A DNA stretch of 47,814 nucleotides, from positions 1 to 47,814 of the forward strand of contig CALVOL010000002.1 of assembly GCA_944350285.1 (NCBI GenBank), read 5' to 3'. The notes below the pieces were generated by a model. The model worked only from the letters and a program-made list of their open reading frames with translations. It searched no databases and was not told where the DNA came from. Made by a program: the position numbers and the translations under genes. This DNA comes from an uncultured Bacilli bacterium (GTDB lineage Bacteria > Bacillota_I > Bacilli_A > RF39 > UBA660). Position 1 is the first letter of the stretch, and each line of letters starts with the position of its first letter. Shown in pieces: positions 1-47,814 of the stretch.

Positions 1-80
1 GAAAGTTTATAATAACAAAGTCTTATTTTTAAGTCTTTTTTCATTAACTTTCTACATAACTAAAGTTTCTACATAAATAT

Positions 81-108
81 AAAAAAAAAAGAATAACCTA
101 AGTTATCC
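81..108 (-). terminator. Rho-independent terminator downstream of the htrA-like gene
   Basis: Minus strand reads GGATAAC-TTAG-GTTATTC (one G-U pair) followed by a T10 run (plus-strand A10 at 81-90), a few nt after the stop codon. Confidence 0.6.
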
Positions 109-116
109 CTATAAAA

Positions 117-1262
117 TTAACTAACCGCTTGATCTAATGTAACCGTTAAATTTACTTCATCTCCGTTACGATAAATTGTAAGTTCCATCGTATCTCCAAC
201 ATCATGTGTGTATAATAAATATCTTAAATAAGCTAAATTATCAACGTCTTCTCCATCAGCTGAAATAATAATATCACCTGCTCGAATACCAGCATCTGCA
301 GCTGGACTACCACTTGTAACTTCTTCTACATATACTCCTGCCTCTATATCAATATTACGTAATTCCTGATAATGATAATACATAGCATCCGAGAGATTTC
401 TCATACTGATACCTAATTGAGGTCTCTCTATAGTTTCATCATGTTCCAACTTTTCTGCATAATCTAATGCTGTTTCAATTGGAATTGCAAATCCCATACC
501 TTCAATACTTGCAGAACTAGTTGAACCAGAAGATAATTTTAAAGATGTAATTCCAATAACTTCACCATTTGCATTTGCAAGAGGTCCACCAGAGTTTCCT
601 GAATTAATCGCGGCATCAGTTTGCAAGACACTCATCATCATGTCAGAAGTTCCATTATTACTAGATGAAACACTAACTAAACGGTTTTTACCAGATACAA
701 TACCACGCGTAACTGTACCAGAATAAGTACTAGAATCAATTGGTGCTCCCACTGTAAATACAGTATCTCCTACTCTAGCTTCTTCACTACTACCAATTTG
801 AGCAACCGTAGTAACATAAGAAGAATCTACTGATAACACCGCAATATCAGAATAACTATCACTACCCTCGACTTTTGTAACTACATTAGAACCGTCGGTA
901 AATTCCACATAAATTTCATCACCGTCTTCAATAACATGGTTATTAGTTAAAATGTAAGCAGTATCACCATCTTCCTTATATACAAAACCAGTACCTGTTG
1001 CATAAAGTTGACCATCCGTATAAGTTTTTACAACGACCACTGCATCATAAAGCTTATCAACGGCATCCGCTATTCCAGTATCAGTAACAGTAACATTACG
1101 CACCTCAGTTTGTTCTGTAATTGTTTTAACAAATGGCTCTGGAAAAAAGTAAATCAATAAATAAAGTCCAATCGCACCAACAAAAAACATTATAATTCCT
1201 ACAATAATAATTTTTTTATTGCTTGTCTTTGGAACAAGCTCTTGTTCATTTTTTTTCATCAT
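117..1262 (-). CDS. htrA: HtrA/DegP-family membrane-anchored serine protease with PDZ domain
   Basis: 381-aa ORF with an N-terminal TM helix. Trypsin-like triad contexts are TNNHVIE (His), DIAVLSV (Asp) and GNSGGPL (Ser). C-terminal PDZ segment GSPAADAGIRAGDIII. Confidence 0.9.
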   Translation of the reverse strand: MMKKNEQELVPKTSNKKIIIVGIIMFFVGAIGLYLLIYFFPEPFVKTITEQTEVRNVTVTDTGIADAVDKLYDAVVVVKTYTDGQLYATGTGFVYKEDGDTAYILTNNHVIEDGDEIYVEFTDGSNVVTKVEGSDSYSDIAVLSVDSSYVTTVAQIGSSEEARVGDTVFTVGAPIDSSTYSGTVTRGIVSGKNRLVSVSSSNNGTSDMMMSVLQTDAAINSGNSGGPLANANGEVIGITSLKLSSGSTSSASIEGMGFAIPIETALDYAEKLEHDETIERPQLGISMRNLSDAMYYHYQELRNIDIEAGVYVEEVTSGSPAADAGIRAGDIIISADGEDVDNLAYLRYLLYTHDVGDTMELTIYRNGDEVNLTVTLDQAVS

Positions 1263-2185
1263 AACCTCACTATCTCTCCATAATTCATCGGAAATCCCAT
1301 TCGATCAAATACTTTTTCAACAGATATAGTCTTCAAACGATCCGCTAAAATCTGAATTTCATACTCAATCTCGCTCATTAACAAGAAAAAGTCCTCTTTT
1401 CTAAGCATTTGTTTCAAAATGATAATGACAGCAAACAAATCGTTCTTACCATAAATATATTCATCATTTACTTTTGGTATTTGTAACTGTTCATGAAATT
1501 TTGTATCATCAATATTTCGTTGAGCCTTATGATCATACAAAATATCCTCATGAGCACATAGATTTCGAAAATTAGCTAAAATTGGCAAATAAACTATCAA
1601 ATTTTCTCGCGTAACATTAAAGTCTCTAGCAATATTTTCCTGATCTTCGACCTTTAATATTTGATATAGTTCACTAACAATACCAAAAGATAATACTTTT
1701 ACTGCAATCCATAATGGAACATATCCATATTTTTTTGTATAATGAAGAGTCGCTTGATGTTGTTCTCCATTCACTCGAATTTGTCGTTTCATTTTTCGTA
1801 GTAAATCATCAATCTGCTTTTTTCTCTTCCGATCATTCACAAAGTTCTTAGGATCTAAATACTCATCTTCACGAATTCCGTATTTCCCAGACAAATTATA
1901 TGCAGTAATACTCTTAATATTATTTTCAATGATGAGTAAATTTTTAAAAAGAATGTTACGTACGCGTCGATCAAATTGAAACATGGAATATAGCTCTTCA
2001 AAAGTAGTCCCCGGTAAAAACATTTTGTTTGTTACACTTTCCATAAAAAGAAGTCTATACCCACTAATAAAAAAGTAATTTTCACGAAGCAGAATACTTT
2101 TTGCTTCATCTTCATTATTAATGATTAAACCTTTACTTTGTAATATTCGTATCTGTTCATCAAGTGTTTTAAAAACTTTTAGCAT
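1259..2185 (-). CDS. Abi_2 (AbiD/AbiF-like) abortive-infection family protein
   Basis: 308-aa ORF. The N-terminus KTLDEQIRILQSKGLII...ENYFFISGYRLLF fits my recollection of the Abi_2 family pattern. Its stop overlaps the htrA start (ATGA at 1259-1262). Confidence 0.7.
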   Translation of the reverse strand: MLKVFKTLDEQIRILQSKGLIINNEDEAKSILLRENYFFISGYRLLFMESVTNKMFLPGTTFEELYSMFQFDRRVRNILFKNLLIIENNIKSITAYNLSGKYGIREDEYLDPKNFVNDRKRKKQIDDLLRKMKRQIRVNGEQHQATLHYTKKYGYVPLWIAVKVLSFGIVSELYQILKVEDQENIARDFNVTRENLIVYLPILANFRNLCAHEDILYDHKAQRNIDDTKFHEQLQIPKVNDEYIYGKNDLFAVIIILKQMLRKEDFFLLMSEIEYEIQILADRLKTISVEKVFDRMGFPMNYGEIVRL

Positions 2186-2319
2186 TTATGACACCCCAAA
2201 TTCTAGACTCATTATATCACAAAGTACAAGAATATCATAGTTAGAAATGTTGTCAAAATAGTTATAATTTTGTGAAAAATGAGTGAAAATAAAGTATAAT
2301 AAGAGATGGAGGTTATTCT

Positions 2320-3273
2320 ATGCCATCAATCGTGACTCATCACTTCTTTGCAAAGGATATTTTAAATAGATTAAATAACAAAACAAGACAAACATTAGAA
2401 AATTCCAAATCTATTTTTCTCATCTTTGCTCAAAGCTTTGACAACTTATTTTATTATAAACTATTAACTCCTTGGCTCGGAAAAAAAGAAAGAACATTAG
2501 GTTATGAAGCCCAGAAAATGAAAGTAAACTTATATTTTGAAAACATCTTAAATGAAGTAAAAAAGAACCCTACCTCAGACACTCTTGCCTATATTTATGG
2601 TTCTTATTGCCATTATGTATTAGATATGACCTGCCATCCCTTCGTAATCTATCAAGCAGGAGATGAAGAAAAAAGCAAAAAATACAACGGCTTACACGAA
2701 AAAATAGAAGTAAATATTGATGCTCAAATATATCTGAAAAAAACAGGTAAAAACTTAAAAAATGTTCAAATAGCCAATATGCTGTTACCAAAAGAAAAAT
2801 TTTCAAACGAATTAAAAGAAACCCTAACACATACTTTCAAAAACACATTTCAAATAGAGAACATGGGATCTATTTATGAAAAAAGTGTAGCTATGGGAAA
2901 CTTTATACTAAGACATGCTGTCACAGATCGTACAGGAATCAAAAAGACATTATATAAACTCCGTGATTTCATTTGTAATCACAAAAAATATCAATACCTA
3001 AGTTTCCATGTCACAAAATTAATACCAGAATATTTAAACGAAACAAAACAAACTTGGGTATACCCAGTAGACAACACATTAGTTCATAACGAATCTTTTC
3101 AAGAATTATATGAACAAGCATTAACAAAAACGATAGAATTAATTACTTTAACCGAAAAATATCTAAAAAAACAAATTACAAAAAAAGAGCTACTTGCCCA
3201 CATCGGCAATAACTCTTATGTCACAGGAATGGATTGTAATAAAATTCAAACAATGAAATACTTTAAATTTTAA
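2320..3273 (+). CDS. Zinc-dependent phospholipase C-like family protein (putative)
   Basis: 317-aa ORF starting MPSIVTHHFFAKD, with GGAGG 6 nt upstream. The His-rich N-terminus and size resemble the Firmicute zinc-dependent PLC-like family. It is the only plus-strand gene left of oriC. Confidence 0.5.
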   Translation: MPSIVTHHFFAKDILNRLNNKTRQTLENSKSIFLIFAQSFDNLFYYKLLTPWLGKKERTLGYEAQKMKVNLYFENILNEVKKNPTSDTLAYIYGSYCHYVLDMTCHPFVIYQAGDEEKSKKYNGLHEKIEVNIDAQIYLKKTGKNLKNVQIANMLLPKEKFSNELKETLTHTFKNTFQIENMGSIYEKSVAMGNFILRHAVTDRTGIKKTLYKLRDFICNHKKYQYLSFHVTKLIPEYLNETKQTWVYPVDNTLVHNESFQELYEQALTKTIELITLTEKYLKKQITKKELLAHIGNNSYVTGMDCNKIQTMKYFKF

Positions 3274-3275
3274 AC

Positions 3276-3482
3276 CTAATCTTTAAATATGTTAAGCAAT
3301 CTTTCTTTAGCCTCTTTCGCCAACTGAATTTGTTGATCTAAAAATTCACTTTCATTCATAACGTCCGTGATGTAATTTGTATATTCCTTTTTTTCTCCAT
3401 CAATAAATTCTATAAGTGCTAATAAACCTCTTATCTCCAAATTAAGTTGATTTCTTTTTTCTTCAACCAAATCATTTTGCAT
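3276..3482 (-). CDS. Small hypothetical helical protein (68 aa)
   Basis: The ORF start overlaps the stop of the upstream 569-aa ORF by 1 nt (TAATG), which suggests translational coupling. No recognisable motif. Confidence 0.4.
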   Translation of the reverse strand: MQNDLVEEKRNQLNLEIRGLLALIEFIDGEKKEYTNYITDVMNESEFLDQQIQLAKEAKERLLNIFKD

Positions 3483-5191
3483 TATAATCCTCTGCTTACC
3501 TCCTTCATCTCTTCTTTTACAGCATCATCTACTAATAACTCACTAATACGAATTCCATAAATTTGTTCTACAAATTGAATAAAACTTAAATGTTCACTTT
3601 TATCTTTTAGCCTAATACGATATTTTATATATTCACGATAATAATTATTAGCTTGTTCACCATCTCTTGCTTTCAATGTCTTAAAATCTTTCACCCAAGG
3701 GTAAGCTGAATCTCCATAACCAATTCTTGCATCATTTACTTGAGTTCTATTTAAACTATTAACATCACTTCCTATAACTCCACGTTCTTTCAAATCTTGC
3801 AAATATCTTTCTTCTGGTGTCATATTAGCCAACTTTGCTAATTCCTCCATCTTTTTTTTGATCATAGAGTCTTTATCAATAGGTTTAGAATAAACATCAC
3901 CATTTCGAAATTCATTAACTTCATCAAATGCTCCACTAGATTCTAATTCCCTAATTGCAGCTTCTCTTAAGCCAGACATTGCTTGACTATATAGTTCATC
4001 TTGCAGATCTTTTCTTTCTTTTATCCCTTTAGCAGTTGCTTTTTGAGTATACTTTTCATTTCGATAACGATCTGTTCCCTCTGTTTTAGCATCAAACAAC
4101 TGACTATCCGTCAATCCAGAACTTCGAGAAATTTCTGACATTTTATCTTGAATCTCTTTAATTGTCTGATAATCTTCTGGATGCTCCGCCATCACCTTTG
4201 CCAAGTCATAAGCTAAACCTTGATATATACTCATATTTATATTAGAAGAACGGTCTTGCTCTTCCTTTTTTCTTTGTTGTTCAATTTGGCGCTTTATGTC
4301 AGTAAAATCAAATTTTTCTAAATATTTATTAGCTTTCTCTAATTCCTTTTTATAACTAGTTTCTAACTGATTTATATATCTTGTTAACCCTTCAACATTG
4401 ACTTCTGTAATACCAACAAGCATATTTTTTAAAGCAGAAAGTTGACTTAAAACAGTTTCACATTTATCTTTAGAAAGAAGCATATTTTTAATTTCAGAAT
4501 AATTTTTAACAATAGCTGTAACACTTGGAGTAGCCTCATAATTACCGCTTTGAATTAACTTATCAATATCTTGAGATAATGCTTTATCACCATAAGCCAA
4601 ATCAACTGAAGATTGTTGAGCATGTAAAGAAACATAATTTGGAGTCAATTCTTTTAAAGTTTCTTGTTGCAATACTTCAAGTGCACGTTTATAAGATACA
4701 CTATCAATATATCGAATCTTATTTTCTGGATCACGATAAACTAAAAACGAACGACCAGTAAAACCTAATTTTTCTAAAATCTTTAAAGTATTATCACCAG
4801 CTTTAACAATTGCATCCTTCCGATCACGATTTACATCTTTCAAACAATCATTTACGCTTTCTTTTAACTTAGTAAACTCATCTTGAGTAAGATTAGAGCC
4901 TAAATTTTCAAACTGCTCTATTACTTCAGCAGGAAAAGAATATTTATCGCTTTCTTGAAAATGGAAATGAAATAAAGATTGTTTTAATTCATTCAACAGT
5001 GTTATTTTTTGTTGATATTCTTTAATAGAACTCTTATTAGAAAGGCGATCAAAAAAGCCCATTTTCTTGTTTTTATCATCTAATTTTCCTCGATATTTAT
5101 CAGCATATTTACTATTTTTTTCAATTTCATCATCAATTGCCCTTTGCATAGATGCATAAATGTTAACCATATCCAACTCTTTTTCTAACAT
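3482..5191 (-). CDS. Hypothetical Lys/Glu-rich coiled-coil protein (569 aa)
   Basis: Long uninterrupted ORF co-oriented with its neighbours. No TM segment and no catalytic motif that I recognise. Confidence 0.6.
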   Translation of the reverse strand: MLEKELDMVNIYASMQRAIDDEIEKNSKYADKYRGKLDDKNKKMGFFDRLSNKSSIKEYQQKITLLNELKQSLFHFHFQESDKYSFPAEVIEQFENLGSNLTQDEFTKLKESVNDCLKDVNRDRKDAIVKAGDNTLKILEKLGFTGRSFLVYRDPENKIRYIDSVSYKRALEVLQQETLKELTPNYVSLHAQQSSVDLAYGDKALSQDIDKLIQSGNYEATPSVTAIVKNYSEIKNMLLSKDKCETVLSQLSALKNMLVGITEVNVEGLTRYINQLETSYKKELEKANKYLEKFDFTDIKRQIEQQRKKEEQDRSSNINMSIYQGLAYDLAKVMAEHPEDYQTIKEIQDKMSEISRSSGLTDSQLFDAKTEGTDRYRNEKYTQKATAKGIKERKDLQDELYSQAMSGLREAAIRELESSGAFDEVNEFRNGDVYSKPIDKDSMIKKKMEELAKLANMTPEERYLQDLKERGVIGSDVNSLNRTQVNDARIGYGDSAYPWVKDFKTLKARDGEQANNYYREYIKYRIRLKDKSEHLSFIQFVEQIYGIRISELLVDDAVKEEMKEVSRGL

Positions 5192-5285
5192 AGCAAAACA
5201 ACTCCATTTCTACCTATATCATAACAAAATCAATCATAAATAACAAAAAAAGTGGAAATAACTTGACATGAATTGACACAACACA

Positions 5286-5933
5286 TTATTTTACAAAACT
5301 ATCTACCACATATTTAGCAAATTCTTGTATGTAGTTATCATCTAATAATTTACTACGCTCATTAGCATTAGACAAAAAACCACATTCAATCAAAACTCCT
5401 GGAACTTTTAATTTCGAATACATATAAATTGTATTCGATATTTTTTTAACTTCTCTTGTTCCATTTAATTTAGAATTCAAATATTCTTGTAAATGAAGAG
5501 CAAGCTCTTGATTTTCATCTAAAACACCAGAGTAAAACACTTGAGGTCCAGAATAACTAGAAGAAGACAAATAATTCAAATGTATCGATAAATAATAAGT
5601 AGCATTACTATGATTAATAATTTTAATGCGATGATCAAAGTCGCTTTTTTTACGATAAGTAGCATTAGGAGTACCCAAATCATAATCACCAGAACGTGTC
5701 AAAATAACTTTAGCTCCTAACTGTTCTAACTCGTTTTTTAAAGCAAGAGTGATTTTTAAATTAATATCTTTTTCATAGATGTCTCCGACAACAGTCCCCG
5801 GATCGACTCCTCCATGACCAGCATCTAACACAAACACTTGCCCCGATAAAGGAGAATCTGCTGAGACAGATATATTAGCAAACATTGATACAAGAATAGC
5901 AAACACAAAAAAACAAATAAAATTCTTTTTCAT
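5286..5933 (-). CDS. cwlD: N-acetylmuramoyl-L-alanine amidase, CwlD-like (germination-specific)
   Basis: 215-aa ORF with an N-terminal signal/TM segment and the Amidase_3 motif VLDAGHGGVDPG. It lies downstream of rplM-rpsI, as cwlD does in B. subtilis. Confidence 0.8.
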   Translation of the reverse strand: MKKNFICFFVFAILVSMFANISVSADSPLSGQVFVLDAGHGGVDPGTVVGDIYEKDINLKITLALKNELEQLGAKVILTRSGDYDLGTPNATYRKKSDFDHRIKIINHSNATYYLSIHLNYLSSSSYSGPQVFYSGVLDENQELALHLQEYLNSKLNGTREVKKISNTIYMYSKLKVPGVLIECGFLSNANERSKLLDDNYIQEFAKYVVDSFVK

Positions 5934-5954
5934 ATTACACTATATTCAAAAAGA

Positions 5955-5990
5955 AAAAGAAAAAACCTCATAAACATAAAGTTTATGAGG
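5955..5990 (-). terminator. Rho-independent terminator after rpsI
   Basis: Minus strand reads CCTCATAAAC-TTTAT-GTTTATGAGG (10-bp perfect stem, 5966-5990) followed by a T-rich run. Confidence 0.8.
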
Positions 5991-6008
5991 ATAAAGAAAA
6001 CATTTTTG

Positions 6009-6425
6009 TTAACGTTTACTAAATTGTGGAGCTCGACGAGCTTTTTTAAGACCGTATTTTTTACGTTCTTTCACTCTTGGGTCTCTTGTAATCATTCCTG
6101 CTGGTTTTAAAATTTTACGATAAGCAGTATCAGCTGTTTGATCTGTATTAGCATCAAATAACAATAATGCTCTTGTAATTCCTAAACGAATAGCGCCAGC
6201 TTGGCCAGCATATCCGCCACCCTTAACATTGACAGTAATGTCGAAACGATTCTCATTATTTGTTAAAGTAAGTGGTTGTTTTAAATCTAAAACTAAAATT
6301 TTATCAGGCATGTATTCATTTACATCAACACCATTAATAGTAATGTTTCCAGTACCACTTGTTAATGTAACTTGAGCAACAGCTCTTTTTCTTCTACCTG
6401 TAGCTTTCCAACTTTGTTTTGCCAT
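6009..6425 (-). CDS. rpsI: 30S ribosomal protein S9
   Basis: 138-aa ORF with [19 protein letters not shown] and the C-terminal [25 protein letters not shown] signature. Confidence 0.97.
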
Positions 6426-6435
6426 AACGTCCTCC

Positions 6436-6867
6436 TTACATTACCTTTAATTCTATAGGTTTTTGTGCTTGATGTTTATGGTCAGTTCCACGATACACAA
6501 ACAACTTTTTACCCATTTGTCTGCCAAGGCGTCCATGAGGAAGCATTCCCTTAACAGCTCTTTCCATCATTTCTTCAGGATAATTTTGAATCATTTCTTT
6601 TGCATTACGTTCTCTAAGTCCTCCTGGATAACCAGAGTGATTATAATACATCTTATCATCTAGTTTATTTCCAGTTAACTTCACTTTGTCAGCATTCACA
6701 ATGATTACATAGTCTCCGCAATCAACACTTGGAGTATAAGTAGGTTTATGTTTACCACGTAAAACACTAGCAGCTTTACTAGCAACACGACCTAATGAAA
6801 TACCTTCAGCATCAATTACATACCATTTACGTTCAACGTTTTCTTTTTTCTGTAAAAATGTACTCAT
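6436..6867 (-). CDS. rplM: 50S ribosomal protein L13
   Basis: 143-aa ORF with [37 protein letters not shown], typical of L13. Confidence 0.97.
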
Positions 6868-6951
6868 TTTAAAATCCTTTCATTCTTCTCTCCTGTCCTC
6901 CGCTTTCCCAAGGCAAAATCCATTCAAGATAAATAAAATGTACCGATTAAA

Positions 6952-6980
6952 ATTATATGCGAAGAAAACTCTAATGTCAA
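6952..6980 (-). promoter_or_regulatory. Consensus sigma-A promoter of the rplM-rpsI operon
   Basis: Minus strand has TTGACA (6975-6980), a 17-nt spacer, then TATAAT (6952-6957). About 80 nt of G-rich leader follows before the rplM start, which could be an L13 leader. Confidence 0.7.
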
Positions 6981-7023
6981 ACAAAAAAAGACACTTTTAT
7001 ACTTTTTTAACAAAAAAAAGAGT

Positions 7024-7743
7024 CTAATACTCTATTTTTGCAAGATAAAGTCCTTGAGGTGGAGCAATAGAAAATTGCTTTTTAGAAAAACTTGCCAAAG
7101 CATCCCGCACTTCTTTTATATCGACCCGACCACTACCAACATCCATAACCGCTCCAACGATAGAACGCACCATATAACGATAAAAACTCTTTGCTTCTAA
7201 AGTAAATAAAAGATAATCCCCTTCTTCTTTAATATCAAAAGCAAAAATTTCTGAGTCATAATTATCTCTTTCTCCACTTACAAAATTATGAAAACTATGT
7301 GCTCCTAAAAATACCATCAAACACTCTCTCATCTTATCCAAATCAATCTCTTGATAATAAGGATAGGTATAATCTTCTAAAAAAGGATTTTTTTCACCTC
7401 GATACACTTTATAAACATACGTTTTTCTCCGTACAGAATGTCTTGCATGAAAATCCGAAGAAACAACCTCTAATTCCCGCACAGCAATATACTTCGAAAG
7501 CATTCGATTAAGAACATACTTTAATTTACAAACAGAAATATCCAAATCAAAATCAAAGTGAATACATTGATCAAGTGCATGAACACCTCTATCTGTTCGA
7601 CCAGCTCCCTTTATCTTCACTTCATGATGAGCCAAGATACTAAGAACATGCTCTATTTCATTTTGGACACCTCGCCCATTTTTTAATCTTTGAAAACCCT
7701 CAAAATGACTCCCATCATAACTAATTCTTGCAAAATATCTCAT
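7024..7743 (-). CDS. truA: tRNA pseudouridine(38-40) synthase TruA
   Basis: 239-aa ORF with the catalytic motif GAGRTDRGVHA. It sits at the conserved ecfA-ecfA-(ecfT)-truA-rplM-rpsI position. Confidence 0.92.
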   Translation of the reverse strand: MRYFARISYDGSHFEGFQRLKNGRGVQNEIEHVLSILAHHEVKIKGAGRTDRGVHALDQCIHFDFDLDISVCKLKYVLNRMLSKYIAVRELEVVSSDFHARHSVRRKTYVYKVYRGEKNPFLEDYTYPYYQEIDLDKMRECLMVFLGAHSFHNFVSGERDNYDSEIFAFDIKEEGDYLLFTLEAKSFYRYMVRSIVGAVMDVGSGRVDIKEVRDALASFSKKQFSIAPPQGLYLAKIEY

Positions 7744-8384
7744 TGCGCACCTCTATAAATAGCCTTTAAAGTTTCATTAAAAGTAACATCATGATCAATC
7801 ACATGACCCTTACTTTCAAAAAACTTCACTAATTCAACAGTATAAGGCATTTCCACATATTGATAAATCTCATCATCATAAAAGTTCGTTATCAATTTAT
7901 ACTTACCATTTTTAGTAAACAAATAAAATTTAGAAACCGTTTCACAAACAAAATTCATATCATTTTCAATAAAAATAATAGAAATACCTTTCTTATACAT
8001 TAAATTTCTAAAAAAACGTTTAAAATATTCTTTCTCACTATAAATCAAATCTTCAAAAAAATATTCACAAATAATAACTTTAGAAGAAAGAAGCAACACT
8101 TCTGCTAATTGAACTTTCTTAAGTTCAGAACGCGTTAACTGACTTAAATCCACCATCTGCAAACTACTTTTTAACTTCACTAATTGTAATGCTTGTATAA
8201 TTTTTGTATCACTCGCTTCTACTTTTGACTTTAAATAATCTATCACACTTATTTTATCCGTAAATTTTCTATCTAAAACATACCCAGAAGACGAATTATT
8301 TACAACACCTTTAATTTTACTAGGAAAATTTACTAAAACAGAAAAAGCATTATTTAAAACAAACTGACTCATTTTGATGGCCAT
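7740..8384 (-). CDS. Degenerate EcfA2-like ABC-ATPase-fold protein lacking a Walker A motif
   Basis: 214-aa ORF. Residual ABC layout is LTRSELKKVQLAEVLL (diverged signature region), VIICEYFFEDL (diverged Walker B) and FIENDM (H-loop His lost). No GxxGxGKS/T motif. It overlaps truA by 4 nt. Confidence 0.55.
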   Translation of the reverse strand: MAIKMSQFVLNNAFSVLVNFPSKIKGVVNNSSSGYVLDRKFTDKISVIDYLKSKVEASDTKIIQALQLVKLKSSLQMVDLSQLTRSELKKVQLAEVLLLSSKVIICEYFFEDLIYSEKEYFKRFFRNLMYKKGISIIFIENDMNFVCETVSKFYLFTKNGKYKLITNFYDDEIYQYVEMPYTVELVKFFESKGHVIDHDVTFNETLKAIYRGAQ

Positions 8385-9043
8385 AACTTATCCTCCAATT
8401 CTTCCTTTGTTAAACAAACATCTTCTAAAAGCCCATAATAACTAAGCTGTCTAGACATATTAACATAAAAAGGTAAAGAAAAACCAAGCAACTTCATTAA
8501 CTTCTCTTCTTTTAATACCAAAAGTGTTTTCCCTTCCATTGCTATATTATTATTTTTAAGAACAATCAAATAACCAAAATAAACAGTATCTTCGATATCA
8601 TTCGTCACATAAAAAATCAAAATATGCTGTTCTTTCAAAAAACGAAACAATAACATTCTTTCTTTTCTAGACAACAACCCATGTAAGTCCTCACAAAAGA
8701 AAAAATCAGGAAAACTTAAAATTTTTAAAACAATAGCATATTTATATGGAAAAGACTTAGTAGTCTCTAAAAACTTTTCTAAAAAAGTTTGAACATTTTT
8801 ATCCAATTGAGAATAGGAAACTTCTTCCTTCCAATTTTCACAAGTTCTTGTTTCTCCAAAATAAAAAGAAACATTTCCTTCATAATTTTTATTTTTTACA
8901 AGTTCTTTTAATAACAAAGATTTCCCAGAACCACTTTCTCCTAACAAACAAGTAGATTCATGTAAATCAACAGAAAAATTGGCAAGAATAGTCTTGTCCT
9001 GAATTTTTAAATCAAAATTGTCTATATTCCAATACTTATTCAT
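8369..9043 (-). CDS. Degenerate EcfA1-like ABC ATPase (Walker A retained, other catalytic motifs diverged)
   Basis: 224-aa ORF. Walker A GESGSGKS is present. The LSGGQ position reads FPYKY, Walker B reads DFFFCEDL, and the H-loop reads VTND. The C-terminal LGFSLPFYVNMSRQL resembles EcfA tails. Confidence 0.6.
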   Translation of the reverse strand: MNKYWNIDNFDLKIQDKTILANFSVDLHESTCLLGESGSGKSLLLKELVKNKNYEGNVSFYFGETRTCENWKEEVSYSQLDKNVQTFLEKFLETTKSFPYKYAIVLKILSFPDFFFCEDLHGLLSRKERMLLFRFLKEQHILIFYVTNDIEDTVYFGYLIVLKNNNIAMEGKTLLVLKEEKLMKLLGFSLPFYVNMSRQLSYYGLLEDVCLTKEELEDKLWPSK

Positions 9044-9094
9044 AATACCACTGCTACTATTTTAAAATAAAACAAAACAAAAAGAAAGTATTAA

Positions 9095-9403
9095 TTAACT
9101 TTCTCCATTTTCATCCGGCACTTTAATAATATATTCTCCCGGTAAAGAATACATATATTTCTCACGAGCATATCTAGCGACATAATCAGAGTCATGTAAC
9201 TTAGTAACCTCACTTGTTAAACTTTCCTCTTCATCTAATAACTCATTATAATATGTAGTTAAGGCTGCAATTTGTTGTTTATTATCCATAATTTGCATCC
9301 AGTCACGAAATACTGAGGCAAACGAAAAAACAACGATACCTAAAAACACTATCGATAACACAATAAAACGTTTTCTAGCTTTTTTAGATCCTTTCTTTTT
9401 CAA
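9095..9403 (-). CDS. divIC: Septum formation initiator, DivIC/FtsB family
   Basis: 102-aa ORF with a basic N-terminus, a single TM segment, a coiled coil and the C-terminal DYVARYAREKY motif. It follows yabP-yabQ as in B. subtilis. Confidence 0.8.
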   Translation of the reverse strand: MKKKGSKKARKRFIVLSIVFLGIVVFSFASVFRDWMQIMDNKQQIAALTTYYNELLDEEESLTSEVTKLHDSDYVARYAREKYMYSLPGEYIIKVPDENGES

Positions 9404-9443
9404 TTTTCATCACCCATATTTACTACTATCAAAAATTATAACA

Positions 9444-9758
9444 TTAGTGATGAAGTTTTTCCAGTTTACTCTGAATAGATTTTGGCAATTTGACATATTT
9501 ATGTAAAATATTTTCAAGAATAAATCCTAAAAAAACAAAAATCAAAAAATAAATATGAATAATACCTTGATTGATATGATACATAATAATTACATATCCT
9601 AAAACAACATCAATCATAAATAAAATGGTCGACAAATACTTCATAATAATTGAATTAGGAAGAAGAACATGAAAATGCCAACGTGTTAAAAAAGAAAACA
9701 AAACACCATATAAAAAAGAAACAAAAAAAGTAAAAAGTTGAATACCTGCACTCATCAC
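9444..9758 (-). CDS. yabQ: Spore cortex biosynthesis membrane protein YabQ
   Basis: 104-aa polytopic membrane ORF that overlaps yabP by 4 nt, at the yabP-yabQ-divIC position. Confidence 0.7.
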   Translation of the reverse strand: MMSAGIQLFTFFVSFLYGVLFSFLTRWHFHVLLPNSIIMKYLSTILFMIDVVLGYVIIMYHINQGIIHIYFLIFVFLGFILENILHKYVKLPKSIQSKLEKLHH

Positions 9759-10057
9759 TTAAATAACTTAGCCATAAAACTTTCTTCTTTGGCTTTTCCT
9801 TGATTTTTCTCTAAGTATTGATAACTGTTAATTTTTCCTTTTATCCACACATTTCCATCATGAGTATCCAACTTTAAAATTTCAAGCCCACTTCCTTTTA
9901 ATAACAAAACTCCCATGGTCGTTTCTAACAAAAACTCTTCGTGGTCAAAACTATTTATTTTCTTAACACCAGAAATATGAATTTCTCTACGATCAATAAT
10001 CTTTACTTCATGATTACTAGGAATTAAAGGGGTATTTGCTTGTTCCATGATTATCAC
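9755..10057 (-). CDS. yabP: Sporulation protein YabP
   Basis: 100-aa ORF. IDRREIHISGVKKINSFDHEEFLLETTMGVLLLKGSGLEI matches the YabP/YqfC family pattern. Confidence 0.85.
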   Translation of the reverse strand: MIIMEQANTPLIPSNHEVKIIDRREIHISGVKKINSFDHEEFLLETTMGVLLLKGSGLEILKLDTHDGNVWIKGKINSYQYLEKNQGKAKEESFMAKLFK

Positions 10058-10096
10058 CTAAATCATCATATTCCAAAAAAGAAAAAAATAGAACAC

Positions 10097-10705
10097 TTAT
10101 TGAAATTCATGACGCGTTTTTCTAAGTTCAATATGTGAGTCTAATAATTTACTATATTCTTCTATTTCTTCATCGCTAGAAACAGAAAGGACTGCGCACA
10201 AAACTTCTTCCGTAGTAGAATGCATAGGGTCATTAACAAGAATGTTGCAATTCATATTCCATAAATAAAATGGCGAGATAAGATTTAAATCAGAAAAAGA
10301 ACTATCTGCATAAAACACATACTTATCGCCTGGACAATCATAAATTTGACAAGAAACAAAAGGAGAATAAAGAGCTAATCGCTCTAACACATCCAAAAGA
10401 GAAACATAATCACTATAGTTCACAAACGGATAGTTCTCACCCAATAAAAACGAAACTAAAAGTTGAACAAACATTTCATCATACTTTAACACAAAAGAAG
10501 TTCTGCCTTCATAGTCTACTTGAAAGGCTATCTCACACCCCATTTGATTTAATTGCATTTCTCGAATAAAATGACATATCAAAAAAAGAAATTCTTGAGA
10601 ATGCTCTTCTACTAAAAAAACACAACATTCTAAACCAGCATATGTCACCGTCACATCATGCTTTGAACACCAATCAAAAAACTGTTGATAATATTTCTTT
10701 TTCAT
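10097..10705 (-). CDS. Hypothetical Cys-rich cytoplasmic protein (202 aa)
   Basis: Clean ORF between spoVG and yabP, co-oriented with both. It has about 10 Cys residues and no recognisable family. Confidence 0.5.
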   Translation of the reverse strand: MKKKYYQQFFDWCSKHDVTVTYAGLECCVFLVEEHSQEFLFLICHFIREMQLNQMGCEIAFQVDYEGRTSFVLKYDEMFVQLLVSFLLGENYPFVNYSDYVSLLDVLERLALYSPFVSCQIYDCPGDKYVFYADSSFSDLNLISPFYLWNMNCNILVNDPMHSTTEEVLCAVLSVSSDEEIEEYSKLLDSHIELRKTRHEFQ

Positions 10706-10720
10706 ACTGTCCCTCTTAAA

Positions 10721-10746
10721 TAAAAAAAATTCTAGTTTCCTAGAAT
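10721..10746 (-). terminator. Rho-independent terminator after spoVG
   Basis: Minus strand reads ATTCTAG-GAAA-CTAGAAT followed by a T8 run, immediately after the spoVG stop. Confidence 0.7.
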
Positions 10747-10747
10747 C

Positions 10748-11014
10748 TTATTCTTCAGAATCTTTATTATATTCTTCTAAAATCGCATCAGTAAATTCTT
10801 TACGAACATCTGGATTGATTGGATGACAAACGTCTCTATATTCACCAGTTGCAGTTTTTCTACTAGGCATAGCAATAAATAAACCGTTGTCTCCTTCAAT
10901 AATTCTGATATCATGAATTGCAAATGCATCATCGATTAATACAGACGCAATTCCTCTCAAACGAGAATTTTCTTTCGTAATTTTACGAACACTAACAGAT
11001 GTAATCTTCATCAT
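10748..11014 (-). CDS. spoVG: Septation/sporulation regulator SpoVG
   Basis: 88-aa ORF. LRGIASVLIDDAFAIHDIRIIEGDNGLFIAMPSRKT..GEYRDVCHPIN is a near-canonical SpoVG core. Confidence 0.95.
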   Translation of the reverse strand: MMKITSVSVRKITKENSRLRGIASVLIDDAFAIHDIRIIEGDNGLFIAMPSRKTATGEYRDVCHPINPDVRKEFTDAILEEYNKDSEE

Positions 11015-11089
11015 CTACACTCCTCTTCTTAAAGTTATGATTAACTTCTATTCATATTTTAAAACATGTTGCAAGATAATTCAAGCATT

Positions 11090-11302
11090 TTACATTAATT
11101 TTACAACAACATCTCCAATTATCACGTCAGCAAAATTAAAACTCTTTTCTACACCATCAATTAACACCGTAAACACATAAGGATATACACCCGACACAAC
11201 GCCGTGATACTCATTATTTTTATTACGCATACCATAAACATGAATAGATACATTCTTATTTAAATAACTTCCAATTCTTTCACGTACAATATCTAAATTC
11301 AT
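11090..11302 (-). CDS. veg: Veg protein (biofilm formation stimulator)
   Basis: 70-aa ORF with IRERIGSYLNKNVSIHVYGMRNK..YHGVVSGVYPYVFTV. It sits at the yabG-veg position. Confidence 0.85.
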   Translation of the reverse strand: MNLDIVRERIGSYLNKNVSIHVYGMRNKNNEYHGVVSGVYPYVFTVLIDGVEKSFNFADVIIGDVVVKLM

Positions 11303-11314
11303 ACATTCTCCTTT

Positions 11315-12097
11315 CTATCTAGGAAACCCAACATACATCATTCCGTTACTAATAATTCCTCCCATACCATTAGCGCCATATTTAGTTTTTTCTAACAACG
11401 ATACCAAATCAATCTCTTTATTTCGTTCACTCATAGCTAATACTGTTGCAATAATTGCCGGGTCCAAAGCATGAATATTAATCCGTTTAGGAGAACTAGC
11501 AAAATTAGCACCCGCGCAAATAAGTTCTTCATAATTACTTTGACAAGCTCCAGCAATAATCACTAACTTTTCATGACTTTTCTCAACCTTACGTGCCTCT
11601 TTAACCGCTTTCACAAAATACTCCGTATTTCGATAATTCTTAATATCTCCTATCCCACCTTTTTTAGGATAATAAGCATCATGTCCTGTTATAATCACAA
11701 TGTCAGGTTGATAATCCAAGAGTAAAGATTTAATTCGTTTAGGGACTTCACTTTCTTCTATTTTCTTACCTACTGCCATCACTCGATTTTTTTTATAAAA
11801 TTTCATACAGCGTTCCAAATAATCTCCATCTGCATCAATATGCAAAACCTTACCAGGAAGATAAAAAAAATCACCCCGCGTCAAATCCTCATCAATAAGT
11901 ACTTCATCTTCATCAATTGCCCTATCTTCCTCTATATAAAGTTCTAAATCCTCTAAGGGAGCATCAGCATATAACCGAACTTGTACACCTTTTAGGTAAG
12001 CTACTTCTCCTTTGATATTTAATATTTTAAAGACCACATCATGTTGATAACTTTTTCGCGTAACCAAATCTCCAATATGAAATATCATAAGCTTCAC
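11315..12097 (-). CDS. yabG: Sporulation-specific peptidase YabG
   Basis: 260-aa ORF. The N-terminal GDLVTRKSYQHDVVFKI and C-terminal IIITGHDAY...IIAGACQS match the YabG layout, and synteny is rsmA-yabG-veg. Confidence 0.85.
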   Translation of the reverse strand: MKLMIFHIGDLVTRKSYQHDVVFKILNIKGEVAYLKGVQVRLYADAPLEDLELYIEEDRAIDEDEVLIDEDLTRGDFFYLPGKVLHIDADGDYLERCMKFYKKNRVMAVGKKIEESEVPKRIKSLLLDYQPDIVIITGHDAYYPKKGGIGDIKNYRNTEYFVKAVKEARKVEKSHEKLVIIAGACQSNYEELICAGANFASSPKRINIHALDPAIIATVLAMSERNKEIDLVSLLEKTKYGANGMGGIISNGMMYVGFPR

Positions 12098-12142
12098 CTA
12101 AAAAATTATATGAAAAAAAAATTAGTTTATCACTAACTTTTC

Positions 12143-12922
12143 TTAAAACACTCCTAAAAATAATTCTACAAACACTTCATAAGATAACTCTTCTGCTCGC
12201 ACACTTTCAGAAAAGCCCTCTTTTTGAAGTACTGGCAAAATTTTATTCCAATCATACATTTTCAAATTATTTCTTAAAGTTTTTCGTTTCTGCGAAAAAC
12301 ACTGCTTTAAAAAAGATTGAAAAGCCGCTACATCTAACGAAACAATGTTTTCCTTACGTACAAATTGAACCAGAGAACTCGTAACTTTTGGGGGTGGAGT
12401 AAACGCGTGAGCAGACACATCAAAAAGTTTTTTTGCTTCAAAGAAATGCTTTAAATATACTGTAAAATAACCATAATCTTTACTCTTTGGCATAGCCGTA
12501 AATCGCAAAGCAACTTCCTTTTGAACTAATAAAGTCATCCCATCTATAAAAATTCCACTTTGTAAAACATGCTCAATAATTGGTGTCGTAATATAATAAG
12601 GAATATTGGCTACTACATAAATATGCCGATACTTTTTTGTAATATCATCCATTAAATTTCGTTCCAAAAAATCATCAAAAATAATCTTAGTAGTAGAGCT
12701 TTCATATGGTAACAAAAAAGATGCCATCCTCTCATCTACTTCATAACACAGCAAGTCAGCAGAACTTTGAGCTAAATATTTCGTTAACGCTCCTTTACCA
12801 GGTCCTATTTCAATAACCAAATCCTCTTCTTCCAGAGGAAAACTATTTGCAATCTTTTTTAATATATTCTCATCTTTCAAAAAATTTTGTCCCAAACTTT
12901 TTTTAGCTTTTACATTATCCAT
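12143..12922 (-). CDS. rsmA: 16S rRNA (adenine1518/1519-N6)-dimethyltransferase RsmA/KsgA
   Basis: 259-aa ORF with LGQNFL, the SAM motif EIGPGKGALT and ANIPYYITTPI. Confidence 0.95.
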   Translation of the reverse strand: MDNVKAKKSLGQNFLKDENILKKIANSFPLEEEDLVIEIGPGKGALTKYLAQSSADLLCYEVDERMASFLLPYESSTTKIIFDDFLERNLMDDITKKYRHIYVVANIPYYITTPIIEHVLQSGIFIDGMTLLVQKEVALRFTAMPKSKDYGYFTVYLKHFFEAKKLFDVSAHAFTPPPKVTSSLVQFVRKENIVSLDVAAFQSFLKQCFSQKRKTLRNNLKMYDWNKILPVLQKEGFSESVRAEELSYEVFVELFLGVF

Positions 12923-12979
12923 AATATCCCTCAGGCTTAATATAACATAAAAAGAAGCAAAATAAAAGAAAAAGAACTC

Positions 12980-13540
12980 TTAACGAGTCCATCCTTCTCT
13001 TAAAACATCATAACTTAAAGTTTTTCTTCCTACATATTGTACAGCTTCTGCTTCGCTAGCCATAAGTAAATCCAAATCATTACCAAGCACGCCTCTATCT
13101 AATACAATAGCCACAATAGGTTCACTAGATACACTAGGAAGATTAAACCTTACAATAGAACCACACGGCAAATTACTAGAAGATGCCACAATTCGAACAT
13201 CACCATAAACACTATCTGGATAGGTTGTAACGCCATTTCTTAAAACATTGTAATTAGATGCACAAGAAAGTCTCCCTGTACAAGCAGGACAATCAGCAGA
13301 ATAACCAGTAATATCTCCAGAATAAGTATCCTTTGCACTGTAAATATCGTTTTGAATATCTTCTTCTAATTTTAAAGCCATCGTACTTAAATTAATAATT
13401 CGATTACTTGCATCATTACTAACTTTCGTCATCTCTTTCGTCGTACTTACATTAGCAATTACCACAAAGAAACATAAAATAAAGACTTGTAAAACAATTC
13501 GTACTTTTTTAGTAATTTTCTTCACTAAGTGACACCTCAT
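12980..13540 (-). CDS. Secreted/membrane-anchored 3D-domain protein (YabE-like C-terminus)
   Basis: 186-aa ORF with an N-terminal TM segment. The C-terminal GYSADCPACTGR...IVASSSNLPCGSIV...VLDRG resembles a 3D/RlpA-like double-psi barrel. It lies at the tatD-yabE-rsmA position. Confidence 0.6.
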   Translation of the reverse strand: MRCHLVKKITKKVRIVLQVFILCFFVVIANVSTTKEMTKVSNDASNRIINLSTMALKLEEDIQNDIYSAKDTYSGDITGYSADCPACTGRLSCASNYNVLRNGVTTYPDSVYGDVRIVASSSNLPCGSIVRFNLPSVSSEPIVAIVLDRGVLGNDLDLLMASEAEAVQYVGRKTLSYDVLREGWTR

Positions 13541-13567
13541 TCTTATGAGTACATCATAGCATAGATG

Positions 13568-14320
13568 TCATGAAATGTCAAAAATTGTCGAAATATTCTG
13601 ATTAGTAATTTTTTCTAGTTGACTTTTCGAAATATCTAGTTCTTCACAAATAAATTCAGCAATCAAAGATATATATTTAGGTTCATTTTGCATACCACGA
13701 TATGGATGTGGAGTCAAATAAGGACTATCTGTTTCTAAAATAATATTAGAAACTATTTCAAGCAATATTTCTTTCAAATGACTATTTTTAAATGTAACTA
13801 CCCCATTAATTCCTAATTTATAACCCATTTTAATATAAATATTAGCCGTTTCCAAACTACCAGAAAAAGAATGAATAACTCCCCAAACATCAGGAAATTC
13901 CTTCAAAATATAAATCGTATCTTCAGTGGCTTCCCTTGAATGAACAACAACTGGTAAATGATATTCTTGAGCCAACTGAAGTTGACTACGAAATAACTCT
14001 TTCTGACGCTCCTTATTCTCTTTCGTATAATGATAATCTAATCCAATTTCTCCAATTCCTATAACTTTATCATCTTTTAAATGTTGTTCTAAAAATAACA
14101 AATCTTCCTGAGTATATCTATCTGCTTCCTCTGGATGAAGCCCGATCACTCCATACATACTAGGATATTCTTGAATTAAATCTAAAACTTCCTGATTATC
14201 TCTCAAACTAGCTCCTGCTAATATAAAACGATTTACTCCATTTTTCAAAGCACGATGGATAACTTCAGGAATAGACTCATAATATTCTGAATAAATATGA
14301 CAATGTGTATCAGTAAACAT
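13568..14320 (-). CDS. tatD: TatD-family metal-dependent hydrolase (YabD)
   Basis: 250-aa ORF with FTDTHCHI, GEIGLDYH, VVHSRE and ETDSPYL motifs. Confidence 0.92.
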   Translation of the reverse strand: MFTDTHCHIYSEYYESIPEVIHRALKNGVNRFILAGASLRDNQEVLDLIQEYPSMYGVIGLHPEEADRYTQEDLLFLEQHLKDDKVIGIGEIGLDYHYTKENKERQKELFRSQLQLAQEYHLPVVVHSREATEDTIYILKEFPDVWGVIHSFSGSLETANIYIKMGYKLGINGVVTFKNSHLKEILLEIVSNIILETDSPYLTPHPYRGMQNEPKYISLIAEFICEELDISKSQLEKITNQNISTIFDIS

Positions 14321-14331
14321 AAGCTCCTCCT

Positions 14332-14361
14332 CAAAAAAAATTTAAACATTTCTGTTTAAAT
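14332..14361 (-). terminator. Rho-independent terminator after metG
   Basis: Minus strand reads ATTTAAAC-AGAAAT-GTTTAAAT followed by a T8 run. The stem is AT-rich, so strength is uncertain. Confidence 0.55.
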
Positions 14362-14384
14362 TTTAAAAATATTGCTTAATAATG

Positions 14385-15938
14385 TCAATCCTTTTTACTT
14401 TCTATCTCCACAAGTTTCTTTTCCATATCAATACGCATAAATATTGGTTCTGGATTCTCAACCTCATAGACAGTATCTTCACAAAAAGTATTATCTGCAT
14501 CTTCAACATGGATTTGTCTCAAAATTTCCTTGCTAGTATCAGGCATAAATGGAGCAAGTTCTGAGGCACAAACCTTAATACTTTCAAGCAAATGATAAAG
14601 TACGGTAAGAAGACGTTCTTCTTTATCTTCATCCTTCGCCAAAGACCAAGGCATAGTATCATCAATATACTTATTAGATTTTCTTAAAACATCAAAAATT
14701 GCATCAATAGACTTTCCAATTTCAAGATGATCCATACACTCATCCACTTTACCTGGAAGGTTTTGAATACTAGAAATAAATTCTTCATCCAAATCTTCTC
14801 GAATATTTTTATTTTCTACCTTACCATCAAAATATTTCTTTGCCATAGAAATAGTACGATTAACCAAATTTCCTAAGATATTAGCAAGATCCCCATTAAT
14901 ACGTTCAATAATCAGTTCATAATTAATGGTACCGTCATTAGCAAAAGGAATTTCATGAAGCACATAATAACGGATGGCATCAACCCCAAATAAGTGGACC
15001 AAGTCATCAGCATACATAATATTACCTTTACTCTTGCTCATTTTATCATTATTCATTAAAAGCCAAGGATGACCAAATACTTGTTTAGGCAAAGGCAAAT
15101 CTAAAGCCATTAATAAAATAGGCCAATAAATCGTATGAAAACGAATGATATCTTTACCGATCAAATGCAAATCAGCTGGCCACCATTTATGAAATTCTTC
15201 ACTTTCACCATCCACATCATACCCAATATTTGTAATATAATTCGATAATGCATCAATCCATACATAAACAACATGTTTATCATTAAAAGGAACTCTTACA
15301 CCCCAGTCAAAAGAAGTTCTAGAAACACACAAATCTTGAAGTCCTGGTTTCAAAAAGTTATTTAACATTTCATTTTTACGAGACTCTGGTTGAATAAATT
15401 CTGGATGAGTTTCAATATACTCTATTAAACGTTCTTGATATTTTGACATCTTAAAAAAATAAGCTTCTTCACTTCGTTTCTCAACATCTCTACCACAATC
15501 AGGACATTTTCCATCTACAAGTTGAGTTTCCGTCCAAAAAGATTCACAAGGAGTACAATACCATCCTTCATACTGCGATAAATAAATATCCCCTTGTTGA
15601 TACAACTTTTCAAAGATATGCTGAACTACTTCTTTATGATGAGAATCTGTTGTTCTAACAAACTTATCATAACTAGTATTCATAACATCCCAAATTCTTT
15701 TTATTTCCCGGGAAATATTATCCACAAACTCTTGAGGCTCTAACCCGGCTTCTTTCGCTTTTTGTTCTATTTTTTCACCATGTTCATCTGTTCCAGTCTG
15801 AAAATAAACATCAAATCCCCTTGCTCTTTTATAACGTGCAATCGCATCCGCCAAAACAATTTCATAAGTATTCCCAATATGAGGTTTACCAGAAGCATAA
15901 GCAATTGCTGTTGTAATATAATATTTTTCCATAAACAT
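14385..15938 (-). CDS. metG: Methionine--tRNA ligase (short form without C-terminal tRNA-binding domain)
   Basis: 517-aa ORF with HIGN (KPHIGNTYE), KMSKS and a Cys knuckle CTPC...CPDC. The true start may be Met3 (15932). Confidence 0.96.
   Translation of the reverse strand: MFMEKYYITTAIAYASGKPHIGNTYEIVLADAIARYKRARGFDVYFQTGTDEHGEKIEQKAKEAGLEPQEFVDNISREIKRIWDVMNTSYDKFVRTTDSHHKEVVQHIFEKLYQQGDIYLSQYEGWYCTPCESFWTETQLVDGKCPDCGRDVEKRSEEAYFFKMSKYQERLIEYIETHPEFIQPESRKNEMLNNFLKPGLQDLCVSRTSFDWGVRVPFNDKHVVYVWIDALSNYITNIGYDVDGESEEFHKWWPADLHLIGKDIIRFHTIYWPILLMALDLPLPKQVFGHPWLLMNNDKMSKSKGNIMYADDLVHLFGVDAIRYYVLHEIPFANDGTINYELIIERINGDLANILGNLVNRTISMAKKYFDGKVENKNIREDLDEEFISSIQNLPGKVDECMDHLEIGKSIDAIFDVLRKSNKYIDDTMPWSLAKDEDKEERLLTVLYHLLESIKVCASELAPFMPDTSKEILRQIHVEDADNTFCEDTVYEVENPEPIFMRIDMEKKLVEIESKKD
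15702..15717. promoter_or_regulatory. Noc-binding-site (NBS) palindrome TATTTCCCGGGAAATA, inside metG
   Basis: Perfect 16-bp palindrome containing the B. subtilis NBS core ATTTCCCGGGAAAT. It is read as N-I-S-R-E-I in metG. Confidence 0.7.
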
Positions 15939-15950
15939 CGTCCTCTCTAA

Positions 15951-16697
15951 TTAATATCCACCGTCTATCACAATATTTTCTCCATTAATATAAGTATTTT
16001 CTTCACTACTTAAATAGTATACTAAGCTAGCAATTTCTTCTGGCTCAGCAAACCTTTTTAAATAAATTTTAGAGCTTTCTTCTAAAATCAAATCTTTTTC
16101 TAAATCTTGGTTCATTTCCGTATTAATCCATCCAGGAGATACAGAATTTACTAAAATTTTAGGAGCATACTCAATCGCAAAATTTTTTGTTAAATTAATA
16201 ATAGCGGCTTTACTAGCATCATAATCAATACTGGTAGGAAAATTACAATCAATTCCATTAGTACTTGCAATATTCACAATTTTAGAAATATCACTACTAG
16301 AATACATTAGTTTACCAAAATATTTACACATTAAATATGTTCCTGTAATATTATTTCTAATTGTTTTCTCAAATAATTCAGTAGATCGTTTGCTAACGTC
16401 CATATCTTCTACAATTGCAGCATTATTAACTAAAACATTTAAATTCGAATACTGTGTTTTAAATTTTTCTAACATATTTAAAACATCAACCTCAACAGAG
16501 ACATTTCCACACAAAACCAATACTTTCACAGAATATTTTTTCTCAATATCAAATTTAATTTGTTTACATTCTGCTTCGTATTCCTTAAAATCATTAATAA
16601 CAACATCATATCCGTTTTGAGCAAATTTATAAGCGCAAGCCTTGCCTAGACCACGTCTAGTACCTGTAATTAAAGCTACTTTTGTCAACAACATCAT
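15951..16697 (-). CDS. Short-chain dehydrogenase/reductase (FabG-like SDR)
   Basis: Motifs TGTRRGLG (TGxxxGxG), NNAA and YDASKAA (YxxxK). The start is placed at MMLLTKVALITG, after the GGAAAGG SD. The ORF-track extension to 16745 runs through an NBS palindrome and the T-box terminator. Confidence 0.85.
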   Translation of the reverse strand: MMLLTKVALITGTRRGLGKACAYKFAQNGYDVVINDFKEYEAECKQIKFDIEKKYSVKVLVLCGNVSVEVDVLNMLEKFKTQYSNLNVLVNNAAIVEDMDVSKRSTELFEKTIRNNITGTYLMCKYFGKLMYSSSDISKIVNIASTNGIDCNFPTSIDYDASKAAIINLTKNFAIEYAPKILVNSVSPGWINTEMNQDLEKDLILEESSKIYLKRFAEPEEIASLVYYLSSEENTYINGENIVIDGGY

Positions 16698-16705
16698 CCT
16701 TTCCA

Positions 16706-16727
16706 AATTATTTCCCGGGAAATAATT
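16706..16727. promoter_or_regulatory. NBS palindrome, 22-bp extended form AATTATTTCCCGGGAAATAATT
   Basis: Perfect 22-bp palindrome lying between the T-box terminator T-run and the SDR Shine-Dalgarno. Confidence 0.7.
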
Positions 16728-16730
16728 AAA

Positions 16731-16925
16731 AAAAATCATAAACAAAAGGACGAGAAACCCGCGGTACCACCTTTATTTATGATTTTACTCATACACTTAT
16801 TACGATAACGGTGTAATCCGTTTCAACTCCAGAGCCATCTTCTATAGAATTCCATTATTTACTCTCAGCTAACGTAAACTCTCTTGAAATATCCTTCTAT
16901 ATACTCTTTCCTTCCTCATTGAATA
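16731..16925 (-). ncRNA. T-box riboswitch leader, probable Met specifier, controlling SDR-metG
   Basis: The minus strand carries the diagnostic T-box sequence GGTGGTACCGCG (plus 16761-16772). A long terminator helix AAAATCATAAATAAAGG/CCTTTTGTTTATGATTTT plus a T-run follows. AGAGA-type stem I elements are present, and GAAGAUGG supplies a candidate AUG specifier (16836-16838). Confidence 0.75.
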
Positions 16926-16930
16926 ACTTA

Positions 16931-16958
16931 ATTCTAACATAGAATTACAAAATGTCAA
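16931..16958 (-). promoter_or_regulatory. Sigma-A promoter for the T-box leader
   Basis: Minus strand has TTGACA (16953-16958), a 16-nt spacer, then TAGAAT (16931-16936) preceded by TGT (extended -10-like). It overlaps the 3' end of spoVT. Confidence 0.55.
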
Positions 16959-17472
16959 TTTTATTTACTAATAATTTTGCAATAAATTGCATAATTTTTT
17001 TCTTAGTTTCTTCGATTTCTTGTGACTCTTCAAGTAAGAGCAACCCTAAAGCATCTCCCGATACAATCAAAGGGATTACATAATAATAAGCTTCCTTCGA
17101 CGTAGTAGGAAATAAAACTTCCTTCACTTTAGAAACATAACTCTCCCTTTCTTCCAATAAACGATTTAATGTCGGATTATAAAGAGTATTTAAATAGTCT
17201 GGAACTAAACTCGCAACGACCTTATCTCGATCCATAACAAGAATAGATAATCCCATCGTATCATAAGCATATTGAATAATTGTCGTCGCAATATTTTCTA
17301 AAGAAAGAAGTAACGAAGTCTTTTTCAAACAAATACTTTGATTATCTACAAATATTTCTAAACTTTCTCCATCACGAATGCCTAAACTACGTCTCATTTC
17401 TTTAGGAATAACAACTCGACCTAATTCATCAATTTTTCGTACTACACCAATTTCTTTCACAAAAAGTTTCAC
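16945..17472 (-). CDS. spoVT: Stage V sporulation protein T (AbrB-type N-domain plus GAF-like domain)
   Basis: 175-aa ORF with the SpoVT/AbrB swapped-hairpin motif GRVVIPKEMRRSLGIRDGESLEIF. It lies directly downstream of mfd, as in B. subtilis. Confidence 0.88.
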   Translation of the reverse strand: MKLFVKEIGVVRKIDELGRVVIPKEMRRSLGIRDGESLEIFVDNQSICLKKTSLLLSLENIATTIIQYAYDTMGLSILVMDRDKVVASLVPDYLNTLYNPTLNRLLEERESYVSKVKEVLFPTTSKEAYYYVIPLIVSGDALGLLLLEESQEIEETKKKIMQFIAKLLVNKIDIL

Positions 17473-17509
17473 TCCAATCTAATAAGTAGTTTGGAGTGTT
17501 AAGAGTATT

Positions 17510-20500
17510 TTATACTTCTAAATCATCAAGAATTAATTGAAGTAACTTTACAACGTCATAAATAAAATGCTTTTTTTGTTGTAACAAGTTAAGTGATATT
17601 GTAATTTTTTTATTTTCATATTTTAAAGTAAACTTAGGATTAATATTATATGCTTCCAAAAACAACTTATCGCCCTTTATTTGACTAGAAATTTCTTCTG
17701 GTAAAGTAATTGCAATAAGTCTTTGATTTTGTACTACTTCAGTAATATTCATCCGCTCAGCAAGTTTCTCAAACCATTCCTCATACATATATACTTCCAT
17801 TTGAGGAGTTACTTGACCAAAACGATCAATAAGCTGTTCTTTTACATCAACAAGCTTTTTATAAGAATCAATTTCATTAATCATTTGATGTATCTCAATT
17901 TTTACTGTTTCATCAGACACATAATTATCTTCAATATGTGTTTCTACGCGAATTAAAAAATCTCCAGAATCTTCCTCTTCTACATATTCTCCCTTAAGTC
18001 TCTTCATTTCTTCTTCAATCATCTTCATATAAAGACTAATACCAACAGTATCTACAAAACCTGCCTGCTCACTTCCAAGCAAATCTCCTGCTCCCCGAAT
18101 CGACAAATCTCGCATTGCTATCTTGTATCCACTACCAAGTTCTGTAAAATCCCGAATTGCTTGCAATCTTTTTACAGCAATATCATTTAACATTTTAGTC
18201 CTATTATATAAAAGATAAGCATAAGCAATCCTGTCACTTCGTCCAACACGACCTCTTAATTGATAAAGCTGACTTAGTCCAAAACAATCTGCATCATAAA
18301 TAATAAGCGTATTTGCATTTGGTATATCAATTCCTGTTTCAATAATTGTCGTACTTACCAAAATATCAAAATCATGATTAATAAAACTTGTCATAATATC
18401 GTCTAACTCCATCTTTGACATCTGTCCATGAGCATAACGAATACGTGCTTCTGGCACTAATTTAGAAATATGATTTTGCATATCCTCTATAGTTTCAACT
18501 CGATTATATAAAACAAAAACTTGACCTTCGCGTGACAATTCTTTATAAATAGCATCTCTTACAATAAGATCACTTTCTTGAATCACATAGGTTTGTACCG
18601 GAGAACGATTCACAGGTGGAGTATCAATGATAGATAGGTCACGAAGACCAGATAAACTCATCTTAAGAGTTCGGGGAATTGGTGTTGCCGATAAAGTTAA
18701 AACATTCACATCCTCTTTTAATTTCTTTATTTTTTCTTTATGAGTAACACCAAAACGTTGCTCCTCATCAACAACCAACAATCCTAACTGCTTTGGTTTT
18801 AATTGATCACTAAGTAATCGATGTGTCCCAAATAAAATATCAATCTTACCCGATGCATACTCCTCTAAAATAATCCGGGCCTCTTTAGGAGTTGTAAAAC
18901 GATTAAATAAACGAATCTCTATCGGATAATTTCGAAATCGTTCAAGAGCTGATTCATACTGTTGTTTCGACAAAATGGTTGTCGGACAAAGATACATTAC
19001 CTGTCTATTATTACAAACTGTTTTAAACATAGCCCGAAACGCCACTTCTGTTTTACCAAAACCAACATCACCACAAAGTAATCGGTCCATAGGAACTGTG
19101 GAATCCAAATCATGCTTAATATCATCAATAGCTCTTAATTGATCCCTTGTCTCATCATATTGAAACTGTGAAGCAAACACATCTTCTTCTGCATAATCCT
19201 TATAAGCTTCCCCAACAATACTATTTCGTTTGGCATAAAGCTTAACAAGCTCTCCTGAAATATCTCGTATTTTCTTTTGAACTTGTTGTTTTTTCTTTTG
19301 CCAACTAACAGAGTCCAACTTATTAATTTGAGGTTTCATCCCATCCTTATCACTATATTTATAAATAGTTGAAATTTTTTCAACTGGAACATATACCTTA
19401 TCATTTCCCAAATAAGATATTTGCAAAAAATCCTTTTTCATTCCTTGTACAGTCAAAGTAATAACTCCAGCATAAATACCAATTCCATGAGTTCTATGTA
19501 CAACATAATCTCCAACTTGCAAAGAATCTAATTCTCGAATTTTCTTGCCAATATGCAAATTATTTTTATAACGAACCTCAGTCTTGACCTCTTCGATATC
19601 ATATGGACTAATAACTACAAAATTATCCCAAAGAAACCCTTTATATAACTTTCCTTTGACAATATTAACAACGCCCTCTTTAATATCAGAAAGAGGAACA
19701 ATAACTCCATCTACTAACTCTTTAATTTTATTGATTTGATTCGTTGTATCTAACACAAAAACAACTGTTTTTTTCTGAAATATTGACGTCTCAACATAAT
19801 CTTTTAACTTTTCATAATCAGATCGAAAATTAAAAAGTTCTTTTGTTTCAAAATGCATGACCTCTTTATCTAATGTTTGAGTAACCTGATTTAAATAAAG
19901 AGTATTAAAAGGCTTCAAATCTTCCATAGCCCAAAAATACTTTTTTTCTGTTCCTTGCTCTTTATTATAAAAAGAACTTTCTTCTAATAACTTTTCATAA
20001 CTAGCTATAATTTGTGGATATTCCATAAATAACGTAGTTGCGTCTGGCAAATAATTAAGTAAAGAACTATCGTTAGCTGTTTCAATTTCTTCAATTGGTC
20101 GGCATATGATTTCTTGAACCTCTTCCATCGTTCGTTGAGTCTCTGGATTAAAATAACGAATCGATTCAATATCATCTCCAAAAAATTCAATTCGGATAGG
20201 CAACTCTTCCTCAATTAAAAAGATATCTAAAACAAAACCACGCACAGCATACTCTCCTGTGCTAGTTACCATAGAATCTCTTTGATAACCTAATGACTCA
20301 AAGCGATTTACCAACTTATCTCGAGAAACCGACATTCCAGATTGAAGCGTTAACTTTAATTTTTCTTGTTCTACCCGCGAAGGAAGAAACTTTAAATATC
20401 CCATTAAATTAGTAACAACAATCGATTTTCCATTAGAAATTTTATCCAAGGTTTCTAATCTCTTCAATTTTAACTCAGGGGAAACAGCAAGCGCTACGGA

Positions 20501-20716
20501 AGTAAAAAAGTCATCCATTGGAAATAAATAAACATCAGAAGAATACCGACTTAATACCTTAAAAAACTTATTCGCATCATATAAATTAGCGGTAACTACA
20601 ACAATCGAACGATGCTCTTTCTTAAAACATTCTAACACGTAAAAAGCGGATAACTCTTCTGTTAACCCTTCACTAATAGTACCATTCACAAAACAAAATT
20701 GATCAAATAGATTCAT
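17510..20716 (-). CDS. mfd: Transcription-repair coupling factor Mfd
   Basis: 1068-aa ORF with the RNAP-interaction motif GDYVVHRTHGIG and helicase motifs GDVGFGKTEVA, VVDEEQRFG and LRGRVGRS. It follows pth, matching conserved synteny. Confidence 0.96.
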   Translation of the reverse strand: MNLFDQFCFVNGTISEGLTEELSAFYVLECFKKEHRSIVVVTANLYDANKFFKVLSRYSSDVYLFPMDDFFTSVALAVSPELKLKRLETLDKISNGKSIVVTNLMGYLKFLPSRVEQEKLKLTLQSGMSVSRDKLVNRFESLGYQRDSMVTSTGEYAVRGFVLDIFLIEEELPIRIEFFGDDIESIRYFNPETQRTMEEVQEIICRPIEEIETANDSSLLNYLPDATTLFMEYPQIIASYEKLLEESSFYNKEQGTEKKYFWAMEDLKPFNTLYLNQVTQTLDKEVMHFETKELFNFRSDYEKLKDYVETSIFQKKTVVFVLDTTNQINKIKELVDGVIVPLSDIKEGVVNIVKGKLYKGFLWDNFVVISPYDIEEVKTEVRYKNNLHIGKKIRELDSLQVGDYVVHRTHGIGIYAGVITLTVQGMKKDFLQISYLGNDKVYVPVEKISTIYKYSDKDGMKPQINKLDSVSWQKKKQQVQKKIRDISGELVKLYAKRNSIVGEAYKDYAEEDVFASQFQYDETRDQLRAIDDIKHDLDSTVPMDRLLCGDVGFGKTEVAFRAMFKTVCNNRQVMYLCPTTILSKQQYESALERFRNYPIEIRLFNRFTTPKEARIILEEYASGKIDILFGTHRLLSDQLKPKQLGLLVVDEEQRFGVTHKEKIKKLKEDVNVLTLSATPIPRTLKMSLSGLRDLSIIDTPPVNRSPVQTYVIQESDLIVRDAIYKELSREGQVFVLYNRVETIEDMQNHISKLVPEARIRYAHGQMSKMELDDIMTSFINHDFDILVSTTIIETGIDIPNANTLIIYDADCFGLSQLYQLRGRVGRSDRIAYAYLLYNRTKMLNDIAVKRLQAIRDFTELGSGYKIAMRDLSIRGAGDLLGSEQAGFVDTVGISLYMKMIEEEMKRLKGEYVEEEDSGDFLIRVETHIEDNYVSDETVKIEIHQMINEIDSYKKLVDVKEQLIDRFGQVTPQMEVYMYEEWFEKLAERMNITEVVQNQRLIAITLPEEISSQIKGDKLFLEAYNINPKFTLKYENKKITISLNLLQQKKHFIYDVVKLLQLILDDLEV

Positions 20717-20724
20717 AAATATCC

Positions 20725-21276
20725 CTACTTACTATTAAATAAATTCATAGTTTTAGAAATTCCCTCAGATAAAAAGGATAAAATAATATTTTGATAAACA
20801 GAATATTGATCTTTTAAAATGTTTAATTCCTGTTTTGAAAAAGTTCCTAATACATAATCTTTCGTATCCATACTTCTATCATGAGCGATTCCTATTTTTA
20901 ACCTTGCAAAATTTTGTGTTCCAAGTGAACTAATAATTGACTTAATTCCATTATGTCCCCCAGAAGAACTATCTATTTTACAACGATATTTTCCAAAAGG
21001 CAAATCCATATCATCTTGAATCACTAAGATATCTTCGATAGAAATTTTATAATAATCAACAAGTTTACGAACAGCAATACCACTTAAATTCATAAAAGTC
21101 GTTGGTTTTACAAACAAAACAGCTACCCCATCGATACAGTCTTTCTTAATATAAGCTTGAAACTTCTTTTCTAAAGTAAAATCATGCACAAAAGAATCCA
21201 AAACCATAAATCCAACATTATGTCTCGTATTTTGATATTCTTTCCCAACATTTCCCAATCCAACCACTAATTTCAT
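20725..21276 (-). CDS. pth: Peptidyl-tRNA hydrolase
   Basis: MKLVVGLGNVGKEYQNTRHNVGF is a canonical Pth N-terminus. The start is placed at this Met, 9 nt after the GGAAAGG SD. The ORF track extends 6 codons further from a TTG. Confidence 0.93.
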   Translation of the reverse strand: MKLVVGLGNVGKEYQNTRHNVGFMVLDSFVHDFTLEKKFQAYIKKDCIDGVAVLFVKPTTFMNLSGIAVRKLVDYYKISIEDILVIQDDMDLPFGKYRCKIDSSSGGHNGIKSIISSLGTQNFARLKIGIAHDRSMDTKDYVLGTFSKQELNILKDQYSVYQNIILSFLSEGISKTMNLFNSK

Positions 21277-21292
21277 GTATTTCATCCTTTCC

Positions 21293-21318
21293 AAAATTAT
21301 TTCCCGGGAAATAATTTT
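21293..21318. promoter_or_regulatory. NBS palindrome, 26-bp extended form AAAATTATTTCCCGGGAAATAATTTT
   Basis: Perfect 26-bp palindrome spanning the methyltransferase stop codon and the pth SD region. Confidence 0.7.
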
Positions 21319-22027
21319 ATTTTCTAAATATATTTTGATAACTTTCTTTATTTTCTATAGATAAAAAAGGTTTTACTTTACACCCAAATTTACCATCTTT
21401 CACAAGACAAACTAAAACAATAATTGGTGCTTCACTATCTTTAGATGATATAAACTGTATCTCCTTGATAGAAAAACCGTACTGATGGGCATACACGCAA
21501 ATTTCTTCGATACGTTCTGGAATATGTACTAAATAAAACCTTCCTTTAGCTTTTAATAAATAACTAGTTACTTTAATAAGTTGTTCTAAAGAAATCTTTA
21601 ATTCATGTCTGGCAATACCTTTCATAAGATTATCATTCACAAAATGCGTATGATGATACTTAAAATAAGGTGGATTCGATAAAACAACATCAAAATTATT
21701 TCCCGGGAAATAATTTTTTAACGCTAAAACATCGTCATTTATTATCTTAATTAATGATTCCATTGAATTATAAATCACTGACTCTTTAGCAAGATTAGCG
21801 ATCTCTTCTTGAATTTCCACGCCAATAACCTTTTTTTGATATTTGTGAGCCAATAAGATAGGAATGACTCCATTACCAGTACATAAATCTATAATTTGTT
21901 GATCATCTTTTTTAATAGTTGCAAACTCTGCTAACAAAATAGAATCTAAAGAAAATTTAAACCCATCTTGAAACTGATAAATTTTTAAATTAGGATAATC
22001 ATATAACCAATTAAGAACCTTTTTCAT
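21317..22027 (-). CDS. SAM-dependent N6-adenine methyltransferase, YabB/TrmN6-like (tRNA1(Val) m6A37 type)
   Basis: 236-aa ORF with the SAM motif DLCTGNGVIP and the catalytic NPPY (VLSNPPYFKY). Confidence 0.8.
   Translation of the reverse strand: MKKVLNWLYDYPNLKIYQFQDGFKFSLDSILLAEFATIKKDDQQIIDLCTGNGVIPILLAHKYQKKVIGVEIQEEIANLAKESVIYNSMESLIKIINDDVLALKNYFPGNNFDVVLSNPPYFKYHHTHFVNDNLMKGIARHELKISLEQLIKVTSYLLKAKGRFYLVHIPERIEEICVYAHQYGFSIKEIQFISSKDSEAPIIVLVCLVKDGKFGCKVKPFLSIENKESYQNIFRK
21692..21717. promoter_or_regulatory. NBS palindrome, 26-bp form, inside the methyltransferase gene
   Basis: Identical 26-mer to the one at 21293-21318. It is read as K-N-Y-F-P-G-N-N-F just upstream of the NPPY motif. 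Confidence 0.7.
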
Positions 22028-22799
22028 CTAAATATATTTCCTTTACTTCATCGTTCACTACAACTTTATAACGACGATTTAAAATATCAATACTAATAAC
22101 AGTTCCAGTTCCATAAGGTGTTTCCATTACTGCTCCAACACTAGGCATTCCATTAGAACATTCTTCATATTGTTCATCTTCATAAGCTAAACAACATAAA
22201 AGCCTACCACAACACCCATTAATTTTAGATGGGTTAAGAGCCAAATTCTGATTTTTAGCCATACTCATAGAAACAGAATCCATATGACTTAAAAAAGAAG
22301 AGCAACAAAGTTCACGACCACAAATACCAACTCCGCCTATATTACTCGCTTTATCACGCGCTCCAACTTGGCGAAGTTCTATTCTAGTATGATAAATACT
22401 AGCTAATTTACGAGCAAGTTCACGAAAATCCACTCTTTCATCTGCATAAAAATTAAAAAGTAACTGCTTTCTATCAAAAGTAAAACTTGCATCAATAAAG
22501 TTCATTTGAAGATCTAACTCCGTACTGAATTCCTTAGCTTTTCCTAACGCTTCTTTGGCATCTTTTAAATTAGTCAAATACTGTTCATAATCCTTTTTGG
22601 TAGCAATACGAATAATATTTTTTAAAGATTCTTTATCTATTTTCATATCAGTTTGTTTCAATTTTGAAACAACTCTTCCAAATTGAAGACCACGCTCCGT
22701 ATCAACAATAACAGTAACACGTAATGGAATTCGTAAATTTTGACCATTGAAATAATATACTTTTCCATGATCTTTAAAACTTACACCATAAATATTCAT
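22011..22799 (-). CDS. ricT: PSP1-domain protein RicT/YaaT
   Basis: 262-aa ORF with Cys clusters GICGRELCCSSFL and GCCGRLLCCLAYE. It follows holB as in B. subtilis and overlaps the next gene by 17 nt. Confidence 0.9.
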   Translation of the reverse strand: MNIYGVSFKDHGKVYYFNGQNLRIPLRVTVIVDTERGLQFGRVVSKLKQTDMKIDKESLKNIIRIATKKDYEQYLTNLKDAKEALGKAKEFSTELDLQMNFIDASFTFDRKQLLFNFYADERVDFRELARKLASIYHTRIELRQVGARDKASNIGGVGICGRELCCSSFLSHMDSVSMSMAKNQNLALNPSKINGCCGRLLCCLAYEDEQYEECSNGMPSVGAVMETPYGTGTVISIDILNRRYKVVVNDEVKEIYLDEKGS

Positions 22800-23647
22800 T
22801 ATTTTTCACTCCCTTCTAATACAAATCGGTCTAAAATGAAAGAAATATTTAAATTATAATTTAATTCATCAAGAATTTCATTTAATAAATCAAGTCGTTT
22901 TAAAAAATATTGTTTATCTTTCTTTAATAAAAAACGTAACTCCTCTAAAGATTCATCTAATTCACCGAACGTCTTAGCCAAATATAATTGATGAAAAATA
23001 TCAAAAAGACTTTGAAATAAATATAAAAGTTCTTTTCTGTCATGAATTAAGGGAATTAAAACATCCTTATTATAAAGCATAGCACCATCAAAAGCCACTG
23101 CAATTTCTTTAATATAATTTATTGCAATAGATTTCCATACCTTAGGAATCGTATTATGTTCTCCTCCAGCATAATAATCTAATAAGATTTGACATCGACT
23201 GCGCACCGTATCAATAATATTTTCTTTATTATTAGTAATAAAAAATCCTAAAATATAATCCTCTGGTTCTTCAATAAACTTTAACATCGTATTAGCACTA
23301 GAAGCATTTAAACACTCAGCATTTTCTATAATATACACATTATATTTAGAAAATGTTGGTTTTGTTTGAAAAAGATGTTTTAATTCTAAAATTTGTTCTT
23401 TCTTAATCGTTGTCGTTTCTGGGGAAACAAATACTAAACTAGGTAAATTTCTAGTTTCTATCAAATGACAAAGATTACATTCCGTACAATCTTCGCGAAA
23501 TTCTTGAGGACAATTAATGACTTTTAAAAACTGCAATAAATTTTCAACACATTTTTCCTGATCATTTGTTTCAATCAAAAAAGCATGAGCCAAACATCCC
23601 TCACGATAACTAGTTAATAATTGTTGTACTGCCTCTTTTTCTTGCAC
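22799..23647 (-). CDS. holB: DNA polymerase III subunit delta prime
   Basis: 282-aa AAA+-like ORF with AHAFLIE, IIENAE..L and the SRCQ sensor. It lies upstream of ricT. Confidence 0.8.
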   Translation of the reverse strand: MQEKEAVQQLLTSYREGCLAHAFLIETNDQEKCVENLLQFLKVINCPQEFREDCTECNLCHLIETRNLPSLVFVSPETTTIKKEQILELKHLFQTKPTFSKYNVYIIENAECLNASSANTMLKFIEEPEDYILGFFITNNKENIIDTVRSRCQILLDYYAGGEHNTIPKVWKSIAINYIKEIAVAFDGAMLYNKDVLIPLIHDRKELLYLFQSLFDIFHQLYLAKTFGELDESLEELRFLLKKDKQYFLKRLDLLNEILDELNYNLNISFILDRFVLEGSEK

Positions 23648-23663
23648 ATGAATTCACCAATTA

Positions 23664-23852
23664 CTATTTTACAATAAAAAACAAAATAATTAAAGAAGAA
23701 AGCCCAGGAATTCCAAGCAAAGTAACGACGCCTACTGTAATAAAATTAATTGGAATATAAATATTTAGTGACGACAAAAAATAATTAAACGCATACAACA
23801 TTAAAAAAGCTAAAACAATTTTTCTAACCACATTATAAATTTTTTTCTTCAT
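23664..23852 (-). CDS. bofA: Pro-sigma-K processing inhibitor BofA
   Basis: 62-aa two-TM ORF ending GVVTLLGIPGLSSLIILFFIVK. It lies downstream of recR, as bofA does in B. subtilis. Confidence 0.7.
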   Translation of the reverse strand: MKKKIYNVVRKIVLAFLMLYAFNYFLSSLNIYIPINFITVGVVTLLGIPGLSSLIILFFIVK

Positions 23853-23894
23853 AGTAGAATCCCTCTACAAAAAAATATGAAAAAACATCGGTTT

Positions 23895-24500
23895 TTATTC
23901 CGATATTTTTTTACGATCCTCTAATGCTTTATCAATAGTAAACATATCCAAATAATCAATTTCTGCACCACTTGGAAGCCCATAAGAAAGTCTACTAATC
24001 GTGACACCTTGATTCTCAAAGATTTTTTTAATATATAGCGTAGTAGTTTCTCCCTCTATGGAACTTTTTAATGCTAAAATTAACTCCGGATGATCAAGCT
24101 TCTCAACCCTTTTTACAAGAGAATTCAAATTAATATCATCAGCCCCAATATTATCCATTGGAGAAATCAAATTATTTAAAACATGATAGACGCCTTTAAA
24201 ATTACCCGCTTTTTCAAATGCAAAAGCGCTTTTATAATCCTCTACCACACAAATCAAACTATGATCACGTAATTCATCTAAACAAATAGAACAAATTTCT
24301 TGATCAGTTAAATAACCACAAATAGAACAAGGTTTCAAATTTTTTTTAGCAAAAATTAACATTTGACTAGCACTTTCGAGCTCTTCTAAGGGAAGTTCCA
24401 AACTAGCCAAAGCCATCCTTTCTGCACTTTTTTCACCAATTCCTGGTAGCTTTTTAAAAAATTCTTTTAAAGATTCAAAAGATTCTGGATAAACAGCCAT
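23895..24500 (-). CDS. recR: Recombination protein RecR
   Basis: 201-aa ORF with HhH LPGIGEKSAERMA, the Cys4 finger CSICGY...CSIC and the Toprim ICVVED. Confidence 0.96.
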   Translation of the reverse strand: MAVYPESFESLKEFFKKLPGIGEKSAERMALASLELPLEELESASQMLIFAKKNLKPCSICGYLTDQEICSICLDELRDHSLICVVEDYKSAFAFEKAGNFKGVYHVLNNLISPMDNIGADDINLNSLVKRVEKLDHPELILALKSSIEGETTTLYIKKIFENQGVTISRLSYGLPSGAEIDYLDMFTIDKALEDRKKISE

Positions 24501-24501
24501 A

Positions 24502-24798
24502 TTACATCAAACCATCTAACATACCAGCATATTGTCCTAATTTAGCTTCATACTCTTTTTCAATTTTTTGAATAGAATCCTTTACTGCCATAATAATAAA
24601 GTCTTCTAGCATTTCAATATCTTCTTTTGCTAATTCTTCTTTGTTAATCTTACAACTAACCATTTCTTTCTTACCATTTAAAGTAACTTCTACAAATTCA
24701 TATTTCCCGGGAAATAATTGCCCGCTTATTTCATCTTTCTTTTTTTGTAAATCTCTTTGCATTCTTTGTGCTTGTTGCATAATACTTTGCATATTCAT
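24502..24798 (-). CDS. ybaB: Nucleoid-associated protein YbaB/EbfC (YaaK)
   Basis: 98-aa ORF with an M/Q-rich N-terminus MQSIMQQAQRMQRDLQKKKDE and a dimerisation core. Synteny is dnaX-ybaB-recR. Confidence 0.92.
   Translation of the reverse strand: MNMQSIMQQAQRMQRDLQKKKDEISGQLFPGKYEFVEVTLNGKKEMVSCKINKEELAKEDIEMLEDFIIMAVKDSIQKIEKEYEAKLGQYAGMLDGLM
24701..24716. promoter_or_regulatory. NBS palindrome TATTTCCCGGGAAATA, inside ybaB
   Basis: Perfect 16-bp palindrome. The higher-coordinate arm continues to match the extended consensus (..AATT). It is read as L-F-P-G-K-Y in ybaB. Confidence 0.7.
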
Positions 24799-24819
24799 AG
24801 TTTTTTCCTTCTTTCTTTT

Positions 24820-26469
24820 TTATATTAATTCTATTTTATCACGACTAAACACATTTGTCGCGACAAATTCTAAATCTGATTGAGATTTAGGCTTTAAATT
24901 TTCTATAGATTCTTCTGAAATAATAGCATATGGTTCTTTATTCTTTAAATGCGTTACATAAATTTGTTTTTCTTTTACCCATTCATCCTCAGATAAGCAA
25001 ATAAAATGGATCTTCTTAGAAAAGAAATTTTCAACTTCTTGACTTAAATCATCCAATTTACTATTAATTAAATTAACGGTACTGGAAAGATTAGACGTTA
25101 AAATACAATAATCAGAAGAAGAAGCTACAATATTCGAATCTAAAATAAGCGATAGTATATCTGGCTTTAAATCTAATCCTTGCTTTAAATCTTGCCATAT
25201 TTTTTGATATTCAATCAAAACATCTTTCTTAGCGCCAGCAAAACAATTATTAATTCTGATTTTACTTAATTCTTCAAAATAATGTTTATATTCTTCTTTT
25301 TCTTTCAAATTAGCATTAGTTTCTTCTGGTTTTTCTTCAATTTGACTAATAGAGACAACACTTTCAGGTTCACTCTTTATAACAACATTTTCTTTATTTT
25401 TCGATGTATTATTTAACGTTACAATTTCAGTTGTATTAAAACCCATATGATCTAATAGAATAAGTTCTATCAGCAAAAATGGATTCACATTAATGTTTAT
25501 TTTATTCATACATTCATTCAATTCAAAAATAATGCCCTTTACTTGACTATAATCTAAACCACTAGAATTAAGATTTTGTTTCAATTCTATAGCAATATGA
25601 GATAACTCTTGAACTAATTTTTTAATAAAAATTTTATAATCAGAAGAAGAATTTTGTAAATCCTTAATAGCATTTTCTATCGCATCAACATTATTTTCTT
25701 CTATATTTTGAATTAAATCACGAATAAATTTTGTAGAAATAGACCCATAATTAGCCAAAATTTTATCTACTGTAATCTTCTCACGATTAGAAGATAGCTG
25801 ATCCAAAAGACTTAATGCATCTCTCATACCACCCTCAGATAAATAAGCAATTTCTTCTATCGCTTCCTCATCTATCTCGATATTTTCCTGTTCACACACA
25901 TAAGAAATTTGCTTTTTTAAGTCTTCCATTGAAAATTTACGGAAATTAAACCTTTGACATCTAGATAAAATCGTAATAGGAACACTTTCTACATTCGTCG
26001 TAGCCATAATAAAAATAGCATGACTAGGAGGTTCTTCAAGTGTTAATAATAAGGCATTAAAAGCACTGGAAGTCATCATATGAACCTCATCAATAATATA
26101 AATTTTGTATTTTCCCTCTGTTGGAGCAATCTTTACATTATTAATAAGTTCCCTAATATCATCAACACCATTATTAGAAGCCGCATCAATCTCTATAATA
26201 TCCGGACTGGAATCAAAAGATAAACAACTTGGACATTTACCACAAGCTTCACCATTTTCAATATGCTGACAATTAATTGTTTTAGCAAAAACCTTTGCAG
26301 TACTTGTCTTTCCTGTTCCGCGAGGGCCAGTAAACAAATAAGCATGCGATATTTGATTATGAATAATTGCATTTTGAAGCATTTTAATCGTATAATCCTG
26401 ACCTATAATATTTTTAAAACAATCTGGTCGATATTTTCGATACAAAACTTTATATTCCATGCTGAACAA
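24820..26469 (-). CDS. dnaX: DNA polymerase III subunits gamma/tau
   Basis: 549-aa ORF with Walker A GPRGTGKTS, IIDEVHM, a zinc module CGKCPSC and SRCQRF. The start may be Met4 (26460). Confidence 0.96.
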   Translation of the reverse strand: MFSMEYKVLYRKYRPDCFKNIIGQDYTIKMLQNAIIHNQISHAYLFTGPRGTGKTSTAKVFAKTINCQHIENGEACGKCPSCLSFDSSPDIIEIDAASNNGVDDIRELINNVKIAPTEGKYKIYIIDEVHMMTSSAFNALLLTLEEPPSHAIFIMATTNVESVPITILSRCQRFNFRKFSMEDLKKQISYVCEQENIEIDEEAIEEIAYLSEGGMRDALSLLDQLSSNREKITVDKILANYGSISTKFIRDLIQNIEENNVDAIENAIKDLQNSSSDYKIFIKKLVQELSHIAIELKQNLNSSGLDYSQVKGIIFELNECMNKININVNPFLLIELILLDHMGFNTTEIVTLNNTSKNKENVVIKSEPESVVSISQIEEKPEETNANLKEKEEYKHYFEELSKIRINNCFAGAKKDVLIEYQKIWQDLKQGLDLKPDILSLILDSNIVASSSDYCILTSNLSSTVNLINSKLDDLSQEVENFFSKKIHFICLSEDEWVKEKQIYVTHLKNKEPYAIISEESIENLKPKSQSDLEFVATNVFSRDKIELI

Positions 26470-26515
26470 ACCTCCATATAAGCATAACTATTATACCAAA
26501 TATCAAAAAAGAACA

Positions 26516-26944
26516 CTATCTTTTTTGTTGAAAAAATGATTTAAGTAATTTATGATACATTTGTTCGTGTTCGTTTTCGTCATTTTCATAAAATTTTACA
26601 AATTTTGTCTTTGAAAATTCTTTTTTATAGTCCAATTTATCCAAAAGATAGTAAACATTAGCAATTCTGGACTGTTTAATCACTTCATAACACATAGAAC
26701 AAGGCTTTAATGTAACATAAATGCTGCAATCTGATAAATTCCATCGTTTTAAACGTTCTGAAGCTTGAAGAATAACATTTATTTCTGCATGTCCTAAAAT
26801 ATTATGCTCTATTTCACGAGTATTATGAGCAGAAGCCAATATTTCATTATCCTTAACCAAAACAGCACCAATTGGAACATCTCCTTGATTATAGCTAATT
26901 TTTGCCTCACTTATACACAAATCCCATATTTCTTCTATTTTCAT
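26516..26944 (-). CDS. tadA: tRNA-specific adenosine deaminase TadA
   Basis: Deaminase motifs HAE (GHAEINV) and PCSMC. The start is placed at MKIEEIW, after a GGGAG SD. The ORF-track extension to 26971 would overlap the SRP RNA. Confidence 0.9.
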   Translation of the reverse strand: MKIEEIWDLCISEAKISYNQGDVPIGAVLVKDNEILASAHNTREIEHNILGHAEINVILQASERLKRWNLSDCSIYVTLKPCSMCYEVIKQSRIANVYYLLDKLDYKKEFSKTKFVKFYENDENEHEQMYHKLLKSFFQQKR

Positions 26945-26963
26945 AAAATTCTCCCAAAAAAAA

Positions 26964-27045
26964 GTGCACACAAACAGTGATTGACGTGGCTGCTATCTTC
27001 CGATCCTGACCAGGTTACAATATATTTGTTGCACGTACAAAGAAT
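26964..27045 (-). ncRNA. ffs: Small (4.5S-type) signal recognition particle RNA
   Basis: The minus strand contains the domain IV core ACCUGGUCAGGAUCGGAAGAUAGCAGCC. The ends GUGCAACAAA / UUUGUGUGCAC pair to close one long hairpin, followed by a T9 run. Confidence 0.8.
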
Positions 27046-27080
27046 ATCAAATTTTTCACAAAAATGCAAATATATTCTTA

Positions 27081-27110
27081 ATGTTTCACGTGAAACATCA
27101 GTTATTAACA
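27081..27110 (+). promoter_or_regulatory. parS unit a: TGTTTCACGTGAAACA plus TTATTAACA
   Basis: Perfect palindromic parS 16-mer at 27082-27097. After a 3-nt gap (CAG) comes TTATTAACA, which matches TTATCCACA at 7/9. Confidence 0.75.
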
Positions 27111-27167
27111 AAAAACATCATTTATGATTTTAATATTTATTCTTCTACAATTTAAATACAGCAAATT

Positions 27168-27196
27168 ATGTTCCACGTGGAACGTTGTTATCCACC
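27168..27196 (+). promoter_or_regulatory. parS unit b: TGTTCCACGTGGAACG plus TTATCCACC
   Basis: parS 16-mer at 27169-27184, one position off palindromic symmetry. A TG spacer is followed by an 8/9 DnaA box at 27188-27196. Confidence 0.75.
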
Positions 27197-27361
27197 TCTT
27201 TTTTTTAATTAAAATGAAAGTTTCATTTTTTGAAAAAAATACTAAAAATTTAAAAAATAAGAGTAAAAAAATAAATAAAATCGCATTTTGACTATAAAAA
27301 GCCTCCTTATCAACAAAAAAATATCAATAAATATAAAATTAATAATCCATAATGTTATCAT

Positions 27362-27390
27362 ATGTTTCACGTGGAACATTGTTATCCACT
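27362..27390 (+). promoter_or_regulatory. parS unit c: TGTTTCACGTGGAACA plus TTATCCACT
   Basis: parS 16-mer at 27363-27378. A TG spacer is followed by an 8/9 DnaA box at 27382-27390. Confidence 0.8.
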
Positions 27391-27655
27391 TTTATTTTCA
27401 GACTAATTTTTTAATTAAAATTTAAACTATTACAGGTAATTATGAACTATTTCCAAAACAAACTAATTATCAACACAACCACAAAAAAAATTAAATCGCA
27501 TTTTTATAAATAGCTAAATTAAAAATATATAAATTAATAAAAACAATAAGAAATAGCAAAAAAAGTATTAAAATCTAGATGTTTTTAAAAAATTTTAAAT
27601 AGAATTTAACTTTATATTAAGAAAATAGTATTTATATACAAAATATTTTTATTTA

Positions 27656-27684
27656 ATGTTTCACGTGAAACATAGTTATTCACT
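27656..27684 (+). promoter_or_regulatory. parS unit d: TGTTTCACGTGAAACA plus TTATTCACT
   Basis: Perfect palindromic parS at 27657-27672. An AG spacer is followed by a 7/9 DnaA box at 27676-27684. Confidence 0.75.
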
Positions 27685-27752
27685 TGCAATTAATTCGAAT
27701 AAAAAAATGATTTATAATTAATTATCTTTCTATTTACAAGAATTTTATAGGA

Positions 27753-27783
27753 ATGTTCCACGTGGAACATTCACTTATTAACA
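27753..27783 (+). promoter_or_regulatory. parS unit e: TGTTCCACGTGGAACA plus TTATTAACA
   Basis: Perfect palindromic parS at 27754-27769. After a 4-nt gap comes TTATTAACA (27775-27783, 7/9). Confidence 0.7.
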
Positions 27784-27952
27784 ATTTTATTTAAGTTCAA
27801 TACATAAACTTATACACTCAATACTTTTTTAATTAAATTTAACAAAATTTATCAAGATCAATATAAACTTTTTAAGAAATAACAGTATTTATACATATAA
27901 AAGCTACACATCAATAAAAATCAAATCATTTTTCTTTATTACATTTTATTCT

Positions 27953-27981
27953 ATGTTTCACGTGGAACATTGTTATCCAGT
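27953..27981 (+). promoter_or_regulatory. parS unit f: TGTTTCACGTGGAACA plus TTATCCAGT
   Basis: parS at 27954-27969. A TG spacer is followed by TTATCCAGT (7/9) at 27973-27981. Confidence 0.75.
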
Positions 27982-28189
27982 TTTAAATACATAAAAAAAT
28001 CAAATCAAAATAAATTAATTCTATTAAAAATAATATATAAAAATATAAATAAAAATAAAATGATAATGGTATAAAATAAATAAAGTTATACACGAAAGCA
28101 GCAAAAGAATTAACTCAAAATCATATTTTACAAACAATTCTTTTCAAGATTTATAGTGAAAGGTTTGATTTAGCATTATTAAATACATT

Positions 28190-28218
28190 ATGTTCCACGT
28201 GAAACATAGTTATCCACA
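28190..28218 (+). promoter_or_regulatory. parS unit g: TGTTCCACGTGAAACA plus perfect DnaA box TTATCCACA
   Basis: The parS at 28191-28206 is identical to the B. subtilis spo0J-type site as I recall it. An AG spacer is followed by a 9/9 DnaA box at 28210-28218. Confidence 0.85.
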
Positions 28219-28226
28219 TCTTGCCA

Positions 28227-28244
28227 ATGTTCCACGTGAAACAT
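28227..28244. promoter_or_regulatory. parS unit h: TGTTCCACGTGAAACA (no adjacent box)
   Basis: parS at 28228-28243, 37 bp centre to centre from unit g and 19 nt beyond the gyrA stop codon. Confidence 0.8.
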
Positions 28245-28262
28245 TAAAAAAGGAAAAGCCAT

Positions 28263-30713
28263 TTACGACTCTTCCTTTGCTTCTTCAATAACATCAGAAG
28301 GATTTTCCTCCTCATGTTCAACAATACTAATTGTCGAAACATTTTGATTATCTTTTAGATGTATTAAACGAACTCCTTGTGTTACTCTACCCAAAGTAGA
28401 AACTTGAGCTAATGGTAAGCGAATTAACATACCTGTATTTGTAATAATTACAACATCACTATTATCACTAATCAATTTAAATGACGCAATAGAACCATTC
28501 TTATCTGTAATATTAAGAGCTTTTACACCTTTACTTCCACGACTTGTTTCTCTAAATTCACGAACATATGTTTGTTTCCCGTAACCTTTCTCAGTTACAA
28601 TTAAAATTTTATCATCATCAGAAGCAATTTCAGCACCGATACAAACATTATCTTCTAAATTAATACCCTTAACACCACTAGCTGTACGTCCCATAGGTCT
28701 TAAAGAATTCTCATTAAACTTAACCATTCTACCAGAACTAGAACCGATTAAAATCATATCATTTCCAGTAGTTTTACGTACACTAATAAGCTCATCTGTA
28801 TCACGTAGAGTAATACAAATCTTACCATTTGTTCGAATGTTATCAAACTCTTCTATAGCCGTTTTCTTAACAATTCCCTTCTTAGTAGCAAATAACAAAT
28901 ACTTATAAGTATTATCCCTACTAATTGTAATTAAAGAATTAATAGATTCATCCTTGTCAATTTGTAATAAGTTGATAACCGGAATTCCCTTAGATTGACG
29001 GCTAAATTCAGGAACTTCATAACCCTTTAATCGATAAACCTTACCCTTATTAGTAAAGAATAATACATAATCATGTGTGGATAAGTTAATCAAGTGCTCT
29101 ACAAAATCCTCATCATTTGTAGTCATACCTTTTACACCGACTCCGCCACGATTTTGCGATTTAAAGGTATCAGTAGTAGTTCTCTTAATATAACCTTTAT
29201 TCGTTAATGCAATCATAATATTTTCTTCTGGAATTAACGATTCATCCTCAATATACTCGATAGCAGTCATATCGATATTAGTACGACGTTCATCAGCATA
29301 TTTATCCTTAATTTCAAGAAGTTCAGAACGAATAATAGCTAAAACCTTCTCATCACTAGCTAAAATAGCCTTTAACTCTTCAATTTTCTTTAATAAGTCA
29401 TTTAATTCAGCTTCAATCTTTTCCTTCTCTAAGCCTGTTAAACGACGCAATCTCATCTCAAGAATAGCATCACATTGAAGTTCAGAAAGACCAAATCGAC
29501 TCATTAAAGTTTCCTTCGCTTGAACATCTGTTCTGCTGCCACGAATTATCTTAATAACTTCATCAATATGATCCAAAGCAATTTTCAAACCTTCTAAAAT
29601 ATGAACTCTTGCTTCGGCCTTTTCTAAATCAAAACGTGTTCTTCTAACAATAACTTCCCTTTGAAAGTCAATATATTTACTAATAATATCTTTAAGACCA
29701 AGAGTTTTTGGTACTCCTTGATCAATCATTAAAAGAATAATTCCATAAGAAGTTTGAAAAGAAGTATGTTTATACAAGTTATTCAACACAACTTGTGGAT
29801 TTGCATCTCTCTTTAATGTAATTGTTATCTTAATACCATCTTTTAAATCAGAATGATAATCTGCAATTCCATCAATAATCTTATTATGAACAAGTTCGGC
29901 AACCTTATTTTTTAACTCCAAAGTATTTACACCATAAGGAACCTCATCAAATACGATTTGATAACGACCATTTTTCTCTTCTATACTAGCCTTACTTCGA
30001 ATAGTAATAGTACCACGACCTGTTTCATAAGCCTTTTTAATACCACTATTACCTAAAATAGTCGCGCCAGTAGGAAAATCTGGCCCTTTAATATATTGCA
30101 TAAGTCCTGCAGTATCAATATCTTGATTATCAATGTAAGCAACACATCCATCGATAACTTCCCCCAAATTATGTGGTGGAATATTAGTAGCCATACCTAC
30201 CGCAATACCCATAGTACCATTGACTAAAATATTAGGAAATCTACTTGGTAAAACAACCGGTTCTTCCTCTAATTCATCAAAATTTGGTGTCATATCAACA
30301 GTATTTTTATTAATATCCCGTAGTAATTCTGCTGATATTTTAGCAAGTCTTGCTTCGGTATAACGCATAGCTGCAGCTCCATCACCATCCATATTACCGA
30401 AATTTCCATGTCCATCTATTAAAGGATAACGATAACTAAAATCTTGAGCCATACGTACCATTGCATCATAGATAGAAGAATCCCCATGTGGGTGAAATTT
30501 ACCCATGACGTCACCAACGATACGAGCACATTTTTTATGTTGCTTATCATTCGTATATCCAGACTGATACATAGAAAACAAAATTCTTCGATGTACGGGC
30601 TTTAATCCATCTCGCAAGTCTGGTAAAGCACGTGCCGTAATTACACTGACAGAGTAATCAACAAAGGATTGACTAACTTCAGAAACAATATTATTTTTCT
30701 CTATACGATCCAT
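28263..30713 (-). CDS. gyrA: DNA gyrase subunit A
   Basis: 816-aa ORF with the active-site Tyr context AAAMRYTE, the QRDR-like [17 protein letters not shown], and beta-pinwheel repeats in the C-terminal domain. Confidence 0.98.
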
Positions 30714-30723
30714 ACCTTACCTC

Positions 30724-32649
30724 CTAAATATCCAATATAGCATACTGAGCATTTTCCTCAATAAACTTACGTCTAGGCTCTACTTCTTCCCCCATAAGTG
30801 TAGAAAAAATCTCATCTGCTGCAATCGTATCTTCCACTGTGATTTGTCTTAATGTACGCTTTTCAATATCCATAGTAGTTTCAAAAAGCTCATCCGCATT
30901 CATCTCTCCTAATCCCTTCATTCTACCAATTTCATACTTAGTAGAAGAAGGAAGACTTGCCAAATACTCATCTTTTTCTTCATCCGTTAAAACATATTTA
31001 ATAGTTTTACCGTGTTTTATACTATACAATGGCGGTTCTGCAGCATAGACATGCCCTGCCTCTACAATTGGTCTAAAGAAACGATAGAATAAAGTTAATA
31101 ACAACACCCGAATATGTGCCCCATCGACATCGGCATCGGTCATAATAATAATCTTATTATATCTTAACTTAGATAAATCAAACTCTTCCCCAATACCTGT
31201 ACCAAAAGCAGTAATAATAGTACGAATTTCCTCATTAGACAACGCTCTATCAAGTCGCGCCTTCTCTACATTTAAAATCTTACCACGAAGAGGCAAAATT
31301 GCTTGAGTCATACTATTTCTTCCTTTTTTAGCAGAACCACCGGCACTATCACCCTCGACTAAGAAAATTTCACATTCAGAAGGATCTTTACTCTTACAAT
31401 CTGACAATTTTCCATAGAAATTAGTAATATCTAAATCGCCTTTTCTTCTAGTTAATTCTCTTGCCTTCTTAGCAGCCAAACGAGCTCTAGATGCAGTCAT
31501 ACACTTTTCAACAATAACCCGTGCTGCATCTGGATTTTCCATCAAAAAACGTTCTAATCCATTACCAAACACATCACTAGCTATCTTTTTTACTTCACTA
31601 TTACCAAGTTTGGTCTTCGTTTGTCCTTCAAATTGAGGATTTGGATGCTTACAAGAAATAATCATAACGACTCCTTCACGAACATCCTCACCAGTTAGAC
31701 TATCATCATTATCTTTTAACAATTTATTTTGTTTCGCATAATTATTAATCACACGAGTTAAAGCTTGTTTAACTCCATCTTCATGAGTGCCACCTTCAGT
31801 CGTATGAATATTATTCGTAAAAGAATAAATAGATGAATTATAACTATCATTATACTGCATAGCCACTTCAATCAAAATATCATTCTCTCTACCTTCTACA
31901 TAAACAATATCATCAAATAAAGGTTGTTTATTTTTATTAAGCATCTGTACATACTCAATAATTCCTCCATTATAATGGAAAATTTCCTTTTGTTCATCTT
32001 CTCTATGATCAATCAAAGTAATACGGATACCTTTATTTAAGAAAGCCATTTCTTGAAGACGTTTATACAAAATATCCCAATTATAAATAGTTGTTTCAAA
32101 ACAAGTTGGATCCGCATGGAAAGTTACCGTAGTTCCAGTTCTATCTGGATCACAATCATCAATCACTTTTAAAGGTTCTACTGGATGTCCGCCATTTTCA
32201 AATCTTTGAAAATATACATGACCATCACGATAAACCCTTACTTCAAGCCAATCAGATAACGCATTTACAACACTAGCTCCAACACCGTGAAGACCACCAG
32301 AAACCTTGTAACCTCCACCGCCAAATTTACCACCAGCATGTAATACAGTAAAAATAGTTTCAATTGTAGATAAACCAGTCTTTTCATTCATTCCAGTCGG
32401 CATACCACGTCCGTCATCCTTGACTGTAATAACATTTCCTTTTTCAATCTCTACTTCAATATCATCACAGTAACCAGCCAAAGCCTCATCTACTGCATTG
32501 TCGACAATTTCCCAAACAAGATGATGAAGTCCCGCTTCATTCGTATTTCCTATGTACATTCCAGGACGTTTACGAACAGCTTCCAAGCCCTCTAAGACTT
32601 GAATATCACTATCACCATAATGTTCCTTCTTATCACTATTCATGTTCAC
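30724..32649 (-). CDS. gyrB: DNA gyrase subunit B
   Basis: 641-aa ORF with the GHKL motif [16 protein letters not shown], Toprim [20 protein letters not shown] and [12 protein letters not shown]. Confidence 0.98.
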
Positions 32650-33736
32650 TCTCCTCCACTACACTCCCTTGTTCAATGTGAATTGTTTTATAAGAAAATT
32701 CTTTCAAAGACTTAAAATGCTCAAGACTAGTTGTTGTAATAAAAGTCTGATAGTCGCATTTTAACAAAGACAAAATATTTTCTATTTTCTCTTGATCCAA
32801 TTCACTAAACAAATCGTCTAAAATTAAAATAGGATAAGTCCCAGTTTTCTCTTTAAATATCTCTAATTCACTAAATTTATAAGAAATAATGGCATTTTTT
32901 TGTTGTCCTTCACTCCCATACTCTTTCAAATCTTTACCATCTAATAAAAATTTCAAATCATCCGTATGAATTCCAACATTCGTTTTACCAAACATCATAT
33001 CTTTTTCTAAATTTTTTTGATACATCGCAAGAATTTCTTCCTTATTTTTACAATCATAATCACTAAGATAACATATTTCTAACTTGCCTGTTCCAGCGAT
33101 TTTTTTGTAAAAAGTATCAATATACTCATTAATAGCCGAAACAAACTCTAATCGCTTCTGATACAAATAAATACCATAATCTACTAATTTTTCTGTCAAA
33201 ATATTCAAATATGCTGAATTCTCATTATGATGTTGAAACATTTGCTTTAAATAAGCATTTCTCTGCTTTAATATCTTATTATAATTATTTAAATAACGAA
33301 GATATTCTACGGTTACCAAAGAAATAGAAATATTTAAATTCTTTCGTCTGGTACTTGGTGTATCTTTAATAAACCTTAAATCATCTGGATGAAACAACAC
33401 TACAGTAATTTTAGAAATATAATCACTTACTCTAGACACTTTATTATTATTAATCTTCACTTTTTTACCATCTTTTGATAAAAAAACTTGATAATTCGTT
33501 TTAAAGCGGTTATAAACATTTCCTTCTACCTTACATAACGAAGCATGGTCAGAAATTAATGTCTTTTCACCTGCTAAACGAAAACTACGCGTTAAAGCAA
33601 GAACGTAAATTCCTTCTACCAAATTTGTCTTTCCAGATCCATTTTTTCCATAAATAATATTAAGTGACGGATGAAAAGATAAATTTAATTTGGAATAATT
33701 TCTAAAATTCAACAACTTTAAAAATTCAATTTTCAT
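32636..33736 (-). CDS. recF: DNA replication and repair protein RecF
   Basis: [14 protein letters not shown] start after an AAGGGG SD. Walker [10 protein letters not shown], signature SEGQQK and Walker B ILILDD are present. The ORF-track start at 33805 is an upstream extension. It overlaps gyrB by 14 nt. Confidence 0.93.
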
Positions 33737-33822
33737 AATAATGCCCCTTAATTTTGATTTACAGAAAAAATATAGGTACGGAAGTACACCTATACCTACA
33801 ATCATTATATCACAAAAAAGGC

Positions 33823-34284
33823 TTATTTAAAACGTTTTTTTGAAGTTTTTCTCCCTCTTAAAGTACTTTCCAATCTTGTAGCTCTAAGAATTTGATTATC
33901 GATAATTCCATAAGAATAATTTAAATAAATTTTTCGTTTATTTTCAAATTCTATAACTAATAAATTATTTTCCATATAATAATTCTTAATATGCTTTAGA
34001 CTTATCCACACACTATCTTGATATCGACTAGAAGAAGTAGGAAAAAAAATCATTTCTTTCGATTCTTCCACTATAATAGGCGCTTTATAAGTAACACCGA
34101 TCATATCAGCAGTACCTTTACGACGTCCTTCTAAACTACTTCCAAAATAAAGACAACTATCTTCCATAATTTTCGTAGTACTCTTATTAACATGAATAAC
34201 TTCATCAAACTCATAAACTTCTGAATTATGTTCATTAATAGGCAAAATTGCTAATGTTTCTTCATTAATTTCATAATTTTCCAA
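33823..34284 (-). CDS. comK: ComK-family competence transcription factor
   Basis: 153-aa ORF with a TTG start after a GGGGGGA SD. It aligns block by block with B. subtilis ComK as I recall it: YEINEETLAILP / YEVNGATIAVLP, DSCLYFGSSLEGRRKGT / RSCRFFGSSYAGRKAGT, KAPIIVEES..IFFPTSSS...VWIS / KPPIMVDPS..FLFPTLSS...GWIS. Confidence 0.8.
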   Translation of the reverse strand: MENYEINEETLAILPINEHNSEVYEFDEVIHVNKSTTKIMEDSCLYFGSSLEGRRKGTADMIGVTYKAPIIVEESKEMIFFPTSSSRYQDSVWISLKHIKNYYMENNLLVIEFENKRKIYLNYSYGIIDNQILRATRLESTLRGRKTSKKRFK

Positions 34285-34349
34285 AAAAATCCCCCCTAAA
34301 ATAATGAAAATTGACTATAGAATAGCATAGAAAACTAGAAAAAAATGTC

Positions 34350-34374
34350 GAAAAAAAATAGCTTTTCAGCTATT
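34350..34374 (-). terminator. Rho-independent terminator overlapping the dnaN stop
   Basis: Minus strand reads AATAGCT-GAAA-AGCTATT (7-bp perfect stem) followed by a T-run. Confidence 0.6.
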
Positions 34375-35491
34375 AATAAGTTTTAATTGGTAAAATAAGT
34401 TGAATTAAAGATTCATCTGTCAAAGCTTTAATCACAATAGGTTTTACATCATTATTAAGAAGAATCAAAATATCTTCATCTTTAATTGTTTTTAAAGCAT
34501 CCATCATATATTTTGCACTGAAAGAAATATCAATATTTGACTTTTCATCAGTATCAATTGAAACTCTTTCCTCTGTTTTACCAATTTCAGAAGCATAAGA
34601 ATTAATAATCATTTCTTTGTTTTCAACTTTCATCTTAATAATATTTTTATCCTTACCTTGCGTAAGAAGGGCTGCTCTATCAACGGCTCCCATAAATTCA
34701 CTTTTCTTAGTTTGGACAATAATTTCAAATTCAGTTGGAATTAAATTAGAAGTATTTGGATAACTTCCTGACAAAATATTTGTTTGAAACTTCAAGTTCT
34801 TATATTCAAATAAGACACGATTATTAAATACATTAATAGAAACAATATCATCATCAACTAAAATATGTTCTAATTCAATAATATTTTTACCAGGAATGAC
34901 AATGTTCACATCTTCAGCTGCTGGTTGATCTAATTTAATATTTTTTTTCGCCAAACGATAAGAGTCAGTCGCGATAACTTCTAAATAATCTCCATTAATC
35001 TTAATATTTAAACCAGTTAAAATAGGTCTCAATTCTTGATTAGAAATCGCAAAACTAGTTTGATTAATAAGTTCTTTTAAAACATCTCCTTTAATAGTAA
35101 TAGGGTCTTTATGACTTAAAAGCTTAATACTAGGATATTCACTAGGATCTAAACAATTTAAATTATATTGATTAAAATCAGAATAAATCTTAATCTTTAA
35201 ACTATCTTGCATTTCAAATTGAATAACATCACTAGGCATCTTTCTAATAATATCTAAAATATACTTACTACTAATAATAATAGTACCAGTACTTTCAATA
35301 TTCTTAATAAGTTTACTATCTATAAAAGACTCAATAGTAAGCTCACTATCGCTAGCCATTAATGTTAAACCCTCTTCTTTTAATTCAAATTTAATACCAT
35401 TTAATACAGGAATTACATTTTTTGTACTAATTCCTCTAACAACATTATTTAAATTTTCTAATAATATACTTTTATCAATTGCAAATTTCAT
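34373..35491 (-). CDS. dnaN: DNA polymerase III beta sliding clamp
   Basis: 372-aa ORF. MKFAIDKSILLENLNNVVRGIS...IPVLNGIKF is a typical DnaN N-terminus, and the gene lies directly downstream of dnaA. Confidence 0.96.
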   Translation of the reverse strand: MKFAIDKSILLENLNNVVRGISTKNVIPVLNGIKFELKEEGLTLMASDSELTIESFIDSKLIKNIESTGTIIISSKYILDIIRKMPSDVIQFEMQDSLKIKIYSDFNQYNLNCLDPSEYPSIKLLSHKDPITIKGDVLKELINQTSFAISNQELRPILTGLNIKINGDYLEVIATDSYRLAKKNIKLDQPAAEDVNIVIPGKNIIELEHILVDDDIVSINVFNNRVLFEYKNLKFQTNILSGSYPNTSNLIPTEFEIIVQTKKSEFMGAVDRAALLTQGKDKNIIKMKVENKEMIINSYASEIGKTEERVSIDTDEKSNIDISFSAKYMMDALKTIKDEDILILLNNDVKPIVIKALTDESLIQLILPIKTY

Positions 35492-35507
35492 AATTCTACC
35501 CTCTTTC

Positions 35508-35540
35508 TTATTATTTATATATATTATTAATATTATTAAT
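35508..35540. promoter_or_regulatory. Candidate DNA-unwinding element with TAW trinucleotide repeats (DnaA-trio-like)
   Basis: 33 nt of 100 percent A+T. Positions 35522-35539 read TAT TAT TAA TAT TAT TAA. A GC dinucleotide separates this run from the first DnaA box. Confidence 0.5.
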
Positions 35541-35542
35541 GC

Positions 35543-35623
35543 GGTGGATAATGTGGATAACTTTGAATATCCCTTATAAATTCCACATCCATTGTCGAAT
35601 TTTGTCGTGGATAACTATTCACA
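35543..35623. promoter_or_regulatory. oriC downstream DnaA-box cluster (dnaA-dnaN spacer)
   Basis: GGTGGATAA (35543-35551, 8/9), TGTGGATAA (35552-35560, 9/9 reverse box), CGTGGATAA (35606-35614, 8/9) and CTATTCACA (35615-35623, 7/9). Confidence 0.8.
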
Positions 35624-35642
35624 TTTCAAAAAGTTACGCACA

Positions 35643-37034
35643 TTACATCTTATTTTGTATCTCTTTAATCTGATTTGCTACCATAGGATTCTCCTTAATA
35701 TCCATAGCTATTTTATCACAAGCGTGGATAACTGTCGAATGGTCTCGTCCACCAAACTCAAGCCCTATTCGATTTAAGTTTTCCTCCGTAAGTTGTCGTG
35801 ATAAATACATCGCAATTTGTCTTGGATAAGCAATATCTGCACTTCTTCTCTTTCCTTTTAAGTCATCTACCGTAATTTTAAAGTAATCAGCTACTGCTTT
35901 TTGAATTCCCTCAATACTATTAGTTTTATAGATATTGTGATTAACGTAATCCCCAAGTGCCTCAATTGCAAAATTTAAATCGACTTTCTCTGGAACAATC
36001 ATTGCTGTATAGGCCATTAACCGGTTCAGCGCTCCTTCTAAAAATCGAACATCATTTTGACAATTATTTGCGATATATTCAATAACATTTTCATCAATTC
36101 TAGTCGAAATTGTCATATTTTTAAGCTTAGCTGTAATAATTTTACATCGCAAATCAAAGTCCGGTGGATAAATATCTACAGGAAGTCCCCACATAAACCG
36201 ACTTCTAAGCCTTTCTTCTAACAATTTCAAGTCATCAGGACTCCGGTCAGAACTAATAATAATCTGTTTATTTGCTTGATGTAAGGCATTGAAAGTATGG
36301 AAAAATTCTTGCTGAGTCTTTTCAGCACCGACAAGATACTGAATATCATCAATAATTAATACGTCTACTTCCCTATATTTCTTTTTAAAATTAGCCGCAC
36401 TTTGAATATTATTCTTATTATCACTATTTATAATGTTGATGTATTCATCTTTGAACATTTCACTTGTTGTGTATAACACCTTTTTTTTCGTGTGTTCTAC
36501 TATATAATTGCCTATCGCATGCATTAAATGAGTTTTTCCTAGTCCACTCTTTCCGTAGATAAATAAAGGGTTATGCACTTTTCCCGGTTGCTCCGCAACA
36601 ATCATCCCAGCCGTTTTAGCTAGTCGATTAGAATCCCCTACTACATAGTTATTAAAGTTTAATTCAGGAATTAAATTCGTTTCCCATTCTTCATAAGTAG
36701 TCTCTACATTATCTACATAAGTAGGAATTGGAGAAAAGTTATCCACATTATCCACATTTTTCTGAACTTCTAATAAATCATCATCAATTTCCTCTTTTAA
36801 TAAAAATTCAAATTCATAATTATGATTAGATACTTTATAAAAAGCATCATCAATTAAATTATAATAATTAGTTGTAAGAATTCGTTTATGTATTTCCATT
36901 GGAACTTGAATATATACTTTATTATCTTTAATCTTAATAAGCTTTAAATCATTAAACCAAGCATGAAAAGAAGCGGAATTTACTTCTGGATAAATTTCAT
37001 TTAATACCGATTGCCAAAGATCTTTTTCATCCAT
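35643..37034 (-). CDS. dnaA: Chromosomal replication initiator protein DnaA
   Basis: Start placed at MDEKDLWQSVL after a GGGGTGG SD. Walker A GKSGLGKTHL, Walker B LIIDDIQ, and the domain IV segment IAYPRQIAMYLSRQLT...FGGRDHSTVIHA are present. The ORF-track start at 37100 is an extension. Confidence 0.97.
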   Translation of the reverse strand: MDEKDLWQSVLNEIYPEVNSASFHAWFNDLKLIKIKDNKVYIQVPMEIHKRILTTNYYNLIDDAFYKVSNHNYEFEFLLKEEIDDDLLEVQKNVDNVDNFSPIPTYVDNVETTYEEWETNLIPELNFNNYVVGDSNRLAKTAGMIVAEQPGKVHNPLFIYGKSGLGKTHLMHAIGNYIVEHTKKKVLYTTSEMFKDEYINIINSDNKNNIQSAANFKKKYREVDVLIIDDIQYLVGAEKTQQEFFHTFNALHQANKQIIISSDRSPDDLKLLEERLRSRFMWGLPVDIYPPDFDLRCKIITAKLKNMTISTRIDENVIEYIANNCQNDVRFLEGALNRLMAYTAMIVPEKVDLNFAIEALGDYVNHNIYKTNSIEGIQKAVADYFKITVDDLKGKRRSADIAYPRQIAMYLSRQLTEENLNRIGLEFGGRDHSTVIHACDKIAMDIKENPMVANQIKEIQNKM

Positions 37035-37116
37035 TAAACCACCCCGCTTCACATTTATCAACATTATTCTACACTTTTTTCTCTCTCTTTCCAAGCACAA
37101 ATTACCAAAACTTCAC

Positions 37117-37244
37117 TTTTCCACAACTTATCAACATTACAACCCAGCATAAAACCTACAAAAAAAGCAGTTATCCACATTATCCACAAATTTTTATTCA
37201 CATCGAAGTGTATAAGTGAAAACTGTGTATAAAAATTATCCACA
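37117..37244. promoter_or_regulatory. oriC upstream DnaA-box cluster (dnaA-rpmH spacer)
   Basis: TTTTCCACA (37117-37125), TTATCAACA (37128-37136), tandem perfect TTATCCACA boxes (37171-37179 and 37180-37188), TTATTCACA (37194-37202) and a perfect TTATCCACA (37236-37244). Confidence 0.88.
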
Positions 37245-37362
37245 TGATGTGAATATGTGTATAAATGTCGAAATATGTCGATAAAATAAGGAAAAATAAA
37301 AGAAACAAAATGTGAATAGTTATAAACAATAAGATTTTAACTGTCCAGATTTCAAGAAAAGA

Positions 37363-37392
37363 TTGACTTTTATAAATATTTAATATTATAAT
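37363..37392 (+). promoter_or_regulatory. Sigma-A promoter of rpmH
   Basis: TTGACT (37363-37368), an 18-nt spacer, then TATAAT (37387-37392). GGAGGG lies 6 nt upstream of the rpmH ATG. Confidence 0.7.
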
Positions 37393-37421
37393 AAGGGAGC
37401 TTTAAACGAAGGAGGGATACT

Positions 37422-37547
37422 ATGAAAGTCGGAACTTATCAACCTAATAAGAGAAAAAGAGCAAAGAAACATGGATTTTTTGCTCGTAAAGAGTCCAATA
37501 TTTTAAAAAGTAGAAGAAAAAAAGGTCGTAAAAGACTTTGCAGTTAA
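37422..37547 (+). CDS. rpmH: 50S ribosomal protein L34
   Basis: Not in the ORF track because it is under 60 aa. Manual translation gives MKVGTYQPNKRKRAKKHGFFARKESNILKSRRKKGRKRLCS (41 aa), a typical L34. It lies upstream of rnpA. Confidence 0.93.
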   Translation: MKVGTYQPNKRKRAKKHGFFARKESNILKSRRKKGRKRLCS

Positions 37548-37577
37548 AAAACCACATCTTTTATGTGGCTTTTTTTC
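37548..37577 (+). terminator. Hairpin plus T-run between rpmH and rnpA (terminator/attenuator)
   Basis: AACCACAT-CTTTT-ATGTGGCT followed by TTTTTTT. Confidence 0.6.
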
Positions 37578-37598
37578 ATTTATGAAAGGAGTTAATCC

Positions 37599-37943
37599 AT
37601 GAAAAGAACAGAAATGATTAAACCTCATCAAGAATTTTCCGAAATTATCCGAAATGAAAGATATTTAAAAAATAAAGACTTTTCTGTATATATAAGGAAA
37701 GGGAAATATAGTTATCCACATTTTGGAATAGCAGTTTCAAAAAAATTAGGAAATGCGGTCAATCGAAACAAATTAAAAAGAAGAATGCGGGTTATTTTAG
37801 ATGAATACAAAAAAGAATTGCCGTTTAACGAGGATTATATTATAATAATGAAAGAAAACACAAAAAATCTTTCTTATCAAGAGTTGCAAGAGAGTTTTCG
37901 TGATTTAATGAAGAAAAGGAGAAAAAATGAAACATCAAAATAA
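37599..37943 (+). CDS. rnpA: Ribonuclease P protein component
   Basis: 114-aa basic ORF with the RNR-like motif NAVNRNKLKRRMR. Synteny is rpmH-rnpA-yidC. Confidence 0.92.
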   Translation: MKRTEMIKPHQEFSEIIRNERYLKNKDFSVYIRKGKYSYPHFGIAVSKKLGNAVNRNKLKRRMRVILDEYKKELPFNEDYIIIMKENTKNLSYQELQESFRDLMKKRRKNETSK

Positions 37944-38997
37944 AATATTAGCAATGATAGTAATCTGCATCATCTTTTTAACAAGTGGCTGCGGAACAAA
38001 TGATTACTTAAAAGATGAAAATGGCAATATCATTGTCAATGAAGCGACTGGACAAAGTGTACAAAAAGATATATTATGTCAACCAGCAGCAGATTCAGAA
38101 CTATATAAAATTTATCAAGACCATGCAGATCAATTATCTGTCAAAGTAGAAGACTTACCACTTTGTAGTGAATTTAGTCTAACATCAAATGAGTACAATG
38201 GTTTATGGGAAGCAATATTAGTAAGACCTCTAGCATTAGTAATTTTAAAGTTTGGTTATTTATTTAACAACTTTGGTATTTCCGTTATGTTTGTTGGTTT
38301 ATTAATTCGTTTAATCTTATTACCATTCTCACTAAAAAGTATGAGACAAACAAACAACATGCAAAAAGCCCAACCTGAGATTGCAAGAATTGAAAAGAAA
38401 TACGAAAATAAATCCGACAGTGATTCGATGATGGCAAAAAGCCAAGAAATGATGATGGTTTATCAAAAATATAAAATAAATCCAGTATCAGGTTGCCTAG
38501 TCGCATTAATTCAAATTCCTTTATTCTTTGCCTTTTTATCAGCAATCAATAAAGTGCCTGCCATTTTTGAAGGCGAGCTCTTTGGAATGAATTTAGGAAT
38601 GACTCCATGGAAGGGACTTGGTCAAGGAGAATATATCTACATTGTTTTAATCTTCTTAATTGTCGCAACGACGTATCTATCTTTCAAAAACACAATGAAG
38701 AATGGTCAAAACAATGAAATGATGAAACAAATGAATTTCATGTTTATGTTTGTAATTATCAGTATATCAATCGCATCATTTAGCTTACCAACTGCAATTG
38801 CCTTTTACTGGATTGTTGTAAATGGATTTGCTGTCGTGCAAAACTATATAATAAAAAAGATTTTGAGTAAAGAAGAACTTGGAACCAAACCAAAGTCTAA
38901 AGAAAAAAAATCAAATAAAAAAGTAATAGAAGTAAAACATCAAGAAAAGAAAGTTTCAAAAAAGGACTCAAAAGAAAAAAAAGTTAGAAAGAAGTGA
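37927..38997 (+). CDS. yidC: Membrane protein insertase YidC/SpoIIIJ (lipoprotein type)
   Basis: 356-aa ORF with the lipobox LTSGC, polytopic 60-kDa-IMP core segments (PLFFAFLSAI, AFYWIVVNGF) and a Lys-rich C-terminal tail. Confidence 0.92.
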   Translation: MKHQNKILAMIVICIIFLTSGCGTNDYLKDENGNIIVNEATGQSVQKDILCQPAADSELYKIYQDHADQLSVKVEDLPLCSEFSLTSNEYNGLWEAILVRPLALVILKFGYLFNNFGISVMFVGLLIRLILLPFSLKSMRQTNNMQKAQPEIARIEKKYENKSDSDSMMAKSQEMMMVYQKYKINPVSGCLVALIQIPLFFAFLSAINKVPAIFEGELFGMNLGMTPWKGLGQGEYIYIVLIFLIVATTYLSFKNTMKNGQNNEMMKQMNFMFMFVIISISIASFSLPTAIAFYWIVVNGFAVVQNYIIKKILSKEELGTKPKSKEKKSNKKVIEVKHQEKKVSKKDSKEKKVRKK

Positions 38998-39001
38998 TAA
39001 T

Positions 39002-39601
39002 ATGCCAGTAGTTACCGAAGCAAAGACTTTAATTGAAGCCATTGAAAATGCCAAAAATGAATTAAAAACAGAAAAAATCATCTATACAAAAAAAGAAAAA
39101 ACAAGTGGTAAATTATTTAAATCTACCATGTATGAAGTCACGGCAATTTCAGAGATTGAACTTATGGATGAAATGAAAAAATACTTAAAAGAAATCATTG
39201 AAAATATGGGACTTACTGTTCAATTTGAAAGTTCAAAAAGGGAAGATACCTATGAAATTACTATGTATTCTGATAATAATTCTATCTTAATTGGTAAAAA
39301 TGGCCAAACATTAAAGGCTTTAGAAACAATGATTCGTGCAAAAATGAACATAGATTGGAATATATCACCGAAAATAGTTTTAGATGTAGAAAACTATAAA
39401 GAAAAAAGAATCGAACACTTAGAAAGATTAGCTATAAGACTTGCCAAAGAAGTTCGAGCAACCAAAGTGGATGCAGTTCTAGATAATATGAATTCCTATG
39501 AAAGAAGAATTATTCATAACAAATTATCTAACTTTAAAGGTGTATCCACGGTAAGTGAAGGCGAAGAACCAAACCGTCATGTAATTATAAAATCAGAGTA
39601 A
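39002..39601 (+). CDS. jag: Jag/KhpB RNA-binding protein (KH and R3H domains)
   Basis: 199-aa ORF with LIGKNGQTLKALE (KH GXXG) and SYERRIIHNKL (R3H). It follows yidC. Confidence 0.9.
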   Translation: MPVVTEAKTLIEAIENAKNELKTEKIIYTKKEKTSGKLFKSTMYEVTAISEIELMDEMKKYLKEIIENMGLTVQFESSKREDTYEITMYSDNNSILIGKNGQTLKALETMIRAKMNIDWNISPKIVLDVENYKEKRIEHLERLAIRLAKEVRATKVDAVLDNMNSYERRIIHNKLSNFKGVSTVSEGEEPNRHVIIKSE

Positions 39602-39650
39602 TCTGTTTTTTATATAACAGGAAAGTAATACAATACCCCACGATTTACTA

Positions 39651-39679
39651 TTGACAAACATGTGTTCGTATTGTATAAT
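39651..39679 (+). promoter_or_regulatory. Consensus sigma-A promoter in front of the TnpB remnant
   Basis: TTGACA (39651-39656), a 17-nt spacer, then TATAAT (39674-39679). An AAGAGGTGA SD precedes the ATG at 39709. Confidence 0.7.
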
Positions 39680-39708
39680 CTTGTTAATCAAAAGAGGTGA
39701 TACAACAT

Positions 39709-40664
39709 ATGAAAATTACAAAAGCTTATCAGTTTCGACTTTATCCAACTAAGGAACAGGAAATACTCATTCATAAAACATTTGGATGTACAAGATTTCT
39801 ATATAATCAAATGTTAGAGGAGTAAAAGAAAGCTATCGGACTAATTGTAATAGAAGTAGTTATAAAGAAAAAGAATATGCTAGTATTGAAGTAGATATGA
39901 AAGAAAAAACAATTACTTTACCTAAATTAAAGAAAGTAAAAATAAGAGGATATCGTAATTTAGAACAGTTACCAGGAAGAATACTTAATGCCACGATAAA
40001 ACAAGTAGGATATAAATACTATGTAAGTGTTTGTGTCGAAGAAGAAGTAGAAATTCCTGTTATGAGTGAGAAACGAGCTATCGGGATTGATGTTGGAGTC
40101 AAAAACATGGTAGTGACTAGTGATGGTGAGTATTATGAGAATCCTGATTTTCTAAAGAAATATGAAAGAAGAATCCAAGGGTATCAACAAGAATTATCCA
40201 GAAGAAAAAAAGGAAGTAAAAACTATGAGAAAACTTTAAGAAAAATAGAAGAACTCTATCGAAAACTCAAAAACGCAAGAAAGAAATATCTAGAAGAAGT
40301 TGTATCTAAGATATTAAAAGGAAAAGAAATTATATTAGCAGAAAGATTAAAAGTCAAAGAGATGTTATCCAAAGAAAAGAATCCCAAAAGTGTAAGAAAG
40401 AGTATTAGTAATGTTAGTTTTCAAACAATCTTACAAACAATAGAGTACAAATGTAAATGGAGTGGGAAGACGTTTCATCAAATATCTACTTATTATCCAA
40501 GTAATCAAATCTGTAGTGAATGTGGATATAAAGATAACACCATGAAAGATTATGGAAAAAGAGAATACATTTGTCCGGTTTGTAAGACGAAGATAGAAAG
40601 GGACTACAATGCAAGTAGAAATATTTTACAAGAGGGATTAAGAGAGATAAAGATAGCATCATAA
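39709..40664 (+). pseudogene. tnpB: IS200/IS605-family TnpB (OrfB) RNA-guided nuclease gene, disrupted
   Basis: The N-terminal 38 codons MKITKAYQFRLYPTKEQEILIHKTFGCTRFLYNQMLEE end in TAA at 39823-39825. The 255-aa ORF at 39897-40664 keeps RuvC-I GIDVGVKN, RuvC-II LAERLKVKEM, the Zn finger CSECG...CPVC and RuvC-III RDYNASRNI. Only about 70 nt link the two parts, where roughly 100 aa would be expected. Confidence 0.8.
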
Positions 40665-40759
40665 ATAAAATGAAATAAAAAATAGTACGGGGGCGACCCT
40701 CGGAAATGTGGTCTCTGTAAAAAGAGAAAAGGAATACCGTGAGGTATTCCAAGGGAAGA

Positions 40760-42729
40760 AATAGAAAATTTATTGTTACAATTCACAGCTGATGAAAGTG
40801 GATAAGTAGCTAAGTTGCCCACAAAATGCGATAAAATCGGGAAAAATCGCATTTTTTTGTTGCAAAATTCTAAGAATTATGATTAATTGAAAAAGAATGG
40901 AAGGCGAAATAATATGAAAGATTTTACAGCAAAAGAATTAGAAAATCTATTTAGTAAAAAACAATTGTCAGCCTATAATCAAAAATTAAAAAGAGAACTT
41001 TATTTATTAAAAATGGATTACCATAAAGTTTTAGTAACACGAGACAGTTATATAGAAAAAGAAATAAATAAAAGAGAACATGATCTTCAAAAAGAATGGA
41101 AACATAAAATAAAAATAGTAGAATTAAAAGCAAAAATAAGTATAGATTTACTGAATCGAAAAGAAAAGAAAATAAGAACTATAGAATTAATACATCAAAA
41201 AGAAATGGAAGCAAAAGATGCGTTAATTGAAGCAAAAGATATAGAACTCGAAAAAAAAGATGCGCTAATTGAAGCAAAAGATGCAGAAATACTAAGATTA
41301 CAAAAAGAACTAGAAAAAAGAGACATCTTATTAAATAGTAATGGAACCAATAGTTCAATACCAACAAGTCAAACATCAATAAGCATGAAGAAAGTGATTC
41401 CAAATTCAAGAGAGAAAAGTGAAAAAAACAAGGGAGGACAAATCGGACATAAAAAACATAAATTAGAGAAATTTAAAGATGAAGAAATTACAGAAATTCG
41501 ATATGAAGAGCTAGAAGAATGTACACAATGTCATCAAAAGCATTTAGAAGAAACAGGAAACGTAATTTATAAAGATAGCTATGAATATCGAATCATAGTA
41601 GATAAAGTGAGAACTGGATTTAAAGAATATCGATGTAAGGATTGTGGAAAAATTATAAGAAAAGCGATACCCGATAATTTAAAAGAAGAAAATCAATATG
41701 GAAGTAGTATACAAGGATTAGCATTAGGACTTATGAATATCGGAAATGTCCCAATAAATAAAGTAAAAAGAGTAATAAGTGGTCTTACAATGGGAGAAAT
41801 AGAATTAAGTGAAGGATATATTTCAAAATTAACGAAAAGAGCAAGTAAAATAGTAGAACCATTTCTAAAAGAAGTACAGGCAAAGATTTTAGAACTTTCA
41901 AAAATCCATTGGGATGATACAGTAATCATGATCAATACAAAACGATCATGTATGAGATTTTATGGAGATGAAAGATTAGCATTATATAAAGCACATGAAA
42001 AGAAAAATATGGAAGGATTAGATAAAGACAATATATTGAATTTACTAAATCAAGAACAGATGGTTATCCATGATCATAATAAAGTAAATTACAATACGAA
42101 ATATGCTTTCATGAATGTAGAATGTAATGCCCACTTATTAAGGGATTTACAAAAAGTAAGTGATAATATTCCGGAAAGAACATGGGCAAAGTTATTAAAA
42201 GAACATATCCAAAATTATAATCATAAAAGAAATACATATTTAGAAGAAGGAAAAGAAGAATTTAATGAAGAAGAAATCAATGAATATTTTATGAAATTAG
42301 ATGAATATATCATTCTAGGATATGAAGAAAATGAGCAGAATAACAAGCCATACTACTCCCAAACAGAAAAGAATTTACTAGATCGAATTGTAGAATATCG
42401 GGATAATTACACTTATTGGGTATTAGATTTCGGAATTCCTCTTACCAATAATATAAGTGAGAGAGCTTTAAGAGGAGTTAAGACAAAGATGAAAGTATCT
42501 GGGCAGTTCCAAAACCTATCAAGTGCTGAGTATTATGCAAATATAAGAAGTTACATTGAAACATGCCATAGAAATGGTATTAATGAGCTGGAAGCATTAC
42601 AAAGATTAGCATCAGGCAATCCGTTTACTTTAAGTGAAATTCTAAACAATCAAAAAAATTAGCTATAATTGCTAACTTTTTTGTATGCTACAATCTTTGG
42701 CTGTGAATTGTAACAATTTATTTTCTATT
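40760..42729 (+). mobile_element. IS66-family (single-ORF, ISBst12-like) insertion sequence
   Basis: Terminal inverted repeats ATAGAAAATTTATTGTTACAATTCACAGC (40761-40789) and GCTGTGAATTGTAACAATTTATTTTCTAT (42700-42728) match at 27/29 and flank one transposase ORF. Exact ends and the target duplication are unresolved. Confidence 0.7.
40914..42662 (+). CDS. IS66-family transposase
   Basis: N-terminal coiled coil with a duplicated KDALIEAKD, a Zn-finger region (CTQCH...CKDCG), DDE-type blocks HWDDTVIMIN, IHDHNKVNY and ECNAHLLRDL, and the C-terminal PLTNNISERALRGVK. The ATG at 40914 follows a GGAAGG SD. The ORF-track start is a TTG at 40887. Confidence 0.8.
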   Translation: MKDFTAKELENLFSKKQLSAYNQKLKRELYLLKMDYHKVLVTRDSYIEKEINKREHDLQKEWKHKIKIVELKAKISIDLLNRKEKKIRTIELIHQKEMEAKDALIEAKDIELEKKDALIEAKDAEILRLQKELEKRDILLNSNGTNSSIPTSQTSISMKKVIPNSREKSEKNKGGQIGHKKHKLEKFKDEEITEIRYEELEECTQCHQKHLEETGNVIYKDSYEYRIIVDKVRTGFKEYRCKDCGKIIRKAIPDNLKEENQYGSSIQGLALGLMNIGNVPINKVKRVISGLTMGEIELSEGYISKLTKRASKIVEPFLKEVQAKILELSKIHWDDTVIMINTKRSCMRFYGDERLALYKAHEKKNMEGLDKDNILNLLNQEQMVIHDHNKVNYNTKYAFMNVECNAHLLRDLQKVSDNIPERTWAKLLKEHIQNYNHKRNTYLEEGKEEFNEEEINEYFMKLDEYIILGYEENEQNNKPYYSQTEKNLLDRIVEYRDNYTYWVLDFGIPLTNNISERALRGVKTKMKVSGQFQNLSSAEYYANIRSYIETCHRNGINELEALQRLASGNPFTLSEILNNQKN

Positions 42730-42800
42730 GAATTCCTTTTTGTTCTTTTCATATAATACAAATTGTGATAATATAGACAAACAAAGGAAGTTGAGTGACA

Positions 42801-43700
42801 ATGGAAGAACAACTCGCTAAATTAATTTATGATTATACCAAAAAAGAAAAAATAATAGATAAAGAATTCATAGAATCTTTCGCTGAAATAGTGGTAGATA
42901 ACTATGCAATAAATGAATATTTAAACAAAATTGTGTATGAAAAAACATCATCTAAAAATAGCGTTATGTGTTATCAAAATAATAATGGAACTAGAAAGAT
43001 AACGATATATCGAAATGATTTAAATCAAGAAGTGAACTTCTTAGTAAATAGTTTTTTTAAAGGTAATAGTACAGTATTAATAAAAAATGTATTAATTTTA
43101 CAAATGTTAATGCATGAATTAATGCATATTAAACAATATAAAACTTACAATGAGAAGAAAATAGAAAAAGCAAATACAATTGAAGATGCTGTAACTTTCA
43201 TAGCCTGGAGTATCGTATTAATCACTGATTTTGAAGCAATTCTTATGAATATATTAGGAAAGAAAAATGCAATAAATAAAAAATTGACAGAATTAACCCA
43301 AAAGAGAATAGATAAAGCCTATTTTTTTGATCCAATAGAAAGAATGGCAGAAATAGATGCCTGCCAAATTATGAAAAAAATCCTATATATTCTAAAACTC
43401 AATCACCAAGAAGTAGAGATGTTTACATACCTTAATTATTTAATAATGAACAAAGAAATAAGTAGTTATGATAAAACAGAAAATAACTTTCCATTTCAAA
43501 AATTTGTAAATATTGGTCATTTACAAAAAGCGTGGAAACAATCCATTATTTATGATTCAATTAAAAAAGGCTTAACAAAGGAATGTTTGAATTTGCCACT
43601 AGAAGAAAGATGTCGTTATGGTTTTCCGATTACAGAGGAAGAAAAAGAAGAATTACAAAGAGAGCATATAATTCTAAGTAGAAAATTGCTGAATTCATAA
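42801..43700 (+). CDS. Hypothetical protein with an HExxH motif (putative metallopeptidase-like)
   Basis: About 299 aa starting from the ATG after an AAAGGAAG SD. The only recognisable feature is LMHELMHIKQ (HExxH), with the acidic DPIERMAEID downstream. Confidence 0.5.
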   Translation: MEEQLAKLIYDYTKKEKIIDKEFIESFAEIVVDNYAINEYLNKIVYEKTSSKNSVMCYQNNNGTRKITIYRNDLNQEVNFLVNSFFKGNSTVLIKNVLILQMLMHELMHIKQYKTYNEKKIEKANTIEDAVTFIAWSIVLITDFEAILMNILGKKNAINKKLTELTQKRIDKAYFFDPIERMAEIDACQIMKKILYILKLNHQEVEMFTYLNYLIMNKEISSYDKTENNFPFQKFVNIGHLQKAWKQSIIYDSIKKGLTKECLNLPLEERCRYGFPITEEEKEELQREHIILSRKLLNS

Positions 43701-43714
43701 AATAATGGTATAAT
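43686..43714 (+). promoter_or_regulatory. Candidate extended -10 promoter for mnmE
   Basis: TTGCTG (43686-43691), a 17-nt spacer, then TGgTATAAT (43706-43714). It lies within and just after the 3' end of the HExxH ORF. Confidence 0.45.
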
Positions 43715-43736
43715 ACCCGCGAATGGAAGTGGTAAC

Positions 43737-45092
43737 ATGGATACAACAATCGCTGCAATTTCAACAAATTCACTAGGTGTTGGAGCAATCAATATTGTGA
43801 GATTAAGCGGTCCGGAATCGATTGAAATCGTTAGTAAAATCTTTCCAAACAAAAAATTTTCGACTGCCAAATCCCATACAATTCATTATGGTTATATAAA
43901 AGACAATGACACAATTATTGATGAAGTTTTAGTAACACTTATGCGTGCTCCAAAAACATATACAATGGAAGATGTAGTAGAAATAAACTGCCATGGTGGT
44001 TCTATTACCGCAAATAAAATTTTAGAACTGCTTTATACAAACGGAGCAGTCCCAGCAGAACCAGGAGAATTTACCAAAAGAGCATTTTTAAATGGCAGAA
44101 TTAACTTACTAGAAGCCGAAAGCGTAGAAGATTTACTAGAAGCAAAAAATGAAAATGCCAGAAAATTAGCTTTAAATGGTATCAGTGGTAAAACTACAAA
44201 ATTAATCCAAGATTTACGCGAAAAAATGGTAAGCCTTCTTGCTAATATCGAAGTAAATATTGACTATCCAGAGTATATCGATGAACTAGAGATTACTAAA
44301 GAAAACATCACTCCTGTATTAACAGAAATAAAAAATTCTTTACAAAAAATAGTCGAAGAATCTGAAAATGGTAAAAAAATCAAAGAAGGAATTAATATAG
44401 CCATCATCGGTCGACCAAATGTCGGAAAATCTTCACTTTTAAATGCTTTATTAGAAGAAGATAAAGCTATTGTAACTGATATTTCAGGAACAACAAGAGA
44501 CATTGTCGAAGGGACAATCCAATACAAAGGAATTAATTTAAACTTTATTGATACTGCCGGTATTCGTGAAACCGAAGACATCGTCGAAAAAATAGGCGTA
44601 GAAAAAAGCAAAAAAATTCAAGAAAGTTCAGATATAACAATTCTAGTATTAAATAACAATGAACTATTAACCGAAGAAGACAAAGAATTATTAAAGAAAA
44701 TAGAACAAGAAAAGGGAGTAATCTTTATCAATAAAATAGATTTAGCTTCTAAATTACCAGAATTAAAAACAACAAAAAAAATCATCAAAGGTAGTACTGT
44801 AAAAAATGTAGGACTAGAAGAATTAAAAGAAGAAATCCTAAGTGAATTCTCTCTAGAAGATATGAGCTATAAAGATTTAACTTATCTATTTAATACAAGA
44901 CAAATTTCTTTAGCAAAACAGGCTCTCCAAAACATAAACCATGTAATAGAAGAAAACAAAAAAGACATTCCTGTCGACATGCTAGCAATAGAAATTCGTG
45001 AATCTTGGGAGTATTTAGGCCAAATTATTGGCGAAGCATATGAAGACGAACTAGTAGATAACATATTTAAAAGATTTTGTTTAGGAAAGTAG
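43737..45092 (+). CDS. mnmE: tRNA modification GTPase MnmE (TrmE/ThdF)
   Basis: 451-aa ORF with G1 GRPNVGKSSLLNAL, G3 DTAGIRE and the C-terminal FCLGK tetrapeptide. Confidence 0.96.
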   Translation: MDTTIAAISTNSLGVGAINIVRLSGPESIEIVSKIFPNKKFSTAKSHTIHYGYIKDNDTIIDEVLVTLMRAPKTYTMEDVVEINCHGGSITANKILELLYTNGAVPAEPGEFTKRAFLNGRINLLEAESVEDLLEAKNENARKLALNGISGKTTKLIQDLREKMVSLLANIEVNIDYPEYIDELEITKENITPVLTEIKNSLQKIVEESENGKKIKEGINIAIIGRPNVGKSSLLNALLEEDKAIVTDISGTTRDIVEGTIQYKGINLNFIDTAGIRETEDIVEKIGVEKSKKIQESSDITILVLNNNELLTEEDKELLKKIEQEKGVIFINKIDLASKLPELKTTKKIIKGSTVKNVGLEELKEEILSEFSLEDMSYKDLTYLFNTRQISLAKQALQNINHVIEENKKDIPVDMLAIEIRESWEYLGQIIGEAYEDELVDNIFKRFCLGK

Positions 45093-45098
45093 GAGACT

Positions 45099-47471
45099 AT
45101 GATACGTTTAGCAAAAAAAGAAGATTTAGATATTATTATGCCAGAAATACAAAGAGTAAAAGAAGAGATGCATGAAAGTGGCAATCCACAATGGGGCAAT
45201 ACTCCAGAAGAATATCCATCAAAAAAAGATTTTTTAGAAGATATTGAAAACAATTCATTATATGTATTTGAAGAAAATGCTCAAATAAAAGGATTAGTGT
45301 GCATCAAAGAAGATACGGAATATGAGTATGACCCTTATATCCAAAATTCTCATGAAAAAGCACTCGTTCTCCATCGGATGGCTGTATTTTTAGATTATCG
45401 TGGAGAACATATCAGCCAAAAACTTTTTGAGTATGCAGATGATCTTGCCAAAGACAATCATATTTTATTACTAAAAGCAGATACAGAAGTACAAAATCAA
45501 AAAATGAATGCCATATTAAAGAGATTACAATATGAATTCAAAGGGGAGTTTACTCCGAATTATCCTGGAAAATATAACTATTATGAAAAAAGAATTGGTG
45601 AACAAATGAAATACGAAGTAATTGTTGTTGGTGGTGGACACGCAGGAATTGAAGCGAGTCACATCGCAGCCTTTAAAGGACATAAAACACTACTTATCAC
45701 AATGAATAAAAAAAATATTGGAGATATGCCATGTAATCCATCCATTGGCGGAACTGCTAAAGGGATAATCGTAAGAGAAATCGATGCTTTAGGAGGAATT
45801 ATGGGGCGTATTGCAGACATATCTCACTTTCAAATTAAAATGCTAAATAACTCAAAAGGTCCAGCAGTTCGTTCCTTACGTGCTCAAGCAGACAAAACAA
45901 CTTATCCAAAAAATATGCAAAACGAACTAGAAAACACCCCAAATTTAAGTATACTAGAATCAACAGTGGAAGATTTAATTATCGATGGAGAAACAGTAAA
46001 AGGTGTCATCTTAGCAAATGGTGAGAAATTATATGCCGATGCAGTGATACTAACAACCGGAACATACTTAAAAGCAAACATTTTAATTGGTGCAGAAAAT
46101 ACACCGTCTGGACCGCATGGCGAAGCACGTAGTAATCATTTAAGCGATAACTTAAAAAAATATGGATTTACCATTCAAAGACTAAAAACAGGAACACCAC
46201 AGAGAATAAAAGCATCATCTATTGACTTTTCCAAAATGACTCCAGAATATGGCGATGATACATACTGGACATTCTCCTTTGATAATCCAGCCTCTTACAA
46301 AATCAATGAACAACAAAAATGTTATCTGATTTACACGAACGAAAATACTCATAAAATCATTCTAGATAACTTAGACAAATCTGCTATGTATGGTGGATAC
46401 GTCACCGGTGTAGGACCAAGATATTGTCCAAGTATTGAAGATAAATTAGTAAGATTTAAAGATAAAGAAAGACACCAATTATTTTTAGAACCAGAAAGCC
46501 TTTATTATGACGAATGGTATTTACAAGGATTTTCTACGTCTATGCCTCGCGACGTCCAAGAACGTATGGTTCATAGTTTAAGTGGTTTAGAAAATGCAGT
46601 GATTTCAAAATATGCTTATGCCATTGAATATGATGCGATAGACCCTTTACAAATAATGCCATCACTAGAAACAAAAGTAATAAAAAATTTATTTACAGCT
46701 GGTCAAATTAATGGGACAAGTGGCTATGAAGAAGCAGCTGGCCAAGGCTTAATCGCAGGTATTAATGCAAGTCTAAAACTAGAAAAAAAAGAACCACTCA
46801 TTCTAAAAAGAAATGATGCCTACATTGGTGTTTTAATCGATGACTTAGTAACAAAAGGAACCGCAGAACCTTATCGAATGCTTACATCACGTGCAGAATT
46901 TCGTTTAATTCTTCGCCATGACAATGCGGATTTAAGACTTAGAGAATACGCTCATAAAGTTGGAAGTATTACGGATAAGCAATACCAAAACTATTTAGAT
47001 AGAGTTACCAAATTAAAAGAAGGAGAAGCATATTTACAAGAAACAAAATGCAAAATAACTCCAGAAGTCAAAGAAATATTTATAGAAAACCAAAAAGAAG
47101 TTCCAAATGCAACCGAGTCTTTATATAATCTATTAAAAAGACCAGAAATTACTATGAATTTTCTAGAAAAAATAGTAGAAATTCCACTAGATAACCAAAC
47201 CAAAGAGGAATTAGAAATTCAAATAAAATATGAGGGATATATCAAAAAGACTTATAAAGAAGTAGAAAAAATGAAAAAGCTCGAAGAAAAAATAATTCCT
47301 CAAGATATTGACTATAAAAAGGTAAAAAATTTAGCGTCAGAAGCTCGTCAAAAACTAGAAAAAATTAGGCCAATTTCTGTTGGGCAGGCTGCCAGAATTA
47401 GTGGGGTAAATCCTTCTGATATAGCAATATTAAGTGTTTATTTAAAGAAAGAGTATGGGAAAGATGAATAA
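45099..47471 (+). CDS. mnmG: GNAT-type acetyltransferase domain fused in frame to tRNA uridine 5-carboxymethylaminomethyl modification enzyme MnmG (GidA)
   Basis: 790-aa single ORF. Residues 1 to about 165 look GNAT-like (LHRMAVFLDYRGEHISQKLFEYA...NQKMNAILKRLQYEFKGEF). From Met170 (ATG 45606) onward it is canonical MnmG: MKYEVIVVGGGHAGIEAS, GPRYCPSIEDK, QINGTSGYEEAA. Confidence 0.85.
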   Translation: MIRLAKKEDLDIIMPEIQRVKEEMHESGNPQWGNTPEEYPSKKDFLEDIENNSLYVFEENAQIKGLVCIKEDTEYEYDPYIQNSHEKALVLHRMAVFLDYRGEHISQKLFEYADDLAKDNHILLLKADTEVQNQKMNAILKRLQYEFKGEFTPNYPGKYNYYEKRIGEQMKYEVIVVGGGHAGIEASHIAAFKGHKTLLITMNKKNIGDMPCNPSIGGTAKGIIVREIDALGGIMGRIADISHFQIKMLNNSKGPAVRSLRAQADKTTYPKNMQNELENTPNLSILESTVEDLIIDGETVKGVILANGEKLYADAVILTTGTYLKANILIGAENTPSGPHGEARSNHLSDNLKKYGFTIQRLKTGTPQRIKASSIDFSKMTPEYGDDTYWTFSFDNPASYKINEQQKCYLIYTNENTHKIILDNLDKSAMYGGYVTGVGPRYCPSIEDKLVRFKDKERHQLFLEPESLYYDEWYLQGFSTSMPRDVQERMVHSLSGLENAVISKYAYAIEYDAIDPLQIMPSLETKVIKNLFTAGQINGTSGYEEAAGQGLIAGINASLKLEKKEPLILKRNDAYIGVLIDDLVTKGTAEPYRMLTSRAEFRLILRHDNADLRLREYAHKVGSITDKQYQNYLDRVTKLKEGEAYLQETKCKITPEVKEIFIENQKEVPNATESLYNLLKRPEITMNFLEKIVEIPLDNQTKEELEIQIKYEGYIKKTYKEVEKMKKLEEKIIPQDIDYKKVKNLASEARQKLEKIRPISVGQAARISGVNPSDIAILSVYLKKEYGKDE

Positions 47472-47814
47472 AGAAGAATTAAAAAATTATGTAAAAGAAT
47501 TAGGAATAGAACTAACCGAAGAAATGTTACAAAAACTAAACGATTATGCAGACTTTCTACTTGAATACAATACACACACAAACTTAACCGCAATAAAAAC
47601 AAAAGAAGAAGTGTATCTAAAACATTTCTATGATTCTTTAACTTTAACTAAAATCGCTAATTTAAAAGAAGGAACTCTACTAGATGTTGGAACAGGAGCC
47701 GGCTTTCCTGGGCTTGTTTTAGCTATAGTATTTCCCAATCTAGAAGTGACATTACTAGATAGCAACAACAAAAAAATTACATTTCTAAACGAATGCATTG
47801 CCAAATTACAAATA
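47464..47814 (+). CDS. rsmG: 16S rRNA (guanine527-N7)-methyltransferase RsmG (GidB), 5' partial
   Basis: The ATG overlaps the mnmG stop (ATGAATAA). Manual translation gives MNKEELKNYVKELGIELTEEMLQKL...HFYDSLTL...LLDVGTGAGFPGLVLAIVFP, which contains the RsmG SAM motif. The ORF runs off the window end. Confidence 0.9.
   Translation, partial: MNKEELKNYVKELGIELTEEMLQKLNDYADFLLEYNTHTNLTAIKTKEEVYLKHFYDSLTLTKIANLKEGTLLDVGTGAGFPGLVLAIVFPNLEVTLLDSNNKKITFLNECIAKLQI

Follow-up and report, generated by a model that had tools for sequence, protein, structure and literature searches.

Perfect Noc-Binding-Site Palindromes Clustered near the Replication Origin of an Uncultured Gut Bacilli Bacterium

Five Palindromes near oriC

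The window, meaning the whole 47.8-kb stretch of DNA analyzed, comes from an uncultured Bacilli bacterium and contains the replication origin. oriC was placed near dnaA because the GC skew switches at ~37 kb of the window and clusters of DnaA boxes flank the gene. Five matches to the Noc-binding site (NBS) lie to the left of it, with the following features.

15702-15717: NBS 1, perfect TATTTCCCGGGAAATA, in metG (codons N-I-S-R-E-I)
16706-16727: NBS 2, 22-bp perfect palindrome AATTATTTCCCGGGAAATAATT, flanked by the 3' end of a T-box leader on one side and an SDR gene's ribosome-binding site on the other
16743-16928, minus strand: T-box leader (Rfam), its 3' end adjoining NBS 2
21293-21318: NBS 3, 26-bp perfect palindrome, intergenic between trmN and pth, a few nt upstream of the pth ribosome-binding site
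21692-21717: NBS 4, 26-bp perfect palindrome, in a trmN-like methyltransferase gene (codons Y-F-P-G-N-N)
24701-24716: NBS 5, perfect 16-mer, in ybaB/ebfC (codons L-F-P-G-K-Y)
27082-28243: parS array, eight sites of TGTTNCACGTGNAACA with 0-2 mismatches, in the 1.2-kb non-coding gap from the SRP RNA gene to gyrA
35543-37276: oriC, with DnaA-box clusters on both sides of dnaA and a GC-skew sign change
35543-35606 and 37117-37276: DnaA-box clusters flanking dnaA
35643-37100, minus strand: dnaA

The hexamer CCCGGG occurs exactly five times in the window (15707, 16714, 21303, 21702, and 24706), against an expectation of 0.35 and a largest count of 2 from shuffles. Each occurrence is the center of a perfect ATTTCCCGGGAAAT and sits in the 16-mer TATTTCCCGGGAAATA, the B. 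subtilis NBS, with 16/16 bases identical to the site used in Noc work. The sequence-only reading had described five hexamers in one shared perfect palindrome, and the count, a mismatch search, and reading of the sequence confirmed this. The middle three sites are longer perfect palindromes of 22, 26, and 26 bp, also as described. From base composition, ~1e-5 copies of the 16-mer are expected per window, and the probability that five uniformly placed sites in 47.8 kb fall within 9 kb is 0.005. A search allowing up to three mismatches found no further or degenerate copies in the window, and the NBS was absent from its other ~39 kb and from the 10 kb beyond its right edge. The sites lie 12.5-21.5 kb from oriC; the earlier estimate of 12-21 kb was correct, since the skew switch and the DnaA-box clusters place oriC there. 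Their density, already called unusually high, is far above the densities in B. subtilis, whose genome holds ~70 NBS, and in S. aureus, which has 41 Noc peaks.

Elsewhere in the window, the look-up of an ORF at 117-1262 near the left end found no match on record, and no gene on record has a product exactly identical to that of the IS66 transposase.

Conservation and Selection

The same NBS slots recur in 34 species-level genomes (Mfd identity 59-98%), and nearly all CCCGGG hexamers in the loci of these relatives are NBS. The trmN slot of NBS 4 is the most widely conserved (32 loci), the ybaB/ebfC slot of NBS 5 is kept in 23 loci, and the slot of NBS 2 lies directly upstream of metG in relatives. 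The 16-mer is invariant across ~20 species, and nearby synonymous sites vary. Third-codon positions were invariant at 15/15 inside the 16-mer versus 5/13 outside (Fisher p = 4e-4). The 16-mer also uses the rarest codons (CCC, 3% of Pro; TCC, 3% of Ser; CGG, 6% of Arg), and NBS losses in relatives are single synonymous changes. Protein coding was rejected as the cause of the shared 16-mer because the three in-gene sites (ybaB, trmN, and metG) are read in three different frames. Judged from these comparisons, selection acts on the DNA at the NBS sites. The conservation of flanks beyond the core, remarked on earlier, is real: non-coding sites read AAT-16mer-ATT in loci that were not chosen on their flanks.

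Across all loci, 300 of 318 NBS fall in the origin gene block. Metagenomes were scanned with the 22-bp extended form alone as a context-blind query, giving at least 166 matches on at least 120 loci. Among the matches listed, origin-block genes were present on 108 of 120 loci, ~90% of the loci carried the dnaA-gyrA-dnaX-mfd-metG or jag-mnmE-noc blocks, and the trmN site accounted for only 7 of 166 matches. All 26 contigs of at least 100 kb (~5.1 Mb in total), many of them from distant relatives, had the 22-mer in one neighborhood of at most 21 kb, again among the matches listed. In the window, the relatives' loci, and the metagenome contigs, the NBS of this clade thus look origin-restricted and not scattered.

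Noc-like Protein Encoded Downstream of rsmG

The window stops before the gene of the candidate reader, which was read on other contigs of the same species. On contigs with identical MnmG, a gene of the ParB family comes next after rsmG, ~0.5 kb past the window's right edge, where the sequence-only reading had expected noc. The product is a 402-aa protein with ParB_N and HTH_ParB domains (PF02195 and PF17762 matches), and its closest PDB structure is Geobacillus Noc (7ng0, 4e-57). Its AF2 model has a ParB-like N-domain and HTH together with a C-terminal dimerization-type fold. The CTPase motifs GERR and ENxQR (ENIQR) are invariant in 18 orthologs; by sequence the protein has both a ParB/Srx N-terminal CTPase domain and a ParB-type HTH.

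The HTH, SQSSIANKLRLLNL...SERHAR, places Q173, K179, N184, and R201 at the specificity positions, which read QKKR in Noc and RTAG in ParB (PMC7383237). Three of the four residues are identical to Noc, and position 184 is Asn, not Lys. A single Lys at 179 or 184 suffices for NBS specificity (Jalal et al., PMC7383237), and the protein is accordingly predicted from its residues to be NBS-specific. The anticipated paralogue with NBS-type specificity residues is therefore present, in the form Q-K-N-R.

Every Noc examined is reported to carry an N-terminal amphipathic helix (aa 1-10/14), and Noc function depends on it (PMC4331003). This membrane-targeting helix is absent from the Noc-like protein and from every ortholog. 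The first residue of the protein lies 3 aa ahead of the position aligned to Noc residue 25-27, an in-frame stop lies 15 nt upstream of the gene start, and all orthologs begin MNTE(E/Q)K. The earlier assignment to Noc is supported by the NBS match and the Noc-type HTH. With the N-terminal helix missing, however, the protein departs from canonical Noc, and membrane tethering for nucleoid occlusion would be only a possible role. Its acidic linker of ~130 aa holds invariant short motifs, among them PNKFFNFLEDEAA, which is predicted to be helical at low confidence (pLDDT ~50). The conserved internal amphipathic motif may replace the missing membrane helix.

parS Array and DnaA Boxes

The five NBS differ from the parS consensus TGTTNCACGTGAAACA at two positions per half-site. 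parS arrays next to NBS are conserved in relatives, where the array also contains NBS. Most parS sites of the window are followed ~3 nt further on by a DnaA-box-like 9-mer, and relatives carry fixed-spacing parS-DnaA box-NBS units (1-4 nt spacing), repeated 5-8 times in some lineages. A DnaA box abuts 25% of parS and 14% of NBS versus ~1.5% expected, or 10-17 times expectation. In the window, a box adjoins one of the five NBS, the metG site, where a perfect DnaA box TTATCCACA at 15718-15726 directly abuts NBS 1. Our literature search found no paper on DnaA boxes joined to parS and NBS at a fixed distance.

Neither tblastn over the loci with approximate Spo0J/Soj probes nor a search with a canonical-ParB N-terminus turned up a reader for the parS array. 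The tblastn probes gave ParA/ParB only at the distant loci L082 and L084. The N-terminus came from the database protein P0038, a chimera of a canonical ParB N-terminus and the Noc-like protein, and matched only fragments (73-76% identity). Canonical noc sits in the origin cluster between gidB/rsmG and soj-spo0J. No parA or parB was found within 10 kb of the noc-like gene; the more distant relative L084 carries noc-soj-spo0J.

Proposed Role and Alternatives

We propose that a Noc-derived CTP clamp probably loads at the five palindromes and builds an origin-specific domain there. This proposal builds on the sites, their conservation at the DNA level, their origin-proximal slots in all DNA examined, and the presence of a protein of the cognate type, all read from sequence. 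The palindromes would be nucleation sites for a Noc-type, ParB-family, CTP-dependent DNA clamp encoded downstream of rsmG, concentrated in a few tens of kb around oriC in this organism and a wide group of relatives. Five sites in 9 kb would merge into one nucleoprotein domain of ~15-25 kb beside the ParB-parS domain. Such a domain would mark, organize, or anchor the origin region; it could block division locally, tether the origin, or control DnaA. A wider reading is possible, though we lean against it: Noc would be a second origin-specific ParB-like clamp, with NBS, parS, and DnaA boxes wired into one composite "super-centromere" that couples origin organization or anchoring with initiation control. 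As part of the same joint reading, and in contrast to a chromosome-wide nucleoid-occlusion factor, Noc of the large uncultured AT-rich gut Bacilli group would act at the origin.

Canonical nucleoid occlusion would make the 9-kb cluster only the densest patch, with the protein tethering DNA to the membrane and blocking Z rings. In its favor, the NBS and the HTH residues agree with those of Noc, known Noc systems have sites enriched toward the origin, and the linker holds a conserved amphipathic-looking motif; the site survey also covers the window, the relatives' loci, and metagenome contigs, so that further NBS may lie elsewhere in this organism's genome. However, the N-terminal helix is missing from every ortholog and the window has no degenerate sites. 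Among the matches listed, moreover, ~90% of the context-blind scan sites are at the origin and each long contig has one neighborhood only. We regard this explanation as quite unlikely. An initiation-control module, in which NBS and parS beside DnaA boxes would let complexes of the Noc-like protein and of ParB tune how DnaA binds or is titrated, like datA or DnaA-box clusters (DBCs), overlaps the clamp proposal and concerns the downstream role. The enrichment of abutting boxes, the fixed spacing of the tripartite units, and the perfect box touching the metG site point to it, and in S. aureus, Noc holds back initiation and has minor peaks near dnaA. Yet a box lies next to only 14% of NBS and to just one of the five in the window, and that box, at the metG site, overlaps conserved V-D-N codons. 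Initiation control as the main function, in place of segregation or occlusion, appears rather unlikely.

It is very unlikely that the palindromes are an RNA element or an unrelated operator, acting as hairpins or terminators or binding another transcription factor to control genes such as pth and metG. Two sites do lie just upstream of ribosome-binding sites, one of them after the T-box leader, and perfect palindromes are able to fold. But folding predictions gave low stability (-3 to -12 kcal/mol, z -2.9 to +1.0), the minimum-free-energy fold ignores the palindrome at two sites, and no NBS was called terminator-like; the hairpin or terminator reading was rejected on these weak folds and the lack of any terminator call. 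Rfam gave only the T-box and SRP RNA as structured RNA near the NBS. Three sites in ORFs, in three different frames, and 16/16 identity to the NBS with a cognate HTH encoded nearby also speak against an RNA or operator. The core CCCGGG and its several identical copies could recall a REP/MITE mobile repeat or the footprint of SmaI/XmaI-type restriction-modification, which we consider extremely improbable. The positions are syntenic over deep divergence, and CCCGGG outside NBS is just as rare as composition predicts, which counts against restriction. A REP/MITE repeat, the spread that the sequence-only reading had set against its own proposal, was rejected: three of the five sites lie in frame within conserved genes, the slots are few and syntenic, there are no degenerate copies, flanks are shared over only 3-5 bp, and the copies lie without insertion relative to orthologous proteins.

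Relation to Known Systems

The NBS and Noc-like protein here are a variant of the known Noc-NBS system of B. subtilis and S. aureus. The 16-bp site is identical in both, and in both a ParB paralogue encoded beside rsmG combines a Noc-type recognition helix (Q, K, R) with conserved CTPase motifs and a Noc-like C-terminal domain; the sites are biased toward the origin in both. Unlike those proteins, the one described here lacks the N-terminal amphipathic helix, has the ~130-aa acidic linker with invariant short motifs and Asn at 184, and is encoded with no soj-spo0J found downstream within 10 kb. Here every site is perfect, the palindrome is extended to 22 bp, and the sites crowd within tens of kb of oriC; in known systems, about 40-70 sites are spread over megabases and are depleted only near the terminus. 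In relatives, the NBS also stand interleaved among parS sites and DnaA boxes.

Chromosomal ParB-parS clusters lie next to oriC in Caulobacter, Corynebacterium, Streptomyces, and Myxococcus. The locus resembles such centromeres in having several perfect palindromes 12.5-21.5 kb from oriC, a ParB-family CTP clamp as the expected reader, and an expected single merged nucleoprotein domain. It differs in that the sites are NBS and not parS, with a separate parS array alongside, and in that a ParA partner was not found nearby. RacA-ram of B. subtilis and RicO-ricS of S. aureus also have origin-proximal specific sites, a functional analogy only; their proteins fasten the region around the origin to the membrane or the pole, and RicO uses a non-N-terminal amphipathic helix (RicO-ricS: bioRxiv 10.64898/2026.03.06.710092). 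Their folds and motifs are unrelated to the Noc-like protein, and their sites spread over ~600-700 kb versus tens of kb here, where membrane binding is hypothetical. B. subtilis DBCs and E. coli datA are likewise DnaA-box clusters outside but near oriC; the boxes here differ in being joined, at fixed spacing, to parS and NBS.

Noc is the textbook ParB duplicate that gained a new DNA specificity, scattered sites, and a membrane anchor, and the course of this transition was asked about by Jalal et al. 2020. A natural lineage with the new specificity, centromere-like sites, and no N-terminal anchor makes the order of steps testable. The helix-less, origin-clustered form could be an intermediate on the way from ParB to canonical Noc, or it could have reverted, its membrane motif having moved into the linker. 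The composite parS/DnaA-box/NBS arrays suggest direct cross-talk of partition-type clamps with the initiator, an idea that has so far come mainly from S. aureus and B. subtilis genetics. Clusters of perfect NBS with parS arrays also offer a cheap oriC marker in MAGs of these uncultured gut bacteria. The organism is close to Candidatus Ventrenecus avicola, within a group of AT-rich uncultured gut Bacilli whose records are titled Bacilli/"Tenericutes", and NCBI taxonomy files Ca. Ventrenecus only under "Bacteria incertae sedis".

NBS Palindromes in the Window

The window covers a Firmicute-type origin, with dnaA, dnaN, recF, gyrB, and gyrA on the minus strand and rnpA, yidC, jag, mnmE, and mnmG on the plus strand. 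The sign of the GC skew switches near 37 kb, and DnaA-box clusters were found at 35543-35606 and 37117-37276. Together these place oriC, so that the Noc-binding sites (NBS) lie 12.5-21.5 kb from it, close to the 12-21 kb estimated in the sequence-only reading. The Mfd encoded here is 98% identical to that of a Candidatus Ventrenecus avicola MAG from chicken gut; gut and rumen samples supplied 33 more relatives, all of them MAGs of uncultured 'Bacilli/Tenericutes'.

The 47.8-kb window has five copies of the hexamer CCCGGG, against 0.35 expected from shuffles, and a perfect ATTTCCCGGGAAAT is centred on each of them (5/5). Direct reading of the sequence bore out the coordinates first proposed for the five sites. 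Since no degenerate copies turned up in the window even with as many as three mismatches allowed, the motif is all-or-none there. The window palindromes classify by sequence as NBS.

NBS palindromes in the window, by direct reading
NBS 1, 15702-15717: 16-mer, inside metG
NBS 2, 16706-16727: 22-bp palindrome, between the T-box leader and the RBS of the SDR gene
NBS 3, 21293-21318: 26-bp palindrome, between trmN and pth
NBS 4, 21692-21717: 26-bp palindrome, inside trmN
NBS 5, 24701-24716: 16-mer, inside ybaB

All NBS of the window and the 10 kb to its right fall in one 9-kb block (P = 0.005 for this clustering if NBS were uniform within the window). The T-box leader (16743-16928, minus strand, 119 bits) precedes NBS 2, and the SDR gene (15951-16745) separates both from metG; in the closest MAGs (L005 and L006), leader and NBS lie directly upstream of metG.

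Selection on the Sites

Across 34 related genomes (Mfd identity 59-98%), perfect NBS are found again in these slots, and almost every CCCGGG there is an NBS. The 16-mer is read in all three frames, as L-F-P-G-K-Y in ybaB, Y-F-P-G-N-N in trmN, and N-I-S-R-E-I in metG, and its codons are the genome's rarest. Among species carrying the 16-mer, third-codon positions were invariant at 15/15 sites inside it, compared with 5/13 in flanking codons with an invariant amino acid (p = 4e-4). Loss of an NBS is a single synonymous substitution, and outgroups have differing residues at the coding NBS positions. It is the DNA of the NBS that is under selection. Non-coding NBS read AAT-16mer-ATT, at 80-100% per position in loci not chosen by their flanks. 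The initial impression that conservation extends beyond the 16-bp core was therefore correct, and the functional unit in this clade appears to be the 22-bp palindrome.

An RNA hairpin or terminator reading of the NBS was unsupported. A REP/MITE-like repeat, named in the sequence-only reading among the findings that would count against NBS, was tested and fails: the sites are syntenic, those within genes sit in frame, and the window has no degenerate copies. A restriction-site reading fails on the same points.

parS and DnaA Boxes

The SRP RNA gene and gyrA are separated by 1.2 kb of non-coding DNA that holds eight parS sites (27082-28243), most of them followed after ~3 nt by a DnaA-box-like 9-mer. 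The array is kept in relatives, with 2-14 parS each, and in many of them NBS lie within it, often alternating with parS at fixed spacing. One locus (L055) holds five units of parS-1 nt-DnaA box (TGTGGATAA)-3 nt-NBS, mirrored four times in L050; L088 has parS-12 nt-NBS five times, and L145 has eight NBS and six parS. DnaA boxes abut 25% of 364 parS and 14% of 321 NBS, compared with ~1.5% expected. In the window, a perfect DnaA box TTATCCACA at 15718-15726 touches the metG NBS; the same box lies 7 nt from the trmN NBS in two related loci (L022 and L023).

A search with the ParB N-terminus of the database protein P0038 found no ParB that would read the parS array. P0038 (ENA, 2.5-kb contig) is a chimera in which a canonical ParB N-terminus (MAVKKSGLGKGLDSLIP...) is fused at EIIAGERRY to Ventrenecus Noc-like sequence, probably an assembly artefact.

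A Noc-Derived ParB-Family Protein

On sister contigs from other samples with identical MnmG, mnmG is followed by rsmG and then by one ParB-family gene of 402 aa. Read there (L002, 5764-6972), it starts ~0.5 kb past the window's right end, where a noc gene had been anticipated. Neither parA nor a second parB was found within 10 kb of it on these contigs. Among solved structures, the protein comes closest to Geobacillus Noc (4e-57), with Thermus Spo0J ranking behind it. Specificity is set at four positions, QKKR in Noc and RTAG in ParB, and a single Lys at 179 or 184 suffices for NBS specificity (Jalal et al., PMC7383237). The recognition region, SQSSIANKLRLLNL...SERHAR, gives Q-K-N-R at these positions, and the CTPase motifs are invariant across 18 orthologs.

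Every Noc examined reportedly conserves an N-terminal amphipathic helix, on which membrane binding and function depend (PMC4331003). The protein found here starts only 3 residues before the position aligned to Noc residue 25-27, with a stop codon in frame 15 nt upstream, and all orthologs share this start; the helix is therefore absent. The proposed Noc identity thus stood for the NBS and the Q-K-N-R specificity but not for the membrane helix, and we class the protein as a Noc-derived variant, not a canonical Noc.

The protein contains a ~130-aa acidic linker with an invariant motif, PNKFFNFLEDEAAxMxM (PNKFFNFLEDEAA; hydrophobic moment ~0.5-0.6), for which AF2 gives a low-confidence model of an isolated helix. 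IEVLDD and PF(L/F)F are also invariant. Hypothetically, the membrane motif could have moved into the linker. A more distant AT-rich relative (L084, 5969-8597) carries a canonical noc-soj-spo0J operon, and its Noc likewise has no N-terminal helix; the Noc of another locus (L082) starts MKIPFFNQ, which is helix-like.

Distribution around the Origin

Scanned with the 22-mer, blind to gene context, metagenome contigs gave at least 120 loci. Among the matches listed, 108 of 120 carry origin-block genes, 93 on the dnaN-gyrA-tadA-dnaX-ybaB-trmN-pth-mfd-metG side and 14 with genes solely of the rnpA-jag-mnmE-mnmG-rsmG-noc side. The 12 remaining listed loci include two short parS/NBS arrays, two on contigs also holding the origin block, and six that flank polA; one of the latter, L096, lies on a contig that also holds the origin block, ~18 kb from its parS array. 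In another AT-rich lineage (L047, L079, L096, L128, L129, and L135), extended NBS occur at polC|polA and polA|mutM, and in each case the full palindrome is accompanied by an additional half-site, TTATTTCCC. Since the orthologous trmN site makes up only 7/166 hits among the matches listed, and the 166 hits span genomes with Mfd identity of 36-69%, the scan was not resampling one ancestral site. For the 22-mer form, to which this result applies, the matches listed on each of 26 contigs of at least 100 kb (~5.1 Mb in total) were confined to one stretch no longer than 21 kb.

In B. subtilis, Noc has ~70 NBS over most of the chromosome, in contrast to the 9-kb cluster here; S. aureus has 41 Noc peaks, which spread over 8-10 kb each and lie no more than 700 kb to either side of the origin. 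A canonical, scattered Noc in this genome is unlikely, as it conflicts with the distribution in the context-blind scan and with the missing N-terminal helix.

Proposed Role

At the sequence level, conserved, selected, and origin-clustered NBS are in hand together with a cognate-type ParB-family protein. The sites are probably origin-clustered loading sites for a Noc-type CTP clamp. By analogy with ParB/Noc biochemistry, the protein would nucleate on each palindrome, close as a CTP clamp, and slide; five NBS in 9 kb would yield one merged domain, ~15-25 kb long, next to that of ParB-parS. Such a domain may serve as a local division block or an origin tether via the linker motif, may organise the origin without ParA, or may control DnaA, as in S. 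aureus. RicO-ricS (bioRxiv 10.64898/2026.03.06.710092) and RacA-ram are functional analogues that anchor origins via non-N-terminal amphipathic helices. In the literature searched, we found no description of origin-restricted NBS clusters, a helix-less Noc, or parS/DnaA-box/NBS arrays.

Other Features of the Locus

The jag-mnmE slot holds a conserved NBS in relatives (e.g., L039 at 3750) and none in the window, where two genes are inserted between jag and mnmE (39897-42662): a TnpB-like ORF, which is truncated, and a transposase of the IS66 family. The window MnmG (45099-47471) has 790 aa, compared with 621 aa in relatives (L039); its ~170 extra N-terminal residues show a weak GNAT acetyltransferase match. 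SpoIIR and a SpoVT-like regulator, encoded in these 'Tenericutes'-labelled MAGs (L039, 20134-20640; window, 16945-17472), hint at sporulation capacity.

Follow-up and report, generated by a model that had tools for sequence, protein, structure and literature searches.

An origin-proximal parS array whose sites are paired with DnaA boxes in Candidatus Ventrenecus stercoripullorum

Close to the replication origin of Candidatus Ventrenecus stercoripullorum, a gene-free block carries eight parS sites, and past five of them a DnaA box stands at a fixed distance. The block would be the origin-proximal centromere of Candidatus Ventrenecus and of its uncultured relatives among the gut Bacilli, and in this lineage almost every parS would have gained its own DnaA box 2-3 bp away. 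The explanation that we favour, with a probability of about one half, is an origin-proximal ParB-loading parS array whose sites acquired DnaA boxes, so that ParB and DnaA would be coupled in cis.

The ffs-gyrA spacer and its parS sites

The window, meaning the whole 47.8-kb stretch of DNA that was analysed, comes from a metagenome, where it forms a contig assigned to the uncultured gut bacterium Candidatus Ventrenecus stercoripullorum. The genus is listed in NCBI only under Bacteria incertae sedis. The block is 1.2 kb long with a GC content of 20%; its parS sites span 27082-28243, and it is bounded by ffs and the gyrA terminator. An ORF check confirmed the initial annotation, as the ~1.2 kb between ffs and gyrA contain no reading frame that reaches 60 aa. 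An Rfam search of the block returned ffs only, with nothing more even at E <= 1, and promoter-like sites in the block were not more frequent than in shuffles. Because the DnaA-box clusters of oriC are at 35543-35614 and 37117-37284 and the GC skew flips at ~37 kb, the block is located ~7-10 kb from oriC, in agreement with the 7-9 kb estimated before. Two contigs from different studies reproduce the block, one (L001) at 100% identity and the other (L021, an NCBI MAG contig from a separate study) with the same eight units at 90.6% identity, and the suspicion of an assembly artefact was thereby removed. The features of the block and its boundaries are as follows.

26947-27045, minus strand: ffs (small SRP RNA, Rfam), downstream boundary of the block
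~27041-27069: putative ffs promoter TTGCAT-17-TATTCT, read by eye and kept in relatives
27081-27098: parS a, palindrome ATGTTTCACGTGAAACAT, 13 nt upstream of the putative ffs -35 hexamer
27102-27110, plus strand: weak DnaA-box-like TTATTAACA, 2 mismatches, beside parS a
27168-27185: parS b, 16-mer with one mismatch (...GGAACG)
27188-27196, plus strand: DnaA box TTATCCACC, 1 mismatch, 3 nt past the parS b 16-mer
27307-27315, plus strand: free-standing DnaA box TTATCAACA, 1 mismatch, oriented like the rest
27362-27379: parS c
27382-27390, plus strand: DnaA box TTATCCACT, 1 mismatch, 3 nt past the parS c 16-mer
27467-27475, plus strand: free-standing DnaA box TTATCAACA, 1 mismatch, oriented like the rest
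27656-27673: parS d
27676-27684, plus strand: DnaA box TTATTCACT, 2 mismatches, 3 nt past the parS d 16-mer
27753-27770: parS e
27775-27783, plus strand: weak DnaA-box-like TTATTAACA, 2 mismatches, 5 nt past the parS e 16-mer
27953-27970: parS f
27973-27981, plus strand: DnaA box TTATCCAGT, 2 mismatches, 3 nt past the parS f 16-mer
28190-28207: parS g
28210-28218, plus strand: perfect DnaA box TTATCCACA, 3 nt past the parS g 16-mer
28227-28244: parS h, gyrA-proximal, without a box
28249-28278, minus strand: gyrA intrinsic-terminator hairpin, its T-run running directly into parS h
28263-30713, minus strand: gyrA, upstream boundary of the block, stop at 28263

A scan with TGTTNCACGTGNAACA, allowing up to two mismatches, gave exactly eight matches in the 47.8 kb, all of them in the block (16-mer starts at 27082, 27169, 27363, 27657, 27754, 27954, 28191, and 28228). 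Seven of the eight are perfect, and the one in unit b has a single mismatch. The expectation for the window is 0.06 and none of 100 shuffles reached eight, which bears out the eight palindromes first described at these positions and the lack of further copies. Outside the block, no parS was found anywhere in the window at this threshold; the 15 kb beyond mnmG contain none either. Each site is enclosed by the 18-bp palindrome ATGTTYCACGTGRAACRT, and the clade-wide parS logo is the 18-bp ATGTTNCACGTGNAACAT. By their sequence, the palindromes of the block are canonical parS sites. Their identification as Noc sites (ATTTCCCGGGAAAT) was rejected because they carry the parS-type bases at positions 1 (G) and 6 (A).

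The spacings between the sites are irregular (37, 87, 97, 194, 200, 237, and 294 bp), and TRF found only low-complexity A/T repeats in the block. A tandem centromere made of head-to-tail units with a constant period was rejected on account of these spacings and the absence of a TRF array spanning the sites. A CRISPR-like or mobile-element origin was likewise rejected, given the irregular spacing, the lack of plasmid homology, and the occurrence of the parS-box composite at one locus only in the species MAG.

DnaA boxes beside the parS sites

The composite of parS and box, CACGTGNAACNTNGTTATNCA, occurs five times (units b, c, d, f, and g) against 0.00 expected, and the fixed gap noticed earlier in these units is thus well founded. 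The core GTTAT(C/T)CA follows five of the eight parS at a fixed distance and is otherwise found in the window only around oriC and dnaA. The window contains 13 copies of GTTATNCAC (1.0 expected), five in the block, eight around oriC/dnaA, and none elsewhere. In the 1.2-kb block, five boxes have at most one mismatch to TTATCCACA and four more have two. Other details of the initial annotation were also seen, namely the perfect box at 28210-28218, the single direction of all boxes in the block, and the presence of TTATTAACA 3-4 nt beyond the palindrome in units a and e. The TTATTAACA flank of parS a is kept in two relatives, L009 and L003, though L003 has lost that parS. At the other end of the array, the first site equivalent to parS h is without a box in nearly all relatives.

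The box variants TTATCAACA, TTATTCACA, and TTATACACA are common to the array and oriC regions of seven loci, and the DnaA of the organism has the Bac_DnaA and Bac_DnaA_C domains. The restriction of GTTATNCAC to the block and oriC/dnaA and the variants shared with oriC support the first reading of the flank motif as a DnaA box. Judged from its letters, the motif is of the organism's own DnaA-box type.

Conservation in related genomes

The pairing was assessed in 22 related loci with 145 parS, where a box with at most one mismatch within 6 nt was counted as adjacent. Adjacent boxes were present at 78 of the 145 parS (54%), whereas control positions taken from these spacers gave 1.7%, a ~30-fold excess over the local background in counts that pool related sequences and are not independent events. 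In relatives chosen independently of the pattern, 28 of 54 parS had an adjacent box. The gyrA-tadA spacer holds 5-12 parS in every relative selected by GyrA (80-97% GyrA identity), and in species selected by the pattern, with GyrA identity down to 65%, the array is again in the gyrA-tadA spacer. Altogether the feature is kept in >20 species-level lineages.

Between the window and its close relative L003, the boxes are 92% identical, the parS sites 77%, and the spacer 42%, and L003 retains boxes beside three decayed parS. Free drift of the box half next to a conserved parS half was therefore not seen; on the contrary, the boxes are at least as well conserved. Conservation ends sharply past the box, and boxes occur throughout the core clade. 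Purifying selection acts on both halves, parS as well as box.

The orientation of the boxes is nearly uniform, with 74 of the 78 adjacent boxes pointing in one chromosomal direction. Free-standing boxes across the clade number 17 in the shared orientation (1.9 expected) and none in reverse. The placements comprise a left gap of 3 (36 sites), a left gap of 2 (25), a right gap of 1 (9), and a mirrored right gap of 3 (3). The idea of a hard-wired module of ~29 bp had to be abandoned, since in relatives the gap is either 2 or 3 on one side of parS, or 0-2 on the opposite side, where the box is turned around relative to parS. The units showed weak helical phasing (R = 0.25 at 10.5 bp), on which we do not rely because orthologous spacings repeat in the count and are hence non-independent.

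Tight parS clusters as such were found at at least 120 metagenome loci, mostly adjoining rsmG, parB, or mnmG, and one of them (L061) has 15 parS in 968 bp. Among ~560 parS in at least 120 unrelated metagenome clusters, box adjacency is ~1.4%, which is the chance level. Among the outgroups, the gyrA-tadA spacer of L134 holds seven 38-bp tandem units, and L066 and L126 have 45-bp tandem units, all with unrelated flanks; these arrays do repeat head to tail with a constant period. Outgroup arrays in the gyrA-tadA spacer have 0-2 boxes, the exception to their lack of boxes being the sister lineage L058, whose only two are each no more than 4 nt away from a parS. The strict composite was recovered from 21 stretches among 185,579 species genomes, 18 of which are the gyrA-tadA spacer; outside the clade, three singletons were found among the species-representative genomes. 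Of the unusual locus initially proposed, the dense array must therefore be given up, and the box pairing stands: the parS array itself is ordinary, and the coupling of single sites to DnaA boxes is clade-specific. A description of such per-site coupling was not found in the literature.

Models for the pairing of parS and DnaA boxes

Together, the parS sites, the boxes beside them, and the free-standing boxes, nearly all in one orientation, would make the locus both a centromere and a DnaA-box cluster. In the favoured model, the DnaA that starts replication at oriC, 7-10 kb from the block, would be drawn from the same pool as the DnaA occupying the mostly one-mismatch boxes. The distance from the box centre to the centre of the nearer parS half-site is 9.5-11.5 bp, approximately one helical turn, and a bound DnaA would consequently abut the ParB nucleation complex. 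It would sterically gate ParB loading, or the escape of the clamp on the box side, and ParB occupancy would in return alter the retention of DnaA. In this way, the assembly of the centromere would be coupled in cis to the sequestration of DnaA near oriC. We infer that ParB and DnaA bind at the block and influence each other there, and that the block may titrate or gate DnaA.

The boxes are selected, lie within one helical turn of almost every parS in the clade, and in some lineages switch sides yet stay close, which points to crosstalk on the DNA that depends on closeness. On the other hand, the variable geometry of box and parS argues against one specific contact between the ParB and DnaA proteins. 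The coupling may also be dispensable, given the array-bearing relatives with weak or no boxes (L004, L026, L030, L037, L087, L089, L126, and L149). Moreover, arrays grow by duplication, so co-amplification can yield a fixed spacing without function. Whether parS and box form a true bipartite operator is a more tentative matter; we regard it as possible but doubtful. DnaA, probably in its ATP form on mostly sub-consensus boxes, would then gate ParB clamp loading or one-sided escape, or ParB would load or evict DnaA.

Rather unlikely, in our assessment, are two independent elements in the one long non-coding spacer of a compact genome, a parS centromere and a DnaA-titrating cluster like the oriC-proximal DnaA-box clusters (DBCs) of B. 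subtilis, whose spacing would stem from co-amplification and homogenisation without any interplay of ParB and DnaA. Tandem duplication with arbitrary flanks does occur in the same spacer, as seen in the 38-bp units of L134 and the 45-bp units of L066 and L126, and higher-order two-unit repeats are present in L006, L033, and L035. Free-standing boxes between the units fit such an arrangement, as do the boxes of L003 that outlive their parS, suggesting boxes that are valuable on their own. In B. subtilis, the DBCs also act in cis separately from parS (PMC3245932). However, at least four box placements recur and all are 0-3 bp from a parS, whereas co-amplification alone tolerates any distance within the amplicon. 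The position of both L058 boxes and the sharp end of conservation past the box likewise speak against two independent elements.

The flank motif could also be a site for something other than DnaA, either an extended ParB element or the target of another factor such as a regulator of ffs-tadA-dnaX, but this is improbable. In its favour, no cognate ParB was found in the DNA around oriC, so that its footprint is not predictable, perfect boxes are the exception (11 of 145), and the block has G at position -1 more often (53%) than oriC does (28%). Yet the 9-mer family otherwise occurs in the window only at oriC/dnaA, with the same spectrum of variants, and the motif outlasts parS. It also switches side and orientation around the symmetric parS, which is incompatible with the extension of a dimeric ParB site, and a promoter is close to unit a only. 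An extended palindrome as the source of the motif was rejected, as the mirror sequence is absent from the opposite side of each parS.

That the block serves as an additional or auxiliary origin of replication, or as an unwinding region in the manner of bipartite origins, is highly improbable. The block does combine 20% GC with oriented DnaA boxes 7-10 kb from dnaA, but the GC skew stays negative across it and flips only at ~37 kb by dnaA amid dense perfect boxes. In addition, the boxes of the block are 100-300 bp apart instead of forming a tight origin-like cluster, and outgroup arrays persist without boxes. Finally, an origin of the pattern by chance, by neutral repetition, or through faulty assembly, conceivable for a metagenome assembly in an AT-rich, low-complexity region, is refuted by the expected numbers of 0.06 parS and 0.00 composites, the agreement of independent assemblies, and the retention of the feature in the species-level lineages counted above.

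Comparison with known systems

Coupling of replication and segregation is known mainly via indirect routes, for example the action of Soj on DnaA in B. subtilis, and initiator-bound centromeres are few and poorly explained cases (Caulobacter, V. cholerae chromosome 2). The parS sites of B. subtilis are dispersed and mostly intragenic, and its DBCs are separate loci. Its origin region has the same parS and DnaA-box consensus as the block, and both elements are origin-proximal in either case, whereas in the block a single spacer holds the parS together, and only base pairs separate them from the boxes with which they are paired. Precedents for crosstalk between ParB and initiators have been described (PMC6399470, PMC7022226, PMC3245932). 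The DBCs of B. subtilis restrain initiation and their deletion is synergistic with the loss of spo0J (Okumura et al. 2012, PMC3245932), which indicates that the two systems already cooperate genetically in that organism.

In Caulobacter crescentus, the parS region, which is a few kb away from the origin, contains DnaA boxes, and DnaA binding there is linked to the start of segregation (Mera et al. 2014, reviewed in PMC6399470). That organism belongs to a different phylum and has another arrangement of boxes and parS, and no homology of the loci is implied. To our knowledge, neither per-site pairing at 2-3 bp nor repeated composite units have been reported in Caulobacter. At rctA/parS2-B of V. 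cholerae chromosome 2 and cisII/cisMP of D. radiodurans, a centromere protein and the initiator of the replicon share a short DNA segment, with effects in both directions. For V. cholerae ParB1 and the D. radiodurans ParBs, direct contacts with DnaA have been reported. The initiator of V. cholerae chromosome 2, a plasmid-derived secondary chromosome, is RctB, and the repeats of Deinococcus do not have the canonical parS sequence; a unit of parS plus DnaA box repeated along an array is present in neither system.

Ordinary chromosomal parS clusters, usually by rsmG/parAB, and plasmid tandem centromeres resemble the block in that 0.1-2 kb of non-coding, origin-proximal sequence holds several to many parS. 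They differ in their chance-level box adjacency, and the block for its part has irregular spacing (37-294 bp) and no tandem repeat. E. coli datA is, like the block, a non-coding DnaA-box cluster outside oriC, and both would sequester or modulate DnaA; unlike the block, datA works with IHF, has no link to a centromere, and belongs to an unrelated organism.

The conserved pairing suggests that the DNA itself may link the start of replication to chromosome segregation. Should this coupling be real, a cis-acting mechanism would be added to the coordination of the two processes; if it is not, the locus would still represent a clear merger of two origin-proximal control elements in a compact genome. 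A true bipartite operator would constitute a hard-wired, Soj-independent link from the state of the initiator to centromere and SMC assembly, and would offer a natural substrate of ~30 bp for reconstituting ParB-DnaA crosstalk. Since both motifs match the B. subtilis consensus, the idea is testable with existing proteins and strains even though the source is uncultured.

ParB-family genes near the origin

The occurrence of ParB without ParA is known from some Firmicutes, so that a ParA/Soj partner does not strictly define a chromosomal ParB-parS centromere. Genes for a spo0J-type ParB and for Soj, whose action on DnaA was the rationale first offered, were searched for by tblastn and by Pfam scans of window ORFs, covering the window, L001-L035, and L012-L014, and were not found in ~37 kb on one side and ~25 kb on the other side of oriC, a result that weighs against the favoured model. 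The same origin-flanking DNA contains no ParA-type gene, and no ParB with a parS-reading helix-turn-helix (R173...G201 type) was present in the window, L001-L035, or L012-L014. The sole ParB-family gene seen, of 402 aa and located after rsmG, has the Noc-type specificity residues Q-K-N-R. It was rejected as the cognate ParB because NCBIfam, PDB alignments, and these residues all assign it to the Noc type, and for this reason an earlier inference of an organism lacking ParA was dropped. Five perfect Noc sites (NBS) are located in the window between 15703 and 24715, outside the block.

A parS array with adjoining DnaA boxes between gyrA and ffs

The initial annotation of this window described eight ParB-type parS palindromes, most of them followed by a DnaA box, in a gene-free block. 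A pattern scan with TGTTNCACGTGNAACA, allowing two mismatches, returned exactly eight matches in the 47.8-kb window, seven of them perfect and one with one mismatch, against a chance expectation of 0.06. They start at 27082, 27169, 27363, 27657, 27754, 27954, 28191, and 28228 (units a to h), and the palindrome ATGTTYCACGTGRAACRT encloses every one over 18 bp, as reported. GTTAT(C/T)CA follows parS b, c, d, f, and g at the constant spacing claimed, and the composite CACGTGNAACNTNGTTATNCA occurs five times in the window with 0.00 copies expected. The segment 28210-28218 is indeed a perfect 9/9 box (TTATCCACA), and in units a and e, TTATTAACA lies 3-4 nt past the palindrome. The observation is confirmed; its interpretation as a ParB-loading and DnaA-titrating locus is supported in part.

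In line with the earlier description, the block contains no ORF as long as 60 aa. An Rfam search of the block matched ffs only, and its promoter-like sites are not in excess. The boundaries are as follows:

28249-28278, minus strand: gyrA terminator hairpin, whose T-run passes straight into parS h
26947-27045, minus strand: ffs

Genes on the minus strand are ordered dnaA, dnaN, ComK-family gene, recF, gyrB, gyrA, block, ffs, tadA, dnaX, ybaB, and recR. Dense DnaA boxes at 37117-37284 and 35543-35614, together with a switch in GC-skew sign at ~37 kb, place oriC at dnaA. The distance from the block to oriC is 7-10 kb, close to the 7-9 kb first estimated. The ComK-family gene (33823-34284) keeps its position between dnaN and recF in all relatives examined.

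The motif flanking parS matches the organism's own DnaA-box type. The window contains 13 copies of GTTATNCAC versus 1.0 expected, five in the block, eight in the oriC/dnaA region, and none elsewhere. The box variants of the block (TTATCAACA, TTATTCACA, TTATACACA, and TTATCCACT) are those of the rpmH-dnaA and dnaA-dnaN spacers in the same genomes; perfect boxes make up 11% in the block and 37% at oriC. The DnaA protein is canonical. Two abutting perfect DnaA boxes lie inside the dnaA ORF (36739-36756), which holds more GTTATNCAC copies at 35724, 36469, and 36570.

Conservation of the boxes in related genomes

Orthologous loci were picked independently of the motif, through GyrA homologues with 80-97% identity, and every gyrA-tadA spacer among them contains 5-12 parS. 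In the motif-independent subset, 28 of 54 parS have an adjacent box. The strict composite TGTTNCACGTGNAACANNGTTATNCAC was scanned in 185,579 species, one genome each, and only 21 stretches were found, 18 of which are the gyrA-tadA spacer of related MAGs (GyrA identity 65-100%) and three singletons elsewhere. For 145 parS from 22 loci, a DnaA box lies within 6 nt of 54% (at most one mismatch) or 74% (at most two), compared with 1.7% and 7.6% at control positions taken inside the same AT-rich spacers. Beyond the parS-plus-box stretch conservation is nil. The initial annotation took it as a refutation if relatives kept the parS half while the box half drifted; the opposite was seen in an alignment with a close relative (L003, GyrA 97%), where boxes are 92% identical, parS 77%, and spacers 42%, and where three parS are lost with their boxes intact.

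Placement and orientation of the boxes

Geometry was compared for 78 parS-adjacent boxes with at most one mismatch. On the gyrA side, 36 are separated from parS by a 3-bp gap and 25 by a 2-bp gap; another nine are 1 bp from parS on its opposite side. Three, all in locus L023, mirror the main type, and five are one-off placements in five further geometries. Left-side and right-side units are mixed within one array in L010, L015, and L029, alternating in L029, and L011 has mainly the right-side type. The distance between box centre and the nearer parS half-site centre, calculated from the gaps, stays constant at 9.5-11.5 bp. Nearly all boxes (74 of 78) read TGTGGATAA on the gyrA-sense (leading) strand, and free-standing boxes between units number 17 in this shared orientation versus 1.9 expected, with none opposite. 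A variable side at constant closeness argues against one specific ParB-DnaA contact surface and favours a putative steric or proximity-based effect.

Arrays without boxes and the age of the coupling

The chromosomal array had been regarded as unusual, which did not hold. A metagenome scan for two parS 70-100 nt apart gave at least 120 loci with a GC content of 24-70%; chromosomal parS arrays are thus common, and the array itself is ordinary. Among the matches listed, the neighbours are mostly rsmG, parB, or mnmG, the largest array has 28 parS, and box adjacency is at chance level (~1.4% at their ~560 parS). Dense examples are L061 1044-2027 (upstream of dnaA, with 15 parS in 968 bp) and L104 (14 in 851 bp); L059 has 28 over 6 kb.

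Eight loci among the matches listed are gyrA-tadA spacers with a parS array from more distant low-GC relatives, some built of perfect 38- or 45-bp tandem units. The adjacent box is absent in six of the eight. L037 and L149 have one box each, non-adjacent to parS, and the L058 spacer has two, each beside a parS. A rough GyrA tree shows strong coupling in one core clade and patchy coupling in sister lineages. The parS array is old, and the DnaA-box coupling was added later and is specific to the clade. Among outgroup gyrA-tadA spacers, L134 892-1137 has seven copies of a 38-bp tandem parS unit, and L066 747-852 and L126 3066-3171 have 45-bp units.

A putative centromere doubling as a DnaA-box cluster

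The reading best supported by these sequence comparisons is that the block may serve as both centromere and DnaA-box cluster, with selection acting on the closeness of box and parS at each site. Most likely, a DnaA-bound box would sterically gate the neighbouring parS, at the step of ParB nucleation or of clamp escape. Under the main rival reading, the two elements are independent and were co-amplified in this spacer, no other long one being available. Against it count the several differing placements that recur, always very close to parS, and L058, whose only boxes adjoin parS.

In B. subtilis, oriC-proximal DnaA-box clusters and Spo0J act synergistically on initiation, yet are separate loci (PMC3245932). 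In Caulobacter, the parS region has boxes that DnaA binds, and parS2 on chromosome 2 of V. cholerae is a meeting point of RctB and ParB2 (PMC6399470). In both V. cholerae and D. radiodurans, ParB is reported to contact DnaA directly (PMC7022226). Full-text searches on parS together with DnaA boxes yielded no account of the two as a repeated composite unit. Per-site coupling would represent a new form of already known initiator-centromere crosstalk, confined to uncultured organisms.

A Noc-type protein and its sites

Same-species contigs encode a 402-aa ParB-family protein downstream of mnmG-rsmG (L012 5919-7127), just past the right end of the window. Its best family match is TIGR04285 nucleoid_noc, and among solved structures it is closest to those of Noc. 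The helix-turn-helix (QSSIANKLRLLNL...ERHAR) has Q-K-N-R at the four positions separating Noc (QKKR) from ParB (RTAG), of which parS-specific variants invariably have R first (PMC7383237). The gene after rsmG is of the Noc type. Consistent with this identity, five perfect Noc-binding sites (NBS, ATTTCCCGGGAAAT) occur in the window versus 0.16 expected, on one replichore and 2-11 kb beyond the parS block:

15703-15716: perfect NBS
16710-16723: perfect NBS, just downstream of a T-box leader (16743-16928)
21299-21312: perfect NBS
21698-21711: perfect NBS
24702-24715: perfect NBS

NBS and parS thus coexist in this organism as distinct repertoires. In a relative (L017 175-210), an NBS-like palindrome, ATTTCCCGGGAAA, lies 7 nt past the gyrA-proximal parS, making a Noc and a ParB site nearly adjacent. 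The T-box leader precedes metS and a short-chain dehydrogenase/enoyl-ACP-reductase-like gene (15951-16745). The 402-aa protein lacks the N-terminal membrane-targeting helix of Noc and is extended at its C terminus by ~200 aa that match no family.

The usual place of soj and spo0J is after noc. Both are missing directly after the noc-type gene in L012, where a ComGC-like pilin gene is found instead, and neither soj nor a spo0J-type parB was found in the DNA searched (~37 kb on one side of oriC and ~25 kb on the other). Because perfect parS arrays are deeply conserved, the cognate ParB is probably encoded elsewhere in the genome.

Source lineage and assembly

GyrA is ~100% identical (99.9-100%) to that of the chicken-gut MAG 'Candidatus Ventrenecus stercoripullorum', whose genus NCBI places only in Bacteria incertae sedis; the labels on related records are uncultured Bacilli, Tenericutes, or Erysipelotrichaceae. 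The sporulation genes yabP, yabG, and bofA are present. An assembly artefact is ruled out as the source of the block by a second contig, 100% identical across it, and by an NCBI MAG contig on which all eight units recur (90.6% identity).

The surroundings of the block form a recombination mosaic (24820-30713, compared with L021 and L009/L031). Unlike GyrA, DnaX shows only 82% identity with the MAG of Ca. V. stercoripullorum, against 95% with Ca. V. avicola, and the block is 88-96% identical to the latter (spacers 88%, parS 96%), though GyrA is only 86%. In a 98.7% identical strain (L002 3233-3696), an IS200/IS605-type transposase element has inserted at the spot matching 28246, precisely where the gyrA terminator T-run meets parS h, and the contig ends inside it. 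Between jag and mnmE, ~3 kb from oriC, the window carries an inserted TnpB/IS605 OrfB-like gene and IS66-family transposase (39897-42662), and contigs of other samples break here. MnmG (45099-47471) is a 790-aa fusion with a GNAT acetyltransferase domain at its N terminus, ahead of the usual GidA domains. At the left contig end (1259-2185), an Abi_2 (abortive-infection-like) gene adjoins an HtrA-type protease.
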